Shown here: positions 1 through 60,482 of the stretch, piece after piece | Layout: every line of letters begins with the position of its first letter | How positions within the stretch are numbered: the stretch's first letter is position 1 | IMG/VR virus record: IMGVR_UViG_3300042401_001867 | Span: 1 to 60,482 of that record | Source: a virus | Taxonomy: Duplodnaviria > Caudoviricetes | DNA: 60,482 nt | Reading direction: 5' to 3' (one strand) | The notes under the pieces: generated by a model | Told to the model about the DNA's origin: nothing | Databases searched by the model: none | What the model saw: only the letters and a program-made list of their open reading frames with translations | Translations under genes and position numbers: made by a program

Positions 1-142
1 AGAACTTGCCGTGATTACGCCCGAAGCAACGGCGAGGTTTTTGGCGTTTGGGGTGGGGAGACAGAGATAGAGCGATACAACGCTGGATTTTTAGAGTTTG
101 TACCCCACCACCTAAGTCGGAACAGTGCTATCGTCAAGAGGG

Positions 143-367
143 ATGAACACTTATAACGATTTTTTGGCTACGATATCTATCTACTACGAAAAGCAAGCGC
201 TAGCAGGTGGGGATTTGAGATACGGGCAGATGTATATGAACCACCTATGGGAAGTAAAGCCCCGCATAGCAGAGAAACTAAATGGTTCGTTGCTTGACCC
301 GTTCCATAGGGATAACTGTCCACCTAAAGTCCACGAGTTCGTGGAAGCATTGTGGTTCAGCGAATAG
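143..367 (+). CDS. hypothetical protein
   Basis: ORF track 125..367; ATG at 143 lies just downstream of a -10-like TATCGT. Confidence 0.65.
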   Translation: MNTYNDFLATISIYYEKQALAGGDLRYGQMYMNHLWEVKPRIAEKLNGSLLDPFHRDNCPPKVHEFVEALWFSE

Positions 368-506
368 GACAGCAAGACGAGCGACGAGGTTTATGAATAA
401 CCCGTGAAGGTTTTTGCTCAGCCTCTTTTTTCTTTTTTTTGTCCTCGTCAGCCATACACCAAGAATACACCTTGTGTTTCGAGATGAGCCCCGCTACTAT
501 TTGGGT

Positions 507-704
507 ATGAGTTTGCCCCCACTATTTACCTGTTTTGTTTGTAACCACTCAATTGACCCGAACGCCAACAACTCTTTACGATTGGCAACTGTATGGCTGA
601 AGGGCGCTGGCAAGACGGTTCACGCTATTGAGAACGAGATGTATCGCTATCGCCATAACTTTTGTAACCTTGACCCGAACTTTGAGCAAGACAGTCTTTT
701 CTAG
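507..704 (+). CDS. small Cys/His-containing hypothetical protein (CxxC ... HxxC)
   Basis: ATG at 507 is 6 nt after TACTAT (leaderless pattern); CFVC and HNFC motifs. Confidence 0.55.
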   Translation: MSLPPLFTCFVCNHSIDPNANNSLRLATVWLKGAGKTVHAIENEMYRYRHNFCNLDPNFEQDSLF

Positions 705-904
705 CCGAGACGCATTGCGCCAATCGCCGAGTTTGTCTCGCCAAGTGTTTTGCCTGCGACATTGCCAGTAACGCCAACGCGAGTGTCAAGGTTTTTGAGT
801 ATCACCTGAACTTCGTCAAGTTTCTTGTTCATCTCTACGAGTGAGTTCATAACGGACTTCATTGCTTGCTCTATTGAGGTGTCTGTTGATGTGTCTAGTT
901 CCAT
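701..904 (-). CDS. small coiled-coil hypothetical protein
   Basis: ATG 904 is 7 nt after TAGGAT on the minus strand; heptad-like LVEMNKKLDEVQVILKNLD. Confidence 0.55.
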   Translation of the reverse strand: MELDTSTDTSIEQAMKSVMNSLVEMNKKLDEVQVILKNLDTRVGVTGNVAGKTLGETNSAIGAMRLG

Positions 905-934
905 ACGGCTAATCCTAGCAAGTATGATGACGGA

Positions 935-2857
935 GTGCGCCTCTACCTTGACCACGATTTGTTAGCACTTGACTTTCCGTATGACCCAGCACAGGTTGCT
1001 GAAGTCAAAGGTATAGCCGGGGCTAAGTGGGACAAGGTGGACAAGCTGTGGAAGGCACCCATAGCCTCAATTGGAGATGTGCGTGATTTTGCTGTCAAGC
1101 ACGGTTTTGACATATCAGATGAAGTAATGAAGTTCACGGCACCAACTAGAGCGTCACGAAAAGGTGTTTATGTGAAAGGTGACTGGGTATTCATACAGTT
1201 TCCTTACGACAAAGTTGTACTCAAGGTAGTCAAGCAGATAGCAGGCGTCACTTGGGATAACAAAGAGATGGCTTGGAGAGCGCCACTAGCGTCAGCAAGC
1301 GAAGCAATTGCGTGGGCTAAGTCGTTTGATGTTTTTGTATCGCCTGAAGTACACGGTGTTTCCACCTCAATAAACAAGAAGTTAGATGAACTAAAGGAAG
1401 CGTCACGCTCAACAGACGCAGATATCGAAGTCCCGCTACTACAAGGAACACTATTGCCGTACCAAAGGGCAGGCGTGGAGTACGCCTCAAAGGCTAAGAG
1501 ATGTTTTATCGCAGACGAAATGGGACTTGGCAAGACGATACAAGCAATAGCAACGCTGGAGTATTCATCTAAGAGTTCAGACACCTACCCAGTAGTCATT
1601 GTTTGCCCACCAACACTCGTACTCAACTGGCAGGCAGAGTGGAATAGGTGGTTGCCTCACAGAAAGGTGGAAGTGGTAACAAGTCGCAAGTCTTTCCCGG
1701 AGCCCCGGACGTACGACGTGGTTGTGGTTGGTTACTCAAATATCCAACACTGGGAAAAAGAACTAACTAGTCATAACTCATACATTTTTGACGAAAGCCA
1801 TTACGCAAAGACACCCACTGCCCAACGAACCAAGTCAGCGATAAAGATGGCTAAGTCGGCAGATAAAGATGGAATTGTGTTATGTCTCACTGGGACACCC
1901 GTAACCAATAGACCAGCAGAGTACGCCAGCCAACTTGACATCATTGGAAAACTGAAAGAGTTTGGTGGGTTGTGGGGATTTTATAGACGATATTGTTCAG
2001 CGTTCCAAGACAAGTTTGGTCAGTGGAATATCAGTGGTCACTCTCATCTTGACGAACTCAACGATAGGTTGCGTGGTACTTGCTACATAAGACGAACCAA
2101 GTCGCAGGTACTTACTGAACTGCCACCCGTGATACATAGTCCACTTCTTGTTGAGGGTACTGATGTGGGGCTCAAGGAGTATCGCAAGGCAGAACAAGAC
2201 ATAATCAAGTACATAACGGACAGAGCCAAAGAGATAGCGATAGAACTCGGAGAAAGCCCTCACTCGGCAGCCGTTGTGGCGAAAATAAGAGCAGAAAGTA
2301 ACGAACACCTCGTGAAGTTATCCGTTTTGAGGAGACTGTCAGCCAAAGCAAAGATGCCAATGGTTGAGGAGTGGGTACAGTCCCGCATTGATGACGGCAA
2401 GAAGGTTGTAATCGCCGCTCACCACAGAGACATTGTTGATGACTTGGCAAAGAAGTTTGGCAACCTGCGTATTCAGGGCGGTATGTCGGTTGAGGAAATA
2501 GAAGCACAGAAGGCGAGGTTCCAAGACGAACCCGTAGAGACTGCGCCAGTCATTGTGTTGTCTATTCAGGCAGCCAAGACTGGACACACGCTCACATCAG
2601 CACAAGACATTTTGTTCGTGGAACTACCGTGGACACCATCGGACTTAGACCAAACATTTAGTCGTCTACACAGAATTGGGCAAAAGGGAAGCGTCACGGC
2701 TACTTATATGCTCACTGACAACACGATAGACCAAGAGATTTACGCACTTATTGAGAAAAAGCGCAAGGTAGTGAACGCTGCGACAGAAGGTGGAGAGTTT
2801 GCTGCGAGTGGTGGTGCTACGCAATTGATACTTGACTTGCTATCGCGCGCACGGTGA
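935..2857 (+). CDS. SNF2-family (HARP/SMARCAL1-like) DNA helicase/annealing translocase
   Basis: Two N-terminal HARP-like repeats (FPYD...W...W.AP), LLPYQ, ADEMGLGKT, DESH, LTGTP, SRLHRIGQ motifs. Confidence 0.9.
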   Translation: MRLYLDHDLLALDFPYDPAQVAEVKGIAGAKWDKVDKLWKAPIASIGDVRDFAVKHGFDISDEVMKFTAPTRASRKGVYVKGDWVFIQFPYDKVVLKVVKQIAGVTWDNKEMAWRAPLASASEAIAWAKSFDVFVSPEVHGVSTSINKKLDELKEASRSTDADIEVPLLQGTLLPYQRAGVEYASKAKRCFIADEMGLGKTIQAIATLEYSSKSSDTYPVVIVCPPTLVLNWQAEWNRWLPHRKVEVVTSRKSFPEPRTYDVVVVGYSNIQHWEKELTSHNSYIFDESHYAKTPTAQRTKSAIKMAKSADKDGIVLCLTGTPVTNRPAEYASQLDIIGKLKEFGGLWGFYRRYCSAFQDKFGQWNISGHSHLDELNDRLRGTCYIRRTKSQVLTELPPVIHSPLLVEGTDVGLKEYRKAEQDIIKYITDRAKEIAIELGESPHSAAVVAKIRAESNEHLVKLSVLRRLSAKAKMPMVEEWVQSRIDDGKKVVIAAHHRDIVDDLAKKFGNLRIQGGMSVEEIEAQKARFQDEPVETAPVIVLSIQAAKTGHTLTSAQDILFVELPWTPSDLDQTFSRLHRIGQKGSVTATYMLTDNTIDQEIYALIEKKRKVVNAATEGGEFAASGGATQLILDLLSRAR

Positions 2858-2881
2858 GCCCCGCCGTCTCGTCACGCTGGA

Positions 2882-2907
2882 AATCTGAAGCACCCCCGTA
2901 TTAGGAT
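2882..2907 (+). promoter_or_regulatory. putative early promoter AATCTGAAGCACC-N7-TAGGAT
   Basis: Same upstream box and 7-nt spacing to a TAnnnT hexamer recur at 6227 (-) and 6837 (-), each ahead of a gene start. Confidence 0.6.
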
Positions 2908-2950
2908 TGCGTTGCCGCAAGGCACACAAGCCAACTGAAAGGGGCACAAA

Positions 2951-3151
2951 ATGGAAGAATGGGAAGAGGCGGGTTTCGCTTCGGAAGAGGCGTATGTGAA
3001 AGACGCAAACGCTATGTACGAAGCCGAGCAAGAAGCGGAGTTTTGTATGAACTTCGTCAACCGTGGGGGTATCGCATCTGAATGGCGACAGGCTTATCAT
3101 CAGTCGCAGATGACCGAAGAAGAGCTGGTCGCCTATCTCCACGGGGAATAA
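2951..3151 (+). CDS. acidic hypothetical protein
   Basis: 66-aa ORF with strong RBS (GAAAGGGG). Confidence 0.65.
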   Translation: MEEWEEAGFASEEAYVKDANAMYEAEQEAEFCMNFVNRGGIASEWRQAYHQSQMTEEELVAYLHGE

Positions 3152-3186
3152 GGCAAACGAAGCCCAACTGAAAGGGGGTGAACAAA

Positions 3187-3408
3187 ATGAAAAGGGAGAT
3201 TATTTGGCGCTTGACCGAAACTCAAAAGGCGCTCATTATGAGAGCAGTTCTACATTGCCCAACCCAAACGGGAATGGGCGCTGAGGAACTGGAGGAGTAT
3301 TGGGCTCACTCAAGCGCACTTGAGTTGGAACTTGAGCAACTCGGTCACGGTGGCGAGGGGTTGTGGTGGTATTTGTACCACAACACCAAGCGCCGAAAGA
3401 AGCGCTAG
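3187..3408 (+). CDS. hypothetical protein
   Basis: ORF with the same CAACTGAAAGGGG...ACAAAATG leader as the preceding gene. Confidence 0.6.
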   Translation: MKREIIWRLTETQKALIMRAVLHCPTQTGMGAEELEEYWAHSSALELELEQLGHGGEGLWWYLYHNTKRRKKR

Positions 3409-3463
3409 TGGACAGAGGCAGGGGCACACAGCCCTTGTCTCTCGTCTGCGTGTGTGGCGGGGC

Positions 3464-3886
3464 TTATTCGACCTTGCTGTCGGGAACTATGCCCATCAAC
3501 TCATCAGCAATTAGTTTTGCGTATTTTCTGCGCAGTTTCCATATTTTTTGGTTCATTTCAGCCATTGCGTCAGTGGTGCGTGCCTTCTTTATTGCGTCAG
3601 TATCAAAAACGCCGTACTTCTTAAACAAAATATCGTCAAGGTCGTTGTTCTCAATGATTATGTCGCTAATCCAATGACCCCTCTTGTCAATGCTCATCAG
3701 TAGTTCACAAAGACCCTCAAAGCCAAACTCGTTGTAGACACGGTTGGTTACTAAATCGCAGAAATGGGCACGGTACATCATCTCTGCCTCGGCTGTGTTG
3801 GTCATAAACTCACTCAGCCATACGGCGAGTTCTTCTCGTGACGGAATATCACCATCGTCTCCGTCAAACTCAAAGTCTTCTTCCAT
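3464..3886 (-). CDS. acidic hypothetical protein
   Basis: 140-aa ORF, GGAAGG upstream. Confidence 0.7.
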   Translation of the reverse strand: MEEDFEFDGDDGDIPSREELAVWLSEFMTNTAEAEMMYRAHFCDLVTNRVYNEFGFEGLCELLMSIDKRGHWISDIIIENNDLDDILFKKYGVFDTDAIKKARTTDAMAEMNQKIWKLRRKYAKLIADELMGIVPDSKVE

Positions 3887-3942
3887 TAGCCTGCCTTCCG
3901 TTGTACCGGGGCTCTAGTAATCAATGATACTTGTGATGACTG

Positions 3943-4968
3943 TCAAGCCAAAGACAGAATAACTTCTTGCGCCAACACCTTCTTTTGTGTGACCCAGGAA
4001 TTGCTATTCATTGAGGCAAGCGCACGCTCATCTGCCTTGCCTTCACGATAATGGTCAAGGTATTCGGCAATAGCGTTGTACGCACTCCACCCGTTATACC
4101 CGTAGCCACCTGCGTTTCTTTCGTTGTCGTACACTCCACGAACAAGCGCTACTACTCCGTCACGGTTTTTCTTTTGCCTATCAGTGCCGTTCGTTTCGTT
4201 GGGGAACACCTTGTCAAGTATCGTTGCGAGTTGCGCACTTCGTGGTGGAACGTTGATGGTGAGCAACTTATTGGCTACAAACTGGAACGACTTCGCCCAC
4301 TCCGTTGATATTTCTAGAACTTTCTGTGCTTCCTCAATGGCGTTGTCAGCGTTACGAGTGTGTCGTGCCGTGAACACACGACGGGCAGACGCTTGACCTG
4401 CGATTACGGTGTTCTTACATACTGCTCTGATTGAGGTGTTAGCAAAGGTGATAGCCGTCTTGCCATCGTGACCATTACGAACTAGTAGGTAACGGTCTAT
4501 CTTGTCGTTGATACCCGTGGGGTCAATGATGAGTTGCCCCAAGTCAAGAGAACTAAAGAACTCTCTGCCTTCGTCAAGTACGCCACAAGTGTCTACTACT
4601 GCGTCCCCCTTCGAAGCCCCGACTATTGCGAGGGCGTAATCCAAGCACTCACGGTTTTGCTGTACGACATAGCGAGTACCTACTGTGGCTAGTCCGTCAA
4701 ATGTGCCGTCAGGATTTACTCTCACGGTTGCTCGGCTGTCCTCAATAATCACTGGCGTGTTGTCAGGGTTTCTAATGAGGTTGCCCTCTGCGTCTACGAC
4801 TGCGACCTTCGTTGTGACCACATCAAAGTCAGCCTGCGCTGCTTGGAGCATTGCCTCTGCCGTCTGTAGTCCCTTCATAGGAACACCTAGACGATGCCAC
4901 GGGACTTCACGGTCAGCATAAGCCATTCTCGCTATGCCCTTGTTGTCTACTTCTAGTGAGTGTGCCAT
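3943..4968 (-). CDS. DUF932-family phage/plasmid protein
   Basis: MAHSLE start, PWHRLG, YVVQQN, RYLLVRNGHDG, TSIRAVCKNT, RHT, WSAYNAIAEYLDH motifs typical of DUF932. Confidence 0.85.
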   Translation of the reverse strand: MAHSLEVDNKGIARMAYADREVPWHRLGVPMKGLQTAEAMLQAAQADFDVVTTKVAVVDAEGNLIRNPDNTPVIIEDSRATVRVNPDGTFDGLATVGTRYVVQQNRECLDYALAIVGASKGDAVVDTCGVLDEGREFFSSLDLGQLIIDPTGINDKIDRYLLVRNGHDGKTAITFANTSIRAVCKNTVIAGQASARRVFTARHTRNADNAIEEAQKVLEISTEWAKSFQFVANKLLTINVPPRSAQLATILDKVFPNETNGTDRQKKNRDGVVALVRGVYDNERNAGGYGYNGWSAYNAIAEYLDHYREGKADERALASMNSNSWVTQKKVLAQEVILSLA

Positions 4969-5067
4969 AACGCCTTGTCTCTCGGTTGCTTCGTAGTTAG
5001 ATTTATCTGAAAGCAAGCATACACTCTGCCCTCTTACTACTGGAGTAAGTGACCTACACCTCTTATT

Positions 5068-5340
5068 TCACCTGTCAAACACTATTTCCTGTGACACTTG
5101 GATTACTTGACCGTACTTCTTTACTAGGTCATCAGTCGCTTCTAGTGTGTTGCCGTGACACCAACGGACTGCGAGACCACTAAGAGTGTCACCTTCCTGA
5201 ACGATTACTCGGTCAATGTCACAAAAATAACTATCGTCACCTCGCACTGCGACAAACATACAGAACAAAACTACCAAGAAAAATAATGGTAGTAGTATCA
5301 GGTCACGCTTCTCGGTTTGCTTCGTGTTGTATTTGCTCAT
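5068..5340 (-). CDS. membrane-anchored LysM-like protein
   Basis: Hydrophobic segment followed by VIVQEGDTLSGLA...IQVSQEI. Confidence 0.6.
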   Translation of the reverse strand: MSKYNTKQTEKRDLILLPLFFLVVLFCMFVAVRGDDSYFCDIDRVIVQEGDTLSGLAVRWCHGNTLEATDDLVKKYGQVIQVSQEIVFDR

Positions 5341-5530
5341 TTGATTTGCCCTTTCGGTAGGTACTAATTACACTAGGGTAGTTTGACCCCTATGTCAAGG
5401 ATTTCCGATTGGGCATACTGGGTATGACTACTACCCGTAGCACTACCCGTAGTCACTTGCTGGCTTCATATGCGTTGGTAGGTGGCATGTCAGGTGGGCT
5501 ATGACACTCCGTACCGGGGCTTCGAGATTG

Positions 5531-5905
5531 CTATTGGCTAGATGGTGCTATCCACTCACCACCACTGGCTAACACTGTCCCTCCACTAGGGGCGATACTC
5601 CAAGCGTAGTTACAACAAGGCTTCTCGCTGTACGGACTAGGGTGTGCGCCTCGCTCTATTGACTTGGCTAGTAGTGGGAAGGTGTCTAGCAACTTCACGA
5701 TACAAGCGTGGCACATACTCCACGACTTCAGTAATTCATCAGACTTCATAATTGCTTCTATGTTGTCTGTAAAGCCATTGTAATAACCAAAGGTTTCGTA
5801 AGGCAACCACCAACCATCGTCAATGGCAGTTGGGGAACTGATACTGGCTGGATACATCTCGCCACAAGCGTCGCACATCACTGCGTCGGGTGTTGGATTA
5901 TTCAT
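5531..5905 (-). CDS. Cys-rich hypothetical protein
   Basis: CDAC, CHAC and CC motifs; ATGA-type overlap with the upstream gene. Confidence 0.65.
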   Translation of the reverse strand: MNNPTPDAVMCDACGEMYPASISSPTAIDDGWWLPYETFGYYNGFTDNIEAIMKSDELLKSWSMCHACIVKLLDTFPLLAKSIERGAHPSPYSEKPCCNYAWSIAPSGGTVLASGGEWIAPSSQ

Positions 5906-6195
5906 AAGGCGTACTCTCCTCGCTTCCTTCGGTAATGGGATACAAACTCATCACTATCATAGTCACAAGGTGACCACACTATGTCGGCTTCACTGAAGGT
6001 ATCGTCAGGGCGTAAGCGAACTATCACATAGTCAAAGGCATCATCAGCGTTGCGTGTGAGGTACTTCATACAATCTACGAGGGTAGAGCGATACTCAAAG
6101 TAATCAGGTAGGTCATAGCGACACATACTCCAAGCGTCACCATACGAGGGGCAATCAACTACTGCGTACCTGCGTCTGTCTTTCTCAACGGTCAT
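5902..6195 (-). CDS. hypothetical protein
   Basis: 97-aa ORF with a leaderless start after TAGGCT. Confidence 0.65.
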   Translation of the reverse strand: MTVEKDRRRYAVVDCPSYGDAWSMCRYDLPDYFEYRSTLVDCMKYLTRNADDAFDYVIVRLRPDDTFSEADIVWSPCDYDSDEFVSHYRRKRGEYAL

Positions 6196-6201
6196 AGGGT
6201 G

Positions 6202-6227
6202 AGCCTACGGTATGGGTGCTTCAGATT
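6202..6227 (-). promoter_or_regulatory. putative early promoter AATCTGAAGCACC-N7-TAGGCT
   Basis: 14-bp exact reverse-complement match to 2882-2895; ATG follows 6 nt after the -10. Confidence 0.6.
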
Positions 6228-6268
6228 ACTAGTAGTCATAACCCGTAGTGCTACCCGTGCGTCTTGCG

Positions 6269-6355
6269 TCAGTCATGGTCTTTCAGTTTCATCGCACAAT
6301 AGACGAGGGCGATACCTGCGAGGCACATCAGGTCAAGCAATGTCGCACCACTCAT
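6269..6355 (-). CDS. 28-aa hydrophobic peptide (MSGATLLDLMCLAGIALVYCAMKLKDHD)
   Basis: Translated by eye; ATGA coupling to the stop of 6352..6540. Confidence 0.45.
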   Translation of the reverse strand: MSGATLLDLMCLAGIALVYCAMKLKDHD

Positions 6356-6540
6356 TGCTCACAACCTACTGCGTCATCACTGTCATCAGTGAGACTGAAC
6401 TTGGGCATTACGAACAGCGTGTTACCTATGCTGTATGCGTTACGACTTGCGTTATACATTGCGTCAGGGAATAGACGAACCAAGTCAATCGCTGTCAGTG
6501 GCGTGTCGCGTAGGTGAACTACGTTTCGTATTCGTGCCAT
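6352..6540 (-). CDS. hypothetical protein
   Basis: 62-aa ORF within a run of minus-strand genes. Confidence 0.55.
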   Translation of the reverse strand: MARIRNVVHLRDTPLTAIDLVRLFPDAMYNASRNAYSIGNTLFVMPKFSLTDDSDDAVGCEQ

Positions 6541-6557
6541 TGTCGTTGTCGTTCGTT

Positions 6558-6782
6558 TTACTTCGTGCTAGCGATTGCGTTTGCGTAATAGACGTCATCG
6601 CACCACTCTGCCAACCTCACTAGGTCAGCAACCAACGAACCTTCGTAGTTGAGTAACTCAGCCAACCCATTAGGCAGTGTTTGTGAATTGCTATCGCCAC
6701 CTCGCTTCGTGTTGTATATCGCCGTGATGAGTTCACTAGCAACTCTCGCGACATCACTGAAACTATTTGCGTTGTGTACCAT
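6558..6782 (-). CDS. hypothetical protein
   Basis: 74-aa ORF with AAGGGGA RBS. Confidence 0.6.
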   Translation of the reverse strand: MVHNANSFSDVARVASELITAIYNTKRGGDSNSQTLPNGLAELLNYEGSLVADLVRLAEWCDDVYYANAIASTK

Positions 6783-6811
6783 ATTGTCCCCTTGTCTAGT
6801 AGTTATCGTAA

Positions 6812-6837
6812 GCGTACAGCATAGGTGTATCAGATTT
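6812..6837 (-). promoter_or_regulatory. putative early promoter AATCTGATACACC-N7-TACGCT
   Basis: Third copy of the AATCTGAnnCACC box with the same spacing to the -10. Confidence 0.55.
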
Positions 6838-6939
6838 CTAATGCGTTTTCAGAGGGGTCGACGGGGCTCTTTCCGAACACATACCCCACCGGTGGGCACT
6901 AACGAGCCAAAATATGGAGTTGCCGGACTTTAAATAGAT

Positions 6940-7575
6940 TTATCTAAAGCGGCTCTTCGAAGTGGTCTTCTTCTTCGCCTTGTTGCGCTCATGCTCCTCA
7001 GGGTCGTCTATACGCGTCACAAGCCCTCCTAGGCTCGTCCAGTCGGCTTTCTCTCCCAGGTGGGCCACTGCCGTCTTAATCTCCCAGCGCATGCCTGCGT
7101 CGAATGCACAGTCAAGCAGCAGTATGTGAAGCTTGTTTAGGTCGTATATGAGGGTAGGGCTTGAGTTTCCATATTTGAAGTGTTGTCTTATCGCTGCAGA
7201 TAGCTCTGCGTAGTCGCCTTCGACATGGATGAGGTTTTGTGGTTCTGCTACATCTATTGCAAGGTATCCATATGGCGCATCCATCTTCTCAATCAGCGTT
7301 CCCATGAGTCCCCTCATTTTTTGCGTCCCAAAACCGGCCTGCTCCAACTGTCCAAGGAGCAACACGATGAAGCATCCCTCATAGGTGAAGCTTCTGTCAT
7401 ATCCTGATACGCCTGTATGTATGTAGGAAGCAGGTATGAGACCTTCTTTTATCCAGAAGTCGAAAGTCTTGTACGGAGTCTCGGTGTAAAAGGAGAGCTC
7501 TTGCAGTGTGAGTGTAAGAGTTTGTTTCTTTTGTAGATGGAGAGCTTTGATTCTCTCTGTGCTCATTAGTGCCAT
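6940..7575 (-). CDS. MerR-type HTH transcriptional regulator
   Basis: LTLQELSFYTETPYKTFDFWIKEGLIPAS...GYDRSFT...QLEQAGF matches the MerR HTH pattern. Confidence 0.6.
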   Translation of the reverse strand: MALMSTERIKALHLQKKQTLTLTLQELSFYTETPYKTFDFWIKEGLIPASYIHTGVSGYDRSFTYEGCFIVLLLGQLEQAGFGTQKMRGLMGTLIEKMDAPYGYLAIDVAEPQNLIHVEGDYAELSAAIRQHFKYGNSSPTLIYDLNKLHILLLDCAFDAGMRWEIKTAVAHLGEKADWTSLGGLVTRIDDPEEHERNKAKKKTTSKSRFR

Positions 7576-7773
7576 TGTGTTGTTCCTCTAGGTGTAAATA
7601 TAACAGATGACTTGGAAAACCAGGATAAATTTAACTAGAAGTTGGCGCGCCGTTTTTCTCAGTTTGATTATTGTGGGGTGGCTATAAAATATATAACCGC
7701 TTGCTATTGCTGATTAAATTTATCCAATAGAGGGCCAAAATAAAAAAATCGCGCGGGAAAGCCGTCACCTAGA

Positions 7774-8148
7774 TTACAGGGTTGCGTCGTTCTGGTTTAA
7801 TTTAGCTGACACTCTTGATTGTCTTATGTACTGTGACTTGGCTCCGTTCGCAGCAAGGTGGTCGTATTCTTCCTTTTTGCGAGCTCGTCCCATCAACTGT
7901 AAAACATGTTGACCATAGAGGGTTATTCTGTATTGTTCGTGCCCCTTTTTCTCTTCTCGTTCTAGACAGTCAGTCTTTACTAGGTGTTTGAAAGACTCCT
8001 CGACATGGCCGACATGGTCTCTTCTGTTGAGTTGGAAACCTCGGTAGTCGGCGCGAGTAAACCAGCCCTTTTTTGTCTTTGCGTAACACATAACGACGTA
8101 CGCCTGGCTGCCTTGTTTGATTGGTTTTCTATTTGGGAATTGATTCAT
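7774..8148 (-). CDS. hypothetical protein, possible winged helix
   Basis: HLVKTDCLE...YRITLYG resembles a wHTH wing. Confidence 0.55.
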   Translation of the reverse strand: MNQFPNRKPIKQGSQAYVVMCYAKTKKGWFTRADYRGFQLNRRDHVGHVEESFKHLVKTDCLEREEKKGHEQYRITLYGQHVLQLMGRARKKEEYDHLAANGAKSQYIRQSRVSAKLNQNDATL

Positions 8149-8188
8149 GGGGGTGAACCATATCTACCGTTTTAGAAAATCACAAGTT

Positions 8189-8602
8189 TTATTCTGTGTC
8201 TTTTGTCGTTTTGTTTGCGTCCGAATACTTGGCATAATGAAGCGTCGATGCGGCATGCTCTGGATTCAGCGTCTTGAGCCACCCACCGATTGACTTCATT
8301 AGGACCCCAGGGCCACCAGTGGCGCTACACGTCTTGAATGAAATACCTTCATATTTGGAGATTATATTGTTGATTTTCTCCAGAGTATCTTTGTCGTCCA
8401 TATTCGATGGTTTTATGTAGTAGCGAAGGCCGCCAAACTTTTCTTTAACTTGGTAAATCTGATAGTTCGGGTCCACTCCGGTCAGTTCTTTGTCGCAATC
8501 TATGACCAGCTGATACCAGCCCTCATCAACATCTATTGATTTCCAGTATTCAGGAACTATTTTTTTCTTGAGTTCCTCTACCTGTAGTTGTATCTCATTC
8601 AT
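8189..8602 (-). CDS. conserved phage hypothetical protein (QVKEKFGGLRYY type)
   Basis: GW...QVKEKFGGLRYY...C...G.PG motif, recalled as common in phages. Confidence 0.75.
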   Translation of the reverse strand: MNEIQLQVEELKKKIVPEYWKSIDVDEGWYQLVIDCDKELTGVDPNYQIYQVKEKFGGLRYYIKPSNMDDKDTLEKINNIISKYEGISFKTCSATGGPGVLMKSIGGWLKTLNPEHAASTLHYAKYSDANKTTKDTE

Positions 8603-8753
8603 TTGGATACTTCCCGATTAATTTATCCAACTCATCGTTTGTTAGGAACTTTTGAATCACCTCAACAGGCGAAGTGTTTTTGTGCATTATGCACCGCTCT
8701 GATTCTCCGAACATATCCAAAACCGTCTTGATTGTTACGTTGAGGTTTTTCAT
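8595..8753 (-). CDS. 52-aa hypothetical protein
   Basis: Translated by eye (MKNLNVTIKTVLDMF...); fills the gap between flanking genes and overlaps the next start. Confidence 0.5.
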   Translation of the reverse strand: MKNLNVTIKTVLDMFGESERCIMHKNTSPVEVIQKFLTNDELDKLIGKYPNE

Positions 8754-8762
8754 GCCGTCATC

Positions 8763-8996
8763 CTACTCAGCGCAATGCTTTTCGTAGGCCTTGTGCGCAA
8801 TTCTGTTTACTTCATCGCTTAGGCGGTCAGCGACACTGCCTGGATTATCCCAACCAAGTTCATCCATAACCATCTCAAACAGGTCGTAAACGGCGCGTTC
8901 TAGAAGAACTACCTGCTTTTCTGGCGACCTTGGGATGGGGCCCAGTTTGTGCCCGCCCGTATCCCATTCGCTATATGTGGTGTATGTGTATTCCAT
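8763..8996 (-). CDS. hypothetical protein
   Basis: 77-aa ORF with AAGGAG RBS. Confidence 0.7.
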   Translation of the reverse strand: MEYTYTTYSEWDTGGHKLGPIPRSPEKQVVLLERAVYDLFEMVMDELGWDNPGSVADRLSDEVNRIAHKAYEKHCAE

Positions 8997-9021
8997 TGTT
9001 TCTCCTTTGTTTTTATTTGAG

Positions 9022-9094
<73 letters not shown>

Positions 9095-9100
9095 CATTAA

Positions 9101-9454
9101 CTAACGACCACTCCTTCTTCTCATCTGATGCTCGAGCATTCTTTCACTTTTCTCGTATTCTTTGTTCTTGCGTTTTTTAGCTGCATCTTTCAACTCTTTT
9201 TGTCGTGTATTTCTCCAGCCACGCTCTTCACTATGAAATATAACGTCTTGATGGTCAGCACAAAATTCAGCATTGTGCTCCTGGATGCTTGAGACATAAT
9301 TTTTACATTTCCTCAAATGTTTTTTCTGACTAATTGAGTAGAACTTGCACTTTTCCTCACCTGTATTTATTGGACGCAATGAACCAACAACAGAGCCACC
9401 ATTCTTTGCGCCATGTCTTTCACGACGAACCTTATCCCAGTCCATTTTTTTCAT
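9101..9454 (-). CDS. basic Cys/His hypothetical protein
   Basis: 117-aa ORF with a C...C...CxxH pattern. Confidence 0.6.
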   Translation of the reverse strand: MKKMDWDKVRRERHGAKNGGSVVGSLRPINTGEEKCKFYSISQKKHLRKCKNYVSSIQEHNAEFCADHQDVIFHSEERGWRNTRQKELKDAAKKRKNKEYEKSERMLEHQMRRRSGR

Positions 9455-9465
9455 GAGTTAACCTT

Positions 9466-9636
9466 CTACCAGGACTCGCCATCTTCGTCGAGTGAATAAC
9501 GGCTGCGGACTTCAAACCGCAGAGGCTTTGTGTTTTCGTAGGCTTCTTGAACGACTGCCATCCCATACAGCAGGACACCGGTCATGACGATAAAAAATAT
9601 GACTGAACCAAAGCCGAATAGCGCTGATTGTGACAT
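9466..9636 (-). CDS. 56-aa membrane protein
   Basis: Translated by eye (MSQSALFGFGSVIFFIVMTGVLLYG...); GGGAG RBS. Confidence 0.55.
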   Translation of the reverse strand: MSQSALFGFGSVIFFIVMTGVLLYGMAVVQEAYENTKPLRFEVRSRYSLDEDGESW

Positions 9637-9657
9637 GCCTAGTGCTCCCTTTTCTTT

Positions 9658-10173
9658 TTAGTTAACGGTCCCATTCAGGACATTCTTCGCACAAACAGGA
9701 CCAATACCTGCATCAATGCTCTTCTCGTCATCTAGGGAGCGACCGCAAATACAGCACAAACCCGTTTTACGACCAATCTCTATCATCTCGTCAAGCGACA
9801 AAGGACGCATATCCCCATCTTCTATCATCCTCGCAATACGCTCATGAGCAAACCCATTATCAGCAACAGTGGCCCATGAAGCCAGGTTCAAACCACGACG
9901 ACGAATTGAACGCTTGCCTTTAATTTTGAATACCTTATAAATTTGAATGAAATACTCGTCTTTATCAATATAGAGACCATCATCAATAGTCGTCACCCAC
10001 TTTTTGGTTTGCTCTTGACTCAACCCACCAACCAACTTGGAACCAGCAATCAATTGGTTCTTCGTCAAAAACCCAGCCTTATCATAGAAGGCAACAAGAC
10101 TCTGGGCAAAGGTGCTCTGGTTGAGTGGGCGAAGGGCCGAAACGATAACTTCTACATCCGGACTTGAAGGCAT
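9658..10173 (-). CDS. DUF6011-like zinc-finger protein
   Basis: C-terminal CCICGRSLDDEKSIDAGIGPVCA; the longer ORF-track start overlaps a tRNA-like gene. Confidence 0.75.
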   Translation of the reverse strand: MPSSPDVEVIVSALRPLNQSTFAQSLVAFYDKAGFLTKNQLIAGSKLVGGLSQEQTKKWVTTIDDGLYIDKDEYFIQIYKVFKIKGKRSIRRRGLNLASWATVADNGFAHERIARMIEDGDMRPLSLDEMIEIGRKTGLCCICGRSLDDEKSIDAGIGPVCAKNVLNGTVN

Positions 10174-10227
10174 AACAAAACAATAGCAACGGTAGTAAGG
10201 GAAGACAACCCTCCATGAATCCAATAG

Positions 10228-10302
10228 TGCCCCTGGTTGGAATTGAACCAACGTGGACCGCTACGGTTTCTACACCTTATAAGAGTGAGCCGATACAGGG
10301 GC
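10228..10302 (-). tRNA. D-armless tRNA-like RNA with TAT anticodon and long variable arm
   Basis: GCCCCTG/CAGGGGC acceptor + A, GTTGG-TTCAATT-CCAAC T arm, CACT-CTTATAA-GGTG anticodon arm, ACCG-TAG-CGGT variable hairpin; only 7 nt where the D arm should be. Confidence 0.65.
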
Positions 10303-10392
10303 AAGCATTATTTTGCCAACCTTTGTATTCGACCAGTTAGAAACATTAGTAACGCAAGCCTATCCTCATCGGGTGTTTTTGCAACTTTAATT

Positions 10393-10578
10393 TTATTTTG
10401 CATCTTCTTCCGGTGTTTGCTTGTCTTCGTTTTCTTCCACTTCTTCATATGTCTCGTAAACCTCAATAAGGGCATCATTGCCGTTTGTCATACCTGGCTT
10501 CTCGACGTTAATGAACTTTCTTACTAATCTACGCACTTTACGGTCTTCTTCTTTTTGTGTATTCAGTAATTGCGGCAA
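10393..10578 (-). CDS. hypothetical protein
   Basis: 61-aa ORF; start uncertain. Confidence 0.45.
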   Translation of the reverse strand: MPQLLNTQKEEDRKVRRLVRKFINVEKPGMTNGNDALIEVYETYEEVEENEDKQTPEEDAK

Positions 10579-10810
10579 AACATTTCTCGGTGTATCCGTC
10601 CGCTGTCTTGTCCATCCCTACTACATCGAAGAGCATGTCTGCAAGGTCGCGTTCTTTTTGGTAATCGCCACGCCAGTTATCTCTGTCGAGACGTATTAAG
10701 ACATTGTTATCTCGTAGTGCTTTTATTTCGTTTATAACAACAATAGAGAATTGACTAGGGCTCTTTTTTAGTTCTTCAATTATGTCAATCTGGTCTTCTT
10801 CTGAACTCAT
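10538..10810 (-). CDS. hypothetical protein
   Basis: 90-aa ORF with AGGA RBS. Confidence 0.65.
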   Translation of the reverse strand: MSSEEDQIDIIEELKKSPSQFSIVVINEIKALRDNNVLIRLDRDNWRGDYQKERDLADMLFDVVGMDKTADGYTEKCFAAITEYTKRRRP

Positions 10811-10818
10811 GCTTTTCC

Positions 10819-11271
10819 TTATGCGTCGTACTTCGGATTAATCATCATGTCCATAACATCTTCTGGCATGAGTAGAAAACCCTTCGCTGGGTTATCTGCT
10901 CCACCAAGATTTATCTTATTATTGCCGTTGAATCTTTCCGGGAATGCTCTGAGGTAACGCTTCAAACGAGATACAGACACAACAATAAACGCACCCTCGG
11001 GTGAAAATATGTAGACCCACCACTTAGCGGTAGTTATGTTTATACCGCTCTTGTTCCAAACCTGTACGCCGTTGATGTCCCTGTATCCACGTGGGTTCTG
11101 GTCGGTCTCAACGACCATTCTCCCATTTCTGTACCTATCACTCTTTACTTCAAACGAGCCATCGGAAAGGTCATCAAGGAAGCCGGAAACAAGAGACTCA
11201 CCACCTTGCCCGTAAGCAAGGTCTTTCTTAAAATCAAATTTTCGCGATGGTATGTCGAACTCAGCGGCCAT
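10819..11271 (-). CDS. PD-(D/E)xK-like phage protein
   Basis: DLAYGQGGE...FEVKSD...MVVE...SGI..T.AKWWVY pattern. Confidence 0.6.
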   Translation of the reverse strand: MAAEFDIPSRKFDFKKDLAYGQGGESLVSGFLDDLSDGSFEVKSDRYRNGRMVVETDQNPRGYRDINGVQVWNKSGINITTAKWWVYIFSPEGAFIVVSVSRLKRYLRAFPERFNGNNKINLGGADNPAKGFLLMPEDVMDMMINPKYDA

Positions 11272-11309
11272 GCATTAATCATGCCACCAACGAGCCGAAT
11301 TGGCAACTT

Positions 11310-12023
11310 CTAGTTGCCGTAAACTCGCCAGTTACCAAGTTTGCCCTTGGAATTATCCATGATGTACTTAGCCACCCGAACGTTGCAAACTGGGTCCTTA
11401 AGACCTGCCATACGCCCATCGACAGAATCTTTTCCACATACGAGCTTTGTTACCGAGAACCAACTTGAGTTGATTTGTAGTAAGCCCGTGTCGTATGACT
11501 TGTTCTTGTTTAGATGGTATGTCATATTGCCATTCGCATCCCATTTGGCGTTCTGTGCCTGGGGATTACAGCCACTCTCGCGCCAAGCGATATAAGAGAA
11601 CACTTCCACTGGCTCAAGCCCATATTCTTGAAATAAAGGAATCCATTGAGGGCAGCGTTTTGAAAGGTCGCTAGGAATGTTGTATACCGAGCTTATTGGG
11701 GGCGTTGGAACATTGTTGGTAGGTAGGTTTAGCTTCTGAAGCTTCTCTACGTGTTCGCGAAGGGTTATTGACCCATAGACACCATCAACCCGAACGGTCC
11801 CAATCGTTGTCTGAAGCTTTTTAACTCGTTGGCTTTTCTCGCCAAAAGAGTAAACATCTAGCAAAACGGCCTTAGTTTTGGTCCCCTCCACTCTGTCTGG
11901 CATGACAACCACGACAGCTTGCTGGGAGGGCAGGGAGGACATCTCCGCCTTCGTTGTTCCTGGGAGGGAAATCCCAAGGGCTCCAAAAAGTATAGAAATA
12001 GACCATCCTGTGATTTGCTTCAA
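11310..12023 (-). CDS. secreted lytic transglycosylase (SLT-like) with a peptidoglycan-binding-like segment
   Basis: Signal-like N terminus; VKKLQ...VDGVYGSIT; IAWRESGCNPQAQN, DTGLLQINSSW, DPVCNVRVA. Confidence 0.8.
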   Translation of the reverse strand: MKQITGWSISILFGALGISLPGTTKAEMSSLPSQQAVVVVMPDRVEGTKTKAVLLDVYSFGEKSQRVKKLQTTIGTVRVDGVYGSITLREHVEKLQKLNLPTNNVPTPPISSVYNIPSDLSKRCPQWIPLFQEYGLEPVEVFSYIAWRESGCNPQAQNAKWDANGNMTYHLNKNKSYDTGLLQINSSWFSVTKLVCGKDSVDGRMAGLKDPVCNVRVAKYIMDNSKGKLGNWRVYGN

Positions 12024-12161
12024 TGTTGTTCTCCTGAACTCGGCGGATAGGGCAACAAGCTTTAGTAAATAGCTTGCCTATGTCAGTATCGGGTACTTCA
12101 ATATTACCAAATTATTAAGCAATTGCAACTTTGCGGGTGGCTTAACTATTGACGGGTGGTC

Positions 12162-12431
12162 TTAATCCCCAATAACGGTACGGCTCTGAAGGGATTGTAT
12201 AAATCTTTCAAAATTTTCTAATTTTATTGAGGTTTTGAATGAATTTTCAGACTCAATCTCGTGAATGTCGAGATTTAAGGAAAGAGCCACAATACTTGCA
12301 ATATCTCCACAGTTGTTGGATGCCTCTTCAACTTCTTCTTCGCTCATGCCGTCATCTATATAGAAGTGTAAAAGAACTCCGGCAATATGCTCGACAAGGT
12401 TAAGTTGTGCTTCATCTTTTGTTGCTGTCAT
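12162..12431 (-). CDS. hypothetical protein
   Basis: Start trimmed to MTATKDE to avoid overlap with ssb. Confidence 0.6.
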   Translation of the reverse strand: MTATKDEAQLNLVEHIAGVLLHFYIDDGMSEEEVEEASNNCGDIASIVALSLNLDIHEIESENSFKTSIKLENFERFIQSLQSRTVIGD

Positions 12432-12513
12432 GGTTTGAATACTAGCAGTGATGGTGGTAGAGTTGCACACATCAAGTCCATCCGGACTGGATACACGTAA
12501 ACCAAGGAGAGAA

Positions 12514-12990
12514 ATGAACCCAGCACCAACAGTGATTATCGGGAACGTCACACAAGACCCCGAACTCACATTCACAGCAAATGGACAGGCCCGCCTGTCT
12601 TTTTCAGTGGCCGCAAATTATGTTTGGTACGACCAGGCAGGCGAGAAGCAGGAGAAAGTATCCTTCTTCAACATCGTCGCATGGCGCTACACGGCAGAAA
12701 ATGCAGCAAAGACATTGGAAAAAGGAATTGGCGTAATTGTCAGTGGACGCTTAGAACAGCGCTCATGGGACGATAAAGAAACGGGTCAAAAGCGCTCAAC
12801 CGTAGAGGTTATTGCAGATGAAATTGCAATCAACACTCGCAGCATTGAGGAAGTGACTCGTCGTGCCAAACAGGAGGGTGGTCAAGCTCAGGGTGGTTCT
12901 TCCGCACCTGCTCAGCGTCGCTCAAAGCCAGCAGCATCAAATCGTCAGCCAGTAGGCGTCGGCGCAGATGGTGAATCAGAACCATTCTGA
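12514..12990 (+). CDS. ssb: single-stranded DNA-binding protein (actinobacterial type)
   Basis: IIGNVTQDPELTFT, AENAAKTLEKG, GRLEQRSWDDKETGQKRS, acidic EPF tail; AAGGAG RBS. Confidence 0.93.
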   Translation: MNPAPTVIIGNVTQDPELTFTANGQARLSFSVAANYVWYDQAGEKQEKVSFFNIVAWRYTAENAAKTLEKGIGVIVSGRLEQRSWDDKETGQKRSTVEVIADEIAINTRSIEEVTRRAKQEGGQAQGGSSAPAQRRSKPAASNRQPVGVGADGESEPF

Positions 12991-13010
12991 TTCTTGCTAG
13001 TTAATTAAAT

Positions 13011-13058
13011 AAAACCCTCGTTAAATTTGCGCAGAGACGCGGATACGAGGGTTTTTTT
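13011..13058. terminator. bidirectional intrinsic terminator
   Basis: AAAACCCTCGT...ACGAGGGTTTTTTTT inverted repeat between convergent genes. Confidence 0.7.
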
Positions 13059-13243
13059 TATTTCTTTTTTAGTCTGTTTATTGTTTTTGTAAGTTCATCG
13101 CCATCGAATGGCATTGCAAGTGTGTCAACGTAATTTCTGACATCTAAAAGCATGTCTACAACGTCCTCAACCTGAATAGAAGCTTTTGGGTCTTTTGCCA
13201 TTCTCTTGGAAAGGCTTTGAAGGTGCATCTCTATTGTGTCCAT
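13058..13243 (-). CDS. hypothetical protein
   Basis: 61-aa ORF, leaderless start after TATACT. Confidence 0.65.
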   Translation of the reverse strand: MDTIEMHLQSLSKRMAKDPKASIQVEDVVDMLLDVRNYVDTLAMPFDGDELTKTINRLKKK

Positions 13244-13386
13244 ACCCTAAGTATAAACACAAAATTGCCGTCAAGAAAGACTAGTCGCGTTGGTCTTCTG
13301 GTGGATATAAAGTCTCGTCGGACCGAGTGTCACACACGAACTCTCCTGTTTTAAAACGAAGTCTCAAGGGAGGGGGCTCTTCTGGT

Positions 13387-13581
13387 TCAGTCAATTTGCC
13401 CACCCATAAATTGTCCCCTACCTTTTTTCGACGGCTTCATAACTTTTGACTTTGATTTTCCGTACTGCAATTCTAACCACTCATCAAAGTCCTCAACGTC
13501 GCCCGGCGTTGAACGAACGTACTTTTCATACTCTTTTATGAGCGAAATAAGCTCTTCGTCTTCCTCATTGAACCGCGGCAT
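13387..13581 (-). CDS. hypothetical protein
   Basis: 64-aa ORF coupled to the upstream gene. Confidence 0.65.
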   Translation of the reverse strand: MPRFNEEDEELISLIKEYEKYVRSTPGDVEDFDEWLELQYGKSKSKVMKPSKKGRGQFMGGQID

Positions 13582-13583
13582 AA

Positions 13584-14096
13584 CTAATTAGACTTTCTCG
13601 CTGACCTTCCAGCTCTTGCGGCTCTTGCTGTATTTGGAACGAATTGTCTACCCCTCTTGCTGCCTTCGATTTTTTTCCGGTTTGTCGCTCTTCTTTGGTT
13701 TGCGGATAGATTGCGCCAGGCTTTTGCCGGCAAATACCTTCTCATCCCACCTGGGCGATTTGCTGGCTTGCCATCGCTGGTCTGCCATTTTTCTTTCGTC
13801 CAGTTTTTAAGGGAGCGTTGGGTTTTGCTTATGCCGCCCTTGTAGCCGCCGCCAGCTTTTCTATATTGAACGGCAAGTAGTTGGGCTTTTCTTGCCGACC
13901 ATTGACCGGGTTTGCCACCATCGGAGCCGGCAAGAATGCGATTCTTTATTCTTTCTCTTAATTCTGGTTTTGTGTACGAAGATTTTGCGGACTTTTCACC
14001 AAATTCGGAGTCATCAAAACCAGCAAGGAACCCACCAACCGAATGCTCGACCCAATCCTGCGATTGGTCTGTAGATTTGTTTACTCTTTTTGCCAC
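13584..14096 (-). CDS. basic DUF5872-like protein
   Basis: YTKPELRERIK...GGKPGQWSARKAQLLA..Y...GGGY, SLKNWTKEKW, RYLP.KAW. Confidence 0.7.
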   Translation of the reverse strand: MAKRVNKSTDQSQDWVEHSVGGFLAGFDDSEFGEKSAKSSYTKPELRERIKNRILAGSDGGKPGQWSARKAQLLAVQYRKAGGGYKGGISKTQRSLKNWTKEKWQTSDGKPANRPGGMRRYLPAKAWRNLSANQRRATNRKKIEGSKRGRQFVPNTARAARAGRSARKSN

Positions 14097-14152
14097 GTCA
14101 TTATCTCCGTCACAATAGTACGTTAGATACGACCGTTCGTGGCGCTAGGTGT

Positions 14153-14452
14153 TTATTGCAGTCTCTGACCGCACTTTAGGCAGGTGACAGACCACGGATA
14201 GCGCCTAACCGAAGGATGTTCGCATTCAAGCAATGACTTTGCCTTTGCATTGAGTATGTCTCGTATCCACGCCGACATCGTCTTTCCCTCAACTACGGAA
14301 GCCTGTCTCCAGCGCTCCCTAACTTCGTCGGTGGTTCTAATGAGGACGGATGTGTTGGTTGGGCCTTCGTCATCCTTTTCTATGGGGCGCACGGTAAGGT
14401 CGGTCGTGTCAGCAACAGCCTTCATTGCTGTCTCCAGGTTGCTATCACTCAT
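14153..14452 (-). CDS. ribbon-helix-helix-like DNA-binding protein with C-terminal Cys motif
   Basis: SVLIRTTDEVRERWRQAS...TMSAWIRDIL; CEH...CLKC. Confidence 0.6.
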   Translation of the reverse strand: MSDSNLETAMKAVADTTDLTVRPIEKDDEGPTNTSVLIRTTDEVRERWRQASVVEGKTMSAWIRDILNAKAKSLLECEHPSVRRYPWSVTCLKCGQRLQ

Positions 14453-15086
14453 CTGTGTCCTCTTGTTCTGTTTCTTCCTGAGTGGATACTACCTCAGCAT
14501 CTACTATGTCAGACTCACCAAGCATTTCTCTGACTGAGCTTTCTGGCAAAACCCCGGAAATACCCATCAATTGCAAAAGCTGTCTGGCTTCTGCCTCTGG
14601 GTCAAACGTATTCCCAATCTGTTTTAGTTGCTCTGACCCAGCGAGAGTTGCTTTTATCGTCTCTGTGGTTTTGTTGCCAACGTCCATTTGCACGTTTATA
14701 TTGGTCTGGTCCATGCCGAGCAGTTTCGTTCTTCTGTCCATTATTGAAAGAACCTGCTGAATTGCTTTTAGGTCTGGCTCAACCGCTATTTCGGTGCCGT
14801 CATCAGTCACGATTCTTCTGTGTTGGGTCATAGGCCAAATCGCTTGTTGGAGGTTATCAAGTCGTTCGAGTTCTAGTCGAAGAACCTCCGGATACGCCAT
14901 TAGCGTTTCCCTGTTCATCTTCTCAAGCTGACGAGATACTGATTTAGAAACAGCGCTTGTTGTCATCCCGAATCTACGAGCTATTTCTGAAGACGATGTG
15001 CCAGCTTGGCGAAGTTTGAATATACGCATATCCCGCTCGCCAAGAAACTCGCGAGTTACGATTTTGTTACCTTTGTCTTCGCTCAT
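14445..15086 (-). CDS. HTH protein, candidate terminase small subunit
   Basis: N-terminal HTH (LRQAGTSSSEIARRFG) plus LELERLD...IWP...DLKAIQQVLSIMDRRTKLLGMD, a pattern recalled from actinophage TerS-like proteins. Confidence 0.6.
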   Translation of the reverse strand: MSEDKGNKIVTREFLGERDMRIFKLRQAGTSSSEIARRFGMTTSAVSKSVSRQLEKMNRETLMAYPEVLRLELERLDNLQQAIWPMTQHRRIVTDDGTEIAVEPDLKAIQQVLSIMDRRTKLLGMDQTNINVQMDVGNKTTETIKATLAGSEQLKQIGNTFDPEAEARQLLQLMGISGVLPESSVREMLGESDIVDAEVVSTQEETEQEDTDE

Positions 15087-15103
15087 GTATCCATCTTAGT
15101 TAA

Positions 15104-16936
15104 TTATTGGTCAGTCTTCATGTACTCAATGACTTCAAACGGAAATCTTTTACCACGCTTGATTTTGAGGGGCCATTGACGCTGGTCTCTGGCTCCTCTG
15201 AAGTGTCTGACGTCGTACACGTAAGGCTCATTTGCCGTTGGGTCTGGTTGAAGAGAAATACCGAATTCGGGCCATCTTGACCATACTGCAGAACCGAATG
15301 GTCTCAATTCCCTTGTCGTGATGGTGGTACCCAATGGGGCGTGATGTTCAAGCCACAGAGCACAGCCATACACGGTCCTGATTGTGTCTAGATATTTTGC
15401 CACTTCAACAGCGATTGCCTCGGAGGTTCTACCACCAGGGTCGACGAATGATTTGTAAAGTGGGCCCATTACCAGGATTTCTGGTCTAACTCTTTCTATT
15501 GCTTCTTCAAGAATTAATCTGTCTTCTGGTTTGAGTAAATCCATTCCAGATGGCTTTGTCAAAACCTCGCCATATATTCGTGCAACATGTCCCTGTTTCA
15601 TCGCCTGAATAACTATTGCGGATGATGCTCTTCGTATGATTCTCTCTGGGTTTTCCAAGTCAACAGTCAATGTTCGCACAGGCTTCATCTGACCATATGT
15701 GAATGGATGAACTCCTGCTGCTGCACACAGTGCAACCTGCCTCGCAAGCATGGTTTTACCGACGCCTTCGGCAGCAACAACGATTACTCGCTCTCCACGT
15801 TCCAGTAGACCAGGAATAACCCAGTCGTAAGAATCGTCAACTTGCTCAGATATAAAGTCATTCCACTGTACGAGACGACCAGGGTCGGTTAGTTGGTTTG
15901 TCGTTGTGGTCGCTGAAAGAATCATTGACATCTTTGAAACCATTTGGCCCGCACTGAGGTCTTCTCGCCCGAACAGGTCTTGGATTTTTATCAACGCAGA
16001 ATCAAATACCGATTCTTTCTTTTCCTCTACTGGAGTGTTATCTTCTTCAAATTCTTTTTCAATATTTTCAGATTGTTCTTGCTCGGATGCTCCGTGATAG
16101 GTGAATTCATTGAGTTCATCAAACGTGCCACCGGAAGAAAGGTGGTCAGTAATGTCTTTGTTGTTAGGACAAACCCACGCCTGCGCGTCGCATCCAGCAT
16201 CGGTTAGCGTCTTCAACAATCTAGATGCGTGTTCCATTCCTGGTGTGTCATTATCAGCAATAATGTCGACTGTCGCGCCCGCTAGTGCTTCTGTGTGGAT
16301 ATCAAGCCAATGACCAGCTCCACCCGGCATCGTCGTCGCCACATAACCAAGAGCAGTGAGTGTGTCAACATCTTTTTCACCCTCAACAACCCAAATTGGC
16401 TTCCCAGAATCTCTGGCAGCAAGAACAGATGGAAGATTATAGAGAATTTTTGGGACATCAGAAAGAGAGTATGACCACTCTCCGTTTTCCAATGGCTTAC
16501 GCTGTCTGAATGTTTTTACTCCGTCCTGATTTGTGTATCTTACTTTTTGGAAAAGTAGCTCTCCGGATTCATCCATGTAGTCGTAGGAACAAACAAAAGT
16601 AAGTCGCTCTTTAGTAATTAACTTTTTAACATCTTGATTGATGGAAGTATTTTTTTCTTTTTTTACTAATGGCTTTTCATAAATTGTGCTTGTTCCATTT
16701 TGGGGCATTATGTCGGAAATAGCCAAACCAACAGATGCACATATCTCGGAGGCATCGCATCCATTGCCTCTATGACAATGCACCAAAACCCGTCCATCGG
16801 TGCCTTCGCTTACTGAAAGTGAGGGATTACTATCGTCGTTTCTGCAAGGACAACGAGCCATGAAGTTTCCGCCACTTTGGCGAACACCATCAAGCCTATC
16901 TAGAAAATTTTGTACTATCGGCCCAGGGGTTGTCAC
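15104..16936 (-). CDS. DNA primase-helicase (Zn finger + TOPRIM + RepA/AAA_25-like helicase)
   Basis: ARCPCRND..PSLSV, HCH..C; VVEGEKDVD, IIADND; AEGVGKT Walker A; VDLEN; LEHH. Confidence 0.88.
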   Translation of the reverse strand: MTTPGPIVQNFLDRLDGVRQSGGNFMARCPCRNDDSNPSLSVSEGTDGRVLVHCHRGNGCDASEICASVGLAISDIMPQNGTSTIYEKPLVKKEKNTSINQDVKKLITKERLTFVCSYDYMDESGELLFQKVRYTNQDGVKTFRQRKPLENGEWSYSLSDVPKILYNLPSVLAARDSGKPIWVVEGEKDVDTLTALGYVATTMPGGAGHWLDIHTEALAGATVDIIADNDTPGMEHASRLLKTLTDAGCDAQAWVCPNNKDITDHLSSGGTFDELNEFTYHGASEQEQSENIEKEFEEDNTPVEEKKESVFDSALIKIQDLFGREDLSAGQMVSKMSMILSATTTTNQLTDPGRLVQWNDFISEQVDDSYDWVIPGLLERGERVIVVAAEGVGKTMLARQVALCAAAGVHPFTYGQMKPVRTLTVDLENPERIIRRASSAIVIQAMKQGHVARIYGEVLTKPSGMDLLKPEDRLILEEAIERVRPEILVMGPLYKSFVDPGGRTSEAIAVEVAKYLDTIRTVYGCALWLEHHAPLGTTITTRELRPFGSAVWSRWPEFGISLQPDPTANEPYVYDVRHFRGARDQRQWPLKIKRGKRFPFEVIEYMKTDQ

Positions 16937-17322
16937 TGAGTCTCCTCGGAATATTTCTTCATCGCTGCATCCCTGAGTCTAAAATTTCCTTTGTAGGCAA
17001 ACCCATTAGCGTTTCTACGACCTATTCCTGGCAGGAATATTCTTGCCTCACGCGAAAGGAGTATGTCTCTTTCGCTTCTGATTAATGCTCTTTGAGATTC
17101 TGTCTTGCCGCCCCAAATTCCGAGAGGCTCATGGCGAAGAGAGTATTCCAGACAATGCTCTTCAGCAGGACATGAGTTACAAAGTTCAATTGCATCCTTC
17201 ATGTCTTGTTTGTATTTCTCCCACTGCTCTCGCGGCAATCCTTTTTCTATTAGTGGAAACCACTTCGAAACATCTTGACCCTTGCAACTTCCGTCTGCTG
17301 GTGGCGCATCGTAATTCGGCAA
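16933..17322 (-). CDS. whiB: WhiB-family Fe-S transcription factor
   Basis: Four-Cys pattern C...CNSC.....C plus GIWGG turn. Confidence 0.88.
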   Translation of the reverse strand: MPNYDAPPADGSCKGQDVSKWFPLIEKGLPREQWEKYKQDMKDAIELCNSCPAEEHCLEYSLRHEPLGIWGGKTESQRALIRSERDILLSREARIFLPGIGRRNANGFAYKGNFRLRDAAMKKYSEETQ

Positions 17323-17334
17323 AGCTTTATCTCC

Positions 17335-17757
17335 TTATGTCGGGTTAGGTTTCGAAAGCCTAGCGATATCCGATGAAGAAAGAAATACCAGAGCGTGTTT
17401 TACTACAAGATTTCCAGATATGTCTGAAGCGACAATATCTATTGCCTCAAGCGGAATTTTGAATCTTGAAGCTATTGCCGCTTTCATTCTGCTTATGTCG
17501 ATTTCTTCTTCAGCAATTTTTTCATTTATATCAACATGGACAGGGAGTGCTCCCGCTGTCAATGCTTTCATTTCCCCGTCTTTTTCTACTGCGCGTAGAC
17601 ACCATGCACAAGCTAATTTTGGGGTCGAAGCAGCGCGCGCACGAACCTCTGTATGTCCACACGCAAGAAGGTGTCTATACTCGACTTTTCCCCAAGCACC
17701 TTCGCGGCTTATGTTCACGACGTCTTGTCGCGGTGCTTTGCGATGTTCGGTTGTCAC
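17335..17757 (-). CDS. hypothetical protein (CGH...CxxC)
   Basis: 140-aa ORF, GTG start after CATAAT. Confidence 0.65.
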   Translation of the reverse strand: MTTEHRKAPRQDVVNISREGAWGKVEYRHLLACGHTEVRARAASTPKLACAWCLRAVEKDGEMKALTAGALPVHVDINEKIAEEEIDISRMKAAIASRFKIPLEAIDIVASDISGNLVVKHALVFLSSSDIARLSKPNPT

Positions 17758-17784
17758 AACCCACCATTATGGTGGACGAAGGAG

Positions 17785-18048
17785 TTACTTCGAGATACCT
17801 TTGAAAAACTTTCGCAACCACTTCTTCAGACCGCGAGCGTCAAGTGATACTTGTGCTGGGATGCTGTCGATTAGTTGTTCAATTTTGTCTGCATGTTCTG
17901 CGACCTGCTTTGCTGCGACTGCCTCAACAAACTCTTCCGCTTTCACGAAAGTGCTTTTTGGTGCGGCCTTCTTTGGTGCAGCTTTTTTTGCTGCTGCCTT
18001 TTTTGCAGGGGCCTTCTTTGTGGTTGTTTTTTTCTTTGCTGTTGCCAT
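17785..18048 (-). CDS. histone-H1-like Lys/Ala/Pro-rich protein
   Basis: KKAPAKKAAAKKAAPKKAAPK repeats. Confidence 0.65.
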   Translation of the reverse strand: MATAKKKTTTKKAPAKKAAAKKAAPKKAAPKSTFVKAEEFVEAVAAKQVAEHADKIEQLIDSIPAQVSLDARGLKKWLRKFFKGISK

Positions 18049-18124
18049 GCCGAAGAGACTATCAAATCATTTTGCTTCGCGGGGGAACCATCCTCCCCTA
18101 CGGGGTTCGGGTAGGACCTAGTCT

Positions 18125-18778
18125 GTGTGGGTGGAAGGTTCTTACGACAATGATTATAGTAAAATTGCCCTTGCTTTAACCGCCGCCCAACTAGCCAAAT
18201 CCACCAGTGTGAAAGAATTCGGGATTGGTGAAGACCTTTCAATAAACTTCTTTGGATGGAAGGATGACAATCTCGTCATTGTTTGCCAGATAAGGCAAGA
18301 CATGATGAAAATAGACCCAGAGCAGCGCTTAGGGCGCTGTGCGGAGCTTTGCAACGTAATAAGGCGTTACTGGGGGGTAACCTCAATAACCATGGTTGCA
18401 GAGGGTTACTGTTCTGCGGATATGACAGAAACGGCGGGGTTATCCCTTTCGGCTGCATTCCTTGATTCTTCCTTGCCAGTAAAAGAGTGCATAACCGTAA
18501 CCAACGTAACACTGGAAGAAAAGGCTGTATCTGATGGTGGGTTTGTAACCACGATAATTGCCGTTCCGTACACATACGAGCTTGGACGTACGGTGAATTG
18601 GTTTGAAACACTTATATATACAAATGGTGGTGGGAAGAACTTTAGGAACTCTAAATACCTGCAATCAATGCGCAGAGCCCTCAAAAACAAGGTTGTCACC
18701 GACCTCCCTGATGAGGCTTACGAGGAGCTGAGGTCCCTGATTAATGTAAATGGTTTTCATATACAGGAATTTTATTAA
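18125..18778 (+). CDS. hypothetical protein
   Basis: 217-aa ORF; start may be GTG 18131. Confidence 0.7.
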   Translation: MWVEGSYDNDYSKIALALTAAQLAKSTSVKEFGIGEDLSINFFGWKDDNLVIVCQIRQDMMKIDPEQRLGRCAELCNVIRRYWGVTSITMVAEGYCSADMTETAGLSLSAAFLDSSLPVKECITVTNVTLEEKAVSDGGFVTTIIAVPYTYELGRTVNWFETLIYTNGGGKNFRNSKYLQSMRRALKNKVVTDLPDEAYEELRSLINVNGFHIQEFY

Positions 18779-18795
18779 ACTATAATGTATTGGAC

Positions 18796-19134
18796 ATGCC
18801 ATTTTACGACAACACATACGATGACTCATACGGCAGAGAACAACGTCTATTCGACGATGTAACTATACTTCCGGCAGACAGAAAGCCATGTCTTGTCTGC
18901 GGTCACCCGACTGGGGATTGTGCTGGGGATAAAGCATCTCAAACGAAGATAGCTGGATTCGGAGTATTTGAATCGCTGAAGGCTATTCAAACTTTTTTGG
19001 TTGAAGAAGATGTTTACGAGGAGAGACAAATAACACCTTTCCTAAAAACAAAAGTATTGCTGTACAAACAGGGCAAGCAGATACCATATCTCGAAGCAGA
19101 AAGACTCGGCCTAACCAAAAGCCAAAAAGAATAA
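18796..19134 (+). CDS. hypothetical protein (CLVCGHPTGDC motif)
   Basis: ORF downstream of TATAAT. Confidence 0.7.
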   Translation: MPFYDNTYDDSYGREQRLFDDVTILPADRKPCLVCGHPTGDCAGDKASQTKIAGFGVFESLKAIQTFLVEEDVYEERQITPFLKTKVLLYKQGKQIPYLEAERLGLTKSQKE

Positions 19135-19222
19135 AAAGTTAATACGACTTTAGACCCTTTCAGTATTCTCTGCTAAGTTAAAATCGATACCTACTCAAAC
19201 CACTATCAAAATAGGAAAAATC

Positions 19223-21148
19223 ATGACGTCGCTTGACCAAACATTCGTGGATTCGTATTCCCTAAAACAGGCTCCCTGGGGCTTTAACGGTATGGGGGAG
19301 ATAGTTTTTCTTCGCACCTACAGCCGTAAAAAAGATAACGGAAACAACGAAACTTGGCCAGAAACTCTTCAGCGTGTAATCAACGGCGCGATGGAAGTTG
19401 GTGTTGAGTACACCAAGGAAGAGGCAGAGGCACTTTTCGACCATTGTTTTAACCTTCGTTGCTCTTTTTCGGGTCGTTCTCTTTGGCAACTCGGAACACC
19501 ACTTGTTCAGAAGCTAAATGCAACTTCATTAAACAATTGTTACTTCACCAACATCGAAAAGATTGAAGACTTCGAGTTGTTGTTCGAATACCTAATGCTC
19601 GGTGGTGGTGTTGGTTTCTCTGTAGAGCGCTCCAAGATTCACGATTTGCCAAAGGTGAAACTAGGCGTAACGATTACGCACGAACGTAGTAACGATGCAG
19701 ACATTATTGTCCCCGACTCACGTCAGGGTTGGAAGCGACTTCTTCATGCAGTATTGAAGTCGTACTTTGATACCGGAAAGTCTTTTTCGTACTCAACGGT
19801 TCTTATTCGCGAGTATGGTGCACCGTTGAAAACATTCGGTGGTACCGCATCTGGCCCTGGGGCTCTCATCGATGGAATCGCAGACATTGCGAAAGTAATG
19901 CAGAATCGCGAGGGCAAGAAGCTCCGTTCGATAGACGTGCTTGACATTTGCAACATTATTGGTCGTATTGTCGTCTCTGGTTCATCGCGACGTTCGGCAC
20001 AGATTGCGATGGGTGACCCAGATGACGTTCTTTTCCTTCGTGCCAAAAATTGGGCATCTGGGAACATCCCAGCATGGAGAGCAAACTCAAACAACTCCAT
20101 TTACGCCGACCACTACGACGAAATCATGACCGAACTCTGGAAAGGCTACGACGGAACAGGTGAACCTTATGGCTTGTTGAATCGTCGACTTGCTCGCAAG
20201 TTCGGAAGGCTCGGTGAGGCTAAGGCCGATAACTCAATTGAAGGCTTCAACCCATGCGCGGAAATAGCACTAGCCGACGGAGAGTCGTGCAACTTGGCAA
20301 CCATATTCTTGCCAAACGTTGAGTCGCTTGAGCAATTTAAAGAAATCTCCCGTTTGCTTTATAAGACACAAAAACAAATAACTCGCATGGCTTATCCGTA
20401 CGAGAAGACAACGAACATCGTCAGCAAGAACGCACGACTAGGACAATCAGTAACTGGAATCCTCCAGTGTTCAGAAGAGCAGGTTTCTTGGCTGTCACCT
20501 GCATATGAGTACTTGCAGGAATTTGACAAGCATTACTCCGCTGAGCGTGGATGGCCGGAATCGGTTCGCTTAACCACGGTCCAGCCTTCTGGAACGCTTT
20601 CGCTCCTTCCTGGCGTGACTCCTGGAATCCACCCTGCATTTGCTCCTTTCTACGTCAGACGGGTTCGCTTTGGCTCTTCAGACCCCCTTGTGGACGCTTG
20701 TCGCAAGCGTGGATACAAAATCCAGTGGGACATAGGCATTGACGGCAGAGAGGACCACACGCGTTATGTGGTGGACTTCCCATGCATGTCACCGGAGGGC
20801 TCAATTCTTGCTTCAGCAATGACTGCGGTAGAGCAGCTTGAGTGGGTCAAGAAGATGCAGACCGAGTGGGCAGATAATGCTGTTTCCGTGACTGTCTATT
20901 ACCGAAAAGAGGAACTCGGAGAAATTCAGGAGTGGCTCTCAAAGAACTACGACAAGAGCGTTAAGTCGGTTTCATTCTTGTTGCATGTTGACCATAACTT
21001 CTCCTTGCCTCCATACGAGGAAATCACTAAAGAGGAGTACAACAAGATGCTCGCCAAGGTTGATTTTTCAACTCCGTTGCAAGACGTTGCTTTTATGGGA
21101 GATTTGGACCTCGACAATTGCGCAACGGGTGCCTGTCCGATAAAGTAG
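19223..21148 (+). CDS. nrdJ: class II adenosylcobalamin-dependent ribonucleotide reductase (monomeric type)
   Basis: RTYSR, LNNC, GGGVG, RRSA, NPCAE active site, TTVQPSGT, C-terminal CATGACPIK. Confidence 0.93.
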   Translation: MTSLDQTFVDSYSLKQAPWGFNGMGEIVFLRTYSRKKDNGNNETWPETLQRVINGAMEVGVEYTKEEAEALFDHCFNLRCSFSGRSLWQLGTPLVQKLNATSLNNCYFTNIEKIEDFELLFEYLMLGGGVGFSVERSKIHDLPKVKLGVTITHERSNDADIIVPDSRQGWKRLLHAVLKSYFDTGKSFSYSTVLIREYGAPLKTFGGTASGPGALIDGIADIAKVMQNREGKKLRSIDVLDICNIIGRIVVSGSSRRSAQIAMGDPDDVLFLRAKNWASGNIPAWRANSNNSIYADHYDEIMTELWKGYDGTGEPYGLLNRRLARKFGRLGEAKADNSIEGFNPCAEIALADGESCNLATIFLPNVESLEQFKEISRLLYKTQKQITRMAYPYEKTTNIVSKNARLGQSVTGILQCSEEQVSWLSPAYEYLQEFDKHYSAERGWPESVRLTTVQPSGTLSLLPGVTPGIHPAFAPFYVRRVRFGSSDPLVDACRKRGYKIQWDIGIDGREDHTRYVVDFPCMSPEGSILASAMTAVEQLEWVKKMQTEWADNAVSVTVYYRKEELGEIQEWLSKNYDKSVKSVSFLLHVDHNFSLPPYEEITKEEYNKMLAKVDFSTPLQDVAFMGDLDLDNCATGACPIK

Positions 21149-21152
21149 AGGC

Positions 21153-21647
21153 ATGGCAGGAAGAAAACCAATTCCAGAAGAAGAACGCTTTTGGGAAAAG
21201 GTAGATAAATCTGGACGTAATCCAGATAAACCAGATTGTTGGGAATGGACTGCGAACACAGTAAAAACATATGGCATGTTTTCGTGCAAACGAAATGGAA
21301 TAAGCGGAAACATTCAGACGCATAAATATATTTGGGAAAAACTAAACGGTCCTGTTCCGGAAGGGCTTGAAGTTTGTCACCTATGCAACAACCCACCATG
21401 CGTACGTCCAGACCATTTAGAGGTTGGTACTCGTTCTCACAACCAGCGTTATTCTGTATTGCATGGAAACCATAAGGAAAGCAGAAAAACCCACTGCAAA
21501 CACGGCCATCTTTACGACGAAGGAAATACCTATTGGAAAATCAGCGAACACACCGGCTTTAAAACGCGTGATTGCAAGACATGTCATAAAAGGTGGAATC
21601 AAGAGCGCAGTGAGCGCAGGCGGAAGCAAAAGAAAGAAGAGAAATGA
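21153..21647 (+). CDS. HNH homing endonuclease
   Basis: RFWEKVDK...CWEW, VCHLCNNPPCVRPDHL.VGT...N, THCKHGH...CKTC. Confidence 0.88.
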   Translation: MAGRKPIPEEERFWEKVDKSGRNPDKPDCWEWTANTVKTYGMFSCKRNGISGNIQTHKYIWEKLNGPVPEGLEVCHLCNNPPCVRPDHLEVGTRSHNQRYSVLHGNHKESRKTHCKHGHLYDEGNTYWKISEHTGFKTRDCKTCHKRWNQERSERRRKQKKEEK

Positions 21648-22177
21648 CCAAGAGCATGCCACTCATTGAAAGATTTTTCCAGAAGGTTGATAAGTCTGGT
21701 AACGATAAATTTCCAGATTGCTGGATTTGGAAAGGTGGAAGGACTAGCAAAAATTACGGTTCTTTCAAGTATTACCAAGACAAGTCGGCGATTGGGTCAC
21801 ATGTATCAAGTTATCTTTTTCATGTAGGAGAAGTTCCAAAAGGCATGCTTGTCCGTCATCGTTGTGATAACCCACCCTGTGTGAATCCAGAACATCTACT
21901 TCTTGGGACTAACTCCGACAATATGAAAGACATGTATGCAAGAGGAAGAAATGGCCCTTCGACAAAAAAGCGCACTCATTGTTTTAAGGGTCATTTATTT
22001 GAAGAATTTGGCGTGTATGAGCGAAAGAAAAAAAATGGCAGGACCGACCGAATTTGCAGGGAGTGTCAACGTAATAAAGCTCTCCAGAAACGACATAGTC
22101 CAGAAACAAGAGAAGCGCTCCTAAAGTATCAGCGCGAGTATCAAAGAGCGCGTTATGTTAAGAAGAATAAAATCTAG
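21644..22177 (+). CDS. HNH homing endonuclease
   Basis: RFFQKVDK...CWIW, VRHRCDNPPCVNPEHLLLGTNSDN, THCFKGH...CREC. Confidence 0.9.
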   Translation: MTKSMPLIERFFQKVDKSGNDKFPDCWIWKGGRTSKNYGSFKYYQDKSAIGSHVSSYLFHVGEVPKGMLVRHRCDNPPCVNPEHLLLGTNSDNMKDMYARGRNGPSTKKRTHCFKGHLFEEFGVYERKKKNGRTDRICRECQRNKALQKRHSPETREALLKYQREYQRARYVKKNKI

Positions 22178-22248
22178 CCCCATTAGCTTAATGGATAAAG
22201 TGGATGCCTTCTAAGCATCTGATGGGAGTTCGATTCTCTCATGGGGCG
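22177..22248 (+). tRNA. tRNA-Arg(TCT)
   Basis: GCCCCAT/ATGGGGC acceptor, GATGC-CTTCTAA-GCATC anticodon arm, GTTCGATTC. Confidence 0.88.
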
Positions 22249-22250
22249 CT

Positions 22251-22460
22251 ATGAAACATATAATTCACGTTCATCAACAAAAAATCAAAAAGGGTCTTGA
22301 CGCAATAATAGATAGAACCTATAAGGGGTCAAAACATAGTCGAGGCTTGACTATACTTTGTCCAAGTTGTGGATGCGATGCAGCAAAAATAGTTCAATCT
22401 CAAAAACCTGACAAGTGTGGGGCCAGGGTTTGGATTGAGGCAGAAAGCGTCAGTGAATAA
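22251..22460 (+). CDS. hypothetical protein
   Basis: IIHVHQQKIK ... CGARVWIE motif. Confidence 0.7.
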   Translation: MKHIIHVHQQKIKKGLDAIIDRTYKGSKHSRGLTILCPSCGCDAAKIVQSQKPDKCGARVWIEAESVSE

Positions 22461-22479
22461 ACAACACGGAGAAGGGGCT

Positions 22480-23151
22480 ATGGAAGCACAAAGTTTTGGT
22501 TTTGTTCGTCTCGACTCATGTATGGCTGATGATATTTCGGTCGTCAATTCGGCTCGGGTTTCATTTGCTAGGTCGCAGCAAGAGATGGATGAATCCGCAA
22601 TAGGATTAATCAACTTTCTCATGCGCGAGAAGCATGGGACTCCTTTTGAGCACAATGCATTTCGGTTTCATGTTAAGTGTCCGGTTTTTGTTGCTAGAGA
22701 GTGGTTCCGGCACAGGATTGGCTCGTTTAATGAATTTTCAGCAAGATACAGCGAGGTACAGGAAGACTTTTTTGTCCCATACCAAAACGATGTTAGGTCG
22801 CAGGTTGGCAAACCGGGGTCATACGAGTTCCTTCCGGTCGGTGAAGACGTTGCCGACCAGGCGATAGAAATAATCAATCAAGCAAATAGCAGCGCGTACG
22901 AGTCATATAGAAAACTTATAGATATTGGCGTTGCAAAAGAACTATCAAGAACTGTTCTCCCGGTTGGTATGTACACACAGTTCTATTGGACGGCAAACGC
23001 TCGCTCTTTGATGAATTTTCTTTCGTTGCGGTTGTCTAAAACAGCGCAACTTGACATCAGGGGGTACGCAAAGTCCGTAGAGGCTATTTTTGCAGAAAAA
23101 ATGCCTGTTACGCATAAAGCCTGGGTTGAGAATGGGATGAATTGCCCTTAG
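22480..23151 (+). CDS. thyX: flavin-dependent thymidylate synthase
   Basis: ARVS, HGTPFEH, RHRIGSFNEFSARY signature, NARSLMNFLSLR. Confidence 0.93.
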   Translation: MEAQSFGFVRLDSCMADDISVVNSARVSFARSQQEMDESAIGLINFLMREKHGTPFEHNAFRFHVKCPVFVAREWFRHRIGSFNEFSARYSEVQEDFFVPYQNDVRSQVGKPGSYEFLPVGEDVADQAIEIINQANSSAYESYRKLIDIGVAKELSRTVLPVGMYTQFYWTANARSLMNFLSLRLSKTAQLDIRGYAKSVEAIFAEKMPVTHKAWVENGMNCP

Positions 23152-23270
23152 GCGTCATTTAAATTTATCGCAATTGTAAGTCCTGGTAATAAGACTTACT
23201 ATTGCTATGATGCATTATGAGGGAGCATCCATCTAGGTGGTGCTGAAACTGACTCTGTCTACCCTCACTC

Positions 23271-23343
23271 TGGCGAGTAGCTCAGTTGGCAGAGCAGCGG
23301 ACTGTTAATCCGCTTGTCGTAGGTTCGAGCCCTACCTCGCCAG
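23271..23343 (+). tRNA. tRNA-Asn(GTT)
   Basis: TGGCGAG/CTCGCCA acceptor, GCGGA-CTGTTAA-TCCGC anticodon arm. Confidence 0.92.
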
Positions 23344-23365
23344 CAACTAGTATTGGCTAAACCAC

Positions 23366-23455
23366 GGAATGGTGGCAGAGAGGCTTATTGCACCTGTCTT
23401 GAAAACAGGAGTCCGTTTGCGCGGACCGGGGGTTCAAATCCCTCCCATTCCTCCA
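23366..23455 (+). tRNA. tRNA-Ser(TGA)
   Basis: GGAATGG/CCATTCC acceptor, CCTGT-CTTGAAA-ACAGG, long variable arm, encoded CCA. Confidence 0.92.
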
Positions 23456-23473
23456 TGTATGTTATTGTTTTGG

Positions 23474-23550
23474 GCACGCAATAGCATCAGCGGTAGAGCA
23501 CTCACACTATCTAGTGGGAGGTTCCTGGGTTCGAGCCCCAGGCTGCGTGT
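23474..23550 (+). pseudogene. aberrant or degenerate tRNA (anticodon unassignable)
   Basis: GCACGCA/TGCGTGT pairing, intact CCTGGG-TTCGAGC-CCCAGG T arm, bulged D stem, 8-nt loop ACTATCTA. Confidence 0.6.
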
Positions 23551-23553
23551 CTA

Positions 23554-23628
23554 GCCCTTTTAGCTCAGTGGTAGAGCACCTCACTTGTAATGAGGTGGTC
23601 CTCGGTTCAATCCCGAGAGAGGGCTCCA
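23554..23628 (+). tRNA. tRNA-Thr(TGT)
   Basis: GCCCTTT/AGAGGGC acceptor, CCTCA-CTTGTAA-TGAGG, encoded CCA. Confidence 0.92.
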
Positions 23629-23650
23629 AGTGATGTAGAATTCATTCCCC

Positions 23651-24451
23651 ATGGGAATAACTATTTACAGGAACCAAAGGATTGGCAAAATACCGCCAAC
23701 CCCTGCTGTCTCGATAGTCGACGAATCAGTCACCCCGGACAGTATCAAGTCACTTATTGAGTACGGCTCGATGCTCGGCCACCCAGTCTCCTACCTTCAG
23801 GAGCAAGATGGTCGATTAATTCATAACTTGGTACCTGTTCACAAAACAGAGTCTCAGCAGATTTCGACATCTTCCAAGGTTGAGCTGGAGATGCACACAG
23901 AGTCATCCTTTCATCCATACCGGCCCTCTTATGTCCTGCTGCTCTGTTTGCGCGGCGATGAAGCCGTAGCGACAACATACGCCAATGATTTTGATATAGT
24001 TCCAAAGTTGAGCCAAGAAGCAGTTTCCATACTTCAAAAAGAATGGTTCACAACACAAATTGACCAAAGTTTTAGGTCGGATGGGCAGCCAGATATTGAT
24101 GTCCGCACGTCGATACTTGAAAGAATAAGCCAAGATACAAATTCCGGCTGGAAAATAACTTACGATTCGTGGTTTATGAAAGCCGTTGGAGATGGAACCG
24201 AGGAGTCTCGATTGCAAGCCGAACGGGCGCTACTGGAGATGCGCGAGGCGGTTGATTCTTCCACCAACGAGGTAGTCCTAAAGACAGGTGACTTATTGGT
24301 AATAAACAATGATTGCACCGTTCACGGAAGAAAGCCATTCCAACCGCGATATGACGGAACCGATAGATGGGTCCAGAGAATGCTTGTGGTTCGTGAAATG
24401 CCACCGGCAGAGCATGTTGATGGGCACATGATTATCACCGAGTTTAAATAG
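23651..24451 (+). CDS. clavaminate-synthase/TauD-like Fe(II)/2-oxoglutarate oxygenase
   Basis: LEMHTE (HxE), LLLCLR.D, LKTGDLLVINN...HGR.PF...DRWVQR. Confidence 0.85.
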   Translation: MGITIYRNQRIGKIPPTPAVSIVDESVTPDSIKSLIEYGSMLGHPVSYLQEQDGRLIHNLVPVHKTESQQISTSSKVELEMHTESSFHPYRPSYVLLLCLRGDEAVATTYANDFDIVPKLSQEAVSILQKEWFTTQIDQSFRSDGQPDIDVRTSILERISQDTNSGWKITYDSWFMKAVGDGTEESRLQAERALLEMREAVDSSTNEVVLKTGDLLVINNDCTVHGRKPFQPRYDGTDRWVQRMLVVREMPPAEHVDGHMIITEFK

Positions 24452-24750
24452 TGATGGATTTTGATGTGATGCCACGTTCAGAGAATCATCTTTATCAAAT
24501 TGCTGTCTTCCAATCTAGGTACAGCGGAATATATGAAGGTGGAGAATGGTTCGCGATTGGAAACTTCAAAAGTTTCGACGAAATAGGGATTTCAGAATAC
24601 CTCTTTGGCGATGATTGTGATGCTGTCGATTTTTGGATGTCTGAACAATCAGAAATGATTGGAGTTGGAAGCACGCCAGACGCTGCAGTCAAGAACCTCT
24701 ACGAGCGACACACAACCAAGGGCGAACCTACTCAAACATCTCTGGATTAA
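24451..24750 (+). CDS. hypothetical protein
   Basis: RYSGIYEGGEWFA...GVGSTPDAA. Confidence 0.7.
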   Translation: MMDFDVMPRSENHLYQIAVFQSRYSGIYEGGEWFAIGNFKSFDEIGISEYLFGDDCDAVDFWMSEQSEMIGVGSTPDAAVKNLYERHTTKGEPTQTSLD

Positions 24751-24940
24751 TAAAAGTCATCTTGTCCCACATTCTCCTTAGCAGTGGGACCGAAGCAGCC
24801 ACAACAAATAGCGCAATAGCTACAGCGGCCATCAATGGGTTATTTTTTCCAACTGTTGGCTTATTCAGATTCATGATTGGTCCCATCTATTTTAGAGATA
24901 CTGTTTATAGGTTCATCTTATAACAAGATTACACACCATA

Positions 24941-25096
24941 ATGTACGTTATGTTCTACATCATCTTAATCCTAACAATAACAGCAGTATTGTCCCTACAC
25001 GCATACCTAATGAAGACCGTAGAGTCGTACGATAGCTACGCTGGTGGCTCGTTCCGCGAGTGGCAGGATTTCGAGAAGCAAAAACTAGGTTTGTAG
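24941..25096 (+). CDS. 51-aa membrane protein
   Basis: Translated by eye (MYVMFYIILILTITAVLSLHAYL...). Confidence 0.5.
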   Translation: MYVMFYIILILTITAVLSLHAYLMKTVESYDSYAGGSFREWQDFEKQKLGL

Positions 25097-25097
25097 A

Positions 25098-25706
25098 CTA
25101 TCTAACGTATATACCTATACGTTCCAACTCGGTTCCTTCGTCGCTAATAAACTGATAGCCATCCGGTTTTGGGTCTGGCTCATCTTTCCATACAGGAATC
25201 ATTGAATCATTGCCGTAAGCGAAGTCTGGATTTTCCCGCAGGTGTATTTCGATTAGTTTTCCGCCAATAAACTCGCAGTTGATTGTTCTGTAATGAAGTG
25301 GGATGAGCCCTATGAACTGTGGTAATGGGTGCCACTTATCTGTTTTTTCCCATTTGGTAAACCTTTGATATGGGCGCTCTAGATGCTTTGTTCCGACTGT
25401 TTTAAGGATTGGCTTGTATCCCCTGTAGTCGACGCTTAAGTGCTCACCCTCAAATACTTCGCACCAGAATTCTCCTGGATGTAGGAGCTCTGTTGTTTTT
25501 TCTTCTATGTATATTTTTCTTGCTTTTTCACCCATTCCCTCTATGTTCGTAACAGGCTTCACGAAGTATTCACCCGGTTTTGGAACCGGGGTTCCGCGTG
25601 GACCACATATGTGTCCGGAAAGTCTGGAAACAATTAGTTTGTCGAATACCCAAAGATGCTTTGTGTCGCAGTTAAGCCATGCTTTTGCCTCTAGTGAGAG
25701 CTCCAC
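25098..25706 (-). CDS. ATP-grasp-like phage protein
   Basis: DKL...YFVKP..N..GMG...FWCEVFEGEHLSVD...INCEFIGGKLIEIHLR.NPD. Confidence 0.65.
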   Translation of the reverse strand: MELSLEAKAWLNCDTKHLWVFDKLIVSRLSGHICGPRGTPVPKPGEYFVKPVTNIEGMGEKARKIYIEEKTTELLHPGEFWCEVFEGEHLSVDYRGYKPILKTVGTKHLERPYQRFTKWEKTDKWHPLPQFIGLIPLHYRTINCEFIGGKLIEIHLRENPDFAYGNDSMIPVWKDEPDPKPDGYQFISDEGTELERIGIYVR

Positions 25707-25708
25707 TT

Positions 25709-25954
25709 CTATGGCTCAATAAAGATGCACTCACCAGGGCACTCTTCTGCTGACTCAATAACGTCATCAAGCCTGTCGTCCGAGAAGGATGCCAAACCAG
25801 CTGCGCCTTCTGGGTTCCCCGCAGCGGCCGCATAAATCTTGTCCCCTTCGCGCACATACGCAAGACCGTCTGGCATCATGTGAAACACATCTGGCGCTAT
25901 CTCCGCGCATAGACCATCTCCAGTGCATAGGTCTTGGTCAATCCATACTCTCAA
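25709..25954 (-). CDS. single-cluster ferredoxin (actinobacterial type)
   Basis: RVWIDQDLCTGDGLCAEIAPDVF...AEECPGECI; TTG start overlaps the upstream TGA. Confidence 0.9.
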   Translation of the reverse strand: MRVWIDQDLCTGDGLCAEIAPDVFHMMPDGLAYVREGDKIYAAAAGNPEGAAGLASFSDDRLDDVIESAEECPGECIFIEP

Positions 25955-26349
25955 TTTTTGAATTCCGCCCACGTTTTGTCGCCAACGCCGAAGTATTCAC
26001 GAGCATAACCAGAACCAATGATATCCTTATTCAAACACGCTGTTGTTGGGTCGTCTATTTTGTCCGAGCTATATATTCTTGCAAGAACACGCCCATACTT
26101 GTCGTTTTTGTCTGGAATTGTATTTACAAAAACCCACTTGTGATTAGTCAGCCAATCCTTGGTGAATGACTTGGCCTTCAAACCAAGTTCTTTTTCTGCA
26201 AGGTCTTTCGTTCTTGATTCAGGGGTGTTGACTCCATATAAGCGAACACGAATCTTGTGATGCACGCTGAACCCTAGGTCGACCATCAGGTCTACGGTGT
26301 CACCATCCACAACATTGAGGACCGTAGCCCCATACCAGAAGCGTTCCAT
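25951..26349 (-). CDS. staphylococcal-nuclease (SNase)-like nuclease
   Basis: VVDGDT...RVRLYGVNTPE...DKYGRVLA...GYA. Confidence 0.88.
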   Translation of the reverse strand: MERFWYGATVLNVVDGDTVDLMVDLGFSVHHKIRVRLYGVNTPESRTKDLAEKELGLKAKSFTKDWLTNHKWVFVNTIPDKNDKYGRVLARIYSSDKIDDPTTACLNKDIIGSGYAREYFGVGDKTWAEFKN

Positions 26350-26355
26350 TTTTTT

Positions 26356-26967
26356 TTATTCCTCAGACTTGTTTTTAGAATTTTTGTATCTATCTAGAAG
26401 TCGTCTTCCTTTTGCGGCCAGCTTTGCAGCATCTTCTGCATTCTTGGGGACTCTTTCACCCCATGCCGTTGCTGATAGCGCCAAGCGCGTTGCTCTACCC
26501 TTTTCGTCAACCATTGGTCCTGATGGGTTTGTAAAAAATCTTGTCAAGAACGAACCCTTGCGACGCATTTTTTCTGGTGTATCAGCAGCGCCCTTTACAC
26601 CCGGCTTGAGTTTTGAGCCTTCGATTCTATTAAAGTACGCTCTACCGGCTGCAGTCAAACCACCCTTTGGGTCTTTTAGTTTTGGCTTTGCAGATTTTTC
26701 ATCAACCGGGACACAGTTCGGAACCTTTTTGCCGCTCTTGCCAATCTTCATTCCAACTTGTTTGTATCCAGGCCAACACGGACCATCTGATGTCTTAGTG
26801 TTTAAATCATCTGGTAAACCAGAACCATCCATATAGCTATCAAAAACTTTTGAAGAGTAATATTCATCGTAGATTGGCATCAAGTCTTCTGCATCCACAT
26901 CGGTCGATACTTCTACCTTGAGGTTGAGTAGTTCTTCGAAAAGTTGGTCATCATTTAGTTCGTTCAT
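26356..26967 (-). CDS. DUF6321-like basic protein with CW.GY...VPNCV motif
   Basis: GPCWPGYKQVG...KVPNCVP followed by KDPKGGLTAAGR...RRKGSFL.RF...RLALSA.AWG. Confidence 0.65.
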   Translation of the reverse strand: MNELNDDQLFEELLNLKVEVSTDVDAEDLMPIYDEYYSSKVFDSYMDGSGLPDDLNTKTSDGPCWPGYKQVGMKIGKSGKKVPNCVPVDEKSAKPKLKDPKGGLTAAGRAYFNRIEGSKLKPGVKGAADTPEKMRRKGSFLTRFFTNPSGPMVDEKGRATRLALSATAWGERVPKNAEDAAKLAAKGRRLLDRYKNSKNKSEE

Positions 26968-27018
26968 TGCACAATTCTCCCATATTTCCTGTAATTTAGG
27001 CGACAACAAATAATAACA

Positions 27019-27552
27019 CTAGCTAGCGTCAACAATCATGTGAATCCTGTGAGTGGAGCCATTGTTATCAACTTTGTGAACCCTGTTGGTGTTGTCTATC
27101 ACCCAAATCTCCCCTGGTTTTAAATTCTTAGAAATGCCACCAACCGTGAATGTGCAGGAGCTATTCGTAACGATAGGTACGTGTATTCTGTGGGTGTTTC
27201 TAGTGACTATCCCCTGGTCTTTATGTGGCTTAATAATCCCTCCAGGGTTCATCCTTGTCAACATCGAGGACGTTTCTGAAACTTGACCAATGGATTCTCC
27301 GACAATTTTGCATATTCTCATTATGTCCGAACTGAATTGTTCGTAATGTTGGTGCTTTTCTGGACTGTACTCATTGGACTTTGGGGAATACTTCAACGGG
27401 ATTGTCTCGGTGTGATAACTGGCTATTCCCCCTGTGTTTTTTCTACCCTTATATTCACTCCAATCTAGGTCATTGAAGGATAAAACCTTATTCAATAGAT
27501 TCTGAAAGTCTGGGAAAATTCCTATATATCTAAATGCTTCATTTTCTTTCAT
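27019..27552 (-). CDS. aspartyl/asparaginyl beta-hydroxylase-like 2OG-Fe(II) oxygenase
   Basis: IKPHKD, RIHVPIVTN, GEIWVIDN...H.V.N.G...RIHMIVD. Confidence 0.82.
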   Translation of the reverse strand: MKENEAFRYIGIFPDFQNLLNKVLSFNDLDWSEYKGRKNTGGIASYHTETIPLKYSPKSNEYSPEKHQHYEQFSSDIMRICKIVGESIGQVSETSSMLTRMNPGGIIKPHKDQGIVTRNTHRIHVPIVTNSSCTFTVGGISKNLKPGEIWVIDNTNRVHKVDNNGSTHRIHMIVDAS

Positions 27553-27572
27553 GAAATCATCCTATATAAAGC

Positions 27573-27610
27573 AAAAACCTCACGCCCCCATTACTGGAAA
27601 CGTGAGGTTT
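27573..27610 (-). terminator. intrinsic terminator after the major capsid gene
   Basis: AAACCTCACG...CGTGAGGTTT stem with T tail on the minus strand. Confidence 0.75.
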
Positions 27611-27628
27611 GCTTTTACTTGGTTTGAA

Positions 27629-29005
27629 TTACGCTTCTGGAGCTCCGTCGAAGTCAATCGAAACGAACGCTTCTGGACGCTTAACAGCCAGAGCAAGTCT
27701 CTGTTCTGCAAGAATCACGATTGCGTTGCGCACGAAGAAGTCTGAGTGCTGTTCCGAAATTCGGATTGAAGCCTGCTCGCGGTCGTACAGCTGTGCAGCA
27801 GTACCGAAAGCACCGACGAGGCCGGTTCCTTCTGCCATTGCTGGAGTGTCGATAACTGGCATTCTCCAAACTCGTGGCTCGCCACCCATTGCAACCGAAA
27901 CTGCGATGAGGTACTGGCCTTGTGAGTCCTTGGTCAACTCGATGTCTTCCCAATCGTTCGGGTGCAATACGACGCCCGATGGCTCGTAGTAAGCCAAGAA
28001 CGAAAGTGTTGCAGCACGACGGATTGCGTCAGCCTTGGTGTCTACCACTGGAAGTGTTGCACCATTTGACCAGGCATATGACTGGATGTTTGGTGTGTTC
28101 ATAACGCCCAAGAGGTTCTCGCCGACGCCGTCGCCATTGAGAATTTGGTTGTCTTCCAACAAGCGAAGGCCGTACATCAACTCGTTGTCGATGATTGAAC
28201 GCAGCTGTGGCTCATCGGCAAGGACGTTGCGGTGTGCAGCTTCCCAGTGTGCCAATGTGCGAACAGGTGCTTGCTCACCAACGAATGAGAACGATGACTG
28301 TGGCTTCAGCGCGAATGCACTGTTTCCACCGTTACGCTCTGCAACAGTTGAAGCTGAGTTAACACCAGCAGCGAAGCCGTAACCCTCCTGGATAGGAGTG
28401 GTGAAGCCGAGCTGACGGAAGTACTCGATAACAGCAGCAGTTGTTGTGCGAACTGGGAACAAGTCACGAACACGCTTTGTGCGCATTGGCTGTGTAATCA
28501 TCGCATCGCGTTGCACTGAACCAAACGAACCGATTCGGCTGTTTGCTACGTCAGTGCCAGGAAGTGCTGAGTACACATCTTTTACGTTGTAGTTACCAGC
28601 TGTGAATGAAGCCTTTACTTGCCATGGTGCAACCATGTTTGCGCCGTTACGGCCGTTTGCGAGAGTCTTGAATTCAGCTGAGTCCAAGAACATTTCGCCG
28701 ATTGACTTGATTTCACGGCTGGAGAGTTGTCCAACTTCTGCACTTGCTGCAGCAAATGAACCTGCAACACTCTCTGCTGGCTGTGAAGCCCAAGAATCAA
28801 CGCTGTTCATTGTCTCCATGCCTTCAATCAAGGACTTGATTTCCTTGATGTCTGTCATGTTCTTGTCGAACGCTGTCTTCTGCTCTGAAGTAACGACAAC
28901 TGTGCCGTCTTCTACACGGAATGAATCCGCAATGGCCTTATTGTCGGCCATTTTTCCACGAAGTGCACCTTGCAGTTCGTTTAATCTTGAATTGTCTTGC
29001 GACAT
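27629..29005 (-). CDS. major capsid protein, HK97 fold
   Basis: Coiled-coil delta-like N terminus; VRDLFP, LKPQSS, VRTLAHW, EDNQILNGDG, VVLHPNDW, G.Y, FVRN.IVILAEQRLALAV.RPEAFV. Confidence 0.93.
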   Translation of the reverse strand: MSQDNSRLNELQGALRGKMADNKAIADSFRVEDGTVVVTSEQKTAFDKNMTDIKEIKSLIEGMETMNSVDSWASQPAESVAGSFAAASAEVGQLSSREIKSIGEMFLDSAEFKTLANGRNGANMVAPWQVKASFTAGNYNVKDVYSALPGTDVANSRIGSFGSVQRDAMITQPMRTKRVRDLFPVRTTTAAVIEYFRQLGFTTPIQEGYGFAAGVNSASTVAERNGGNSAFALKPQSSFSFVGEQAPVRTLAHWEAAHRNVLADEPQLRSIIDNELMYGLRLLEDNQILNGDGVGENLLGVMNTPNIQSYAWSNGATLPVVDTKADAIRRAATLSFLAYYEPSGVVLHPNDWEDIELTKDSQGQYLIAVSVAMGGEPRVWRMPVIDTPAMAEGTGLVGAFGTAAQLYDREQASIRISEQHSDFFVRNAIVILAEQRLALAVKRPEAFVSIDFDGAPEA

Positions 29006-29157
29006 GATTTGCTCCTATTAGAATTGATTGAGGGTTGGATAACTAACTTGTAATCTGGCTTAGGTAAGCACCCAGCCCTAGATATATAAAGTAACAGAGA
29101 TTTACACCTTTTAGTGGAACTACTTTATTTGTAAACAAAAGTGTGTAAATAATTAAA

Positions 29158-29871
29158 TTAATCTTCTGAAAGTTCCTGATGGATTGATTTTTTTCTTTTC
29201 AGTTTTCCCAGCTCTTCTCGTAGAACTGTTCTTATTACACTTCTTTCCTGATTGGCTCTTCCTCTACGTCCGAGCGAAGTTGAGCCAGCCAAACGAGAAT
29301 AATCGCTCATATTTGTACATGGCATCCATACGGCTCTTCCTGTTTTCGAGATTCTCCTACTTATGCCAATGCACCCCATCTGACGCGAACGGGCACGGGC
29401 GGATTCAGGGTCGTTGAATACGTCTGGGTCATTATCTCTTATGTATTCAGGTCCGGTCATTGCCGCTTTGGCCATGCTTGCACCGAACATGTTCATGGTC
29501 GGACCACCAGAAATCGCAGAACCACTTGACACCCCAGACCCAACATCCTGTGGTGCCGAGAATTGACTCTGACCAGAAGTTACTCCAGGGCCAGAACCAT
29601 TAATTCCTTGTATCGGCCGTTCCCGAAGTTTTTCCCAGCCATCCCTTCGCTTCTTTTTCTTCTTGACAGGAATTTCATCTTTGACGATAGGGCTTTGTGC
29701 GGCAGATTTTTTTATCCAGTCATCGCTCTCGGCTCGCATCGATATTTTCTTAAGTGACTCCGGCGATGAACAGGGAGCCCAGTTGCCATCCTCGTCCTGA
29801 TGTGCGCCTCGGCAGCCAACCATCTCGGCAACTCTTAGTGCCTCAATCTTTTTTACTAGAGCACCAGGCAT
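29158..29871 (-). CDS. protein with two DUF3721-like GC.G.H...W.PC repeats
   Basis: AEMVGCRGAHQ...WAPC and SRQMGCIG...WMPC. Confidence 0.6.
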   Translation of the reverse strand: MPGALVKKIEALRVAEMVGCRGAHQDEDGNWAPCSSPESLKKISMRAESDDWIKKSAAQSPIVKDEIPVKKKKKRRDGWEKLRERPIQGINGSGPGVTSGQSQFSAPQDVGSGVSSGSAISGGPTMNMFGASMAKAAMTGPEYIRDNDPDVFNDPESARARSRQMGCIGISRRISKTGRAVWMPCTNMSDYSRLAGSTSLGRRGRANQERSVIRTVLREELGKLKRKKSIHQELSED

Positions 29872-29872
29872 T

Positions 29873-30616
29873 TTAGAACCTCTTGAATTTCTGTTCTAAA
29901 GCTTTGCCTATTCTTGTTGCTGAATCGCTTTTAGCTCTATCAGATATGGATTTGACTCTTCTAAGCGAGCGGTTTGTTTTGCAGCCAAATTCAGCTTTTT
30001 CATCCATGAATCTTGATATTTTTCGCGAAGTCCCAAAACCTGCTTTTTTCTGAATTGATTCAGAGTTAAATGATTTTCCATATTCTGCCCTGCCATCGAC
30101 AAACAGGCCGGATTTGACATCTATTCCTATTTTTTTACTCTTTGCTTCAATAATCAAGGACGTATTTTTTAAAGAGTTTTTAAAGGATTTGGCCCTGTAG
30201 CCAATTTTGTTGATTTGTGGGGTCGGTTTCGCTTCTATGTCGGATTTGTCTGATTTTGTTTTTATAATCACGCTTCTTGGAAATACTGTCCGCCCAGAGA
30301 AAACAGTGTTATTTTTCAAAGTCTTCGAAACAATCTCTTCGGAGAGAATGTCTATCTCCACCTTGTTCGACGCTGTTTTTTCAATTATTGAATTTGCTAC
30401 ATTTTCGCTTACTTTTTTGAAAGCTGTTATTTCGGTCCAGTCTGGAGTGACTATTTCTGATTCATTCGAGAAGTTTGAATTTGCACTTTTTGCCCATTCT
30501 GCCCCCATTTCATGAAAACCGTAGAAAGACAGCGAATCATTACTTTTCACAACAATCGCAAAAGGAGTGTTTCTCACTACATCTTTAACTATGAGTATTT
30601 CAGGCATTTTTTCCAC
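29873..30616 (-). CDS. Lys/Ser-rich hypothetical protein (head operon)
   Basis: 247-aa ORF, coupled to its neighbours. Confidence 0.7.
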   Translation of the reverse strand: MEKMPEILIVKDVVRNTPFAIVVKSNDSLSFYGFHEMGAEWAKSANSNFSNESEIVTPDWTEITAFKKVSENVANSIIEKTASNKVEIDILSEEIVSKTLKNNTVFSGRTVFPRSVIIKTKSDKSDIEAKPTPQINKIGYRAKSFKNSLKNTSLIIEAKSKKIGIDVKSGLFVDGRAEYGKSFNSESIQKKAGFGTSRKISRFMDEKAEFGCKTNRSLRRVKSISDRAKSDSATRIGKALEQKFKRF

Positions 30617-32630
30617 CTTTTAACATTTCGACGATGCTCCTCTTGCTATTTGAAAGGGTCTCAAGTCTGTTTTCGAACAACTTTTCAATTATTGAAAGGT
30701 GGGTTTTTTCTCCAGGCGACAGGCCATCTCTCTCGAATCTTCTTCTTAACTCGTTCATCTTGAATGAACGTGCTCGCTTCAGAAGTGATTCAATGTATTT
30801 TCTGTAAGCAATCTGCTGGTCCTGCTTGAGCTGATTGTAATATTCTGAATAGCCAGGACCACCTACTCCTTGATAGAACTCATCAACGGTCATCCTCGTG
30901 CGCTTTGCTATCTCTATCTTGCTTAACTCAATTAAGCCTGATGTCGTATTTTGAGCGAGCATCGGAGAAATACCCTCGGGTGTTTCTAGGGGGTATATGG
31001 AAGAATTAGGCCTATCTCTTTGGTCAGTCAAGAAGTCAGAAATCATTATTCTTGCAACGTCTTCTGGTTTGAGTTCTGAGAATTTTGCGTCAGGCCTGAA
31101 TTTCGAACCCTTCAGTGCTGTCTCGACATCTTCCCTTAAATACGGTCTCTTGTCTGATGGTTTCGATGCAAAAATTACGTCTGGTGACTGCATGCCCAGA
31201 TGCTGCTGTAGGTCTGAGGCAAATCGTTCTGCGATGTGTTGGTACTTATTGGGAGATGAGTATAGAAAATATTTGTTTTCCCCAACAGTGATTAGCGACT
31301 GATTATTCGCAAGCCTTCTTGTCTGTATCATTTTGCTGTCAGCGAGAAGTTTTGGCATTATCTCCGGTGACACCAATGAGAGGGAACCTCCCGTGGAGAG
31401 GTGTTCGATTGCCGCATCAAGTGATGTTATTTTTTTACCATCTTGCGCATTCGATAATGACTCGCGAGATACTGTGCCACTTTCACCGACGGGTTTCTTG
31501 GCCTTCATCTTTCCAGAGAAAGCTTGGGAGGCCCATCTTTGCTTTCCATTTACTATTTCATTTGGATTTTTTATACCGATAAAATTTTCGCTGTACCGTA
31601 TTCCGTCGCCAGTTTCATCTGCAACCATTTTCAATCGTGACGCAGGGTCGTTTGTTTGACTGGACTCAATTGCCGTATTTACCGTTCTGCCGAGCTTTCT
31701 TCTTTCGCCAACAGAAAGTTTCCGCGCCTTTTCAAGGGTGAGAGTAGAGCCACCTGGCATAACGTAAACCAATGAACGGACTCCGGTATTGGAAAGTAAT
31801 CCCAATTCATCGTTACCTATGTCTGCAGGGGACTTGGCAGACAAGATGTATGTTGCGCCTTCCATGTCTCTGTTGTCCGGTATTGCTCTAAGCACCTTCG
31901 GTGGAACGACCGGTTCCAGAACGAACCCGTCTCTTCTGACCATTCTGTTGGCCTTGCCATCAAACCCGCCTATTTCGGAGACCATGTTTTTTACTTGTTC
32001 TGCAGCCGAACGTGGATTGTCGAGTGAAACCTTTGGTATCTGTGGTTTTCTTGAATCAATCAAGTTTCCAGGAATGTCTCCACCAGTAATTGGTTTTCCT
32101 GTTACTGGTTTTGGTTGCGCGCTACCCCTTGCGGCCCTGAGCAGGGCGGCCGCAATCATTCTCAACGGAGATGGGATATCGAATAGTTTTGCCCCACATG
32201 TCGAAAGACGTGAGTCGGTAAATCTTCCACCGTATTGATATCCTTCTGGACATCTGTAGCCACGATTCTGCCCTGGCTTTGAACCACCGACACCACCCGG
32301 CTTGCCTGGAGTGAGTGTTCTATAGATTGCCGAGCGAACCGGGGAGCGCAATGGGTCAGAATCACCAGGTATGGCAAGACTGGCAAGAGTAGAACCAATC
32401 CTTGATGCTTTTGTTTGTATCTCTATAGAGTCAAACGCGCTCTTTCGTTGAATTCTGTCGGTGCCATTTCGCTTTGACAAAGCCTTGAATGAAACAACAT
32501 TCTCTAAAAGCTTTAACTTTGAACGCGCAATATTGTGCAGGTTCTTTGCATCGATATCTGCAATTACAATTCGCACCACTACAACGCTACGTTCTGGGCA
32601 GCACGGCAATGAGCCGTTAATATCACTCAT
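30600..32630 (-). CDS. head-operon protein with RCP.G...FTD motif and degenerate HipA/PI3K-like C-terminal domain
   Basis: YRCPEGYQYGGRFTD; AERFASDL...LG...PDV...DFLTDQRDR. Confidence 0.65.
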   Translation of the reverse strand: MSDINGSLPCCPERSVVVVRIVIADIDAKNLHNIARSKLKLLENVVSFKALSKRNGTDRIQRKSAFDSIEIQTKASRIGSTLASLAIPGDSDPLRSPVRSAIYRTLTPGKPGGVGGSKPGQNRGYRCPEGYQYGGRFTDSRLSTCGAKLFDIPSPLRMIAAALLRAARGSAQPKPVTGKPITGGDIPGNLIDSRKPQIPKVSLDNPRSAAEQVKNMVSEIGGFDGKANRMVRRDGFVLEPVVPPKVLRAIPDNRDMEGATYILSAKSPADIGNDELGLLSNTGVRSLVYVMPGGSTLTLEKARKLSVGERRKLGRTVNTAIESSQTNDPASRLKMVADETGDGIRYSENFIGIKNPNEIVNGKQRWASQAFSGKMKAKKPVGESGTVSRESLSNAQDGKKITSLDAAIEHLSTGGSLSLVSPEIMPKLLADSKMIQTRRLANNQSLITVGENKYFLYSSPNKYQHIAERFASDLQQHLGMQSPDVIFASKPSDKRPYLREDVETALKGSKFRPDAKFSELKPEDVARIMISDFLTDQRDRPNSSIYPLETPEGISPMLAQNTTSGLIELSKIEIAKRTRMTVDEFYQGVGGPGYSEYYNQLKQDQQIAYRKYIESLLKRARSFKMNELRRRFERDGLSPGEKTHLSIIEKLFENRLETLSNSKRSIVEMLKGGKNA

Positions 32631-33282
32631 AATCACCACCGCAGCACTCAGCTGACTTACGTTCAGATGGGGTTGAATACTTAACGGTTTCGCCAGTTTC
32701 GTCTTCCCCTTCCATTTCCCAGTTGTCGTCATTCCTTAAAAATTCAGCGAACTTTGGTTCCATTTCGATGAAGTCACGGAGAACACTGAATGCATGAAGT
32801 ATGTCTGATTCAGTAATAACATCCTTTGGCTTTTTCGAATCAGCGCCCTTGAATTCGTGAAAGAAAACATCTTCCTCGTTTAGCGAATCGCTCAATGACT
32901 TTTTTGTTGTTCGTTTTGCCGCACGGCTGAGGTGACTGGAAAACTCCATGTTTGTCCAGTTTTCCTTTCGCAGTTTACCGCGGCAGTTCTTCATGCCTGG
33001 ATGATGGCACCCCTCGTTTGGCCAAAGACCAGTTGTTTCGTGATGCAGCCACGCGCAGATGTTATTGAGTGGATAGAGCTCTGGATGGTCGGCAAGGATT
33101 ACTCTGCAACGACGAAATCCGCCTGGCTTGCGCATGATTGGTCGCCAGTAGCGCAAAAGGCGCTCAAGGTTGCCCCTCCGTGGACCATAACCGCGAAGGA
33201 TGTCTCCTGAGATTATTTCCTGTGGAATAATACCGCCAAGAGGGTCAGCCTTAATTACATTGTCATCAAAATCCATGTTCAC
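32623..33282 (-). CDS. head-operon protein (LLRYW...PGGF.RC...CA.LHH..TG.WP type)
   Basis: Motif recalled from actinophage head-associated proteins. Confidence 0.7.
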   Translation of the reverse strand: MNMDFDDNVIKADPLGGIIPQEIISGDILRGYGPRRGNLERLLRYWRPIMRKPGGFRRCRVILADHPELYPLNNICAWLHHETTGLWPNEGCHHPGMKNCRGKLRKENWTNMEFSSHLSRAAKRTTKKSLSDSLNEEDVFFHEFKGADSKKPKDVITESDILHAFSVLRDFIEMEPKFAEFLRNDDNWEMEGEDETGETVKYSTPSERKSAECCGGDYE

Positions 33283-33706
33283 GGCTTCCCTGCTCTTCTC
33301 TTGTGGAATTGTCCACCTTATAATCTATCATTTTAATGAGACTCTTGTTATTCATAAAGTCAATAGCGCGAGAGTTCTTCTTTTCTATCTTTGTTTTTGT
33401 TTCGCCAACTGTTGACAATGGATTTATCCCGTCAAGAATCGATTCATCGACTTCTTTTTCCTTCTTGATAAATGTTTCGAACCATTTGCCTTTTGTTGGG
33501 TCTTTAGGCGCATCCCAGAGAGAGCGATGAAACTTTGTGTTTCTTATCTTTTTTAAATCTTGAGCTTTTGAAGCCCATGAGAAAAAATGAACCTTGACAG
33601 TGGAACCGTCCCCCCTCACAATCGCGCCGTCCTTCTGTCCAGCTTTGGCCTCGATGTCGTAATAAACCTTATTCCCATCAAACGTTCCAACGAGTATCGC
33701 CTTCAT
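33266..33706 (-). CDS. hypothetical protein (head operon)
   Basis: ATG directly follows the stop of the giant ORF. Confidence 0.7.
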   Translation of the reverse strand: MKAILVGTFDGNKVYYDIEAKAGQKDGAIVRGDGSTVKVHFFSWASKAQDLKKIRNTKFHRSLWDAPKDPTKGKWFETFIKKEKEVDESILDGINPLSTVGETKTKIEKKNSRAIDFMNNKSLIKMIDYKVDNSTREEQGSREHGF

Positions 33707-33707
33707 G

Positions 33708-36700
33708 TCAATCGACCACCAAATCGAGTTGTTGGCCTTTTCTGATGCTGTCAAGCGTTGACTTTAATTCTGCATCAATTTCGGCGTCGATTGCTTTCTT
33801 CAGTATCTCATCAACTCGTGCGTTTTGATTTGCAGTTTTGTCGTATGAGCGTGGATTCTCGATATTGATTCCTTGTGGGTGGGCGAACTTGACGTAACCA
33901 ATACCCATTCCCTCGTACTGTTCTTTTATCTTTTTTGCAGTACGGTACTCTTTGAGCTTGGTCATGCTTGCTGTATTTATTGGTTTTCCTCCAGACATTG
34001 AGTAAAAGTATGCAATCTCTTCTGGGGTGAATCCAAGCTTTTCAAGTTTTGATTTCATTGAGTTTTGACTTACAACATCTGATATATCTTCGGATTCTGC
34101 AATCTTTGAAACTTTTGAATACGGATAATGTATACCTTCTACTTCGTTCTTTTTGAAACCGCCGAGTATTTGTGCCTCAAACGGCTCATGCCCTCTTGCT
34201 CCGGAGTCAACCATTCCAACTGGGGACATCTTCCCGTTCTCGTCACGTGAAGCACCAACCGATGAAAAGTTCTTGTCCATTTTTGCGCCAAGCAAATGGA
34301 GCATGGCTTCTGTGTTTTGCTCCTTCGAAGAGATGCCGTCAGCATTGAACAGGGCATCAGCAATGTCGTCAGCGTCTGAGGAGTTCATCGAAACAGGCCT
34401 GTGCGCTGACTGAAGGGCTTCGCCGCGACCGTATGAAGTTCTGTCTGACACCTCTGGCTTGAGAATCACTTCAATTTCGCCAAGGGCCGTAAGTCCGTCT
34501 CCAACAACGTCGGTATCGCCAATCTCGAATATTGCATCACTACCAATATTGCCTTTTCCTGATGCCGCAATTTGTCTCTTCTTTTCTTCGTTGTGTGAAC
34601 GGTGCACTACATAACCGCTGACAGGTTTAGCCGAGTTTGGGGTTGATTTACTAATACCAATCCTGCTGTTGTATTCACCCCTGAATGCGTCAGCAGAGCG
34701 GCCGGCTCTTTTTCCAGAACTAAATGGGTCACTGAAGTCATCAAACTCTGTCTTTGCTGGTTCGTAGGTGTTGTCGTCGCTTCCACTAAATGAATCAGTT
34801 GCAGATTTACTATTTTTGCCTCTCCTAAATCTTTTTCCAATTTTTTCGCGAGCCGAGTCGACAACCTCGCCAGCGTTGGTAACAAATTCGCTCCCTGAGG
34901 CACGGATAACATCGCCGAATTCATCAAGTCTCTGCATGTTCTCGTCTGTCGCTACTCGCTCGTCAATGAAATCAGATGCAACCGACCAAGCATCTGCAAG
35001 CTTGTCGACAACTGGGTCGGGCAAGCCATTGGGGGCCACCCTGTTTACAGCCTGCATCGCTACGTCCATTTGTTGCTGCGTTATCTTTCCTCTTTGAACA
35101 GCTTCCTCTAAACCTCGCTCTGCGATTTCTCTTCCAGCTCTCCTGGATACATCCACAGCAAGCGCTGTTGCGAAACCAGCAGGCCCACCAGCAGCAAGAG
35201 CACCAGCCATATTCATGCCGTACTTAACGCGTTCGCGGGTATCTTCGTCTGCTCCTGAGCGCTTTAGAACTGCGTCCAAGACTCTTCCAGTTGCACGACC
35301 GCCAGCAATACCTGCGACTCTCTGTGTTCTACTTGTACCGCTTCTCGCTCCAGAGGACAATCGTCCAGAATCAGAACCAGTACCACCGGCAAACAGCTCT
35401 CCAAGTTCGCTCAACTTGGATGAGTGATTGATTTTTTCTGAACCGATGTTGTATTTTTCTGCCAATGAGAGCATTAATCTGCCGTGACCACGACGGTGGT
35501 AATCCTCTGGGACGAGTACGTCCGAGATGGTTAGCTTGTCTTGATTGCCGAGCTCTCCGCGAATGTCAGTTCTTGCGTAAAGGACCCCAACCTGCGTTCC
35601 GTTTGACCTCATTCTTACCGTGACGTTCTGTACCTCTCTGTCATCAAATCGGGTCTCCAATTCTGATTCTATTGATACCTTTATTGCGTCCCCGTTTTTG
35701 TCTTTTACAGTCAGCTGTACGTCTCTGCTTTTAATGCGATTCGATTCTTTGGAAACAGATAGCTTGTCTTTGTCTACCGCTACGGAAACTGAATTAATGT
35801 CGAGTTTGACTCTATTCTTTTCGATTCTGTCAATTACGCTGTTTATATAGTCCCAACGACGACCACCAGAACGTTCAGCATCGCCTACGGTTGAGTATGG
35901 GGTCAGGTCTCTATTGATAACCTTCAACAAATCATCATTGACGGACATTCTTGCTTTTGGTAGTTTACTGCTGGCATAGCCAGTACTACCATTCTTTTTT
36001 AGCAGTTCAAGAGTCTCCCCTTCTGAAGCAACCACTCCAACGTCATAGAAATTGATTTTTGTTAAGTCATCAATATCGTTGAGTATTGTTGCGATTCTCT
36101 TAAATTCTGGAACATCGTAGTAATTATCTATCGACTCATACGTGTCACCCTTATTGAACCATCCTCCTCTATCGATAAATCGTTTGAACTCCCTATCAAA
36201 TATCAAATCCGATTTTCCAACACCAAAAATTGGATACCATTTACCTGTTGGATTTTCTTTCCCGCCTTTACCAGTGCTCTGATAGAACGGTATTCTTATT
36301 CCGTTTACGTCAACTAAGACCATGGGTCTTCCAGCAACTGAAAAAATTGGCGACTTTATCTCTTTGCCTGTTTCTGAATCAATCAAATCTACTTCTGCTA
36401 TTTGCAAATCCAGATTCCTCAAATATTTTTCTGCATCACTAACTTTTTGAAGTTGTATTTTTCTTTTTTTCAGCGAAACCCTTGCACCTGATGAAAGTTT
36501 TACTGATGAGGAATTAGAATCGCTAAGCGGTTTTCCTCTACGAGCACCGAGGACTGAAGCGGGCGTTACTTCGCGTCCTTCTCTTTCCAAACGTATTGCT
36601 CGAGCCATGAGGGCATTGGTTGCCTTTCCCCACTCATTTCGTTTTGCATCCTCGCTGGTCAGCGGGTTGTATCCTCCCTTGGGGGCAGAAACACTAAATA

Positions 36701-39700
36701 TTGGTTTAACTTTTCCAAGTATTTGCTTTTCCCCAAGCGAACGAGGACCGAGGTCGCTCGATATGACAGAAGTGTCGGTGACGAGGTAGGCAGAACCCCT
36801 AAGGGTCCTCATCCATCTATCCAGGAATTCCCTATCCTTGACATCGTCATACTGTGGGCGTTGGCGCAACTTAGCCTCTACTTCGGTTCTGTATGTTGCA
36901 ATATCTTTCGGAATAACCGAGCCAGCATTTCTACCAAAGTAACCATCCGTATTGACGGGTTCAGATGCCGGATAAGCACTGACAAAACCAAATTTTCCCG
37001 CGCCTTGTACCGCTTCAAGGGTCTGCTCGTTGTTCTTTATTTGTGGTTTAAGTGACTCTAACTCAGAGTTTATCTTAGACAATGCCCCAGCGCTGCTCAT
37101 CCGGGTTATGTCGTATGCAATTCCTTCCTTAAATCCGACCGCACCCAGACTGGTTGTATCGACGTCCAGCAATTTATTGAGAAACGCTGCTTCAAGCGCG
37201 TCTTTCGGTGTGTAGGTTTTTTCGCCTTCGTTGAAGGACTTCAGTATTGATTCGGAAGACGTCAATGACTCCTTCAGTCTGTCGTTATCTCTTTTTAGAT
37301 TGGATATTTGGTTTTGATTTAACGCACCCGTATTTCCAACCCCGCCCACGGCACCCAACTCCTCGCCACCAGTGGTCTTGGATGGGTCCAATACACCTCC
37401 ATCAAGTTCTGATTGACCGACATGTACAACAGAACTCCCATAATCTTCTGGCGCTAGCTGTTCGTACTCATCAAGGAGAAGCTGAAAATCATCCGGAGTG
37501 ATGTCTTCAATATCTAGCGTATTTTGTTGCGCACGAACTTCTTTTGTTTTTGCAAGATGTTCAGCAAGAACAATTTCTTTTTTAGACCTATCGAGTTTTT
37601 CTTCTGCCAAATTCACCAAAAACTCTACACTTCCAAATCTTTTTTCTATTTCTTCTTTGGTTATGTTTACTGGTGGTGTATCTGCATCGAACTTTCCGAT
37701 ATCCCTTTTCCAATCAGGATGGTTGGTTATAACCACCCCAAATTCTTCGCCCCTCCATTCCCCAGTTCTTTCTAGAACATCAAGTGCTTTCTCTAGATTA
37801 GCAACTCTTTCCTTGGCTTTAACGGAGCGTTCTTGCAGTTCCGCGAGATTCGACTCAGCAGTGGGGAATGTCTGAGGAGAGTCGCTTCTTTTTCCGGAAG
37901 AAAGACCAGGAGAGGAACGCCTAGTCGCTGGATTAAGCCTTCTCTCAAGTCTTCTTCCAATTGCTCCACTCTCTAGAACGATGTCATCTGTTTCGGTTGG
38001 TAGCAGTTCTCCATCGTTGGCAAACTTCGTAAGTTGACTCTCAGTCATTCTGACACGAGGACGCTTGTCTACACCGGCATGGAATTCCGAAGCAGCGTCT
38101 TCGATATCTTTAATCAATGCTTCAGGTGACTTTCTTGCTATTTCGTTAGCAACGGCAGGGTCTAGAGAGTCCCTTGACATGTCGTTCGTTACCTCGGTAG
38201 GGCTCTCGCCAGCAAGAATCTTCTTTAGGTCACCCATCGCGATTTGCGCCCTACTTGTTCTAACTTCTTTTCTTTGCTCGCGTGTCTGCGGAATACCAAG
38301 AACCTCGCGCCCTGAAGTCGGGTCGGACGAGGAACCTGATGAAGTCTTGTAAGGAGCTTTCTTCTTTGAGCCAGACTTATGGTCAGGGTCAAAGTCCGCA
38401 GGTTTTGGGAGGCTCGAAATGTTTTCGCCACGCTTAGCAAGCTCTTCATCAATCGACCTTAGCGTCGCCCTGTCTTGTCCTTGAAATCCTCTCGGGTCAT
38501 TCGCGTAGTCTGGGTCAAGGAGGCTTCTGTACACAGCAGCTCTCCTGTTAACCAACTCATCGACAGTCATGTTGCTCTTAAGCTTCGCCATTGCGCGACC
38601 AGTTTTAGGGTCAACTTCGTCCGGCTTGATGTCTGCCTCGTCTGGCTGGATGAGGGGAGTCTTAACCAACTCTGCGACATAATCCTCGGACGGTGGCTCG
38701 CCAAACGAACCGCCAGCCTTAATTACTTCACGCTTTATTTCTGTATTCTTTTCTTCGATTTCCACTTCTCGTTTTGGTTTTGACCCAGTAGATGGCATGC
38801 CATTTTCTCTGCGTTTTGCAACGTATTTATTAGATACTCTGTCAATCTTCTTTTTCGTTCCCTTGGCGTTTTGGGAAGCACCAGGACCCTCTTCCCCAAT
38901 CGAGAACGAGACTCTGTCGAGCACATCAATAACGTTGTCTTGTTCCTGGACTCTGACGACAATGGTTCCGTCGGGTCTTGTGTCTACGACCCTCAACTTC
39001 CCAGGTGGGATGGTCAGCAAACCCTCTTCGCCAAGTGGAGTTTCTCGTGTTCCGAAAAGCCCTCTGTCCCCTTTCGATACCTGAACTATGACGCGGCTCT
39101 TTTCTTTTCCCTTCCTGGTCAGAATTTCGCCATTCCCATCACGCACTTCGCCCGGCTTATGGGGAGATTCTTCGCTAATTATTCTTCCCGTTAGCAAGCC
39201 AGGGTTGTCGAGGTTTTCTTCAATAAGTTTAAATCCGTTTTTGACATCAAAAAACATTTCTGCTTCTATCTCCATGTCGTCCGGAATACTTGACTCATCC
39301 ATTGCTTCCATTACTGGAATGAGTGTGCGCTCAATTTTGTCTTCTAGCGTTGCCGATTCACTCTCTGGGGATAAGTCGCCAGCACTCCGCTGAGCCCTTC
39401 TGTATTTTCTGTTTATGTTTTTTACGGCAGAAACGCTTGAATCCGGGTCAAGAAGATTTGCGATGTCCGACTGAGCAGGGTCGCCAAGCCTCTCGACAGC
39501 TTTAATCTCATCTGCAGTCATCAAAACTGCATTTTCTTTTTGCATCTTTTTTGCATATTTGGCTGCGGCGCTATCAGATTTTACTTTCTTGGTCTTCTTT
39601 ATCGCTTGTTGTCTTGGCGGATTTACAATCTCGTCAATTCGCGTATCAAGTTCTCTTCTTTTCTTCGACCACTCTTTAGCGTCTTCAGGATTTCCGAATC

Positions 39701-42398
39701 GTGATTTATAGATTGCCCTGACTATCTTCTTGTCCTCAAGAAGCTCTGATTTCATTCCTTCGGAAATTCCTGGTTCTTTAAGCGATATTTCGATGTCGGC
39801 AAGCTTCTGTATAGCCTCGTCCGCGGTCATGCTGTCCGCTCTTTCTTTGAGGTTCTTTATATCCTGCCGACGTGCTCTTGCAGCCATCTCCTCTGGCTGG
39901 AGTAAGCCCTCGGCAAACATCGTCTGTCTAACCGACTCCCTCATCGACTTCATATCTTTTTTGCGCTTATCGCTATCAGAGCTACTAAATCTTTCCGCCC
40001 ATTTCTTTTCGATTAGCGATATGTATGCGTTTGTCTCTTTTATCTTGCGATTTATTTCCTTGAACTGTGGAGAGTCTTTGCTTTCTCCGCTAGCTTCCAG
40101 ATTGTCATATGCAGCATTGAGCGCCTCTCTTCTATATTCAAGCTCTGCAAGACTGCCAACAAAATCATCACTCGTAGTTGATTCGTCATTGGACCATTTG
40201 TCAATCTGCGATAGTCGTCCCTTATGTTCCGCTTCGAGTCTTCCCTTTACTTCCGCGATGCTGTTTCCGCTAAGTTCTGGGTCTGGTCCACGGTTTTCAT
40301 AGAAGCGAGCCTCTATGTCTCTCAACCCATCGGCGTCAGACCTTCTTCTAATATCCAGATATCTACCATCGGATATATCATCCATCCACTCAAGGGCAGA
40401 ATCTATGTCGTCTCCATAAACTAGGCCAAGGTCCCTTAGTGCCCAAAGCTCCGCTGTTGCCTCGAGGGCCCATACCTCTGCACCGTATTCTTCATTGAAA
40501 TACATCTTCGGGTAGTCGCCGGCCAGGAAGCCGACAACATCCGCACGGGAAAGTGCATTCTTGAGGGACTCAAGGTCAATCCCGTCGCTTGCTTGTTTCA
40601 TCAAACTAAAAACCATGTCGCTATTAAGTTTCTTAATGTCGTCGACGCGGACTGTTTCTCCCTTGCTGTTTAGGACACTTATAAAACCATTGGTCCTAAT
40701 CTGTCTTTCTGCCTCTCGTGAGAATGCCTGGAACTGAATGGTGTGAGCGATTTCATGCTTCATGATGTGTCTTGCAAAAGCTCTTTCCTCAACCATTGCT
40801 GCAAGCTGTTTTGAATGACCATCAACAGTCACCAGGAAATCCGTAAGTGCTTTTGCGCTCTCCGAGTCTGTTTTGCCACCAATAAAGTCTATTTTTATTC
40901 TTTCATTGGGGGCAAGACTGGGAATCATCGCTTCTTGATTATTCATTATTTCGGGAATATCAACATTGATTATGCTCATTAAGCGGTTGGTGTCTGGTGT
41001 TGTGAACCCCTCCGTTGAGGCCTCGTCCATCTCTTTGCCGTTTGGATTTTTGACTTGGAAATTTATTTTAGATATGGTCCTCATATGTTCTGGGTCCGCA
41101 ATGAAGGAGTCCAGAGATGCCTCTAGGAGCGCTCTTTCTGTTGTGTACCATCTTTCGGTATCTGCTTCAATCAGTTTTTTCTGTCTGTCTGGTGGCAGTT
41201 TCGAAAAGCCAGGTACGTGCGTGAGTCGAGCTCTCACAATCTTGTCAACATCTTCTGGTGAAAGCCTCGTGCTTGTATCTACAGTCCAGGCTCCGCTCTC
41301 CCTGAGCTTCTCAAAAACCTCGAAAACATCGTCATTGGTTTTTCTTTTTTCGTCAGTCCTTACGACACCCAACATGTCCATGAGGCTCGCAATTCCTATG
41401 TCCTGCTGTGCAAGCTTGTCTTGAGCACGAATCATTCCATCTACGAATACGCGTCCGTTTTCGGTTTTTTGTACTTCGCGCCATTTCTTAATATCTCGTA
41501 TTCTGTTCCCATCTTGGTCACGCCATACAGTGCGTCCAAGCCCTGGTATCCCGCCATTATCAAGCCACGAGACGAATTCGAATAACTTTTTTGTAGAGTT
41601 TTTGACTTTAGCGTCACCGTCTAGGTCTATTCCACTAGCCATCCGTTTGGCAAAGTCGAGTATCTCCGAAGCGGACACCCCGAAACAGTTTGTTCCAGTA
41701 CTATCGGTAAATTGGTTTGCGGCTGGAGTTCCTGGGGGACATCTAAATTTTCCATTTTCATCGACCATTATTCCGAAAGCGCTTGCCGCCCGTGCCAGCA
41801 AAGACCTGCCTCGCTGGCCGATAGTTCTTCCCGGAAGTCTCTTTACCTGGTAGTCGGTCGATTCACTTTTCGTACCCCCACTGAGACTGAACGGGTCAAG
41901 CAATTGCTCTGACTCTGGAATTATCTCGTCTGTTTTTTTATTTACTTTATATTTTCTTATTCGTAGTTGAGGTTTTTTTGCAAGTTCTTTTGCGTACTCG
42001 TCTGCCGTTAGGGATGGCTGCTTATCAATCCATCCGAAGTTTGGTTCCTTGATTGCAGATTTTCTAGATTTGATAGATGGGAATAACTTGAGGACTTTGC
42101 CGTCCTCCCACTTCTGGTTTGGGTCGTAGCTATAACCATTTGGTAGTTCGACCATACCTGGAGTACCGCCAGAATTTGTTCTCTTTTTTCCGTCCGTATC
42201 TTTGTACGTTTCGCTTCCAGAAGCAGACTCAAGTGCCTTGATTGAGAGACCGACGTTTAGTGTTGGTCTAGATATTGATTCATGTACAGCACTCTTGAAC
42301 GCAATTGCAGCGTCGTTCAAGTCCCTCTTACTTGCAAGAGGAGATATCAACCTCTCGGATGTTATCGTACGTGTTTTGAAGAACGGCTCACCCGTCAT
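33708..42398 (-). CDS. giant (~2900 aa) multi-domain, polyvalent-type head-operon protein
   Basis: Uninterrupted ORF; FRCPPG..FTD, HEIAH zincin motif, degenerate ART-like region, GNAT motif (VPEDYHRRGHGRLML), DUF3626-like C terminus; four [LF]SSG linkers. Confidence 0.85.
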   Translation of the reverse strand: MTGEPFFKTRTITSERLISPLASKRDLNDAAIAFKSAVHESISRPTLNVGLSIKALESASGSETYKDTDGKKRTNSGGTPGMVELPNGYSYDPNQKWEDGKVLKLFPSIKSRKSAIKEPNFGWIDKQPSLTADEYAKELAKKPQLRIRKYKVNKKTDEIIPESEQLLDPFSLSGGTKSESTDYQVKRLPGRTIGQRGRSLLARAASAFGIMVDENGKFRCPPGTPAANQFTDSTGTNCFGVSASEILDFAKRMASGIDLDGDAKVKNSTKKLFEFVSWLDNGGIPGLGRTVWRDQDGNRIRDIKKWREVQKTENGRVFVDGMIRAQDKLAQQDIGIASLMDMLGVVRTDEKRKTNDDVFEVFEKLRESGAWTVDTSTRLSPEDVDKIVRARLTHVPGFSKLPPDRQKKLIEADTERWYTTERALLEASLDSFIADPEHMRTISKINFQVKNPNGKEMDEASTEGFTTPDTNRLMSIINVDIPEIMNNQEAMIPSLAPNERIKIDFIGGKTDSESAKALTDFLVTVDGHSKQLAAMVEERAFARHIMKHEIAHTIQFQAFSREAERQIRTNGFISVLNSKGETVRVDDIKKLNSDMVFSLMKQASDGIDLESLKNALSRADVVGFLAGDYPKMYFNEEYGAEVWALEATAELWALRDLGLVYGDDIDSALEWMDDISDGRYLDIRRRSDADGLRDIEARFYENRGPDPELSGNSIAEVKGRLEAEHKGRLSQIDKWSNDESTTSDDFVGSLAELEYRREALNAAYDNLEASGESKDSPQFKEINRKIKETNAYISLIEKKWAERFSSSDSDKRKKDMKSMRESVRQTMFAEGLLQPEEMAARARRQDIKNLKERADSMTADEAIQKLADIEISLKEPGISEGMKSELLEDKKIVRAIYKSRFGNPEDAKEWSKKRRELDTRIDEIVNPPRQQAIKKTKKVKSDSAAAKYAKKMQKENAVLMTADEIKAVERLGDPAQSDIANLLDPDSSVSAVKNINRKYRRAQRSAGDLSPESESATLEDKIERTLIPVMEAMDESSIPDDMEIEAEMFFDVKNGFKLIEENLDNPGLLTGRIISEESPHKPGEVRDGNGEILTRKGKEKSRVIVQVSKGDRGLFGTRETPLGEEGLLTIPPGKLRVVDTRPDGTIVVRVQEQDNVIDVLDRVSFSIGEEGPGASQNAKGTKKKIDRVSNKYVAKRRENGMPSTGSKPKREVEIEEKNTEIKREVIKAGGSFGEPPSEDYVAELVKTPLIQPDEADIKPDEVDPKTGRAMAKLKSNMTVDELVNRRAAVYRSLLDPDYANDPRGFQGQDRATLRSIDEELAKRGENISSLPKPADFDPDHKSGSKKKAPYKTSSGSSSDPTSGREVLGIPQTREQRKEVRTSRAQIAMGDLKKILAGESPTEVTNDMSRDSLDPAVANEIARKSPEALIKDIEDAASEFHAGVDKRPRVRMTESQLTKFANDGELLPTETDDIVLESGAIGRRLERRLNPATRRSSPGLSSGKRSDSPQTFPTAESNLAELQERSVKAKERVANLEKALDVLERTGEWRGEEFGVVITNHPDWKRDIGKFDADTPPVNITKEEIEKRFGSVEFLVNLAEEKLDRSKKEIVLAEHLAKTKEVRAQQNTLDIEDITPDDFQLLLDEYEQLAPEDYGSSVVHVGQSELDGGVLDPSKTTGGEELGAVGGVGNTGALNQNQISNLKRDNDRLKESLTSSESILKSFNEGEKTYTPKDALEAAFLNKLLDVDTTSLGAVGFKEGIAYDITRMSSAGALSKINSELESLKPQIKNNEQTLEAVQGAGKFGFVSAYPASEPVNTDGYFGRNAGSVIPKDIATYRTEVEAKLRQRPQYDDVKDREFLDRWMRTLRGSAYLVTDTSVISSDLGPRSLGEKQILGKVKPIFSVSAPKGGYNPLTSEDAKRNEWGKATNALMARAIRLEREGREVTPASVLGARRGKPLSDSNSSSVKLSSGARVSLKKRKIQLQKVSDAEKYLRNLDLQIAEVDLIDSETGKEIKSPIFSVAGRPMVLVDVNGIRIPFYQSTGKGGKENPTGKWYPIFGVGKSDLIFDREFKRFIDRGGWFNKGDTYESIDNYYDVPEFKRIATILNDIDDLTKINFYDVGVVASEGETLELLKKNGSTGYASSKLPKARMSVNDDLLKVINRDLTPYSTVGDAERSGGRRWDYINSVIDRIEKNRVKLDINSVSVAVDKDKLSVSKESNRIKSRDVQLTVKDKNGDAIKVSIESELETRFDDREVQNVTVRMRSNGTQVGVLYARTDIRGELGNQDKLTISDVLVPEDYHRRGHGRLMLSLAEKYNIGSEKINHSSKLSELGELFAGGTGSDSGRLSSGARSGTSRTQRVAGIAGGRATGRVLDAVLKRSGADEDTRERVKYGMNMAGALAAGGPAGFATALAVDVSRRAGREIAERGLEEAVQRGKITQQQMDVAMQAVNRVAPNGLPDPVVDKLADAWSVASDFIDERVATDENMQRLDEFGDVIRASGSEFVTNAGEVVDSAREKIGKRFRRGKNSKSATDSFSGSDDNTYEPAKTEFDDFSDPFSSGKRAGRSADAFRGEYNSRIGISKSTPNSAKPVSGYVVHRSHNEEKKRQIAASGKGNIGSDAIFEIGDTDVVGDGLTALGEIEVILKPEVSDRTSYGRGEALQSAHRPVSMNSSDADDIADALFNADGISSKEQNTEAMLHLLGAKMDKNFSSVGASRDENGKMSPVGMVDSGARGHEPFEAQILGGFKKNEVEGIHYPYSKVSKIAESEDISDVVSQNSMKSKLEKLGFTPEEIAYFYSMSGGKPINTASMTKLKEYRTAKKIKEQYEGMGIGYVKFAHPQGINIENPRSYDKTANQNARVDEILKKAIDAEIDAELKSTLDSIRKGQQLDLVVD

Positions 42399-42414
42399 GG
42401 CGGGTCGCCCTTTC

Positions 42415-43833
42415 CTAGAGAGTATCTGTTTCTGCTTCGAGGAGCTGGAACTCAACAAGTGACTTCATAAAGTCTCCATCAAGAGTCTCATCGTCTTTCT
42501 TGCTCATTCCTTCTCCACCAGCAACCCAATTAGCAGGAATCAAATTTTCCTTGCCGAGTTCTTTTGCTCTCTTCATGATGTGCTTCTTTGTGGCGTCCTT
42601 GTCCTTTGCTCGTCCAAATGCTTGGACTGCGTTACGGAGGTCGGTCTCACTAGCAATCGGGTATGAGCCATCTGGCATTGCCGTTCCAGCTTCTGCCATT
42701 GAAGTGCGCTTGTCTTCACTGAAGGCTCTCTTCAGAGCAATTTCTGCAGCCTCTGCTTCAATGTCTTCTGATTCCTCTGGTTCGTACTTGTCGTAGCCAA
42801 GAACCTCACCGTCAAGAGCGACGAATACGTCGTATGACTTGCCATCGAATCCTTCGATTTCTACGGCGTAAGAATCTATGCCTTCAAAGTTATCTGGCTC
42901 GACAGCAACAACATGTCCGTCAATTGACTTGACTGCAATCTCTGCTGCATCGGTGAAGCTGATGAGGTTCAATTCGTCAATGGCTGCCTTTTGCTCAAAG
43001 ACACTTTCGTCAAGCTTGTGCCATCCCATAACTTCTGCTGATGTTCCATCAATGAAAACCTCAACTGCTTTTCCATCTTTTGCCTGAACATCAACAACGA
43101 ACATGTCGGCGTCTGGCGAGTAACCAGAGTCGATGACTTTTCCTTCAAACATGTCTTCGGCCATGCCTTCTGCCTCAAGCAAACCTGGCATTCCTTTTTC
43201 TGCAATGCAGCCACCTGGGCAGTCATCACAAACCGAAGTTGCACCATCATAGGACTTGCGCTCTATCGCGCAAACATAATCATGGTCACCGAAGTCTTCT
43301 GACTTAATTCCCATGGATGCGATTCTCTTCTTACGGAACTTGTCCATCATGAAATTGACCTTTTCGGCCTCTGCCATGTCCTCTTCGTCCTCGTTGTCCA
43401 TTTCGTCTTCTGTTAGTTCTTCTTCCTCTTCGTCTTCTTCAGACATTTCTTCGTCTTCTTCAGACATTTCTTCGTCTTCTTTTTTCTTAAACTTACGCAT
43501 GGCGGTGTTGATTTTCTCTTCACCCTCCATCATCTCTTCTTCTTCTTCTTCTTCTTCGGAATCCATATCTACACCCATGCCCATGCCCTTCATTGGCTTC
43601 TTTTTAGGCATCATCTCGTACATTTTTTCCATGTCTTCTTCTGACATCTCTTCATCAGCAATATCCAAATCAGTTGCTGGTACCATCTTCATCTCGACCG
43701 GCATTGCACCACACTTGCCGCACACCTTTGCGCCAGGCGTATAGCCACATGCAGATGCATCCAACCCCTTTGCGCATCTGAGCACAGCGCCTTCACTGTC
43801 GATGCCCACTGTTGTCTTGTCGTCGTAAGCCAT
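42415..43833 (-). CDS. acidic scaffold-like protein with PepSY-like repeats and C-terminal AMPDGSYPI domain
   Basis: Glu/Met-rich tract, Cys clusters, YAVEI...YDVFVALDGEVL, AMPDGSYPI...DLRNAVQAFGRA...HI.KRA. Confidence 0.7.
   Translation of the reverse strand: MAYDDKTTVGIDSEGAVLRCAKGLDASACGYTPGAKVCGKCGAMPVEMKMVPATDLDIADEEMSEEDMEKMYEMMPKKKPMKGMGMGVDMDSEEEEEEEEMMEGEEKINTAMRKFKKKEDEEMSEEDEEMSEEDEEEEELTEDEMDNEDEEDMAEAEKVNFMMDKFRKKRIASMGIKSEDFGDHDYVCAIERKSYDGATSVCDDCPGGCIAEKGMPGLLEAEGMAEDMFEGKVIDSGYSPDADMFVVDVQAKDGKAVEVFIDGTSAEVMGWHKLDESVFEQKAAIDELNLISFTDAAEIAVKSIDGHVVAVEPDNFEGIDSYAVEIEGFDGKSYDVFVALDGEVLGYDKYEPEESEDIEAEAAEIALKRAFSEDKRTSMAEAGTAMPDGSYPIASETDLRNAVQAFGRAKDKDATKKHIMKRAKELGKENLIPANWVAGGEGMSKKDDETLDGDFMKSLVEFQLLEAETDTL
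43427..43480 (-). repeat. in-frame 21-bp tandem repeat (EMSEEDE)
   Basis: TCTTCGTCTTCTTCAGACATT twice plus a partial copy. Confidence 0.8.
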
Positions 43834-43969
43834 GAAATAGAGCTCCTTGCGCCTATTGGTATACAGATGGCGCTAAAGCCAAATGTTTATCAAATTATTG
43901 TTTGTAAAAGTATAACCTACCACAGCACTGCCGTGGGAAGTATTAATAAAACGCTTTTCTAATTATCTA

Positions 43970-46900
43970 TTAACGTTGTTTTCGTGAGTTGTCGCTAAGT
44001 TGAAGAAGTCTGGTCCATTGGGCTGGAGTCAAAAATCCCTTTGATTGAAACTGGGAGAAAACACTTTGGGCGAATCCGCTCCATCTGGCATTCTCGGCCC
44101 AACCAATCAATTCGTTTTGCATTCTTGGGGTTATATTCTCTGGCGCTCCATTGTTTTTACGGCCAGAGGAAAGGCTTTCGGTAGCTTGGTTCCCAGTGTT
44201 TGAGATTCTTCTAGCTGCGCGTCTTCCGCTGCTCATTGAAGAGCCACCCTTGATTGAATCAACGGTCTCGTCAAGGCCAAACTTCTTGTTCAGTCTGTCA
44301 ACTATTTCCTTAACTTCGTCGTCGTTGTATCGAAGGGCTTTTCCAACATTTTTGCTGAACTTCACTCCTCCGTCTTTCTCAAAAGCTTTGAGTCTCGTCT
44401 GAACCTTTGTTGCTCCAATTACATCATCCAACTCAGACCCCTTGGCCTTTATACCGGCTTTGGCAATAGCGTCACTAACCTTTTTCCAAAGGTCGAACTG
44501 CTTTATCGAATTGTCGAATTCAACACCGTCCTCACCGAAAATATCTCCAGCATTTGGAATAACTCCGCTTTCGACCAACTGTTCGATTACTCCGGTTGGG
44601 ATTCCGCTCCGCTTCCATTTCTTAATCTGGTCCTCTGTGGGCGTAATTCTCTCGCCATCAACCTCGAAGGTAAGTGCTTCTGCTATTTCTGCGATGGATT
44701 TTACTCCCAGTGCGTCCGTCAGGGTGGAGAGTCCAAAACCGCCTTTGGCCGTTTCTCTAGCGACGAACTGCTCGGTCACTTCGAATCCTTCTGGCGAAAG
44801 AATACCGTACATGGCGATTCCTTCATCCATGTAATCAGCGTATTCTTCGCGGCTTAACTGATTTCCCCTTCTGTAATCGTACCAATAAGGTTTTGAATCA
44901 AAACCCCAAATCGCCTCGATAGCCGAATCTGCCGCACCAAGGTCGGCACCATTAAAAAACATTCTGTCAACAAGGGTGTTCACATCAGCCTCGGAAATAG
45001 CAGCACCTGGAGCATTGAGTTTTTCTGCTTCTGCTTTGCTTATTCCCATAAGGGCGGCAATTTCGGTAGTGTCCAGAATTTCGCCATTATCATCTTTTAA
45101 TATGAGCTTGAGCTTGCTCGCATCTAGCATCCACTTGCCATCTGGCGACCTGTCGTTGTTCTCGGAAAGTTTTCCTACCTTTATGGAAGTGGCTGCAGAT
45201 ATCTGCTCCCCTATTCTTCTTCTCTTTGTTGAATCCGGGAACTTAAATCTTCCAGAACCAAGACCACCAACATCGAACTCATCCTTGCTTGGCGCCGGCT
45301 TTTTCTTTCCTGGGATTGTTGCTGCACGCTGTCTCACACCGTCTGCGAAAGCCTGACGGTCTTCGTCAGACATTGGTCGGCGCTTTGAGCCTTGCGTTCT
45401 CTTTTTTCTCCCAGAGCTAAGTCCTGGGTCGTTTCCTGGCTTAAGGAAATCGTTGACGTTGCCTTCGACTATGTCGGAGCCAGGGAGATTTCTGGACGCG
45501 AAAACATCTTTAGGCTTTCCGGTAATATCTTCTCTATCTGGATTTACTCCGCTATTTTCAAAGTCTATCTGAGTGTCGTACAGGCTGGTCAACTCTTTTT
45601 CAAGACCATTTACGGCGTTGTAGTAAAAGTTTTTTAGACTCGAAGCAAACTCTTCAGGAGATGTGTCTTTGTCTGTGGAGTCAATAAGTTTTTTGATTTC
45701 AGCTATTTGCTCCTCATACGAGACAGGGGAGGACCTATCCTCTGCATTGTCAACACCTTCGAGTGCTTCGATGATTGATTCCGCATCTCTTTTCATCCAG
45801 TAAAGAGCATCTTCGACATCTCCGTCAGCATCTTGAATATGTCGCTCCATCGTTGATTCAAAATCAACAACTTTTCCTCTACGGTTTGGATTTGCAAAGT
45901 TACTTTCTAGCTTCGCGATGCTCTCTTTCATTTCATCGATTTCATCGTTAAGGCTGGAAAATTGCTCTTCTCTCCAACTTAGTTGGTCATGAATGGCATC
46001 TATTGCATCGTCGATGTCTGTCAATAAGTCAAAGTCTTCGTCCGATACATTCGCATACTGGTCAATCTGGAAAATGTAAGCGTCAGCAGGCACCTTCTTG
46101 CCATCGAGCAGGGAGCGAATCAAATCATTTCTCAGGGCAACAAGTCTGTCGAGAGAGTTAACTGCTTCTTGGTGGTCTTCAAGGGCGATTCTTTGAACTG
46201 AACCACCTCTACCTTCCCTGCCTAGCGTTCCGCCAAAAGCGTTTTGCACAACCATGCTCTCGTATCTGGCGTCGTCTTCAATTTCCTTACGCACTTCATC
46301 AAGTGGTCTGACTTTTCCAGAACTCAATCTGTCTGAAGTGATATTTCTGGTTCTCTGCGCAGAGGAACGAGGAGCACCCTGTGGAACACCAGGCTGTGTT
46401 GGGTTGTATGGGGCATCTGCGCCATCAATTATCCCCTCAATCTTGTGAAGACTGAAGCTTCTGTATTGACCTGACTCTTCGTCAAGACCAATGAAATAGA
46501 CCCCTCCACCCTTCTTGGCCATCATCCCGGTTGGATAAACCATCCTTGGCTTACCGTTGTAATTGAATGAAACGACTTCTCCGTTTCTGCGTATGGCGTC
46601 GAAGTCATACTTCTCCACAGAAACCATCGGAAGGTTCAGAGCGATGTATCTTGCGTTTGAGCCAGCTTCATCGGTCCTCTTTAGGGCGTCTGTCACTAAA
46701 CGAATTTCTTCAACTGGCTTGTCGTCGTATCTTGAACGAGCACCCGAGGAGAACCTACTGTTATCTCTGGACAATTCGGCCTGAATATCGTTGGCCTCGT
46801 CGGCCCAGTCTTCTGGACTCCAATCAAGGCGCGATTCGTCTATCTCGGCAATCATTCGAACATACTCTCGCCTGTCCATGCGCTCACGAGAAATTAATTT

Positions 46901-49900
46901 TGAGTTTTCGTATTCAGAATCTCTACGCGCTTCTTCCTCGTTAAGCATTTCGGCAATTTTTTCAATGTCCGTCTCTTGTTTGAACTTCTTTAGCCATTCG
47001 CGTCGGCCGTCTTCGTAGTCAAGAGTCCATTGCGCAAGGTCTGCTGGGGACTTGAAGCCTTCGGAACTTATACCCGATACATCCCAGTCAATCTCGTTGT
47101 CTTCGCCGACACCGTCCATGAACATCAACTCTGCGAACCATTCACCGGAATCATCTTGACTCATACTCCACTGATTAACGCCTCTGTCGCCGAGGGATGC
47201 GCTTGCTTCGTAGTAGTTCTTGTCTCCATCACGATACGGTCTTATCATCGCGAATCTGTCCAACACTTCGTCGTCTGGCATGCCAAGTTCGTCGGCGAGA
47301 GTTCTTGCTGAACCATCGATATTCCTTATATATTTATCTCTCGCCCCAGACGAAAGCGAAGGAGCGATACCCCCATATGAGGAGTCTCCATTCCCAGGGA
47401 GAACACCAGCCTCAGCAACTTTTTTGCCGAGTTTCTTACTCATCGATGGTGACTTGCTTATTGCAAAGTCGTGAGCTTTTTGTGCTTGCTCAAACGCGCT
47501 CTTTAGAGCATCTGGGTCTGACCTAAGTTTCTTCAACCATGAAGCAAGGTATTGAGCGTGGTCTTCTCTTGGCTCTGGAGTTAAGCCGTGTGCCGTCATA
47601 AAGAATGCCGAAGCTATTTCTGCAACGAGTTCTTCCTGTGCGTACTCAGGGCTTCCAAAGTCACCCAGGTGGTCTCTGTTTAGACGGTCCTTATGTCCAG
47701 TCCAGTGCATCAGCTCATGAGCAAAAACTGCGTAATAAGCTTCCTTGCTCTTGAAAGAGGAGAATGGAGGGAGCGTTATTTCGTCTGTAGACGGTCTATA
47801 GAACGCTCTGTCACCGACATGGTTGACTATTGCACCAACTTCCGAGAGTGCTTTTTCGAGTTCGTCAACGCGCTCTTCTTCTGAGAGTTGCGGCATCTTG
47901 AATTGCTCTTTGTCAATTCCTTCTATCTGGTCAAGGTTGAATACGTGTCCTGTTTTGAAGAAGACCGAACCTGACTTGACTTCATTTCCGTCGGCATCTT
48001 TCTTTGCAGGAATGATTGTCGGGATGATTATCATCGTTCCCTTTTCACCCTTGCGAACTGTTCCGCCCTTTTCTTTCCACTGGTTGAAACCAGCCCATAT
48101 TCCGGTTTCGTAATTCATTGCGTCTTTTCTGAACATCAACATCAGTGAGTTGATTCCAGAGTATGGACGATTGTTATTCATGGCGTTACGCGGAAGAGAA
48201 GCATCTCTGTGCCAAGGGAATTCCCACTTGCCACCTTCTGTCTCTGCTTTTTGAATTTGTTCGATGAGCTGCTCTTGGACGCTTCTATAAACTTCGTCCA
48301 ACTTTCCTGAAGACAAACGCTGTCCAGGATTCATATCTCCGATTGGGCTTACGTACTTCTTTTCCCCAGACCCAAGAACATCCCCACCCTGTCTTGATAA
48401 CCAATAGTTTGCTTCCTTGTCTTGGTCGCGCATTAATTGGAGGTGTGTTTGCTCTATACGTCTAACCTGTTCACGCGTCATGCCGAGCGCCTTGGCTGTT
48501 TCAGCAAGAGATTCCCCTCCCATGCGACGGTTATAGACCGCCTCATTGAAGGACAGTTCTGCTGCTTCTTCGGCAGCCATGCGTGCCTGGTCTTCTCTGT
48601 ACGCCTCAATGTCATCGAGGTCTAGATTCTGCTGCGCTCCGCGCTGACGGGAGATATGGCGCAACTCTGCTTGACGGACTTCCTGACGCTTCATACCGAG
48701 TGCAGCACCAGTTTCGGCAAGTGTCTCTCCACCCATGCGGCGTTCGAATATTTCTCTGTCGGAAATTATTTGTTGTTCTTTATTTATCTTTCTTCCCGAC
48801 GAAAGATTTCGTGACTGACGGTTGTCATAAAGAGTTTCCTGGTCATCTTGATACAGGGCTGTTGCGGCTCTGGCAAAGTTTGTACTGAAGTCGTCGCCAT
48901 CCTCTTTGTATTCAGACAGGTACTCGTTCTGGCGGGAGTCGTTGTCGTACCAGTTTTCAAGAACTCTTTTTGCTTCATTCTCGCTTGAACCGAAATCAAT
49001 CAGAGCACTCGTAAGCTCCCGCTCCGTTTCTCTGTAATAGGCTTCATCTTCTAGGCCATCATCGTCATCACCAGCATCTGGCAAGCCATCAGAACGACCA
49101 GAGGAAAGCTTGCTATCTTTGTTCAACTCGTCGTATAGGGGGCCTCCCTTTTTGTAATAGTCGTAGTCTGGGCTGGCCTCATATTCGGCTACTGCTTTCA
49201 AAAAGTTCCGCATGTCCTCTTCGGACATGGAGTCGTTTATTGCGCCACTGAGATTGTAATTGGTTTCATGTGTGTAGTATCCTGGCTCACTGTAATCAGA
49301 TTTCTCAACACTGTATTTAGTGTTCAGGTAGTCCCAAACATCGTCTTGGTCACCGTAACTAACTAATTCTTCGTACACCTCTCTTTGAAGGTCGCTATCC
49401 TGTGGACCGCGACTAATTCCTCTTGCTATGTATCCTCTCTCGGCAGAAAGTCCATCAATTTCTTTTAGGCGTTGAGCCAATATCTCTTCTCGGTTTGGTT
49501 TGTCCTTGCCGCCAGAAGAAAGACCAGGCTTTTTGTTTTGACGATTCTTTAGTATTGAGGAAACTTCCCCGACAAACCTATCGGCGCTTTGGTTGTTGTT
49601 GAAACGTCCAACCTTCTTTCCATCAATCTCTAGGTCGACGGACCCGTTTGGCGCGCTGCGCATGTTCACAGAAAGACCAGAGCCGTCACCATCTAGCGAT
49701 TCCGCAAAGGACCTCGGCGAAGGAGGTGGTTTTCTTTTTCCCGAAGAGAATATGCCATCATCAAAATCACTCTGGTTTCTTCTCACGCCTCTTTCAAGCC
49801 TGTCTCTGGACCTTTGTTCGTCCGACATAAAATTTGCGCGGTACTGTGCGTCGAATAGAGCTTGCTGCAAATTCTCAAGAAACGCAAGTTTGTTTTGACC

Positions 49901-52900
49901 TTCTATGGACTCATCCACGGACATATCATCAATCATTTCTTCAACAGAACTGTTTATCCATGGCATGTCTTCATTTGCTGAAGCCCATCTTTCAACCGAT
50001 GCATCTAGCTGATTGTCAAATTCCCATTCTTCATCATCCCATCCATCGAAGCCATTGAGGAGCTTTTGCAGACTCTCGTCTGCAGCATCCATCTCCTCCT
50101 TGTCGGAGAGTTTTCGACCGGAAGACAAATTGGTATTACGGTCTTCGGAACCAGAAGAAGGCCTTCTCTTGTTTATCTCTCTTTGCAACGCATCAAATAG
50201 AAGTTCTTCGCTTCCAACTATGTCGGCTACATCCTCAACACTGGAAGGTGGGCTGAACGCTTTGTCCTTATTTTCTTCTTCCAGAATTTCAATCGCTCTA
50301 TCATAAAGATTAATATAAGGAAGACCTTCCTCTATTTGCTCCATTGAAAGACCATCTTCATCCGAAACGCCCTCTTCGGGGTCAATGCCGTCTGCGATGC
50401 TTCCTTCCATATCTCTTATGAATTTGTATCTAATGAAATCGGCCAGCTCTTCATCGGTTATTTCTTTGTCTGGAGTATAAGAATTTCCTTCTTTACCCAA
50501 CCACACCAGTCTTTGACCAGCAACCCTCTCGCCAAACTGTTCTTGAACTTCAGGTGCAAAATATTGTTGTCCTCTAAATATTTCTTTAAGGATTGCTTTT
50601 TGTTCTTCTTTGTCCCCAGATTCAAGTGCAGATTCAAGTGCAGCAAGTCTCCTCTCACGTTTAGTGCTCGCACCAGAAGAAAGACGTGATGCGCCACGGT
50701 ATGGCACAAAAGGTTTATCGATAGATTCATCCAAGGCTCTAGAAATTGCCTCTGGGTTTCTTTCTTCTGCTATTCGCTCAACGGGTTTTTCTTTGTAATC
50801 ACTAAATCCTGCTGGTTCCGGCTTTCGACTCTCCAGCTCTCTTCTTATTTCTTTTAGGCGATTTGTATTTTTGTATTTGTCGTCGGCGCTTTCTGGGCGC
50901 TTCCTATTTTTCAACTCCCAATATTCGTTAACGAGGTCGTCTGTTTTGGCCAGAGAGTCGGATGAACCAAGGTCAATAGGCTTTTTGTCATCCTTCCTTG
51001 GGGCAGAGCTCAACTTATCGCTACTACGGCGAGGCTTGGGGGTGTCTCCAGCGGAGCCAATATTGCTTGTGCGGCTTCGAGACCCGCGTGACCCATTTCG
51101 AGATGTTCTGTCGACGACCCCCTGGAAATACCGAGAGGCTTCCTGATTGAGTTTTTCTTGGTCTTTGGCATACCACTCTTGGTATGTCAACTTTCCGCCA
51201 CTACGGCTGTAGTTTTTCCATCTTCTTTCTAGGTCCCTTCTTGCATCCCCAGCAGGAAGGCTGTCTGGTTTTCCTCCGCGGCCAAGGCCGGTTGGCATAA
51301 CGGCTTCTTGTATTGCACGCACCAAGTCTTCATTGTTGGTATTACGGTCTTCAGAACCAGAAGAAAGCTTGCCTGTAGTCCTTTTCGGAGCCTCTGGCTT
51401 CTTTCCGCCCGACGAGAGTGAATCACGACTCTTCCTTGGTGCAGGCTTTTGAACACCATCGAGGAGACCAATGTCGTTCAGGTACTCATTCAGGGTGGCG
51501 ATATCATCCTTCGCCCAGTCCTGTGTGTCTGGGTATTTGGCTTTAACGTCATCTTTTAATGCAGACTCAATTCCGTCCCAGTTATCTGAGTCATCCTTGC
51601 TGTGTGCGTCAAGGTAAGCGCTAACAGATTTTGCGTAACTTGAATACCAGTTGCTGTACTCCTGCGAGGCCCTTGCCTTTTCGTTAAATTTTACAGGGCG
51701 CTTCCTCACGGAGTCGCCATCCCACATGACACGTGCTTGGTTGACACCAATTTCGCGACCGCGAAGATAGTCAGAACTAAAATTCTTATCTGCGTTATAG
51801 CGAGGGACTTCTTCCCATCCAAGACCTTGGTCTTCCCATGCTTTGGCGATTGCTTCGTGGTCTATGCGCTTTTGATTTTCCTCGGCGTTTGGAAACTGCT
51901 TTTCCATGTCGGCGGAGCGGTCTGCGTGTCTACGCTCATTTCTCTTTCCGCTAGAAAGTTTTTCTTTTCCATCTGGCTTTTTAGCGTCAGCAAGTTGGCG
52001 CTTAGATGGTTTTGGGTTATCGATTGAACCAGGACCGCTTGGAGTTGGGTCTGGCTGTTCCCATCCAGGAACATTGTCAAACAGTGTTCCGTCGAGGTTG
52101 CTGTCTCTACGGGTACGTGGGTCAAGGTCGCCAGATGGTATTCCCATCCCGCGTCCACCACGGCGCTTCTTTCCGCCGATACTAGGTCTGTCAATAGCAC
52201 GACCAGCAATTCTGCGGCCGAGTGCTTTTTCTTCTATATCCTCAGAGGCTATTTTTTTTTTTAAAAAACTATAAGCAGAAGCCGTAGCAGTGCTGATGGC
52301 ATCCTTTGATTCCTGGCTTAGTGGGGAGTTGATTACAATCCCGTACTCATTAACGATGGTATCAATTCTGTGATAATCAAGAACTGGGTCAATTATTGAC
52401 TTGAACTCAAAAGCATCTTCAGGATTAACTGGGATGACATATGAGTACTCGTGCGCCAAGAATGGGTCGAGACCCTTCTCTTCGAGCTCGCGCTCCTCTG
52501 TGCCCCACTCATCGAGAGTCTTGTATGACTTGCGCTTCTTTCTGCGCTTCTTAACAAGATTTCTGAAGGTTCCAAGAATAAATTCACCAGGGTATTTGGC
52601 TTCAATATCTTCAATCATCTTGATTTCTTCATCATCAAGGATGTCGCTGTATTCTTTTTTGCCAAATCCGACCACAACTCCGTCTGGAATAATTGCAAAT
52701 CTGCACTTGCCTTCATCCTCCACCTTCAAGTCGAGAATCTTGCACTTGCCCTCACCTAGATAGAGGACACAATTCGAGCACTTAACGCCAATGTTTTTTA
52801 CTTTGTTTTCTGCTGGCGGATAATATCCAGCCCAGATTCCGTCACCATCTTCGTCAAACTTTCCATACTTGCCAGCAATACGAACAAGCGATTGGGCAAG

Positions 52901-53920
52901 CTCGCTTTCCTCTGCGCCAAGCTCTGGTTTCTTTTTGTCTTCAGAACCTTCATATTGAACGGGGGTCAACGGAACCATAATCATTCCACCATTACCTGGC
53001 TTCATGGCAACAGGCATTGACATCGCAGGATTATTTGTTGAAGGCTTGTTCGGCTTGCCCATGATTCCAGGCATTGGAGACGGACCAGATTGAATTGCCG
53101 GTTTTGGCTGTTCTGCATGAATTAGTTCTGGCTTACCAAACATGTACTCACTTCCAGTGAAGTGGTATCCAATTCTGAATTTTCCTTTTCCAGGCTTAAC
53201 AAAAACTACAGAATTCTCTGTCGCCTCAACAACCATTACTGGTCCTGCGGCACGGCGCGAAAGCTCTGCAACCACACCAGCAAGCTGTGGTCCACTGATT
53301 CTCTGTGACATACCTTCGTCGAAGATTCCATCTCGTCGTGGTTCCGGCGATGTCGGAGCACCCATTACCATAGGCATCATTCCGTGCATTTTCTCTTCGT
53401 CGCTCTTGACCGAGATTGTTCCAGTCAGTTGATTTGCGCCATGAAGAACAGGTGATACTTCGTAGAGTTCCACTTCGTAGAGGACGTTTGCTTGAAGGTT
53501 GTCATCGTATTGCGCTCTAAGGGTTTTGTACCCAATCGACCACTCTTGCTCTTCGCCAAAGAAAGCGACGTTTGCAAACGCTTCTTTGCCTTTTTCTGAC
53601 TGAAGGTTGAACTGCACCTTTGCGTACAGACCACCAATTCCAGCCATCTTCATCTTCATTGGGAGTCTTTGGTCCGATGCTGGGACTTCGTAAATTTCTA
53701 GAACTTTACCAATTGGGTCGTTCCAGTTGTGACCCCAGACAACGCGAGGCTTGCGGCGTTGAAGGCTCTTGGCGAATGCGCCAGTAGCACAGATGTCGCC
53801 AACGGAGTCTTTATTGCCAATTCCGGAAACGAAACATTCGACAATACCCTCTAGTTCATCTAGTTTGATGAGACCATTCGAGGCCTTGTATTGAATGTTT
53901 CCGAAGTTAGAGTTTGGCAT
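43970..53920 (-). CDS. HK97-family prohead protease fused to a ~2750-aa LSSG-punctuated modular array (ArdC, WYL, HTH and others)
   Basis: N terminus GNKDSVGD...GAF, WGHNWNDPIG, WSIGY, ELYEVSPV..GAN; 20 LSSG-type linkers; ArdC motifs YSGIN, VRKGEKG, VFNLDQ, HELMHW. Confidence 0.9.
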   Translation of the reverse strand: MPNSNFGNIQYKASNGLIKLDELEGIVECFVSGIGNKDSVGDICATGAFAKSLQRRKPRVVWGHNWNDPIGKVLEIYEVPASDQRLPMKMKMAGIGGLYAKVQFNLQSEKGKEAFANVAFFGEEQEWSIGYKTLRAQYDDNLQANVLYEVELYEVSPVLHGANQLTGTISVKSDEEKMHGMMPMVMGAPTSPEPRRDGIFDEGMSQRISGPQLAGVVAELSRRAAGPVMVVEATENSVVFVKPGKGKFRIGYHFTGSEYMFGKPELIHAEQPKPAIQSGPSPMPGIMGKPNKPSTNNPAMSMPVAMKPGNGGMIMVPLTPVQYEGSEDKKKPELGAEESELAQSLVRIAGKYGKFDEDGDGIWAGYYPPAENKVKNIGVKCSNCVLYLGEGKCKILDLKVEDEGKCRFAIIPDGVVVGFGKKEYSDILDDEEIKMIEDIEAKYPGEFILGTFRNLVKKRRKKRKSYKTLDEWGTEERELEEKGLDPFLAHEYSYVIPVNPEDAFEFKSIIDPVLDYHRIDTIVNEYGIVINSPLSQESKDAISTATASAYSFLKKKIASEDIEEKALGRRIAGRAIDRPSIGGKKRRGGRGMGIPSGDLDPRTRRDSNLDGTLFDNVPGWEQPDPTPSGPGSIDNPKPSKRQLADAKKPDGKEKLSSGKRNERRHADRSADMEKQFPNAEENQKRIDHEAIAKAWEDQGLGWEEVPRYNADKNFSSDYLRGREIGVNQARVMWDGDSVRKRPVKFNEKARASQEYSNWYSSYAKSVSAYLDAHSKDDSDNWDGIESALKDDVKAKYPDTQDWAKDDIATLNEYLNDIGLLDGVQKPAPRKSRDSLSSGGKKPEAPKRTTGKLSSGSEDRNTNNEDLVRAIQEAVMPTGLGRGGKPDSLPAGDARRDLERRWKNYSRSGGKLTYQEWYAKDQEKLNQEASRYFQGVVDRTSRNGSRGSRSRTSNIGSAGDTPKPRRSSDKLSSAPRKDDKKPIDLGSSDSLAKTDDLVNEYWELKNRKRPESADDKYKNTNRLKEIRRELESRKPEPAGFSDYKEKPVERIAEERNPEAISRALDESIDKPFVPYRGASRLSSGASTKRERRLAALESALESGDKEEQKAILKEIFRGQQYFAPEVQEQFGERVAGQRLVWLGKEGNSYTPDKEITDEELADFIRYKFIRDMEGSIADGIDPEEGVSDEDGLSMEQIEEGLPYINLYDRAIEILEEENKDKAFSPPSSVEDVADIVGSEELLFDALQREINKRRPSSGSEDRNTNLSSGRKLSDKEEMDAADESLQKLLNGFDGWDDEEWEFDNQLDASVERWASANEDMPWINSSVEEMIDDMSVDESIEGQNKLAFLENLQQALFDAQYRANFMSDEQRSRDRLERGVRRNQSDFDDGIFSSGKRKPPPSPRSFAESLDGDGSGLSVNMRSAPNGSVDLEIDGKKVGRFNNNQSADRFVGEVSSILKNRQNKKPGLSSGGKDKPNREEILAQRLKEIDGLSAERGYIARGISRGPQDSDLQREVYEELVSYGDQDDVWDYLNTKYSVEKSDYSEPGYYTHETNYNLSGAINDSMSEEDMRNFLKAVAEYEASPDYDYYKKGGPLYDELNKDSKLSSGRSDGLPDAGDDDDGLEDEAYYRETERELTSALIDFGSSENEAKRVLENWYDNDSRQNEYLSEYKEDGDDFSTNFARAATALYQDDQETLYDNRQSRNLSSGRKINKEQQIISDREIFERRMGGETLAETGAALGMKRQEVRQAELRHISRQRGAQQNLDLDDIEAYREDQARMAAEEAAELSFNEAVYNRRMGGESLAETAKALGMTREQVRRIEQTHLQLMRDQDKEANYWLSRQGGDVLGSGEKKYVSPIGDMNPGQRLSSGKLDEVYRSVQEQLIEQIQKAETEGGKWEFPWHRDASLPRNAMNNNRPYSGINSLMLMFRKDAMNYETGIWAGFNQWKEKGGTVRKGEKGTMIIIPTIIPAKKDADGNEVKSGSVFFKTGHVFNLDQIEGIDKEQFKMPQLSEEERVDELEKALSEVGAIVNHVGDRAFYRPSTDEITLPPFSSFKSKEAYYAVFAHELMHWTGHKDRLNRDHLGDFGSPEYAQEELVAEIASAFFMTAHGLTPEPREDHAQYLASWLKKLRSDPDALKSAFEQAQKAHDFAISKSPSMSKKLGKKVAEAGVLPGNGDSSYGGIAPSLSSGARDKYIRNIDGSARTLADELGMPDDEVLDRFAMIRPYRDGDKNYYEASASLGDRGVNQWSMSQDDSGEWFAELMFMDGVGEDNEIDWDVSGISSEGFKSPADLAQWTLDYEDGRREWLKKFKQETDIEKIAEMLNEEEARRDSEYENSKLISRERMDRREYVRMIAEIDESRLDWSPEDWADEANDIQAELSRDNSRFSSGARSRYDDKPVEEIRLVTDALKRTDEAGSNARYIALNLPMVSVEKYDFDAIRRNGEVVSFNYNGKPRMVYPTGMMAKKGGGVYFIGLDEESGQYRSFSLHKIEGIIDGADAPYNPTQPGVPQGAPRSSAQRTRNITSDRLSSGKVRPLDEVRKEIEDDARYESMVVQNAFGGTLGREGRGGSVQRIALEDHQEAVNSLDRLVALRNDLIRSLLDGKKVPADAYIFQIDQYANVSDEDFDLLTDIDDAIDAIHDQLSWREEQFSSLNDEIDEMKESIAKLESNFANPNRRGKVVDFESTMERHIQDADGDVEDALYWMKRDAESIIEALEGVDNAEDRSSPVSYEEQIAEIKKLIDSTDKDTSPEEFASSLKNFYYNAVNGLEKELTSLYDTQIDFENSGVNPDREDITGKPKDVFASRNLPGSDIVEGNVNDFLKPGNDPGLSSGRKKRTQGSKRRPMSDEDRQAFADGVRQRAATIPGKKKPAPSKDEFDVGGLGSGRFKFPDSTKRRRIGEQISAATSIKVGKLSENNDRSPDGKWMLDASKLKLILKDDNGEILDTTEIAALMGISKAEAEKLNAPGAAISEADVNTLVDRMFFNGADLGAADSAIEAIWGFDSKPYWYDYRRGNQLSREEYADYMDEGIAMYGILSPEGFEVTEQFVARETAKGGFGLSTLTDALGVKSIAEIAEALTFEVDGERITPTEDQIKKWKRSGIPTGVIEQLVESGVIPNAGDIFGEDGVEFDNSIKQFDLWKKVSDAIAKAGIKAKGSELDDVIGATKVQTRLKAFEKDGGVKFSKNVGKALRYNDDEVKEIVDRLNKKFGLDETVDSIKGGSSMSSGRRAARRISNTGNQATESLSSGRKNNGAPENITPRMQNELIGWAENARWSGFAQSVFSQFQSKGFLTPAQWTRLLQLSDNSRKQR
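50130..51365 (-). repeat. 30-bp dispersed direct repeat (50130-50159 and 51336-51365) encoding SSGSEDRNTN
   Basis: TTGGTATTACGGTCTTC[G/A]GAACCAGAAGAA, 29/30 identical. Confidence 0.9.
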
Positions 53921-54039
53921 AGCGCTCCTTGGTTCTAAACGATATTAGAGCAACAAAGAACACGCTCACAGCAAGTATCTCCATAAATTAAAATACTTTC
54001 AGTAAAAGAAATGGAAATCTGTTGTTTTACTGAAACTCG

Positions 54040-56106
54040 CTAAATGAACTGCCCGAACTTCCAAGCTCTTCTTGATTCATCCTCTGCTAATTCAAATCTT
54101 TGCTTAGCCATCAAGTTCGCATACATGCTCACGAGTGCTCCCCTAAACGAGGCAGCCCGTTCTTCTTCACCCATCACCGAAAGTGAATTGAACATAATAG
54201 AAGAGACATTGTTAAAATTCTCTATATTTATGTTCTTTATTCTTATCATTTGCGAATTTATCTGGGCATTTAGGTCGGACTGGTTCATGGTCTTGGCGGT
54301 CTTGTTCCCGTATGCGCTGTTGTAAGTATTGTAAGCGTCCTGGATAATCGCCGAAATAACAGGTCTAATATCCTCGTCCATCTGTTTGTCCCATACTTCA
54401 GGGGACAGGATTGAGTCTATTTCTAGCGTCCCAGCAAACAGTGATTTCTTGGCTTTTGAGCCGCCTGCCTTCTCTAGGACAACTCTCTGTTGTCTCTCGA
54501 CCACTCTCTCGATACTCCGATTGAGAATTTCATTCCACCTATCAAGCGACTCTGTGCTCTTGGATTGAAGTTCATCTTCTATGGATTTATACATCATTTC
54601 CCCAGTTGTCGCAGAAGCTGCCCCCGCTGGAACTGGCTCTGCAGTTGTCGCGACCGCAGCCAGTGCTTCTGGTGGGATTGTGCTTTGGGCGAGTTGGTCT
54701 GGACCTGCTGGCGCCGCTGGGGCTTGTGTTTCTGCAAGGGCCCCCTGCATTGTGTTCGGGTCAAGTGGTGGTTGACCCTCCATTCCAGGCATTGGGACCT
54801 CTGGCATCGGAGCCCCAGGGACCGGAGCGCCAGGAGCGCCACCCATTTCAACGGACGGCTTATCTTCCATTTTCTTCTTAGTGTTAGCAATAGGAATGAG
54901 GTTTGGATTCATGAGCAGTGAGTCGGCAAGGTCGGCTTCTACTTCTTTTCTTCCGGAGCCGGTTCGGTACTCGTTGTTACTGATGAGCCCAGATTGGAAT
55001 TCCTGCATCAGGTACCTCTCTCGCTCTTGTTTGTAGAGTTGGAGAATTGGCACTTCTCTTGTGTCAAAGTCAACGTAATACTCTTCATCCAGTTCGTCGA
55101 GCGAGCGAGCAAGTGGCTCTAGATGGGGGAGCATTGTCTCCATCCAGAAAACGCGTATTTCTTCGCTTGCATTGGAAAATGTTCTTCCTGCAGCATTGCC
55201 AATTACCGATTCTGGGACACCGAACGAAGCAAGAATTTCTTCCTTGGTAATTTGTCGCATTTGCGCGTAAGCGACATCTCTTGGTGAGGCAGAAGTGTCG
55301 ACGTAGTCAACTCCATCATCAGCGGAGATGACAGTTGTGTGTCCAGCCCTTCCGATGTTTCCACGGAACCTGCTCTTTAGCTCCTCTTTATCGTCGTCGT
55401 CAATTTCTCCACGAAGAACCAAAAGACCGCCTGGCCTTCCATCGTTTAGCAGGTAGTTCCTGTTGTAGAGCTTTGCAAGGTTTTCTATTTCAATAGCAAC
55501 ACCAGCAGACTCAAGTGGGGTTAGAGACAGGTATGGGTCTAGTGGGTGTGGTCGTCTAATCCAGCACACGTCCTCTGGCTTCATGATTACTTTTTGACCA
55601 TAAGGCATTTGAACTTCATATCCAGAAACAAACTTTTTTGCATCTGGTATTGGTGATGTTGATTGTGGAGGCAGAAGATTGAGTCCAATGATTCGTCCGT
55701 CCCTGCCACGAACCTTCTCAATGAATACACCACGAGTACCGAGCAGCAACTGTGCCGACATTCTGTATCTAAAAATAAACGAGTTTTCGCCAATGTTTGA
55801 TTTAGTGTTCAAAACCTCAAGCAAAGAATTGTTTTTCGCCTTATTGCCAATGAGTATTTCTCCAGTTGGAGAGTTGTCTTTTCGCAGGATGATTGGCAGA
55901 CGCGCCTGGTTTCCAGCAATTGCATCAATACATCTAGCCACCCACGTGACCTTCTGCATGCCTTCTCGGTATGCGCGCTCAACATCCCACGAGTCTCGAT
56001 ATGGTCTTCCTGCGTAGCTTGGATTCTGCGCTACGGGCGCGCCGGGTCCAAGCTCCTTGGACTGCGCATTTGCGAGTGATTTATTACTCGATTGATTCCA
56101 TGCCAT
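54040..56106 (-). CDS. portal protein (HK97 family) with Pro-rich linker and C-terminal extension
   Basis: WVARCIDAIA...LP, SLTPLESA, N.GRPGG, EILASFGVPESVIG, SNNEYR. Confidence 0.92.
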   Translation of the reverse strand: MAWNQSSNKSLANAQSKELGPGAPVAQNPSYAGRPYRDSWDVERAYREGMQKVTWVARCIDAIAGNQARLPIILRKDNSPTGEILIGNKAKNNSLLEVLNTKSNIGENSFIFRYRMSAQLLLGTRGVFIEKVRGRDGRIIGLNLLPPQSTSPIPDAKKFVSGYEVQMPYGQKVIMKPEDVCWIRRPHPLDPYLSLTPLESAGVAIEIENLAKLYNRNYLLNDGRPGGLLVLRGEIDDDDKEELKSRFRGNIGRAGHTTVISADDGVDYVDTSASPRDVAYAQMRQITKEEILASFGVPESVIGNAAGRTFSNASEEIRVFWMETMLPHLEPLARSLDELDEEYYVDFDTREVPILQLYKQERERYLMQEFQSGLISNNEYRTGSGRKEVEADLADSLLMNPNLIPIANTKKKMEDKPSVEMGGAPGAPVPGAPMPEVPMPGMEGQPPLDPNTMQGALAETQAPAAPAGPDQLAQSTIPPEALAAVATTAEPVPAGAASATTGEMMYKSIEDELQSKSTESLDRWNEILNRSIERVVERQQRVVLEKAGGSKAKKSLFAGTLEIDSILSPEVWDKQMDEDIRPVISAIIQDAYNTYNSAYGNKTAKTMNQSDLNAQINSQMIRIKNINIENFNNVSSIMFNSLSVMGEEERAASFRGALVSMYANLMAKQRFELAEDESRRAWKFGQFI

Positions 56107-56108
56107 AT

Positions 56109-56309
56109 TTACTCAAGACCTAATAGGAAGCCAAAAAACCCACACGTTATGCCTGCCACTATAAATCCGGCGGGTAGAAATATCATTGCCGAACCAACAC
56201 TGGTAAACAGTATAAATGAAACCATGAACAAATTGGCGAATGTAGGCCGTTTAAATAAAGATTTGATTCTCGGTGATAAACTTTTGACTCTTGGTGGTGT
56301 TTTTGACAT
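56109..56309 (-). CDS. small membrane protein upstream of portal
   Basis: Two hydrophobic segments, IFLPAGFIVAG; leaderless start after TACTGT. Confidence 0.7.
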   Translation of the reverse strand: MSKTPPRVKSLSPRIKSLFKRPTFANLFMVSFILFTSVGSAMIFLPAGFIVAGITCGFFGFLLGLE

Positions 56310-56362
56310 ATCACCTACAGTAGCGCATTTCGTGCTTAACTGTATTGAGAGGCGAATAAAAT

Positions 56363-57670
56363 ATGACAACAAATTGGAATCAGGTACTCGAGTTCCTTCA
56401 ACCGAAGATGCCTCCGTTTTGCCCAGAGGAACCGTCAATAAATCAGAAAGTTTTTCTGCGCACCAATTCTATTGAGGCATTGTTCGGTGGAGCGGCCGGT
56501 GGTGGCAAGTCTTCCGCCCTTCTGATGTCCGCCTTGCAGTACGTTGACGTACCAAATTACTCTGCAATTCTTTTCCGTCGCACGTTTGCCGACCTTTCGC
56601 TTCCTGGAGCGCTTATGGACCGTTTTAAGTCGTGGGCGGCTCTTTATGACGATATTCATTGGAACAACAACAGTTTTCAAGCGACATTCCCTTCTGGGGC
56701 AAGAGTCTCATTCGGCTACCTAAACAACACTGGTGACTACCTTCGTTATAAGGGTTCAGAGTTTCAGTTCATAGGCATGGACGAGGTCACCGAAATTAGG
56801 GAATCAGACTATAGATACATGTTCTCCCGTCTCCGCCGACCCGCGTCTGGGCCCCTTGCGTCCGTCCCCCTTCGAATGAGGGCGGCCTCAAACCCTGCCC
56901 CCAATTGGGTTAGACAGCGCTTCATCATTGAAGGAAAAACCGAAGGTCGGATTTTTGTTCCCTCCAAGCTGACAGACAACCCTGGAATTGACGCTGTTTC
57001 GTACCGCCAAGCCCTACAGGCCCTTGACCCCATTGAACGACGCAGACTGGAAGAAGGAGACTGGTGGAGCACTACTCTGGGTACCCTTTTCGACAGAACC
57101 TCTATGGTCATCATGGATACGGACGAAATACCCCAAATAACATCATCGGCTAGAGCGGTAAGGTTTTGGGACCTTGCAGCGACCGAGCCAAACCATTCCA
57201 ACCCTAATCCTGACTGGACCGTTGGAACCCTTATGTTATTTGACCAAGGAATCGCCTATATTTTAGACGTGAAGAAGGCACGGGTCAGGGGCGAGAAGGT
57301 GGAAGAACTCATCTCCAGAACAGCCTACGAGGATGGCAAAGGGGTCCCAATCAGGATGGAGCAGGAACCAGGCTCATCTGGCAAGGCGCTAATGGACCAA
57401 TATGCCAGATATGTTCTCCCAGGCTACGATTTTGCGGCAATTCGCTCAACTGGTGACAAGGTGACGAGAGCTAGACCGTTTGCTGCGGCTACCGCAAATG
57501 GCAATGTTCGCGTTGTCCGTGGAACCTGGCTGTCTGATTGGTTGGACGAGTTCTCCTCATTTCCGGAAGCCTGCGACCACGACGACCAGGTTGACTCTGC
57601 TGTTGGAGCTTTTACACATTTAACTGGTTTGGGGTTGCCTCAGCGCGGAAGAGTGTCTATAGTAGTTTGA
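56363..57670 (+). CDS. terL: terminase large subunit
   Basis: GGAAGGGKS Walker A, FIGMDE Walker B, ASNP, DNP, WDLAA, HDDQVDS nuclease motif. Confidence 0.93.
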   Translation: MTTNWNQVLEFLQPKMPPFCPEEPSINQKVFLRTNSIEALFGGAAGGGKSSALLMSALQYVDVPNYSAILFRRTFADLSLPGALMDRFKSWAALYDDIHWNNNSFQATFPSGARVSFGYLNNTGDYLRYKGSEFQFIGMDEVTEIRESDYRYMFSRLRRPASGPLASVPLRMRAASNPAPNWVRQRFIIEGKTEGRIFVPSKLTDNPGIDAVSYRQALQALDPIERRRLEEGDWWSTTLGTLFDRTSMVIMDTDEIPQITSSARAVRFWDLAATEPNHSNPNPDWTVGTLMLFDQGIAYILDVKKARVRGEKVEELISRTAYEDGKGVPIRMEQEPGSSGKALMDQYARYVLPGYDFAAIRSTGDKVTRARPFAAATANGNVRVVRGTWLSDWLDEFSSFPEACDHDDQVDSAVGAFTHLTGLGLPQRGRVSIVV

Positions 57671-57704
57671 GTAACTATTAACAACCTACATAAGGACTAC
57701 TAAT

Positions 57705-58208
57705 ATGACACCAGAAAGAATTGCTGATATTCGTCAATATATTCTCGACCTTGAGCGAGAACTTGATGACTATATAAAATCACAACCAGACGTAGAAGAT
57801 GCCTGTGGCATTTTGTATGAGATGAACATGATTAAAAGGGACATGTCATCTGTCTACGATTCCCTGTCTGTATCCGTCGGTCAGCTCATCGCTGACGGCA
57901 AAAATGTGCAACTCAAAAACGGTGGAGTTGTCGAGAAAAAAAGCTCCTATGAGCGCCGAGCATGGCAACACAAGGACCTTGCAAGCGTTGTTGCGCAGAA
58001 GCTTGTGAGAATGTCTGTGGACATGGATACTGGTGAAATCATCAAGTCCCCCGAAGAGATTGCAATGCAGGTTCTTGATTACGTTCAACCTTCATACTGG
58101 AGAGTAAAAGAACTTTCAAGCCTTGGAATCAATGTTGATAACTACTGTGAAACTGGTGTTCTGAAAACAAGCATTATCGTCAGAAAGGGCGACGCAAATG
58201 ACAAATAA
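57705..58208 (+). CDS. hypothetical protein
   Basis: 167-aa ORF with AAGGA RBS. Confidence 0.75.
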   Translation: MTPERIADIRQYILDLERELDDYIKSQPDVEDACGILYEMNMIKRDMSSVYDSLSVSVGQLIADGKNVQLKNGGVVEKKSSYERRAWQHKDLASVVAQKLVRMSVDMDTGEIIKSPEEIAMQVLDYVQPSYWRVKELSSLGINVDNYCETGVLKTSIIVRKGDANDK

Positions 58209-58857
58209 TACATATCAAAACCTATCCGAGCCATTTCCATCAGAGATGGAGCGCCGACTCAACAAGGGCGGAGCAAACCTAATTTACATTCCTGTAAGTG
58301 AAGTAATCAACCGAATGAACAAAGTTCTCGGAGTTGAGAACTGGTCTTTCACTGTTAGCAACTGGCAACAGCTCGGAACGTCAATTGTCGCTCATGTCGC
58401 ATTGAAAGTAAACATAGATGGCGAGACGGTTTACCGTGATGGAGTTGGTGGACAAAAAATCAAAATTAACAAGCAGGGCGAGCCAGTCGATATCGGAGAC
58501 GAAGTTAAGGGTGCTGTTTCTGATGCGTTAAAAAAAGCTGCGCAAACATTAGGCGTTGGTTTGTATCTTGCTCGCAGTGAAGAAGCAATCGAAATTGAAC
58601 AAGTAATGGAAAGCGAAGCGGAAGCAGAGGCACGAGTGACACCTGAAGTTTCAAGCAAGTGGGACAATTTTGTTGGTCTCGCAAAAGCCCTCTCTGCAGA
58701 AAACAGAGAAAAGCTCAACGAGTACTGGTCCACATACAGCAACGGTCAGCCGAAGCCAAAGAGAGAGACCGCAACAGAAGACGCCCTTGATAAGTTGATA
58801 GCGGAAGCAACACGTCTTTCCTTCGGTGGAGAATACGTGGTCGCAGATGACAAGTGA
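58198..58857 (+). CDS. Rad52/Rad22-family (Sak-like) single-strand annealing protein
   Basis: LSEPF, YI....VINRMNKVLG..NW, DGVG, KGAVSDALKKAA..LGVGLYL. Confidence 0.88.
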   Translation: MTNNTYQNLSEPFPSEMERRLNKGGANLIYIPVSEVINRMNKVLGVENWSFTVSNWQQLGTSIVAHVALKVNIDGETVYRDGVGGQKIKINKQGEPVDIGDEVKGAVSDALKKAAQTLGVGLYLARSEEAIEIEQVMESEAEAEARVTPEVSSKWDNFVGLAKALSAENREKLNEYWSTYSNGQPKPKRETATEDALDKLIAEATRLSFGGEYVVADDK

Positions 58858-59653
58858 GCTTAAGGCTCCCGACTATTTGTCGCCATCTTCTATAGGCACA
58901 TTTAAGCAGTGTCCACAGAAATTCAAGTTCAATAAAATTGACCTGATACCAGACCCATCAAACCATTGGGCTGTTTTGGGTAATTTTGTTCATGACATTC
59001 TTGAGGAGATGTACAAACTTCCTGCAGAACTAAGAACAATTGAAAGCTGTCGACCAATAGCAAAACAAATATGGGACGAAAAATGGGAAGACGAAGCGCT
59101 AAAGGTTGTTGATGGTTTTAAGGTGACGTACAAAATACGAAACCTTAGTGACTCCGAGGCGTTAAGCAAGTTCCGTTGGGCTGCTTGGTTTTGTGTTGAG
59201 AATTTGTGGAATTTAGAAGACCCAAAAAGTTTTGAACCAGCAGGGCTTGAGTATGAGCTAAATGGCGAAATCGCCGGAGTAAGACTACGTGGATTTATAG
59301 ACAGGTACAGCCAGACAAGTGGAAAAATGTCGCTCACTGTAAGCGACTACAAAACTGGCAAAACACCAAAGTACGACCTTGACGAGAAGTTTGCTCAGTT
59401 GCTTATATATGCAAAACTACTAATCAACCTCGGTGTTGGGGATGTGGACACGGTCGAACTCCTATATCTCAAGGAGGGAGTAAAACTCAAGAGAGAAGTA
59501 ACTCATTCCGAGATAGTAAAACTTGAACAGATGATTGTGGAAACAAAATCACAAATAGATGAGAAATGCAGGACAGGATACTTCGAAGCAAAAACATCTT
59601 TTTTATGCAATTTCTGTAGCTATAAAACAATATGTCCGGCGTGGAGAGAATAA
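58847..59653 (+). CDS. RecB-family PD-(D/E)xK exonuclease (Cas4-like Cys pattern)
   Basis: LSPSS...CP, GNFVH..LE, RGFIDR, DYKTG, QLLIYA, CNFCSYKTICP. Confidence 0.9.
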   Translation: MTSELKAPDYLSPSSIGTFKQCPQKFKFNKIDLIPDPSNHWAVLGNFVHDILEEMYKLPAELRTIESCRPIAKQIWDEKWEDEALKVVDGFKVTYKIRNLSDSEALSKFRWAAWFCVENLWNLEDPKSFEPAGLEYELNGEIAGVRLRGFIDRYSQTSGKMSLTVSDYKTGKTPKYDLDEKFAQLLIYAKLLINLGVGDVDTVELLYLKEGVKLKREVTHSEIVKLEQMIVETKSQIDEKCRTGYFEAKTSFLCNFCSYKTICPAWRE

Positions 59654-60162
59654 TGCTTTTGAATGATGACGCTTTTGCGCGAATGGTGGCCGAGGAAGTA
59701 AAGAATAAACTTTCACCGTTGCACAAGAAACAACTAATGCTGAAAGAGAACTGGGAAAGATGGAGAGACGCTTTACTGTTTCTTTCCGAGAATCTCCAAG
59801 AGCAAATTGACGAAATAGAGTACGACTCCAATGCTGACGAGGCTAGATACTTGGCTCTCGGCAGGGATGGCAAACGCCTTGTCCAGGAATCAAAAAGTGC
59901 TTACGATTCAAAACTAAAAAAGATAAGTCGTTTCAAGTTTCACGTTGACAAGCGGCTTGACGAAGTTGCTGCCATGATTGATACTGGAGACGAAATCACC
60001 CTAGATGGATGGGAGCAGGTTGATTTCTATAAGAGAGCAATTGCTACTCATCGCTCAATGCTTAGGGATTTTGACCTTGAAGAAACATCTATCGATAGAG
60101 CGCTATGGGCAACACTTGAGGGTAGTTGGGATTTCGACGAAATTGATGTTGATAGTCTCTAG
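59653..60162 (+). CDS. hypothetical protein
   Basis: TAATG coupling to the exonuclease gene. Confidence 0.75.
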   Translation: MLLNDDAFARMVAEEVKNKLSPLHKKQLMLKENWERWRDALLFLSENLQEQIDEIEYDSNADEARYLALGRDGKRLVQESKSAYDSKLKKISRFKFHVDKRLDEVAAMIDTGDEITLDGWEQVDFYKRAIATHRSMLRDFDLEETSIDRALWATLEGSWDFDEIDVDSL

Positions 60163-60165
60163 TAA

Positions 60166-60482
60166 GTGAAGCCACGAAAGCCGATAAAAAGAGGGGCACC
60201 ACCCAAGCGAGGCGCACCCCCCAAGCGAGGTGGCCCCATAAATAAAAGAAGCAAAAAACAATCCGACCTGTATGAACTAAGACGACCCTTTGTTGAAAAG
60301 ATTCTTAGCGAACGACCATTTTGTCAAGCTTGCAAGATTTTCGCTGAGCATGACAAGAAGGTAACTTTTATTCAAAACAATAGCGTTGATGTTCATGAGT
60401 TGGTTCGCCGTTCGCAGGGTGGCTCAATACTCGAGTCAGACAATGTTCTTGCAGTTTGTAGGCCATGTCACACCAGGATTGG
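60166..60482 (+). CDS. HNH endonuclease (3' truncated by window edge)
   Basis: Translated by eye: basic KRGAPP repeats, CQAC...DVHELVRRSQGG...DNVLAVCRPCH. Confidence 0.8.
   Translation, partial: MKPRKPIKRGAPPKRGAPPKRGGPINKRSKKQSDLYELRRPFVEKILSERPFCQACKIFAEHDKKVTFIQNNSVDVHELVRRSQGGSILESDNVLAVCRPCHTRI

Follow-up and report, generated by a model that had tools for sequence, protein, structure and literature searches.

Gene content of the window and its source phage

The window, that is, the whole stretch of 60,482 nt that was analysed, covers about 40% of the genome of an uncultured lake or freshwater phage of ~160 kb, with Actinobacteria as the likely host group. The host is hinted at by the WhiB genes found in all five records (the window and four complete relatives, G1 to G4) and by terminase relatives from actinophages. 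G1 to G4, whose large terminases are 82-97% identical to that of the window, were used for comparison of the zone described below. They assemble as circles, and their "terminal repeats" are 56-127-bp assembly overlaps at non-homologous places. The sequence evidence consists of assembled contigs; all 23 runs listed are kept as contigs, and 20 of them hold this stretch. The features of the window are as follows.

1-6939, no strand: right-hand 6.9 kb of the purged zone, defined by word counts, relatives and selection tests; the zone continues past the contig's left end
1-156, plus: 3' part of a WhiB-like gene, truncated by the contig end (PF02467 match at 1-75, 25 bits, above cut-off)
935-2857, plus: SNF2-family helicase, 640 aa (PF00176 2.9e-28, Helicase_C 5.4e-10, phrog_62 2.2e-103)
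2882-2894, plus: zone-type promoter-like element AATCTGAAGCACC, 57 nt upstream of ORF 2951-3151
3464-3886, minus: small ORF, 140 aa, no family in Pfam/PHROG-type searches
3943-5016, minus: DUF932 protein (PF06067 1.1e-38, phrog_1221 2.8e-55)
5068-6782, minus: four small ORFs with no family (5068-5340, 5531-5905, 5902-6195, 6558-6782), read away from the boundary
6215-6227, minus: zone-type promoter-like element upstream of ORF 5902-6195
6783-6939, no strand: intergenic boundary region holding a zone-type promoter-like element, its layout kept in G1 and G2
6824-6836 (start at 6841), minus: first zone-type promoter-like element, 59 nt upstream of the ATG at 6782
6940-7575, minus: last non-zone gene, an ORF of 211 aa, with a MerR-type winged helix modelled for the N-terminal ~80 residues
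7063-60482, no strand: bulk genome, with normal palindrome content and no GATC
43970-53920, minus: 3316-aa polyvalent protein (N-terminal prohead protease, ArdC-N, zincin peptidase)

The full homologue of the truncated WhiB-like gene lies at 117730-117894 in G1. The SNF2-family helicase gene sits in a small opposite-strand island within the zone. About 347 aa of the DUF932 protein are conserved and its TTG start is uncertain; 80 of the 106 related loci found for this gene were kept. The boundary region at 6783-6939 shows no significant fold (z 0.02). The ORF at 6940-7575 had been labelled MerR-like from its sequence, a label that finds no family match in Pfam, PHROG or PDB sequence searches and weak agreement at the fold level: using a model with a mean pLDDT of 68.6, the first 14 Foldseek matches listed are all MerR-family chains, with E-values of 2e-3 to 0.1 over ~80 aligned columns.

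The bulk encodes a primase-helicase, a ribonucleotide reductase, five tRNAs, the major head protein, the portal and the large terminase. In the 3316-aa protein, a WYL match falls below Pfam's cut-off, and a match to sigma-70 region 4 lies above it, but no single stretch exceeds the cut-off alone. With its prohead protease start, ArdC-N and zincin peptidase, this protein is probably packaged and injected.

A sharply bounded zone depleted of short words

Analysis of word frequencies revealed that GGCC, TGCA and GANTC are each absent from positions 1-6939, occurring first at 7063, 7105 and 7306, and totalling 105, 228 and 263 sites in the whole window. Three non-palindromic pairs are likewise missing, namely TTCAA/TTGAA (29.7 expected in the zone, 225 sites in the rest of the window), CCAGA/TCTGG (201 in the rest) and AAATT/AATTT (160 in the rest), and GGATG/CATCC occurs once, against 129 sites outside. 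AGCT, TTAA, CATG, TCGA, ACGT and CGCG are depleted 4-10-fold in 1-6939. There are six TCGA and six CCGG sites in 1-6900, and three CATG, two AGCT and two TTAA sites in 1-7062, compared with 191, 162 and 160 of the latter three in the whole window. For 1-7062, a maximal-order Markov model predicts 29.7 TGCA, 22.1 GGCC, 26.9 AGCT, 22.9 CATG, 26.4 TCGA, 39.9 ACGT and 25.5 CGCG sites. Other palindromes occur there at close to their expected frequency (CTAG 28 vs 28.2, GTAC 32 vs 35.5, GCGC 23 vs 26.8).

When all 256 four-letter words were ranked by depletion relative to the rest of the window, the top six were all palindromes. In 1-kb windows, the observed/expected ratio of 11 palindromes stays between 0.10 and 0.36 throughout 1-7000 (seven windows) and between 0.55 and 1.07 throughout 7001-60000 (53 windows). 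The counts on which the sequence-only reading had based its depleted zone (no GGCC, TGCA or GANTC; few TCGA, CCGG, CATG, AGCT and TTAA) are all correct, and the depletion is stronger than it had claimed. The step lies at 6860-7063, where the ORF at 6940-7575 has its 3' end, in agreement with the boundary it had placed near 6.9-7.0 kb at the end of the MerR-like gene. GATC behaves differently, with no site in the entire window, zone and bulk alike; it is the only word avoided by the genome outside the zone.

The proposed size of ~7 kb has to be revised, as the contig end truncates the zone, which measures 30-32 kb in G1 to G4; there, at least one class of words shows a step at each end. Both edges are sharp and lie at the same gene positions in the four genomes. 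The left edge is directly beyond homologous 510-aa and AAA_5 genes in all four, and the SNF2 and DUF932 genes are found 2-7 kb from the right edge. Among ten loci centred on the ORF at 6940-7575, eight show the same step, one shows a weaker step and one is too short to tell, so that relatives do share the boundary. The zone edge is bridged by contigs from four runs. The intergenic regions at the edges are short (157 bp in the window, ~280 bp at the left edge in G1). Just outside the left edge in G1 lies a gene for a DUF1599 "nucleotide modification associated" protein. GC content is higher in the zone than in the bulk (48.4 vs 45.8% in the window and 56.9 vs 47.7% in G4).

The sets of avoided words vary by lineage and by sub-block, as an arms race with varying host enzymes would predict. 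Avoidance of CATG, TGCA and GANTC is limited to the window's lineage. G3 avoids TATA, ATAT and CCGC, and G4 avoids AATT and AAAA/TTTT, the latter with no site in 16.7 kb against 2168 across the G4 genome; TATA and ATAT are absent from both G3 and G4. There is no consistent gradient: in G1 the site-free runs adjoin the right edge, in G3 the left one and in G4 both.

Selection on the DNA and a zone-associated promoter motif

In 200 shuffles that left protein sequences and zone codon usage unchanged, each of 13 words had 10-26 sites in the 11 zone ORFs, where 0-4 are observed; for none of the 13 did any shuffle come down to the real count. The same shuffles found CTAG, GTAC and GCGC normal, and neighbouring bulk genes normal except for GATC. 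Restriction-site avoidance is recognised by under-representation relative to composition- and codon-corrected expectation on both strands, which is what is found here. The target of the depletion is the DNA and not the messages, since the non-palindromic avoided words are missing in both orientations, the purge is equal in plus- and minus-strand gene blocks, and DNA outside the zone ORFs is also purged (5.75 residual sites per kb, compared with 2.5 inside ORFs and 24.2 in the bulk).

Comparison with G1 shows that the purge is upheld by continuing selection. Over 5711 aligned zone positions, the window and G1 differ at 1042 and contain 8 and 9 sites, respectively, of a 9-word set, whereas the same substitutions placed at random produce 107.5 ± 10.8 sites (minimum 76 in 200 runs). 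In the bulk control, 364 and 399 sites are observed against 361 at random. Two sequences that have stayed site-free despite 1042 substitutions therefore indicate active maintenance and not a recent import.

The G1 and G2 zones also coincide with ~30 copies of one sigma-70-like promoter motif (TTGTAA, 18 nt, TAnnnT), of which there are almost none elsewhere. A matrix built from G1's 27 sites yields 31 matches in G1, 30 of them in the zone, and 30 in G2, all in the zone and oriented with the genes. The window has its own variant of the motif, with all three copies inside the zone, and 0 of 100 shuffles yield three. The first copy is located ~100 bp inside the right edge, and the last predicted copy serves the gene pair terminating at the left edge. 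The ORFs of the G1 zone are distributed over both strands (49 of 66 on one, 17 of 66 on the other). Because it coincides with a promoter motif of its own, the zone constitutes a separate transcription class, probably an early one.

Probable restriction avoidance, proposed staged entry and alternative explanations

The purge with its two edges, its upkeep by selection and the matching promoter class are observations, from which we infer an early compartment shaped by restriction. Positions 1-6939 would be one end of this compartment, which spans 30-32 kb and about 65-80 small genes. As a transcription class of its own, with some 30 copies of a single sigma-70-like promoter, it most likely comprises the early genes that depend on the host polymerase. 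Continuing selection keeps the compartment free of many 4-5-bp words typical of Type II enzymes, presumably because it must stay intact and be expressed while host restriction enzymes are active. No such purge is needed in the other ~130 kb, most likely because this DNA arrives in the cytoplasm, or is exposed, only once restriction has been disarmed by early products, in a staged delivery analogous to the two-step DNA transfer of phage T5. We consider it moderately probable that the compartment holds early genes purged against active host restriction, with the bulk arriving or exposed later, and staged T5-like entry would be the likeliest cause.

Several observations speak against staged entry: the circular assemblies would also fit a permuted, headful-packaged genome without a fixed first segment, the sites follow no consistent gradient, hallmarks of T5 were not found, and 17 of the 66 G1 zone ORFs are on the opposite strand. 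The complete avoidance of GATC by the bulk also counts against the favoured explanation; whatever shields the bulk is not general. TATA, ATAT and above all AAAA/TTTT are not known to be restriction sites, so restriction alone may not account for every avoided word. A more specific version can be put forward tentatively. In ~160-kb freshwater actinophages, a gated two-step delivery independent of that of T5 might leave a 30-kb pre-early compartment (~19% of the genome), set in cis by ~30 promoters and perhaps aided by the sigma-region-4-like stretch of the packaged giant protein, alone in the cell until its own products disarm restriction.

It is unlikely, in our view, that the whole genome enters at once with a co-travelling shield on the bulk, either a base modification or the packaged 3316-aa ArdC-like protein, while the early compartment is left naked for host RNA polymerase and must therefore avoid sites. 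This would agree with the domain content of the plausibly injected 3316-aa protein, with the DUF1599 gene adjoining the left edge in G1, with the circular assemblies, and with a zone that matches a promoter class and not any mapped terminus. However, N6/N4, C5 and D12 methyltransferase families, as well as thymidylate-synthase-like and TGT-like families, were found in none of the five records, the genome-wide loss of GATC means that the bulk is not generally immune, and no mechanism is known by which a single 30-kb part of a replicated genome would escape modification or coating.

Less likely again is that the readers of the words are early nucleases of the phage itself, active in host DNA degradation, or further word-reading factors of the host, for example silencers that bind AT tracts, so that any DNA exposed and in use at that stage has to do without the words. 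The avoidance of AAAA/TTTT in G4 and of TATA and ATAT in G3 and G4, none of them classical restriction sites, would fit such readers, as would the higher GC content of the zone. Pre-early genes of T5 degrade host DNA, and how T5 spares its own is described as unknown in PMC10644984. Yet 4-bp palindromes, which are characteristic of Type II enzymes, make up most of the avoided words, and a dozen phage-encoded specificities would be required; moreover, a scan of 10 zone ORFs of the window turned up no nuclease family, and the MutH/Sau3AI and DpnII families occur in 0 of 5 records.

Selection on early mRNAs, through words cleaved by host endoribonucleases or toxins, is very improbable. It would accord with the coincidence of zone and transcription units and with a roughly twofold higher density of residual sites outside ORFs than within them, but TTCAA, CCAGA and AAATT are absent in both orientations, opposite-strand gene islands are equally purged, non-ORF DNA is still depleted 4-fold, and a preference for palindromes has no rationale at the RNA level. 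Recent acquisition from a biased donor (an alternative raised by the sequence-only reading), a chimeric assembly or a compositional chance effect, despite the deviating composition of the zone and its position at the contig end, can be rejected, as zone and bulk diverge alike from G1 (79-86% and 72-82% nucleotide identity), the position and edges recur in G1 to G4, contigs of four runs bridge the edge, zone and bulk share the absence of GATC, and the shuffles exclude chance.

Returning to early genes purged against restriction, the closest parallel is the first-step-transfer DNA of T5, BF23 and other Tequintavirus phages, described in PMC10644984 as a bounded segment of small host-takeover genes read by the host polymerase, which has to lack restriction sites although the rest of the genome can carry them unharmed. 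The zone presents the sequence signature of such a segment (a site-free block with sites in the rest, according to counts, shuffles and relatives) and shares its divergently oriented units. In T5-like and T7-like phages, restriction acts only via sites in the first-injected DNA, according to PMC10644984 and PMC12455610. However, the T5 segment covers ~8% of the genome and the zone, three times longer, ~19%; the former is terminal and repeated, and the latter is known from assembled contigs. T5 also possesses A1, A2, dmp and a 1-kb repeat-rich injection-stop region. A tblastn search with six T5 pre-early proteins against the window and G1 to G4 gave a best E-value of 0.97, and inspection of both zone edges found no repeat arrays or repeat-rich non-coding stop region. 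PF00940 (the T7-type RNA polymerase family) had no match here, but control genomes gave none either.

Furthermore, 8-12 of the 16 4-bp palindromes are nearly gone from the zone, while the T5 segment is not purged (TGCA 35 vs 35.1 expected, GATC 24 vs 29.4). The T5 analogy is therefore looser than the sequence-only reading had stated. Of its proposal that the block enters first or is otherwise unprotected, the unprotected state while the rest is shielded agrees with the ongoing DNA-level selection, shared edges and own promoter class. First entry, or a place at a terminus, stays a proposal: contigs run across the boundary, the assembly overlaps of the relatives lie at non-homologous places, and no A1/A2/dmp homologue or stop region was found.

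In the T7-like Murciavirus phages, a restriction motif is of consequence only in the leading, early-injected region, where the genome varies most, and this too is selection on a sub-genomic scale; a single Type I motif is involved there, and the phage is a podovirus of ~40 kb known to enter by transcription (PMC12455610), whereas the zone involves a dozen words of Type II-like form in a genome of ~160 kb. As in genome-wide palindrome avoidance by phages (e.g. as outlined in PMC6286503), Type II-like palindromes are made scarce through synonymous choices, but the purge is limited to a sharply bounded fifth and only GATC is avoided genome-wide. The zone is thus an extreme case of an already known phage strategy.

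Read from sequence alone, restriction may filter one sharply bounded fifth of a phage genome, purging a dozen 4-5-bp words. As the edges are conserved and the forbidden words change by lineage, such zones could mark early or first-exposed DNA in uncultured phages and act as an indirect catalogue of host restriction specificities. If two-step delivery is correct, the lineage-specific words would directly reveal which restriction repertoire an uncultured host population possesses, and purged blocks could reveal early regions and injection polarity in metagenomic phages. This also raises the question of what protects the other 130 kb and why that protection fails for GATC.

The zone is far more extreme than T5 first-step-transfer DNA and is opposite to the weak or absent signal in the leading regions of conjugative plasmids, the first DNA exposed and rich in anti-defence genes. 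Across 1751 plasmids, neither restriction targets nor 4-bp palindromes were systematically depleted in these regions, according to PMC13478746, whereas depletion in the zone is near-total. Plasmid leading regions do resemble the zone in having a GC content above that of the rest (PMC13478746).

Extent of the zone and its edges

Counting short words over the window revealed a left-hand block from which many of them are nearly missing. As the sequence-only reading had claimed, GGCC is absent before 7063 and TGCA before 7105, and the rarity it had noted for TCGA, CATG, AGCT and TTAA, together with the absence of GANTC, was confirmed. Positions 1-7062 contain 0 GGCC (105 in the whole window), 0 TGCA (228), 0 GANTC (263), 2 AGCT (162), 2 TTAA (160), 3 CATG (191), 7 TCGA (223), 5 ACGT (126) and 6 CGCG (123). 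The depletion stands in a Markov-corrected scan, the maximal-order model giving 22-40 expected sites within the block for most of the depleted words. CTAG (28 versus 28.2 expected), GTAC (32 versus 35.5) and GCGC (23 versus 26.8) are not depleted there. When the block is compared with the rest of the window, the six lowest of the 256 tetranucleotides are palindromes. For a set of 11 palindromes, the observed/expected ratio stays within 0.10-0.36 throughout the seven 1-kb windows of 1-7000, versus 0.55-1.07 in all 53 later ones. Non-palindromic words are also lost in both orientations: the zone part of the window (1-6939) has 0 TTCAA/TTGAA versus 225 elsewhere in the window, 0 CCAGA/TCTGG versus 201, 0 AAATT/AATTT versus 160, and 1 GGATG/CATCC versus 129.

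The step lies at 6860-7063, at the 3' end of ORF 6940-7575, in agreement with the sharp change near 6.9-7.0 kb previously placed at the end of a MerR-like gene. This label is plausible for the ORF, for which sequence searches of Pfam, PHROG and PDB gave no match. Its model, built from five sequences, has a pLDDT of 68.6, and the first 14 Foldseek matches listed are all MerR-family chains, weakly matched (E 2e-3 to 0.1) over about 80 N-terminal residues.

The boundary is common to relatives. Among ten loci found with ORF 6940-7575 and scored for a drop just past it, eight show the same clear step, L009 shows a weaker one, and L010 ends too soon to tell. Four complete relatives, G1 (172.5 kb), G2 (160.4 kb), G3 (158.7 kb) and G4 (156.3 kb), whose large terminases are 82-97% identical to the window's, were covered in full, and both edges are kept in each. 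With each genome oriented from the edge adjoining ORF 6940-7575 (the near edge) and sites tallied per 2-kb bin, the summed counts of AGCT, GGCC, TTAA, ACGT, CGCG and TCGA in G1 are 29-41 before the edge, 1-23 over 15 bins, then 54. The corresponding values are 10-17, 0-4 over 15 bins, then 16 for TTCAA and CCAGA in G3, and 15-34, 0-6 over 16 bins, then 16 for AATT, TATA and ATAT in G4. SNF2 and DUF932 genes lie 2-7 kb inside the near edge, and the opposite (far) edge falls just past homologous genes for a 510-aa protein (phrog_33218) and an AAA_5 ATPase in all four genomes. These counts delimit a zone of about 30 kb with conserved edges; since it has this span in the complete relatives, the window holds only its last 6.9 kb. 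Past the far edge, the same six words reach about twice their usual density in a block of 2-4 kb (54-74 per 2 kb versus about 30).

Features of the zone and its far flank
Window 935-2857: SNF2 helicase, inside the zone
Window 3943-5016: DUF932 protein, inside the zone
Window part of the zone: small ORFs without family
G1 92000-96200: site-dense block past the far edge, containing a DUF1599 gene; same place in G2, G3 and G4

Several long related contigs (among loci L012-L091), as well as the window itself, have their ends inside the zone, within 1-8 kb downstream of DUF932; the probable cause is high variability of the zone among strains, which breaks assemblies.

Selection on the DNA and lineage-specific word lists

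Synonymous codons were permuted among 11 zone ORFs in 200 shuffles that kept the proteins and the zone codon usage. For 13 words, these ORFs contain 0-4 sites per word versus 10-26 after shuffling, and for each word none of the 200 shuffles reached the observed count, while CTAG, GTAC and GCGC are at shuffle expectation. In ten adjacent ORFs of the bulk (the remaining genome), the deviation is mainly that of GATC, with milder deficits of ACGT, TTAA and TCGA. Site density is 5.75/kb outside ORFs and 2.5/kb inside ORFs, compared to 24.2/kb in the bulk. Over 5711 aligned zone positions, the window and G1 are separated by 1042 substitutions; for a set of nine words the window has 8 sites and G1 has 9, versus 107.5 +/- 10.8 (minimum 76) when the same substitutions are placed at random positions; in the bulk control, 364 and 399 sites of this set are observed versus 361 simulated. 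Selection on the DNA maintains the purge. Recent acquisition of the zone from a donor with the same bias, a case the sequence-only reading had raised against itself, is ruled out: nucleotide identity to G1 is similar in the zone (75-86%) and the bulk (72-82%), so the zone has co-diverged with the genome.

The avoided words depend on the lineage. In the window, G1 and G2 (about 10 kb at the near edge) they are TTAA, CATG, TGCA, GGCC, AGCT, CGCG, ACGT, TCGA, GANTC, TTCAA and CCAGA. The G3 core avoids TATA, ATAT, TTAA, ACGT, TCGA, GGCC, AGCT, CGCG and CCGC/GCGG (3 sites of the latter versus 58 expected from bulk density), and retains CATG and TGCA. The G4 core, with a GC content of 56.9% versus 47.7% in the bulk, avoids AATT, TTAA, TATA, ATAT, ACGT, TCGA and AGCT; within it, 16.7 kb (103360-120046) contain none of the 2168 AAAA/TTTT of the genome, and no AATT, TATA or ATAT. 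To our knowledge, none of AATT, TATA, ATAT and AAAA/TTTT is a known restriction site, and for the last three this leaves room for a contribution from other word-reading factors. In 80 related loci, the surroundings of DUF932 have fewer than 6 sites/kb of the window's eight-palindrome set in 23 cases and fewer than 12 in 35. The anchoring of site-free runs varies: G1 has them at the near edge, G3 at the far edge and G4 at both, so that no consistent gradient starts from one end. A simple entry gradient, reading G1 as one sharp edge with graded recovery, was dropped, being contradicted by G3 and G4, where both edges are sharp and site-free runs lie at the other edge. The zone resembles a mosaic in which each cassette would have been purged for whichever enzymes its carriers met.

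GATC is missing from all 60,482 bases of the window (about 194 sites expected) and from all of G1-G4 (156-173 kb), whose bulk alone would be expected to have 328-434; it is the only strongly avoided word in the bulk of these genomes, and 60 of the 80 related loci bearing DUF932 are free of it. Neither PF02976 nor PF04556 (the MutH/Sau3AI and DpnII nuclease families, for phage-encoded GATC nucleases) has a match in any of the five records formed by the window and G1-G4, and no Dam-type methylase is encoded in them.

Promoter-like elements, gene content and host

In G1, the motif TTTGTAAATCTGATATC-n3-T-n4-TAnnnT (TTGTAA, an 18-nt spacer and TAnnnT) is present in 27 exact copies. A matrix derived from these sites and run over the 172.5-kb genome gave 31 matches, 30 of which lie within 98.8-126.0 kb, 28 oriented like the main gene array and two at opposite-strand islands. 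All 30 matches of the G2 variant, TTTGGAAATTTGGTATC, fall inside the G2 zone, as do all three copies of the window variant, AATCTGAWRCACC, in the window's zone part (0 of 100 shuffles yield three). Going from the near edge into the zone, the first copy is reached after about 100 bp (window 6841-6800); the last would drive the AAA_5 and 510-aa genes, which end at the far edge. By these elements the zone forms a transcription class. The well-conserved spacer suggests that a regulator binds there.

Promoter-like elements of the zone
Short form: TTGTAAATCTGATATC...TAnnnT
G1 98816-126039 and G2 78860-107222, oriented with the genes: about 30 elements per genome, confined to the zone

The G3 and G4 zones are marked by other words, which lie on both strands and within ORFs as well: 62 of 66 (A/G)TAGATAAGT-like words lie in the G3 zone (42586-72273) and 89 of 94 GTAGATAA(G/C)T words in the G4 zone (99391-131342). 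Outside their zones, G3 and G4 have only 4-5 copies of these words, and the combined pattern has 0-1 copies in G1, G2 and the window.

Early genes dependent on the host polymerase typically combine a sigma-70-like promoter with arrays of small, uncharacterised genes. Zone ORFs are small (median 97-126 aa versus 158 in a bulk sample), with 49 of 66 on one strand in G1, and we infer that the zone may comprise such early, host-polymerase-dependent genes. A generic sigma-70 scan of window 1-12000 showed no excess (10 sites versus 14.9 expected), and a search for T7-type polymerase (PF00940) gave no match in the five records, nor in the control genomes. No notable repeats were found in window 1-9000 or at the left edge of G1, and the RNA fold at the boundary is no better than in shuffles.

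The IMG/VR record is judged about 40% complete. Among the genes of the window are those for a primase-helicase, a ribonucleotide reductase, the major head protein, the portal and the large terminase; five tRNA genes and the features below are also present.

Further features of the window
1-156, + strand: tail of a WhiB-like gene (match at 1-75), inside the zone
17086-17295, - strand: WhiB-like gene
33708-42458: 2916-aa ORF, neighbour of the 3316-aa protein, no Pfam match
43970-53920, - strand: 3316-aa polyvalent protein with N-terminal prohead protease (S78), ArdC-N and zincin metallopeptidase

The 3316-aa protein also matches sigma-70 region 4 above the Pfam cut-off, though no single stretch passes, and WYL under the cut-off. 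Packaging of this protein into the head, followed by injection, is probable. Because WhiB-like genes are present in all five records (2-3 per genome) and the nearest cultured terminases are those of Gordonia and Methanobacterium phages (about 40-43% identity), Actinobacteria are the likely host group. In a search for close cultured relatives, Megablast of window 1-7100 gave no match, and that of 20000-40000 a single 54-base match (23561-23614) within a tRNA-Thr gene. Of the 23 sequencing runs listed, 20 contain 65-99% of sampled words from window 2001-12000, all labelled lake water metagenome. Low-depth contigs (depth 4 in run X3, 9.1 in run X4) connect 13567 to 4920 via 30 other letters, and may represent a rearranged relative.

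Proposed exposure to restriction and comparison with known systems

The purged compartment would be DNA exposed to restriction while unprotected, with the bulk absent or shielded during that exposure. At about 24 such sites per kb, the bulk would have no survival against any cognate enzyme, so it would have to be one or the other. In T5 and BF23, with their two-step transfer, Type I/II systems act only via sites in first-step DNA (PMC10644984), and the leading region of the T7-like Murciavirus is described as behaving similarly (PMC12455610). By analogy with these precedents, staged entry or staged access of the zone relative to the bulk is favoured. Against staged entry, assembled contigs run across the zone boundary and the complete relatives assemble as circles. 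No homologues of the T5 pre-early genes A1, A2 and dmp were found by tblastn in the window or G1-G4, and a repeat-rich non-coding stop region is missing from both edges of the zone. Contig depth of the zone relative to the bulk is about 1.0, 1.1, 1.3 and 1.5 in runs X1, X4, X2 and X3, respectively, values that would fit a genome with or without a terminal repeat.

Shielding of the bulk by base modification would fit the DUF1599 'nucleotide modification associated' protein encoded just past the far edge, but is argued against by the five records, in which no methyltransferase, thymidylate-synthase-like or TGT family was found (PF00303, PF01555, PF00145, PF02086 and PF01702, 0/5 each). Since GATC is lost everywhere, a shield of the bulk would not be universal.

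Compared to plasmid leading regions, where no comparable depletion is reported (PMC13478746), the zone stands apart; DUF932, SNF2 and ArdC are unmentioned in the main text of a second plasmid leading-region paper (PMC11541004). The principle of site-purged, first-exposed DNA is already known from T5, BF23 and Murciavirus. The zone differs from these cases in its scale (30-32 kb, about 19% of the genome) and its breadth, with 8-12 of the 16 four-base palindromes and several 5-mers affected, whereas all 16 are at expectation in T5 first-step DNA. It also joins conserved edges with lineage-specific word lists, and coincides with a predicted dedicated promoter regulon.

Follow-up and report, generated by a model that had tools for sequence, protein, structure and literature searches.

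The heptamer AGCCCCG is selected in, and marks, the early-gene island of a family of uncultured lake phages: a possible protein recognition box

Short words that occur far above chance, both within genes and between them, are familiar as host-chromosome features, namely uptake sequences, Chi and matS; some uptake sequences form inverted pairs at gene ends. Repeated short elements are also described in phages. Stoperators of Cluster A mycobacteriophages, phages of Actinobacteria, are 13-mers found genome-wide, at promoters and in the short spaces between genes, and oriented to follow transcription; a single protein, the L5-type repressor, reads them and controls transcription at many points (PMC9283540). 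The PeSLs of T4-type phages combine sigma-70-like promoters with stem-loops in which a C tract often comes after a G tract (PMC2839356, PMC4122927), and are intergenic cassettes in which the stem-loops act as terminators (PMC2839356). T5-like phages are described as resistant to restriction provided that the first-step-transfer segment is free of sites; the portion of that description used here makes no mention of a distributed heptamer (PMC10644984).

The sequence analysed here (the window) is 60,482 bases long and is a fragment of a larger phage genome, the contig being cut at its left end within the motif island. By exact count, AGCCCCG or its complement occurred ten times in positions 1-6868 and zero times in the remaining 53.5 kb. 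The ten positions and the lack of copies beyond 6.9 kb agreed with a first-pass annotation of the sequence, as did its figure of under one copy expected by chance (0.44-0.87 for positions 1-6920, Markov orders 1-3). No other 7-mer of the block was as over-represented as AGCCCCG, with 10 copies where 0.47 were expected (Poisson p 9e-11). Shuffling of the whole window gave a mean of 4.33 copies and reached ten in 1 of 100 shuffles, a weaker result because the shuffle ignores the clustering of copies. Outside the island, avoidance of the word was modest: 0 AGCCCCG against 3.4-6.7 expected and 4 GCCCCG against 12-25 expected.

An SNF2-family helicase gene in the window (935..2857, plus strand; PF00176, E 3e-28) served as the marker for finding relatives. 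The phage family comprised at least 346 contigs of uncultured lake phages, and the heptamer was common across it. All 22 close loci contained the heptamer. A further 49 loci, with G+C contents from 42% to 59% and promoter-like words that differed among loci, had at least six copies in 42 cases and AGCCCCG as the top 7-mer in 20. Five related records contained 56, 57, 56, 56 and 23 copies, against 2, 3, 1, 1 and 1 copies of the reversed control word. Complete relatives of 160-172 kb carried 56-57 copies, all in one island of about 34 kb made up of small early-type genes; in the 160-kb record, which was fetched almost whole, all 57 copies lay between 78.8 and 113.0 kb. The heptamer marks the early-gene island of the phage family. 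The earlier claim that the motif is restricted to the left block holds inside the window but is an effect of the fragmentary contig: the island contains the restriction-site-poor block and, at 34 kb in the relative, exceeds it in size.

Conservation at synonymous positions in related phages, which had been proposed as a check on the motif, was found in an alignment of 12 helicase genes (nucleotide identity 63-91% in the pairs measured). Three intragenic copies kept their synonymous positions across the alignment; in the background, just 14 of the 148 four-fold sites whose residue is conserved were invariant. The copy at 1018..1024 (minus; alignment column 86) is antisense to the gene and was retained in 11 of 12 genes, even across an Ala-to-Pro change. 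The copy at 1701..1707 (plus; column 769) is in the sense orientation, has CCGG on both flanks and was kept in nine of the 12. A decayed copy at 2166..2172 (minus; column 1234) differs by a single C-to-T change, Ala to Val, and was exact in 10 of the 11 relatives aligned. New copies arose through several clustered synonymous changes, for example at column 1610 in L009. Of the three AGTCCCG variants that had been reported, all present, two fall within the helicase gene: one at 1429..1435 (plus), abutting the TCGA at 1425, where L009 and L020 have an exact copy on the opposite strand, and one at 2379..2385 (plus). These observations show that AGCCCCG is selected at the DNA level. A purine-skew proxy classed 29 of the 56 sites in L069 as sense and 27 as antisense. 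The use of both orientations, there and within the single helicase gene, rules out an RNA signal read in one sense.

The remaining copies in the window lie both in genes and at gene ends, as had been annotated; the gene calls of the block are uncertain. The copy at 258..264 (plus) comes right after a TAA, and its ortholog is kept in L007, L008 and L010. At 487..493 (plus), an in-frame ATG (507) begins 13 nt on and a TCGA stands 4 nt upstream; the upstream TCGA is also present in the orthologs of L007 and L010. The first base of the copy at 2857..2863 (plus) is the final base of the helicase stop codon, and a promoter-like word follows at 2880. The copy at 3458..3464 (minus) overlaps the stop codon of the ORF at 3464-3886 (minus) and has a TCGA 3 nt off, while that at 3907..3913 (minus) is 20 nt upstream of the ATG of the same ORF, with flanks near-identical in L003, L007, L008 and L010. 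A DUF932 gene (3943..5016, minus; PF06067, E 1e-38) contains the antisense copy at 4615..4621 (plus), which abuts the TCGA at 4611; the orthologs in L003, L007 and L010 keep the copy and are without the TCGA, which is common to one other relative. The third variant lies at 4900..4906 (minus; the plus strand reads CGGGACT). The copy at 5515..5521 (minus) is 10 nt past the stop of the ORF at 5531-5905 (minus) and abuts the TCGA at 5522, retained in the orthologous sites of L007, L008, L010 and L017. The rightmost copy, at 6862..6868 (minus), marks the block edge and abuts the TCGA at 6858. It lies just upstream of a leftward promoter-like element at approximately 6806..6845 (minus; word match at 6830), which is conserved in relatives, belongs to the early units and would drive the leftward gene string from 6782 to 3464.

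Across the loci, neighbouring copies alternated in orientation in 478 of 664 cases, and neighbours within 200 bp made up 10 of 186 same-orientation and 180 of 478 opposite-orientation neighbours. Alternating orientation and even spacing per strand are also compatible with an enzyme that tracks along one strand. None of the 190 convergent pairs (de-duplicated) had a spacer below 16 bp; peaks fell at 16-19 bp (55 pairs) and 23-29 bp (39 pairs). The best spacer period over 16-60 bp was 10-10.5 bp, which depends largely on the first peak (11.5-15 bp without it). The 7-bp stem was not extended in 92 of 116 distinct loops, pairing at the first inner position was below chance (24 observed, 37 expected), and the loops had no structure of their own; this geometry is unlike that of a selected hairpin. 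In the intergenic gaps examined, the pair followed a strong G+C hairpin with a T run in 11 of 13 and preceded a conserved promoter-like element in at least 10 of 13. Because it sits between terminator and promoter-like element, the pair is in DNA that is probably little transcribed. Terminator-like sites exceeded shuffles (18 against 10.3 +/- 3.0), and promoter-like sites in a sigma-70 consensus scan did not (8 against 10.0 +/- 3.7); "promoter" here is a provisional label based on conservation and position. In L041, with 29 sites and no pairs, long perfect hairpins between genes carry the heptamer in their loops, where it could also be read as single-stranded DNA or as RNA.

The pairs could instead be the attenuator or terminator stem-loops of composite, PeSL-like terminator-promoter cassettes, with the 7-mers as exchange points at which related phages would swap small early genes, and single copies as leftover half-sites. 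Pairs do occupy the gaps between small ORFs beside the conserved promoter-like element, and described PeSLs flank orphan genes and recombine (PMC2839356, PMC4122927). Of 149 ends of homology blocks between relatives, 25 also fell no more than 10 nt from a copy, where 4.7% would be expected (binomial p 3e-8, from non-independent pairs). Against these points stand the missing short spacers and stem extensions, the absence of a T run after the pair and the separate strong terminator already ahead of it in most gaps. Seven bases are also very short for homologous exchange. Single copies are not debris, because they are selected at synonymous sites and arise anew, and they dominate some clades, such as that of L041 and that of L069 (56 sites, three pairs, spacers up to 90 bp). 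The cassette explanation is therefore considered unlikely.

The block at 1..6900 is the visible portion of the motif island, with the contig cut at the block's left end; in L010 the purged block begins about 2 kb further left. Observed and expected counts in the block were: TGCA, 0 and 30; GGCC, 0 and 21; TTAA, 1 and 11; CATG, 2 and 23; AGCT, 2 and 26; ACGT, 5 and 40; TCGA, 6 and 26. There was no depletion of CTAG, GTAC or GCGC. The six TCGA recovered were exactly those that the first-pass annotation had listed, each with a copy or variant 0-4 nt away, and its five of six CCGG adjoining a copy were recovered too. The annotation had called the CCGG link partly trivial, which it largely is, since 42% of single sites have a G directly after the motif. 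The TCGA link, called non-trivial, is real: all six lay within 6 nt of a copy or variant, where position alone predicts 4.5% (binomial p 9e-9). Surviving TCGA, CCGG and AGCT adjoined the heptamer in most of the nine loci tested, every TCGA doing so in six of the nine (window, 6/6; L010, 5/5), and the unpurged CTAG, GTAC and GCGC showed no association.

These survivors had led to the proposal that a virion-delivered or early protein coats the heptamer and shields nearby restriction sites, or that the heptamer is a programmed nick or modification site. For four of the window's six TCGA, most relatives examined have no TCGA at the orthologous position, so these four look like recent gains that have been tolerated. 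All five loci without the heptamer were also without a purged block, and the phage has a gene for a polyvalent protein of 3316 residues that matches ArdC-N, a zincin peptidase, sigma-70 region 4 and WYL. The TCGA link is, however, one-sided and confined to the window's own clade. Among distinct single-site flanks of that clade, TCGA occurred in 36 of 137 upstream and 3 of 137 downstream; with an unpurged background of about 2.6% per 10 nt, the upstream flanks have about ten times the neutral density, which indicates enrichment rather than relief. Paired sites showed no such excess (4/109), and the most distant relatives examined showed none comparable (1/49, 7/221 and 3/179), although the last two, both small counts, reach about 2.6 and 5 times the low backgrounds of their own loci. 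In the window, six other purged tetramers (TGCA, GGCC, CATG, TTAA, ACGT and CGCG) did not cluster at the motif (1/13), and the heptamer was abundant in 12 of 17 related loci without a purged block. Modified bases in the heptamer could not protect a TCGA 2-5 nt away. Copies on both strands lie 23-36 bp apart at most intergenic sites, so T5-like nicks, which there would amount to double-strand breaks, are a hazardous and unlikely arrangement. A functional DNA-level site, plausibly protein-binding, stands from the original proposal, on synonymous retention, family conservation and pair geometry. Its second part, a footprint that locally relieves selection against restriction sites, is unsupported as stated, because the TCGA are one-sided and clade-confined and unpurged relatives are rich in the heptamer. 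Shielding, nicking or modification is accordingly rated improbable.

It is similarly doubtful that AGCCCCG is a Chi-like signal stopping a host exonuclease on DNA exposed before phage anti-nuclease proteins are made. The complement, CGGGGCT, is short and G-rich, the word is kept within genes in either orientation, intervals per strand are fairly even with same-strand neighbours under about 150 bp almost absent, and enrichment coincides with the shedding of restriction sites. With TCGA on one fixed side in the window's clade, a cut would send the enzyme toward the G-rich strand from one direction, as Chi would be read. Across 31 genomes from the candidate host order (Actinomycetota), however, the heptamer was no commoner than the reversed control (for example, 53+40 against 58+62 and 29+31 against 37+41); this order was reached solely via a family contig binned in a MAG, a weak host link. 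A Chi-like signal gives no reason for the 16-bp minimum spacer, the two spacer classes or the single island. The same heptamer also occurs in phages ranging from 42% to 59% G+C, whose hosts probably differ for that reason.

A hairpin, a nick site and a Chi-like signal all fit less well than a recognition box for a protein reading double-stranded DNA. It is tentatively suggested that AGCCCCG is the box of a sequence-specific protein, presumably of phage origin, which would mark the early-gene island and control it. The putative box has a 7-bp core; the base after it is usually G or C, and the base before it is rarely C. Within long genes and at gene ends, the protein would occupy single boxes of either orientation; in the probably little-transcribed terminator-to-promoter-like gaps between units, it would occupy head-to-head double boxes, and two bound copies may touch there across a spacer of 16-19 or 23-29 bp. 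Most likely, its job would be to control the island in a co-ordinated way, by shutting off, insulating or silencing early transcription as at distributed operator or roadblock sites. Searches of the small island ORFs against Pfam, PHROGs and Atlas returned no match and no candidate binding protein. The one-sided TCGA excess at single sites in the window's clade is left unexplained by the recognition-box model.

Unlike uptake sequences, Chi and matS, AGCCCCG is a viral word that stays within a single 34-kb island, and it shows no over-representation in the candidate host order. For the block, though not for the heptamer, the T5 pre-early region as described is a parallel, being a segment free of restriction sites with two opposed early gene strings (PMC10644984). 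The T5 segment is a terminal repeat that enters first, whereas here the purged block is inside a larger island. Like PeSLs as described, AGCCCCG includes a repeated intergenic element beside putative early promoters and small orphan genes, in a plastic region with exchange points between relatives. It differs in that the conserved portion is only the 7-mer, the stem mostly does not extend, the loop is never short, a separate terminator is present beside the pairs and the same heptamer is selected in coding sequence. Cluster A stoperators, as described, share with it many copies of a short asymmetric word in one phage genome and, on the recognition-box reading, one protein acting at many points (PMC9283540); the AGCCCCG box, in contrast, is 7-9 bp, half antisense and often intragenic, takes the form of head-to-head pairs between genes and has all its copies in one island.

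The heptamer AGCCCCG or its complement CGGGGCT occurred ten times in the window, at 258, 487, 1701, 2857 and 4615 as AGCCCCG and at 1018, 3458, 3907, 5515 and 6862 as CGGGGCT, and nowhere else in the 60,482 bases. These sites, and the three AGTCCCG variants at 1429, 2379 and 4900, agreed with the first-pass annotation. A regional k-mer count put the expectation for positions 1–6920 at 0.44–0.87 copies, and AGCCCCG was the most over-represented 7-mer of this interval (10 observed, 0.47 expected, p = 9e-11), with no copy in the other 53.5 kb. The claim that the word is restricted to the left block of the window (1–6900) stood within the window but not in a 160-kb relative, in which all 57 copies lay inside 78,805–112,995 (34 kb of 160 kb). 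There they filled an island of early-type small genes, of which the purged block (i.e., the block poor in 4-bp palindromes) was one part; the left block by itself therefore does not define where the word occurs. The window contig starts inside the purged block, the start of which was found about 2 kb further left in the related locus L010. Outside the island the word was mildly under-represented (0 copies versus 3.4–6.7 expected), and GCCCCG occurred four times versus 12–25 expected.

All 22 close relatives in IMG/VR (helicase 68–100% identical) contained the word. Five related records contained 56, 57, 56, 56, and 23 copies, compared with 2, 3, 1, 1, and 1 copies of the reversed word, which served as a control. 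A further 49 loci of at least 6 kb ranged in G+C content from 42% to 59%; six or more copies were present in 42 of these loci, and the word was the top 7-mer in 20. Other repeated words differed between loci and were read as promoter elements, and AGTCCCG was co-enriched in several. A switch of motif in word-less relatives was rejected, as the top words of L060 and L067, two relatives with few or no heptamers, were dense tandem repeats of 6–18 nt units (L060 10430–10760 and L067 14900–15338) and not dispersed sites.

The DNA occurs in lake-water metagenomes, examined here as assembled contigs of DNA runs. The window spans its entire IMG/VR record but is a fragment of a phage genome; two related records rated complete were 172,519 and 160,449 bases long. 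For the 160-kb record, "direct terminal repeats" denotes a class of assembly. At least 346 contigs encoded a relative, and the best 80 of these made up the family contigs analyzed. Among 50,697 phage records, no DNA match of the window to a cultured relative was found, and the best protein matches to cultured phages were 35% for the helicase and 48% for the capsid protein. One family contig was binned in an Actinomycetota MAG, a weak hint of the host that agrees with the similarity of the capsid to actinophages. A Chi-like word would be over-represented in the host and recognized in one orientation by the host RecBCD, AddAB, or AdnAB enzyme. Across 31 genomes from the candidate host order, itself a weak assignment, the word was no commoner than its reversed control, which speaks against this explanation as far as the host link holds.

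Genes of the window included those for a capsid protein, portal, large terminase, primase-helicase, class II ribonucleotide reductase, and ThyX. The ribonucleotide reductase (19223–21148) was upstream of a plus-strand group (22417–24451) of ThyX, three tRNA genes, and a TauD/TfdA-type dioxygenase, which adjoins ThyX and could bear on base modification. A minus-strand ORF of 3316 residues (43970–53920) encoded a polyvalent protein with S78 prohead protease, ArdC-N, zincin metallopeptidase, sigma-70 region 4, and WYL matches, which is probably packaged in the virion. Beside it, a minus-strand ORF of 2916 residues (33708–42458) had no family match in Pfam or PHROG. A 213-residue protein (14445–15086, minus strand), the gene of which adjoins that of the primase-helicase, had weak sigma-70 region 4 and GerE helix-turn-helix matches and matched a PHROG labeled RNase E; it is a candidate DNA-binding regulator. 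The left block contained the SNF2 helicase gene (935–2857, plus strand) and a DUF932 protein gene amid small ORFs without an assigned role. For the small ORFs of the island, Pfam (E up to 0.1), PHROGs, and Atlas gave nothing usable. A comparison of gene presence and absence around the helicase, in which the word-less loci had short flanks, likewise yielded no protein that would bind the word.

When 12 helicase genes (63–91% nucleotide identity in the pairs measured) were aligned by codon, the motif proved conserved at synonymous positions in related phages. Copies were retained letter for letter in 11 genes at column 86 (antisense), nine at column 769 (sense), and ten at column 1234 (antisense), while in the background just 14 of the 148 four-fold sites with a conserved residue were invariant. 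One copy was retained through an Ala-to-Pro change, the third was lost in the window by one substitution, and new copies were present in the relatives L009 and L020; at column 1610 of L009 the new copy had arisen via several synonymous changes in five adjacent codons. This pattern indicates a word read as DNA, or on both strands, rather than a codon pattern. The 16-nt context of the column 1610 copy was one base off that of an unrelated copy in L010 (13845), a likeness that hints at short-patch copying between heptamer sites.

Many copies fell in coding sequence, and in the relative L069 there were 29 sense and 27 antisense sites according to a purine-skew proxy. The word ended an ORF of at least 50 codons within 14 nt at three of ten window sites and at seven of 57 sites in the 160-kb relative. 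A gene-end signal was rejected, since this is a minority of sites and the opposite orientation scored as well (10 of 57).

Single sites consisted of the 7-bp core followed by G or C in 88% of cases, with C rare at positions -1 and -2. In the small-gene arrays of the island, 13 gaps were examined for their typical layout. Reading in gene sense, the stop codon was followed by a strong hairpin, rich in G+C and trailed by a T run, in 11 of 13 gaps, and then by AGCCCCG, a spacer, and CGGGGCT. Some gaps had a 14-bp palindrome next; at least 10 of 13 had a conserved 19-bp element, after which came a purine-rich ribosome site and ATG. Terminator-like sites exceeded shuffles (18 versus 10.3 ± 3.0). Sigma-70-like sites were not above shuffles (8 versus 10.0 ± 3.7), so we call the conserved element a promoter by inference. 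One such promoter-like element of the window (approximately 6806–6845, minus strand) had the rightmost copy (6862) just upstream of it, right where the purged block ends, and a second promoter-like word match followed the copy at the helicase stop. The 14-bp palindrome (CGAACA, two bases, TGTTCG) separated the heptamer pair from the promoter-like element in the loci L008, L010, L017, and L027 (e.g., L027 9792–9805); none was present in the block of the window. We take this palindrome to resemble the LexA box of Gram-positive bacteria.

After de-duplication there were 190 convergent pairs. None had a spacer under 16 bp; 55 had spacers of 16–19 bp and 39 of 23–29 bp, and lesser clusters lay around 38 and 46. 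The best spacer period in the 16–60 bp range was 10–10.5 bp, resting largely on the first peak. Loops showed no structure of their own. In 92 of 116 distinct loops there was no pairing past the 7 bp, and the first inner position paired less often than by chance (24 versus 37). Orientation alternated in 478 of 664 neighboring copies, and neighbors were within 200 bp in 180 of 478 opposite-orientation cases versus 10 of 186 same-orientation cases. Together these rules of spacer, loop, and orientation suit two facing protein-bound sites on double-stranded DNA and not a stem-loop selected for stability. A contrary case was L041 900–9100, a relative in which the heptamer was in the loop, not the stem, of long perfect intergenic hairpins (stems of 8–17 bp). 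Rfam gave no family besides tRNAs in the window, L010, or L017. Hairpin promoters of an N4-like virion RNA polymerase, suspected from the 3316-residue ORF, were rejected because this ORF encodes the polyvalent protein and the loops are variable (16–72 nt).

In the block, observed versus expected counts were TGCA 0/30, GGCC 0/21, CATG 2/23, AGCT 2/26, TTAA 1/11, ACGT 5/40, and TCGA 6/26, while CTAG, GTAC, and GCGC occurred at normal frequency. The block (1–6900) had a sharp boundary and comprised two converging gene strings. In the 160-kb relative, purged tetramers numbered 2–22 per 2 kb in 80–92 kb versus approximately 50 elsewhere and were partly low in 96–110 kb. GATC was absent from the whole window (approximately 194 expected, 176 + 18) and from 160,000 bases of the 160-kb relative; some more distant relatives had 12–74 per locus. 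Outside 78–113.5 kb of the 160-kb relative (L023–L030), the most depleted hexamers were of the form ATnnTA or AGTCTA, the complements of which look like -10 promoter hexamers, and GCCGGC was also depleted (0 versus 13 expected).

All six TCGA sites of the block had a copy or variant at a distance of 0–4 nt, and a copy adjoined five of the six CCGG sites, as the first-pass annotation had reported. The TCGA link was present in most of nine close loci tested, and three unpurged palindromes had no such link. In 137 distinct single-site flanks, TCGA was upstream in 36 and downstream in three (background 2.6%), and AGCT was upstream in 22; upstream TCGA occurred in at least ten separate site groups. 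Four of the six TCGA sites of the window were absent from orthologous places in most relatives examined. TCGA as a part of the motif was rejected, given its absence at paired sites (4 of 109) and its far weaker excess in other clades. The excess was much weaker in the most distant relatives examined (1/49, 7/221, and 3/179), although 7/221 and 3/179 were still approximately 2.6 and 5 times low local backgrounds, on small counts. Among loci without a purged block the word was abundant in 12 of 17, and five of five word-less loci had no purge, these loci not being independent. The proposal that a footprint at the word relieves selection against restriction sites was therefore not borne out: the enrichment was one-sided and most unpurged loci were rich in the word. 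The TCGA link is real, belongs mainly to this clade, and represents enrichment, not mere relief. This shows that TCGA clustering is a lineage-specific composite feature and not evidence for a restriction shield.

The best-supported explanation is that the word is the recognition box of a putative sequence-specific protein on double-stranded DNA of the early island. A bolder version, which we regard as unlikely, is that the heptamer is an "address code" marking a 30–35 kb early, first-exposed, defense-facing island for a conserved phage protein. Such a code would be common to an entire family of large phages from fresh water, the hosts of which are probably Actinomycetota. Its reader, a conserved phage protein perhaps delivered by the virion, would bind in head-to-head pairs in each gap separating two units and as single copies within long genes, and would give the island DNA a domain organization of its own for entry, protection, or timed silencing. 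Should the word prove to be a protein address of the early island, an early and probably anti-defense island could be delimited from sequence alone in hundreds of uncultured lake phages, the regulator could be isolated with the word as a defined probe, and the family would be a test case for a large phage treating one part of its chromosome unlike the rest.

No domain-specific word of this kind in a virus was found in the literature searched. The heptamer string returned no relevant paper among the full-text matches listed, and the literature searched on early-region restriction-site avoidance and on phage early-region inverted repeats did not describe the element. In T5-like phages, according to PMC10644984, one segment lacks recognition sites that occur normally in the rest of the genome, as in the window and the 160-kb relative. 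The purged block resembles the restriction-site-free first-step-transfer (pre-early) region of those phages, which in T5 itself is the genome end that enters first. T5-like programmed nicks, which would be single-strand breaks at fixed sites in virion DNA and were also proposed for the word, appear unlikely given that copies on both strands lie 23–36 bp apart.

Set against promoter early stem-loops (PeSLs; PMC2839356 and PMC4122927), the pairs had a fitting position in the 13 gaps examined, but the sigma-70 scan did not support the promoter-like element (8 sites versus 10.0 ± 3.7). The PeSL stem-loop is a stable terminator, whereas here the stem is 7 bp, all 190 pairs have loops of at least 16 nt, and no extension is present in 92 of 116 loops. 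The pair also has no T run after it and a separate predicted terminator upstream. A likeness is that exchange points between relatives coincide with the element: 25 of 149 homology-block ends were within 10 nt of a copy (4.7% expected), so the joints of the mosaic are marked by the word, as they are by PeSLs in T4-type phages.

Stoperators of Cluster A mycobacteriophages have a cognate monomeric phage-encoded repressor, according to PMC9283540. Like them, the word is an asymmetric short DNA word in many copies, here a 7-bp core with biased flanks in 56–57 copies per related record. Stoperator orientation tracks transcription, whereas sense and antisense copies were both conserved in the helicase gene; stoperators occupy promoters and short intergenic spaces genome-wide, whereas many copies here were in coding sequence and 57 of 57 were in 34 kb of 160 kb. 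The proposed box comes closest to these distributed operator/stoperator sites, from which it differs in how copies are oriented, placed, and paired and in being confined to one island.

Follow-up and report, generated by a model that had tools for sequence, protein, structure and literature searches.

A prohead protease fused to a motif-punctuated array of modules in an uncultured phage clade: a candidate head polyprotein

Head genes of the locus

The window analysed here, a stretch of 60,482 nucleotides (IMG/VR record IMGVR_UViG_3300042401_001867), carries two giant genes among a set of head genes, all on the minus strand. ORF1 (43970..53920) is one open frame for a protease-array polyprotein of 3,316 aa, with full-length orthologs of 3,057–3,710 aa in viral contigs. 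A portal gene (54040..56106; Phage_portal E 1e-48, PHROG E 4e-60) lies directly upstream. Behind ORF1 come an acidic scaffold-like protein of 472 aa (42415..43833), a second giant head-module protein, ORF2 (33708..42458), and further on the major capsid protein (MCP; 27629..29005), an order kept in every lineage inspected.

ORF1 opens with an HK97-type prohead protease domain (residues 26–176; 53393..53845), identified by Pfam (Peptidase_S78, PF04586; 37.6 bits, cut-off 21) and by PHROG 80, head maturation protease (E 3e-25). From HK97 gp4 we take His64 (53729–53731) and Ser128 (53537–53539) to be its putative catalytic residues. Across 202 family sequences the domain is almost invariant, with 109 positions in residues 1–172, including both of these, identical in at least 98%. 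The post-protease region that follows (residues 181–657; 51950..53380) contains a Cys-rich stretch and a basic tract and is without motif; residues 1–657 have a mean identity of 86% across nine orthologs. Stand-alone relatives of the protease unit (~460–610 aa, on contigs of 57–180 kb) terminate within this region. The first motif, LSSG at residue 655 (51947..51958), marks the border between protease unit and array. It is present in 10/10 aligned sequences and is encoded by eight distinct 12-mers across 27 loci, including TCT/AGT/AGC serine switches.

The scaffold-like protein has a C-terminal domain (42520–42795) with 49% identity over 92 aa (E 2e-24) to the C-terminal end of Gordonia phage ChisanaKitsune gp30, annotated as 'capsid maturation protease', and lacks even the relaxed form of the motif. 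ORF2 probably starts at an ATG 20 codons downstream of its TTG. It carries an HExxH (HEIAH, 40743–40757) that recurs in 8/8 BLAST-matched relatives and 9/9 further lineages, at residues ~506–694; this region is a bare HExxH with no peptidase match in Pfam or PHROG. The MCP has an HK97 fold (Pfam Phage_capsid, E 1e-41; HK97-type MCPs in the PDB, E 7e-51) and a candidate maturation site, LSSR, at residues 94–97 (28715..28726). L-x-S stands at the aligned position in 9/11 clade MCPs, and homology to solved MCPs starts at residue 100, three to four residues past it. This assignment is suggestive only: the site has no Gly, two of the 11 lineages deviate (GLDRS, SVYGS), and it tracks the motif dialects described below uncleanly.

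A four-residue motif and the modules it bounds

Exact LSSG occurs 13 times in ORF1 (minus-strand starts 51947, 51407, 51356, 50672, 50117, 49511, 49097, 48794, 48305, 47345, 46316, 45410 and 44162), against 0.136 expected from composition and a mean of 0.14 (maximum 4) in 5,000 shuffles. Variants are FSSG (49739, 46742), LGSG (48365, 45251), MSSG (44225), PSSG (50150) and LSSA (51002), and the residue before all 17 SSG triplets is L in 13, F in two, M in one and P in one. All of these lie in one minus-strand frame at the positions given in the first-pass annotation, which counted 20 linkers. We retain 18 as robust, since LSSA at residue 970 (51002) has no aligned motif in orthologs and PSSG at residue 1254 (50150) comes from a duplicated segment, in which it is the degenerate copy. 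Sixteen of the 22 LSSG in the six-frame translation of the window sit in the two giant ORFs, with one in a primase frame and five in short frames (49–196 aa). The relaxed form [LFM][SGA][SA]G is found 18 times in ORF1 (1.33 expected), six times in ORF2 (1.12 expected), twice in the primase and once in the MCP; of the 34 window ORFs examined, the other 30 have none. The four copies previously noted in ORF2 are LSSG at 37893, 36486 and 35349 and FSSG at 34713; its motif set also includes a TSSG. Orthologs keep ORF2 sites 1519, 2367 and 2579, with L/F swaps, and vary in the stretch that these sites enclose.

As the first-pass annotation had stated, codons differ between copies: 12 distinct 12-mers encode the 13 LSSG, with the Leu codon CTT in nine, and single orthologous sites have six to eight 12-mers each, including TCN/AGY serine switches. 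Motif columns are 0.54–0.72 identical in nine orthologs versus 0.22–0.47 for the five columns to either side, pointing to peptide-level purifying selection on the motif while its flanks drift.

The array begins with a conserved module (residues 658–837; 51410..51949; 79% mean identity to orthologs), followed by a hypervariable cassette region (residues 838–1708; 48797..51409) that contains the seven sites from 51407 to 49097 together with the weak ones at 51002 and 50150, and whose modules have mean identities of 0.09–0.39. LSSG at residue 1706 (48794..48805) is kept in 7/10 aligned sequences (FASG in one, region absent in two) and precedes a twin sigma-70 region-4-like HTH module (residues 1710–1848; 48377..48793; Pfam Sigma70_r4 in two stretches, 27.6 bits, cut-off 24.1). 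Next is a double site, LGSG 1849 and LSSG 1869, around a 16-residue spacer (48305..48376), with 20 residues between the assumed cuts; residue 1869 is LSSG in 10/10 sequences and the 1849 site is LGSG, FSSG, LSSG, RSSG or FASA. The ArdC-type module (47357..48304) comprises ArdcN (residues 1876–1994) and MPTase-PolyVal (2020–2142; Pfam E 6e-26 and 7e-42, respectively), with an intact HELMH at 47705–47719; the PHROG 7245 match covers residues 1873–2164 and so begins directly behind a motif. The next site, LSSG 2189 (47345..47356), is present in 10/10 aligned sequences and has L, S, S and G all invariant in an alignment of 31 rows.

Beyond it lies an acidic module (residues 2193–2389; 46754..47344; cut-to-cut segment 2192–2392, net charge −25) without a Pfam or PHROG family match, closed by FSSG 2390 (46742..46753; LSSG in eight orthologs, FSAG in one). 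The WYL-like module (residues 2394–2531; 46328..46741) is tentative: the match proposed by the first-pass annotation is there, at 20.4 bits against a Pfam cut-off of 21.8. LSSG 2532 (46316..46327; 10/10 aligned sequences, FSSG in one) leads into an acidic coiled-coil-like module (residues 2536–2833; 45422..46315; segment 2535–2836, net charge −36) with Laminin_II and Prefoldin matches only, both below the Pfam threshold. Earlier talk of acidic DNA mimics is right about the acidity, and 'mimic' has net negative charge as its sole basis. LSSG 2834 and LGSG 2887, L/F-S-S/A-G variants in orthologs, enclose a 53-residue basic module (45251..45421; pI 10.6). A module without a family match follows (residues 2891–3228; 44237..45250; kept in seven loci at 25–61% identity), then a second double site, MSSG 3229 and LSSG 3250, around a 17-residue spacer (44162..44236), with 21 residues between assumed cuts; orthologs have L/M-SSG at the former and LSSG, LASG or LSAG at the latter. 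The last module, 63 residues and basic (43973..44161), forms the extreme C-terminus in 37 matches and is internal in others, including relatives with the second dialect.

The proposal that the linkers fall at domain borders is borne out in three family proteins whose Pfam envelopes cover 14–30% of the chain: 0/58 sites lie inside an envelope, with ~14 expected. ArdcN begins three to four residues past a site in 3/3 proteins examined, and a helicase of ~600 aa has sites at its flanks and none within. Compared with random positions, the ±12 residues around sites are more hydrophilic, more prone to disorder, more basic and less hydrophobic, with 0/5,000 random sets as extreme. Orthologs carry the motif at matching alignment positions, and modules are gained, lost and reordered exactly there; module families occur in differing sets and orders, each motif-bounded. 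Of 514 BLAST homology breakpoints, 48% fall within 10 aa of a motif versus 12% for random positions (45% of the 242 unique breakpoint positions). Breakpoints are four times enriched at sites, and the modules behave as cassettes.

Family breadth and two motif dialects

A large clade of uncultured phages is defined by this architecture, which we found in at least 274 giant proteins and 308 viral-contig stretches and in no cultured phage; the sample comes from word-based searches, which are biased towards conserved proteases, and many of its rows are truncated or nearly identical to others. [LFM]SSG occurs four or more times in 146 of 211 long protease ORFs (mean 11.8 versus 0.18 expected), and G[LFM][RAS]S four or more times in 39 (7.7 versus 0.42). 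The 1,043 and 172 distinct site contexts, respectively, give clean logos with a common hydrophobic-x-Ser core. The dialect split coincides with a 99/97-supported split in the protease tree. No protease-domain position separates the dialects in 202 sequences, so no visible protease change explains the shift. Relatives' arrays also hold UvrD-type helicases, pentapeptide-repeat units and an RNase_T exonuclease. In 26 of 120 full-length proteins there is neither ArdC/MPTase nor any HExxH, with 5–13 motifs still present; among the peptidase domains, S78 alone occurs in every array. Its near-frozen state fits an enzyme tied to dozens of substrates.

Proposed processing and alternative readings

We propose that ORF1 encodes a protease-anchored head polyprotein cleaved at its motifs, with the modules delivered to the host, and give this reading somewhat better than even weight. 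The N-terminal unit, the S78 protease plus ~480 conserved residues (stand-alone, ~460 aa, in some relatives), would enter the procapsid as prohead proteases do, pulling in the C-terminal array. The latter would comprise about 18 independently folding modules on short hydrophilic linkers with a hydrophobic-x-Ser core ([LFM]-S-S-G then basic residues here, G-[LFM]-[RAS]-S in the sister lineage). Once the shell had assembled, the fused protease would cut the motifs, in our preferred register before the glycine (L-S-S/G). The same motif marks 4–5 sites in the C-terminal half of ORF2 and perhaps the MCP delta-domain junction. Cutting would free modules of 50–340 residues, among them the ArdC-type ssDNA-binding/zincin, twin HTH, WYL-like and many acidic units, plus peptides of 11–21 residues from closely spaced sites. 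With no motif in its first 654 residues, the protease would keep ~480 extra residues attached. The freed modules would remain with the DNA and be delivered into the cell, where they would act early in counter-defence and host takeover. A cargo of 370 kDa per protease copy would strain the capsid (~150–170 kb genome) unless copy number were low. The first-pass interpretation is partly supported. Pfam and PHROG confirm its HK97-type protease, ArdC-type module and twin HTHs, and what it expected of the motif in orthologs, of its place at borders and of module gain and loss is seen; cleavage, carriage in the head and injection are inferred here as there, with the fused protease as the probable reader.

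The conserved HExxH of ORF2 is a serious alternative reader absent from that first reading. A metallopeptidase, chiefly this one near residue 570, might cut the motif in trans, either within the head or once ejected; in arrays that have one, the ArdC-type MPTase could play the same part, as could a host protease. Many zincins favour a hydrophobic P1', and a zincin cut would therefore fall just before L/F/M. Besides Ser, the hydrophobic residue is the sole class fixed in both dialects, which no S78 residue tracks, and a packaged ORF2 zincin cutting there would fit the motif equally well. All 17 second-ORF sequences examined keep the HExxH, and the ArdC MPTase has its intact HELMH. Against this, the ORF2 region matches no known peptidase, and the ArdC enzyme cannot be the general reader, given the 26 arrays that hold motifs without it. 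Delta-domain removal is the prohead protease's job, and the MCP junction has L-x-S in most lineages. The motif form, P3-hydrophobic and P1-small, also resembles motifs of the assemblin/prohead protease superfamily, a type to which the assemblin consensus belongs. We consider metallopeptidase cleavage unlikely.

Quite unlikely, in our estimate, is an uncut motif, serving as a flexible hinge, a docking site for capsid interior, portal or DNA, or a site of Ser modification within a single giant tethered protein like the N4 virion RNA polymerase. Conservation, placement at borders and dialects shared across a lineage would all be expected under any trans-acting reader, and basic flanks could serve DNA binding. 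Pure linkers, however, rarely preserve one four-residue word while its serines switch codon family; the 11–21 residues between double-site cuts ill suit docking and are typical of protease processing; and the sole universally co-occurring domain is a protease.

The array might instead be cut as an oversized scaffold or core, its fragments cleared before or during DNA packaging and its recognisable domains relics, or active only in the producing cell. A protease-scaffold fusion is ancestral in the nearest cultured relatives, gp30 of the Gordonia phage being protease, then acidic region, then C-terminal domain; many modules are strongly acidic and scaffold-like, and capsid volume would be limited. 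We find this very unlikely: the gene directly downstream already supplies a scaffold-like protein that has the ancestral C-terminal domain, and ArdC, HTH, UvrD-type helicase, pentapeptide-repeat and exonuclease cassettes have no shell-assembly role. Their domains match the injected polyvalent-protein repertoire, as far as the available text of PMC5512222 describes it, and fast cassette turnover is the signature of conflict genes rather than of scaffolds. Chance, low complexity or a DNA-level recombination signal, to which breakpoint clustering and the frequent CTT might point, is effectively refuted by the shuffles and by codon diversity within and between sites, alongside the 1,043 peptide contexts.

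The preferred reading, cleavage by the fused protease, has precedents. In the available text of PMC10052503 and PMC5694885, related prohead proteases cut at tripeptides spanning P3–P1 and have ejection proteins among their substrates: SPN3US gp245 cuts after A-X-E, the T4 and phiKZ enzymes after Glu. The claim of novelty stands in part: Iyer et al. 2017 (PMC5512222, available text) had suggested before that embedded peptidases, MPTases among them, release the domains of phage polyvalent proteins, and our full-text literature searches found no description of a prohead protease at the N-terminus of a motif-punctuated chain. The ORF1 system is a variant of polyvalent/internal-protein systems and, if the proposed processing is true, would amount to plug-and-play loading of anti-defence proteins into the phage head.

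Linker motif and module borders in ORF1

ORF1, the minus-strand frame at 43970-53920 that joins a prohead protease to an array of modules, is a single open frame of 3,316 codons in which a four-residue word of the form [LFM]SSG recurs between modules. The coordinates that the first-pass annotation gave for this motif are all right, comprising 13 LSSG, two FSSG, two LGSG and one each of MSSG, PSSG and LSSA. The 13 LSSG compare with 0.136 expected from composition, and 5,000 shuffles of ORF1 returned a mean of 0.14 and a maximum of four. No 4-mer is commoner in the protein than LSSG, and the residue before SSG is always L, F, M or P (17 of 17 triplets). Across the six-frame translation of the window, an IMG/VR viral contig of 60,482 bases estimated to be ~40% complete, 16 of the 22 LSSG lie within ORF1 and ORF2, the second giant ORF (33708-42458, minus strand; 2,916 aa). 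The relaxed form [LFM][SGA][SA]G occurs 18 times in ORF1 (1.33 expected), six times in ORF2 (1.12 expected), twice in the primase and once in the capsid protein, and is absent from the remaining 30 of the 34 window ORFs. Motif-borne modules begin G-[KR]-[KR] and lack a start codon of their own within the continuous frame. One short internal duplication includes the motif: SSGSEDRNTN is present after residues 852 and 1254 (51335-51367 and 50129-50161, minus strand), and in the second copy the motif has decayed to PSSG.

A scan of viral contigs recovered 32 loci with relatives at 47-100% identity. Seven complete orthologs of the same dialect carry 11-14 LSSG each, two ORFs running off contig ends carry 10 and 16, and a more distant ortholog has four LSSG among 11 SSG. 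The motif is kept at residues 655, 1869, 2189 and 2532 in all 10 aligned sequences, and the remaining sites of this alignment interchange LSSG, FSSG, MSSG, LGSG, LASG, LSAG and FSAG. The earlier figure of 20 linkers contracts to ~18 sites, as LSSA at 970 and PSSG at 1254 are without ortholog support. The four motif columns average 0.54, 0.59, 0.65 and 0.72 identity to the window, compared with 0.22-0.47 over the five flanking columns on each side. Codons vary between copies as originally claimed (12 distinct 12-mers among the 13 LSSG), and each orthologous site shows 6-8 different 12-mers, including exchanges of serine TCT for AGT/AGC. A DNA-level repeat is rejected as an explanation of the motif, since the 12-mers differ both within ORF1 and at orthologous sites. 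Conservation of the motif relative to its flanks, together with codon variety that extends to serine switches, therefore indicates selection on the peptide. Sites 1519, 2367 and 2579 of ORF2 are likewise conserved with L/F swaps, and the intervening stretch is variable.

The proposed position of the motifs at domain borders was assessed by Pfam borders, flank composition and homology breakpoints, and it is borne out. None of 58 sites in three family proteins lies inside a Pfam envelope, against ~14 expected with envelopes covering 14-30% of residues in these proteins. The ArdcN domain starts 3-4 residues past a site in each of three family proteins, and a PHROG anti-restriction profile begins at ORF1 residue 1873, directly after the LSSG at 1869-1872. 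A helicase block of ~600 residues is uninterrupted in both proteins inspected, with flanking sites at 19-24 residues in one and 21-114 in the other. The 12 residues on either side of the motif differ from random positions in their greater hydrophilicity (z -4.8), their excess of disorder-promoting residues (z 4.7) and of K/R (z 5.1) and their shortage of hydrophobic residues (z -5.4), a composition equalled by none of 5,000 random sets; the two residues following the motif are mostly R/K. When the window protein was compared by BLAST with 101 relatives without pre-cutting, 48% of 514 homology ends lay no more than 10 residues from a motif (12% for random positions), as did 45% of the 242 unique end positions.

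Module exchange and two motif dialects across the family

Cutting the proteins at motifs and clustering the pieces resolves a conserved frame that consists of the protease unit, a 180-aa module and, later, an HTH pair, ArdC, an acidic module, a WYL-like module and three more. Residues 838-1708 form a hypervariable region (identity per module 0.09-0.39) in which relatives differ in both the set and the order of module families, confirming that modules are reshuffled between motifs; the order of three families in the window, for instance, differs from that in L012, one of the viral-contig loci. We propose that new modules would be captured through recombination at the linkers, a step supported by the reordering of modules in relatives and by the clustering of homology breakpoints at motifs.

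The window's own modules fared unevenly under profile search. ArdC-type and twin sigma-region-4 assignments are supported by Pfam: ArdcN at residues 1876-1994 (E 6e-26) is followed by the zincin MPTase-PolyVal at 2020-2142 (E 7e-42) with an intact HELMH at 2068, the order found in ArdC proteins, and two Sigma70_r4 stretches lie within residues 1710-1848, all on the minus strand. The WYL match scores 20.4 bits, below its cut-off of 21.8, and the label "WYL-like" for that module is tentative. Relatives carry further cargo, listed or confirmed, including UvrD-type helicase, DEAD, AAA_30, pentapeptide repeats, KTSC and RNase_T. Pentapeptide-repeat modules are present in the arrays of four family proteins (P0057, P0061, P0086 and P0114). 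Qnr and MfpA are examples of DNA-mimicking proteins with this fold, and DNA mimicry is more plausible for these modules than for the window's acidic ones.

A word-indexed search restricted to proteins of 1,823-5,803 aa found at least 274 giant proteins with an N-terminal protease of the ORF1 type, a second contig scan added 308 further stretches, and 1,046 shorter proteins (<1,823 aa) were recovered, many cut at contig ends; these family counts contain near-copies and fragments. Among the 120 matches listed, giant proteins span 1,944-4,736 aa with 70-100% identity over residues 1-200, on contigs of up to 170 kb, and complete records measure 148-172 kb. Short forms, among the 120 matches listed, fall at ~420-500 aa (30 proteins) and ~950-1,300 aa (52 proteins). 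Forms of ~460-610 aa, on contigs of 57-180 kb, end ahead of the window's first motif, within the conserved post-protease region. The array hence has the look of an addition to a protease unit that was already complete. At loci L105-L115, relatives with short arrays (~1,065 aa) contain a KPEP/PKPE proline-lysine repeat and one or two motifs only, and their ORF2 homologs retain GLAS- or GMAS-type motifs; judged from their sequences, these loci may represent early stages of array growth.

The motif is written in two dialects. Scanning of 211 long protease ORFs, a set that includes near-copies and truncated ORFs, assigned 146 to dialect A (at least four [LFM]SSG; mean 11.8, 0.18 expected) and 39 to dialect B (at least four G[LFM][RAS]S; mean 7.7, 0.42 expected), with 12 of weak motif content and 14 motif-free, the latter either short (~1,000-1,200 aa) or truncated. 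With Φ standing for L, F or M, the logo of dialect A reads [RK]-Φ-S-S-G-[RKA]-[RK] (1,043 distinct contexts) and that of dialect B reads R-G-Φ-[ARS]-S-x (172 distinct contexts); common to both are only the hydrophobic residue and a serine two positions on. A tree built from 63 protease domains after de-duplication divides, at 99/97 support, into one half holding 38 A, three hybrid G-L-[SA]-S-G and one weak, and another holding 13 B, four with none and four weak. Because kin share labels, the split amounts to a clade-wide concerted change and not to proven co-evolution. No protease position separates the dialects at the 90% level among 202 sequences, a sample biased by the conserved search words.

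The protease unit, its head-gene setting and candidate readers of the motif

The N-terminus of ORF1 matches Peptidase_S78 (PF04586) at residues 26-176 (53393-53845, minus strand; 37.6 bits, cut-off 21) and the PHROG 80 "head maturation protease" profile (E 3e-25). H64 (in WGHNW) and S128 (in WSIGY), which we take from HK97 gp4 to be a candidate catalytic pair, are at least 98% invariant (n=202 sequences), and both have equivalents in Gordonia phage gp30. In the same 202 sequences, 109 positions among the first 172 reach at least 98% invariance, a result biased toward conservation since the sequences were found via conserved words. Such a near-frozen protease may be an enzyme constrained by many substrates. 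The arrays fused to it rank among the most variable sequences seen. No solved structure was matched by sequence to the protease region (residues 1-660). The conserved post-protease region contains, at residues ~380-420 (52660-52780, minus strand), four Cys in the pattern C-x2-C ... C-x-(n)-C that could form a zinc ribbon, and a KKRRKKRK tract comes after them.

ORF1 sits in a virion-structural neighborhood of the kind that implies packaging of polyvalent proteins. The terminase, on the plus strand, is followed on the minus strand by the portal gene directly upstream of ORF1 (54040-56106), ORF1, a 472-aa acidic protein, ORF2, small ORFs and the HK97-fold major capsid protein (MCP; 27629-29005). 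The order of portal, protease-array and MCP is repeated in four other lineages, and elsewhere the window encodes the usual phage replication functions (helicase, primase, ribonucleotide reductase and thymidylate synthase). Neighbors of the capsid gene unusual for a head module (26356-27552 and 29158-29871, minus strand) include a DUF6321 protein, an Asp/Arg beta-hydroxylase-family protein and a protein with two DUF3721 repeats. From its listed TTG start, ORF2 shares 44 bases with the end of the 472-aa ORF (42398-42458, minus strand), and ORF2 relatives start M-T-G-K... or M-E-P-A-M-T-G-K...; the true start is probably the ATG 20 codons downstream (M-T-G-E-P-F-F).

The closest cultured phages are Gordonia Chidiebereviruses, GMA6, DalanDe and Brevibacterium Cantare, with capsid proteins 47% identical. 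Their proteases align to ORF1 residues 4-212 only, the Gordonia protease being 34-40% identical over residues 21-212. Cultured records cover at most 31% of residues 1-660, a megablast of 52000-56200 found no match among cultured phages, and a host and prophage search of genome contigs with residues 1-660 gave 48 pattern matches and no relatives. In the Gordonia phage ChisanaKitsune, gp30 ("capsid maturation protease", 501 aa) joins a protease to an acidic region and a C-terminal domain, and the last of these shares 49% identity over 92 aa with the end of the 472-aa ORF. This ORF (42415-43833, minus strand), directly after the array, is very acidic, with E and D runs and two Cys-rich stretches; it is rejected as a capsid protein, being scaffold-like and without a capsid match. 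Its ~90-aa C-terminal domain also ends the "capsid maturation protease" of the Gordonia Chidiebereviruses, GMA6 and DalanDe, as well as the portal of Caudovirales GX15bay and proteins of Microbacterium and Bacteroides phages. These sequence matches suggest that the 472-aa ORF was once the scaffold half of a protease-scaffold fusion and that the array has since come between it and the protease; because the gp30 C-terminal domain matches the end of this ORF, the array would occupy the junction of that fusion.

Among candidate readers of the motif, only the S78 protease, of all the peptidases, occurs in every array. With its hydrophobic P3 and small P1, the motif resembles in form documented prohead-protease motifs, and the herpesvirus assemblin consensus, (V/L/I)-X-A↓S, has the same form as L-S-S↓G. 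We prefer L-S-S↓G as the putative scissile bond. Under the N-end rule, an N-terminal L or F is a ClpS degradation signal in bacteria and Gly is stabilizing, and a cut before L/F would expose ClpS-recognized N-termini, which is the reason for preferring this register. A literature search on T5 pb11 yielded no usable information about S78 specificity. Removal of the delta domain is the classical task of a prohead protease, and at an aligned position 3-4 residues ahead of the homology to solved HK97-type capsid proteins (which starts at residue 100), nine of 11 clade MCPs have L-x-S (QLSSR, QLTSR, SLGSS or GLGSQ), the exceptions being GLDRS and SVYGS. This site could in part discriminate between candidate readers; the junction sequence does not cleanly track the motif dialect among the 11 MCPs, a set that excludes locus L039.

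A credible rival is that an HExxH domain of ORF2 reads the motif in trans. The HExxH falls at ORF2 residues ~506-694 in each lineage checked (8/8 by BLAST, 9/9 by inspection), although the region has no Pfam or PHROG peptidase match. In the window, the HEIAH at residues 568-572 (40743-40757, minus strand) falls within the otherwise unassigned N-terminal 1,500 residues, and the region may be an unrecognized head-packaged metallopeptidase. The ArdC MPTase is rejected as a general reader, as 26 of the 120 full-length proteins among the matches listed lack both ArdC/MPTase and any HExxH yet carry 5-13 motifs.

Relation to known systems and a proposed route for polyprotein cargo

Gordonia (Chidieberevirus) gp30 is like ORF1 in having an N-terminal assemblin-fold protease fused to material that fills the procapsid and is cut free, as the ORF1 array would be, and herpesvirus UL26 assemblin-scaffold, lambda C/Nu3 and P2 gpO are further protease-scaffold fusions. 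In these the fused scaffold spans a few hundred residues, whereas ORF1 carries ~3,100 residues of exchangeable effector-type domains with ~18 sites. The ArdC of IncW plasmids shares ArdcN and an MPTase with HExxH with the ORF1 module, but in ORF1 ArdC is a motif-bracketed internal module of a phage head polyprotein.

Polyvalent proteins, in the portions of the source covered here, are similar to ORF1 in being giant and multidomain, in their virion-gene context, in domains such as ArdC-N with zincin MPTase, HTHs and helicases, and in extensive domain mosaicism. ORF1 likewise combines many unrelated effector-type domains in one polypeptide (S78, two Sigma70_r4, ArdcN, MPTase and a weak WYL), and its relatives add more. 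In contrast to the assemblin-like peptidases of polyvalent proteins, which are described in the covered portions as always C-terminal and of limited distribution (PMC5512222), the peptidase is N-terminal in ORF1 and in all of the giant relatives found (at least 274, including the 120 listed). Iyer, Burroughs, Anand, de Souza and Aravind (2017) proposed that embedded peptidases release polyvalent-protein domains and drew the analogy with RNA-virus polyproteins (PMC5512222). An inter-domain cleavage motif was not found in the part of their paper covered ("linker" zero times, "cleavage" three times; PMC5512222). The suggestion that such a protease polyprotein had not been described thus holds in part: an N-terminal prohead-protease polyprotein or an LSSG-type motif was not found in the portion of the full-text literature covered, though the architecture lists of Iyer et al. 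2017 may include an N-terminal example, but peptidase-mediated domain release had already been proposed (PMC5512222).

The internal proteins of T4 are, in the sections of the papers used, diverse anti-restriction cargo loaded into the prohead, where the prohead protease gp21 trims it at a short motif, and later injected together with the DNA (PMC3012670, PMC5694885). They are encoded by separate genes, each with a short N-terminal targeting peptide, and their S77 protease cuts after Glu; in ORF1, targeting would come from covalent fusion to the protease, which is S78, and the motif is without Glu. For phiKZ gp175 and SPN3US gp245, cleavage of many head and ejection proteins is described at a P3-P1 tripeptide (A-X-E, with Ser favored at P1'), together with long propeptides that hold several sites and removal by the protease of its own C-terminal part; SPN3US cleavage follows A-X-E, and the phiKZ and T4 proteases cut after Glu (PMC10052503, PMC5694885). 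The phiKZ and SPN3US substrates are the products of separate genes that lose N-terminal propeptides, with no effector polyprotein, another motif and another protease family. ORF1 thus departs from the T4 and phiKZ pattern in having an [LFM]-S-S-G motif and an S78 protease in place of X-X-E cleavage by S77, and one continuous ORF in place of separate genes with N-terminal targeting propeptides. At the level of sequence, the ORF1 system is widespread and sharply defined. Functionally it would resemble the T4 internal proteins and the phiKZ/SPN3US ejection proteins, and it sets itself apart from them by its protease family, its motif and covalent fusion.

We tentatively propose, with somewhat less than even confidence, that tailed phages of this clade use polyprotein cargo: the protease would act as the encapsidation anchor, hydrophobic-x-Ser linkers would make inserted domains auto-packaged, released and injected, the near-invariant protease would keep the code, and arrays would grow from ~460 to 4,700 aa by cassette capture. 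The protease unit would enter the procapsid and bring the array along. After assembly the protease would cut at ~18 sites in ORF1, 4-5 in ORF2 and possibly one in the capsid protein. Released modules of 50-340 residues would stay with the DNA and be ejected as early effectors, and closely spaced sites would additionally yield peptides of 11-21 residues.

If true, this would be a natural, evolvable plug-and-play system of protein delivery in a dsDNA virus. Should the motif be the cut site, it would provide the first sequence-readable rule for the proteins loaded and injected by an abundant uncultured clade with genomes of ~150-170 kb, and the 1,043 contexts would turn hundreds of modules into candidate early anti-defense effectors. 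A foreign protein fused behind the protease unit with a four-residue linker would then constitute a capsid-loading handle, and the protease would be a clear example of an enzyme frozen by the number of its substrates. On the same condition, dsDNA phages would share a polyprotein logic previously tied to RNA viruses and retroviruses.
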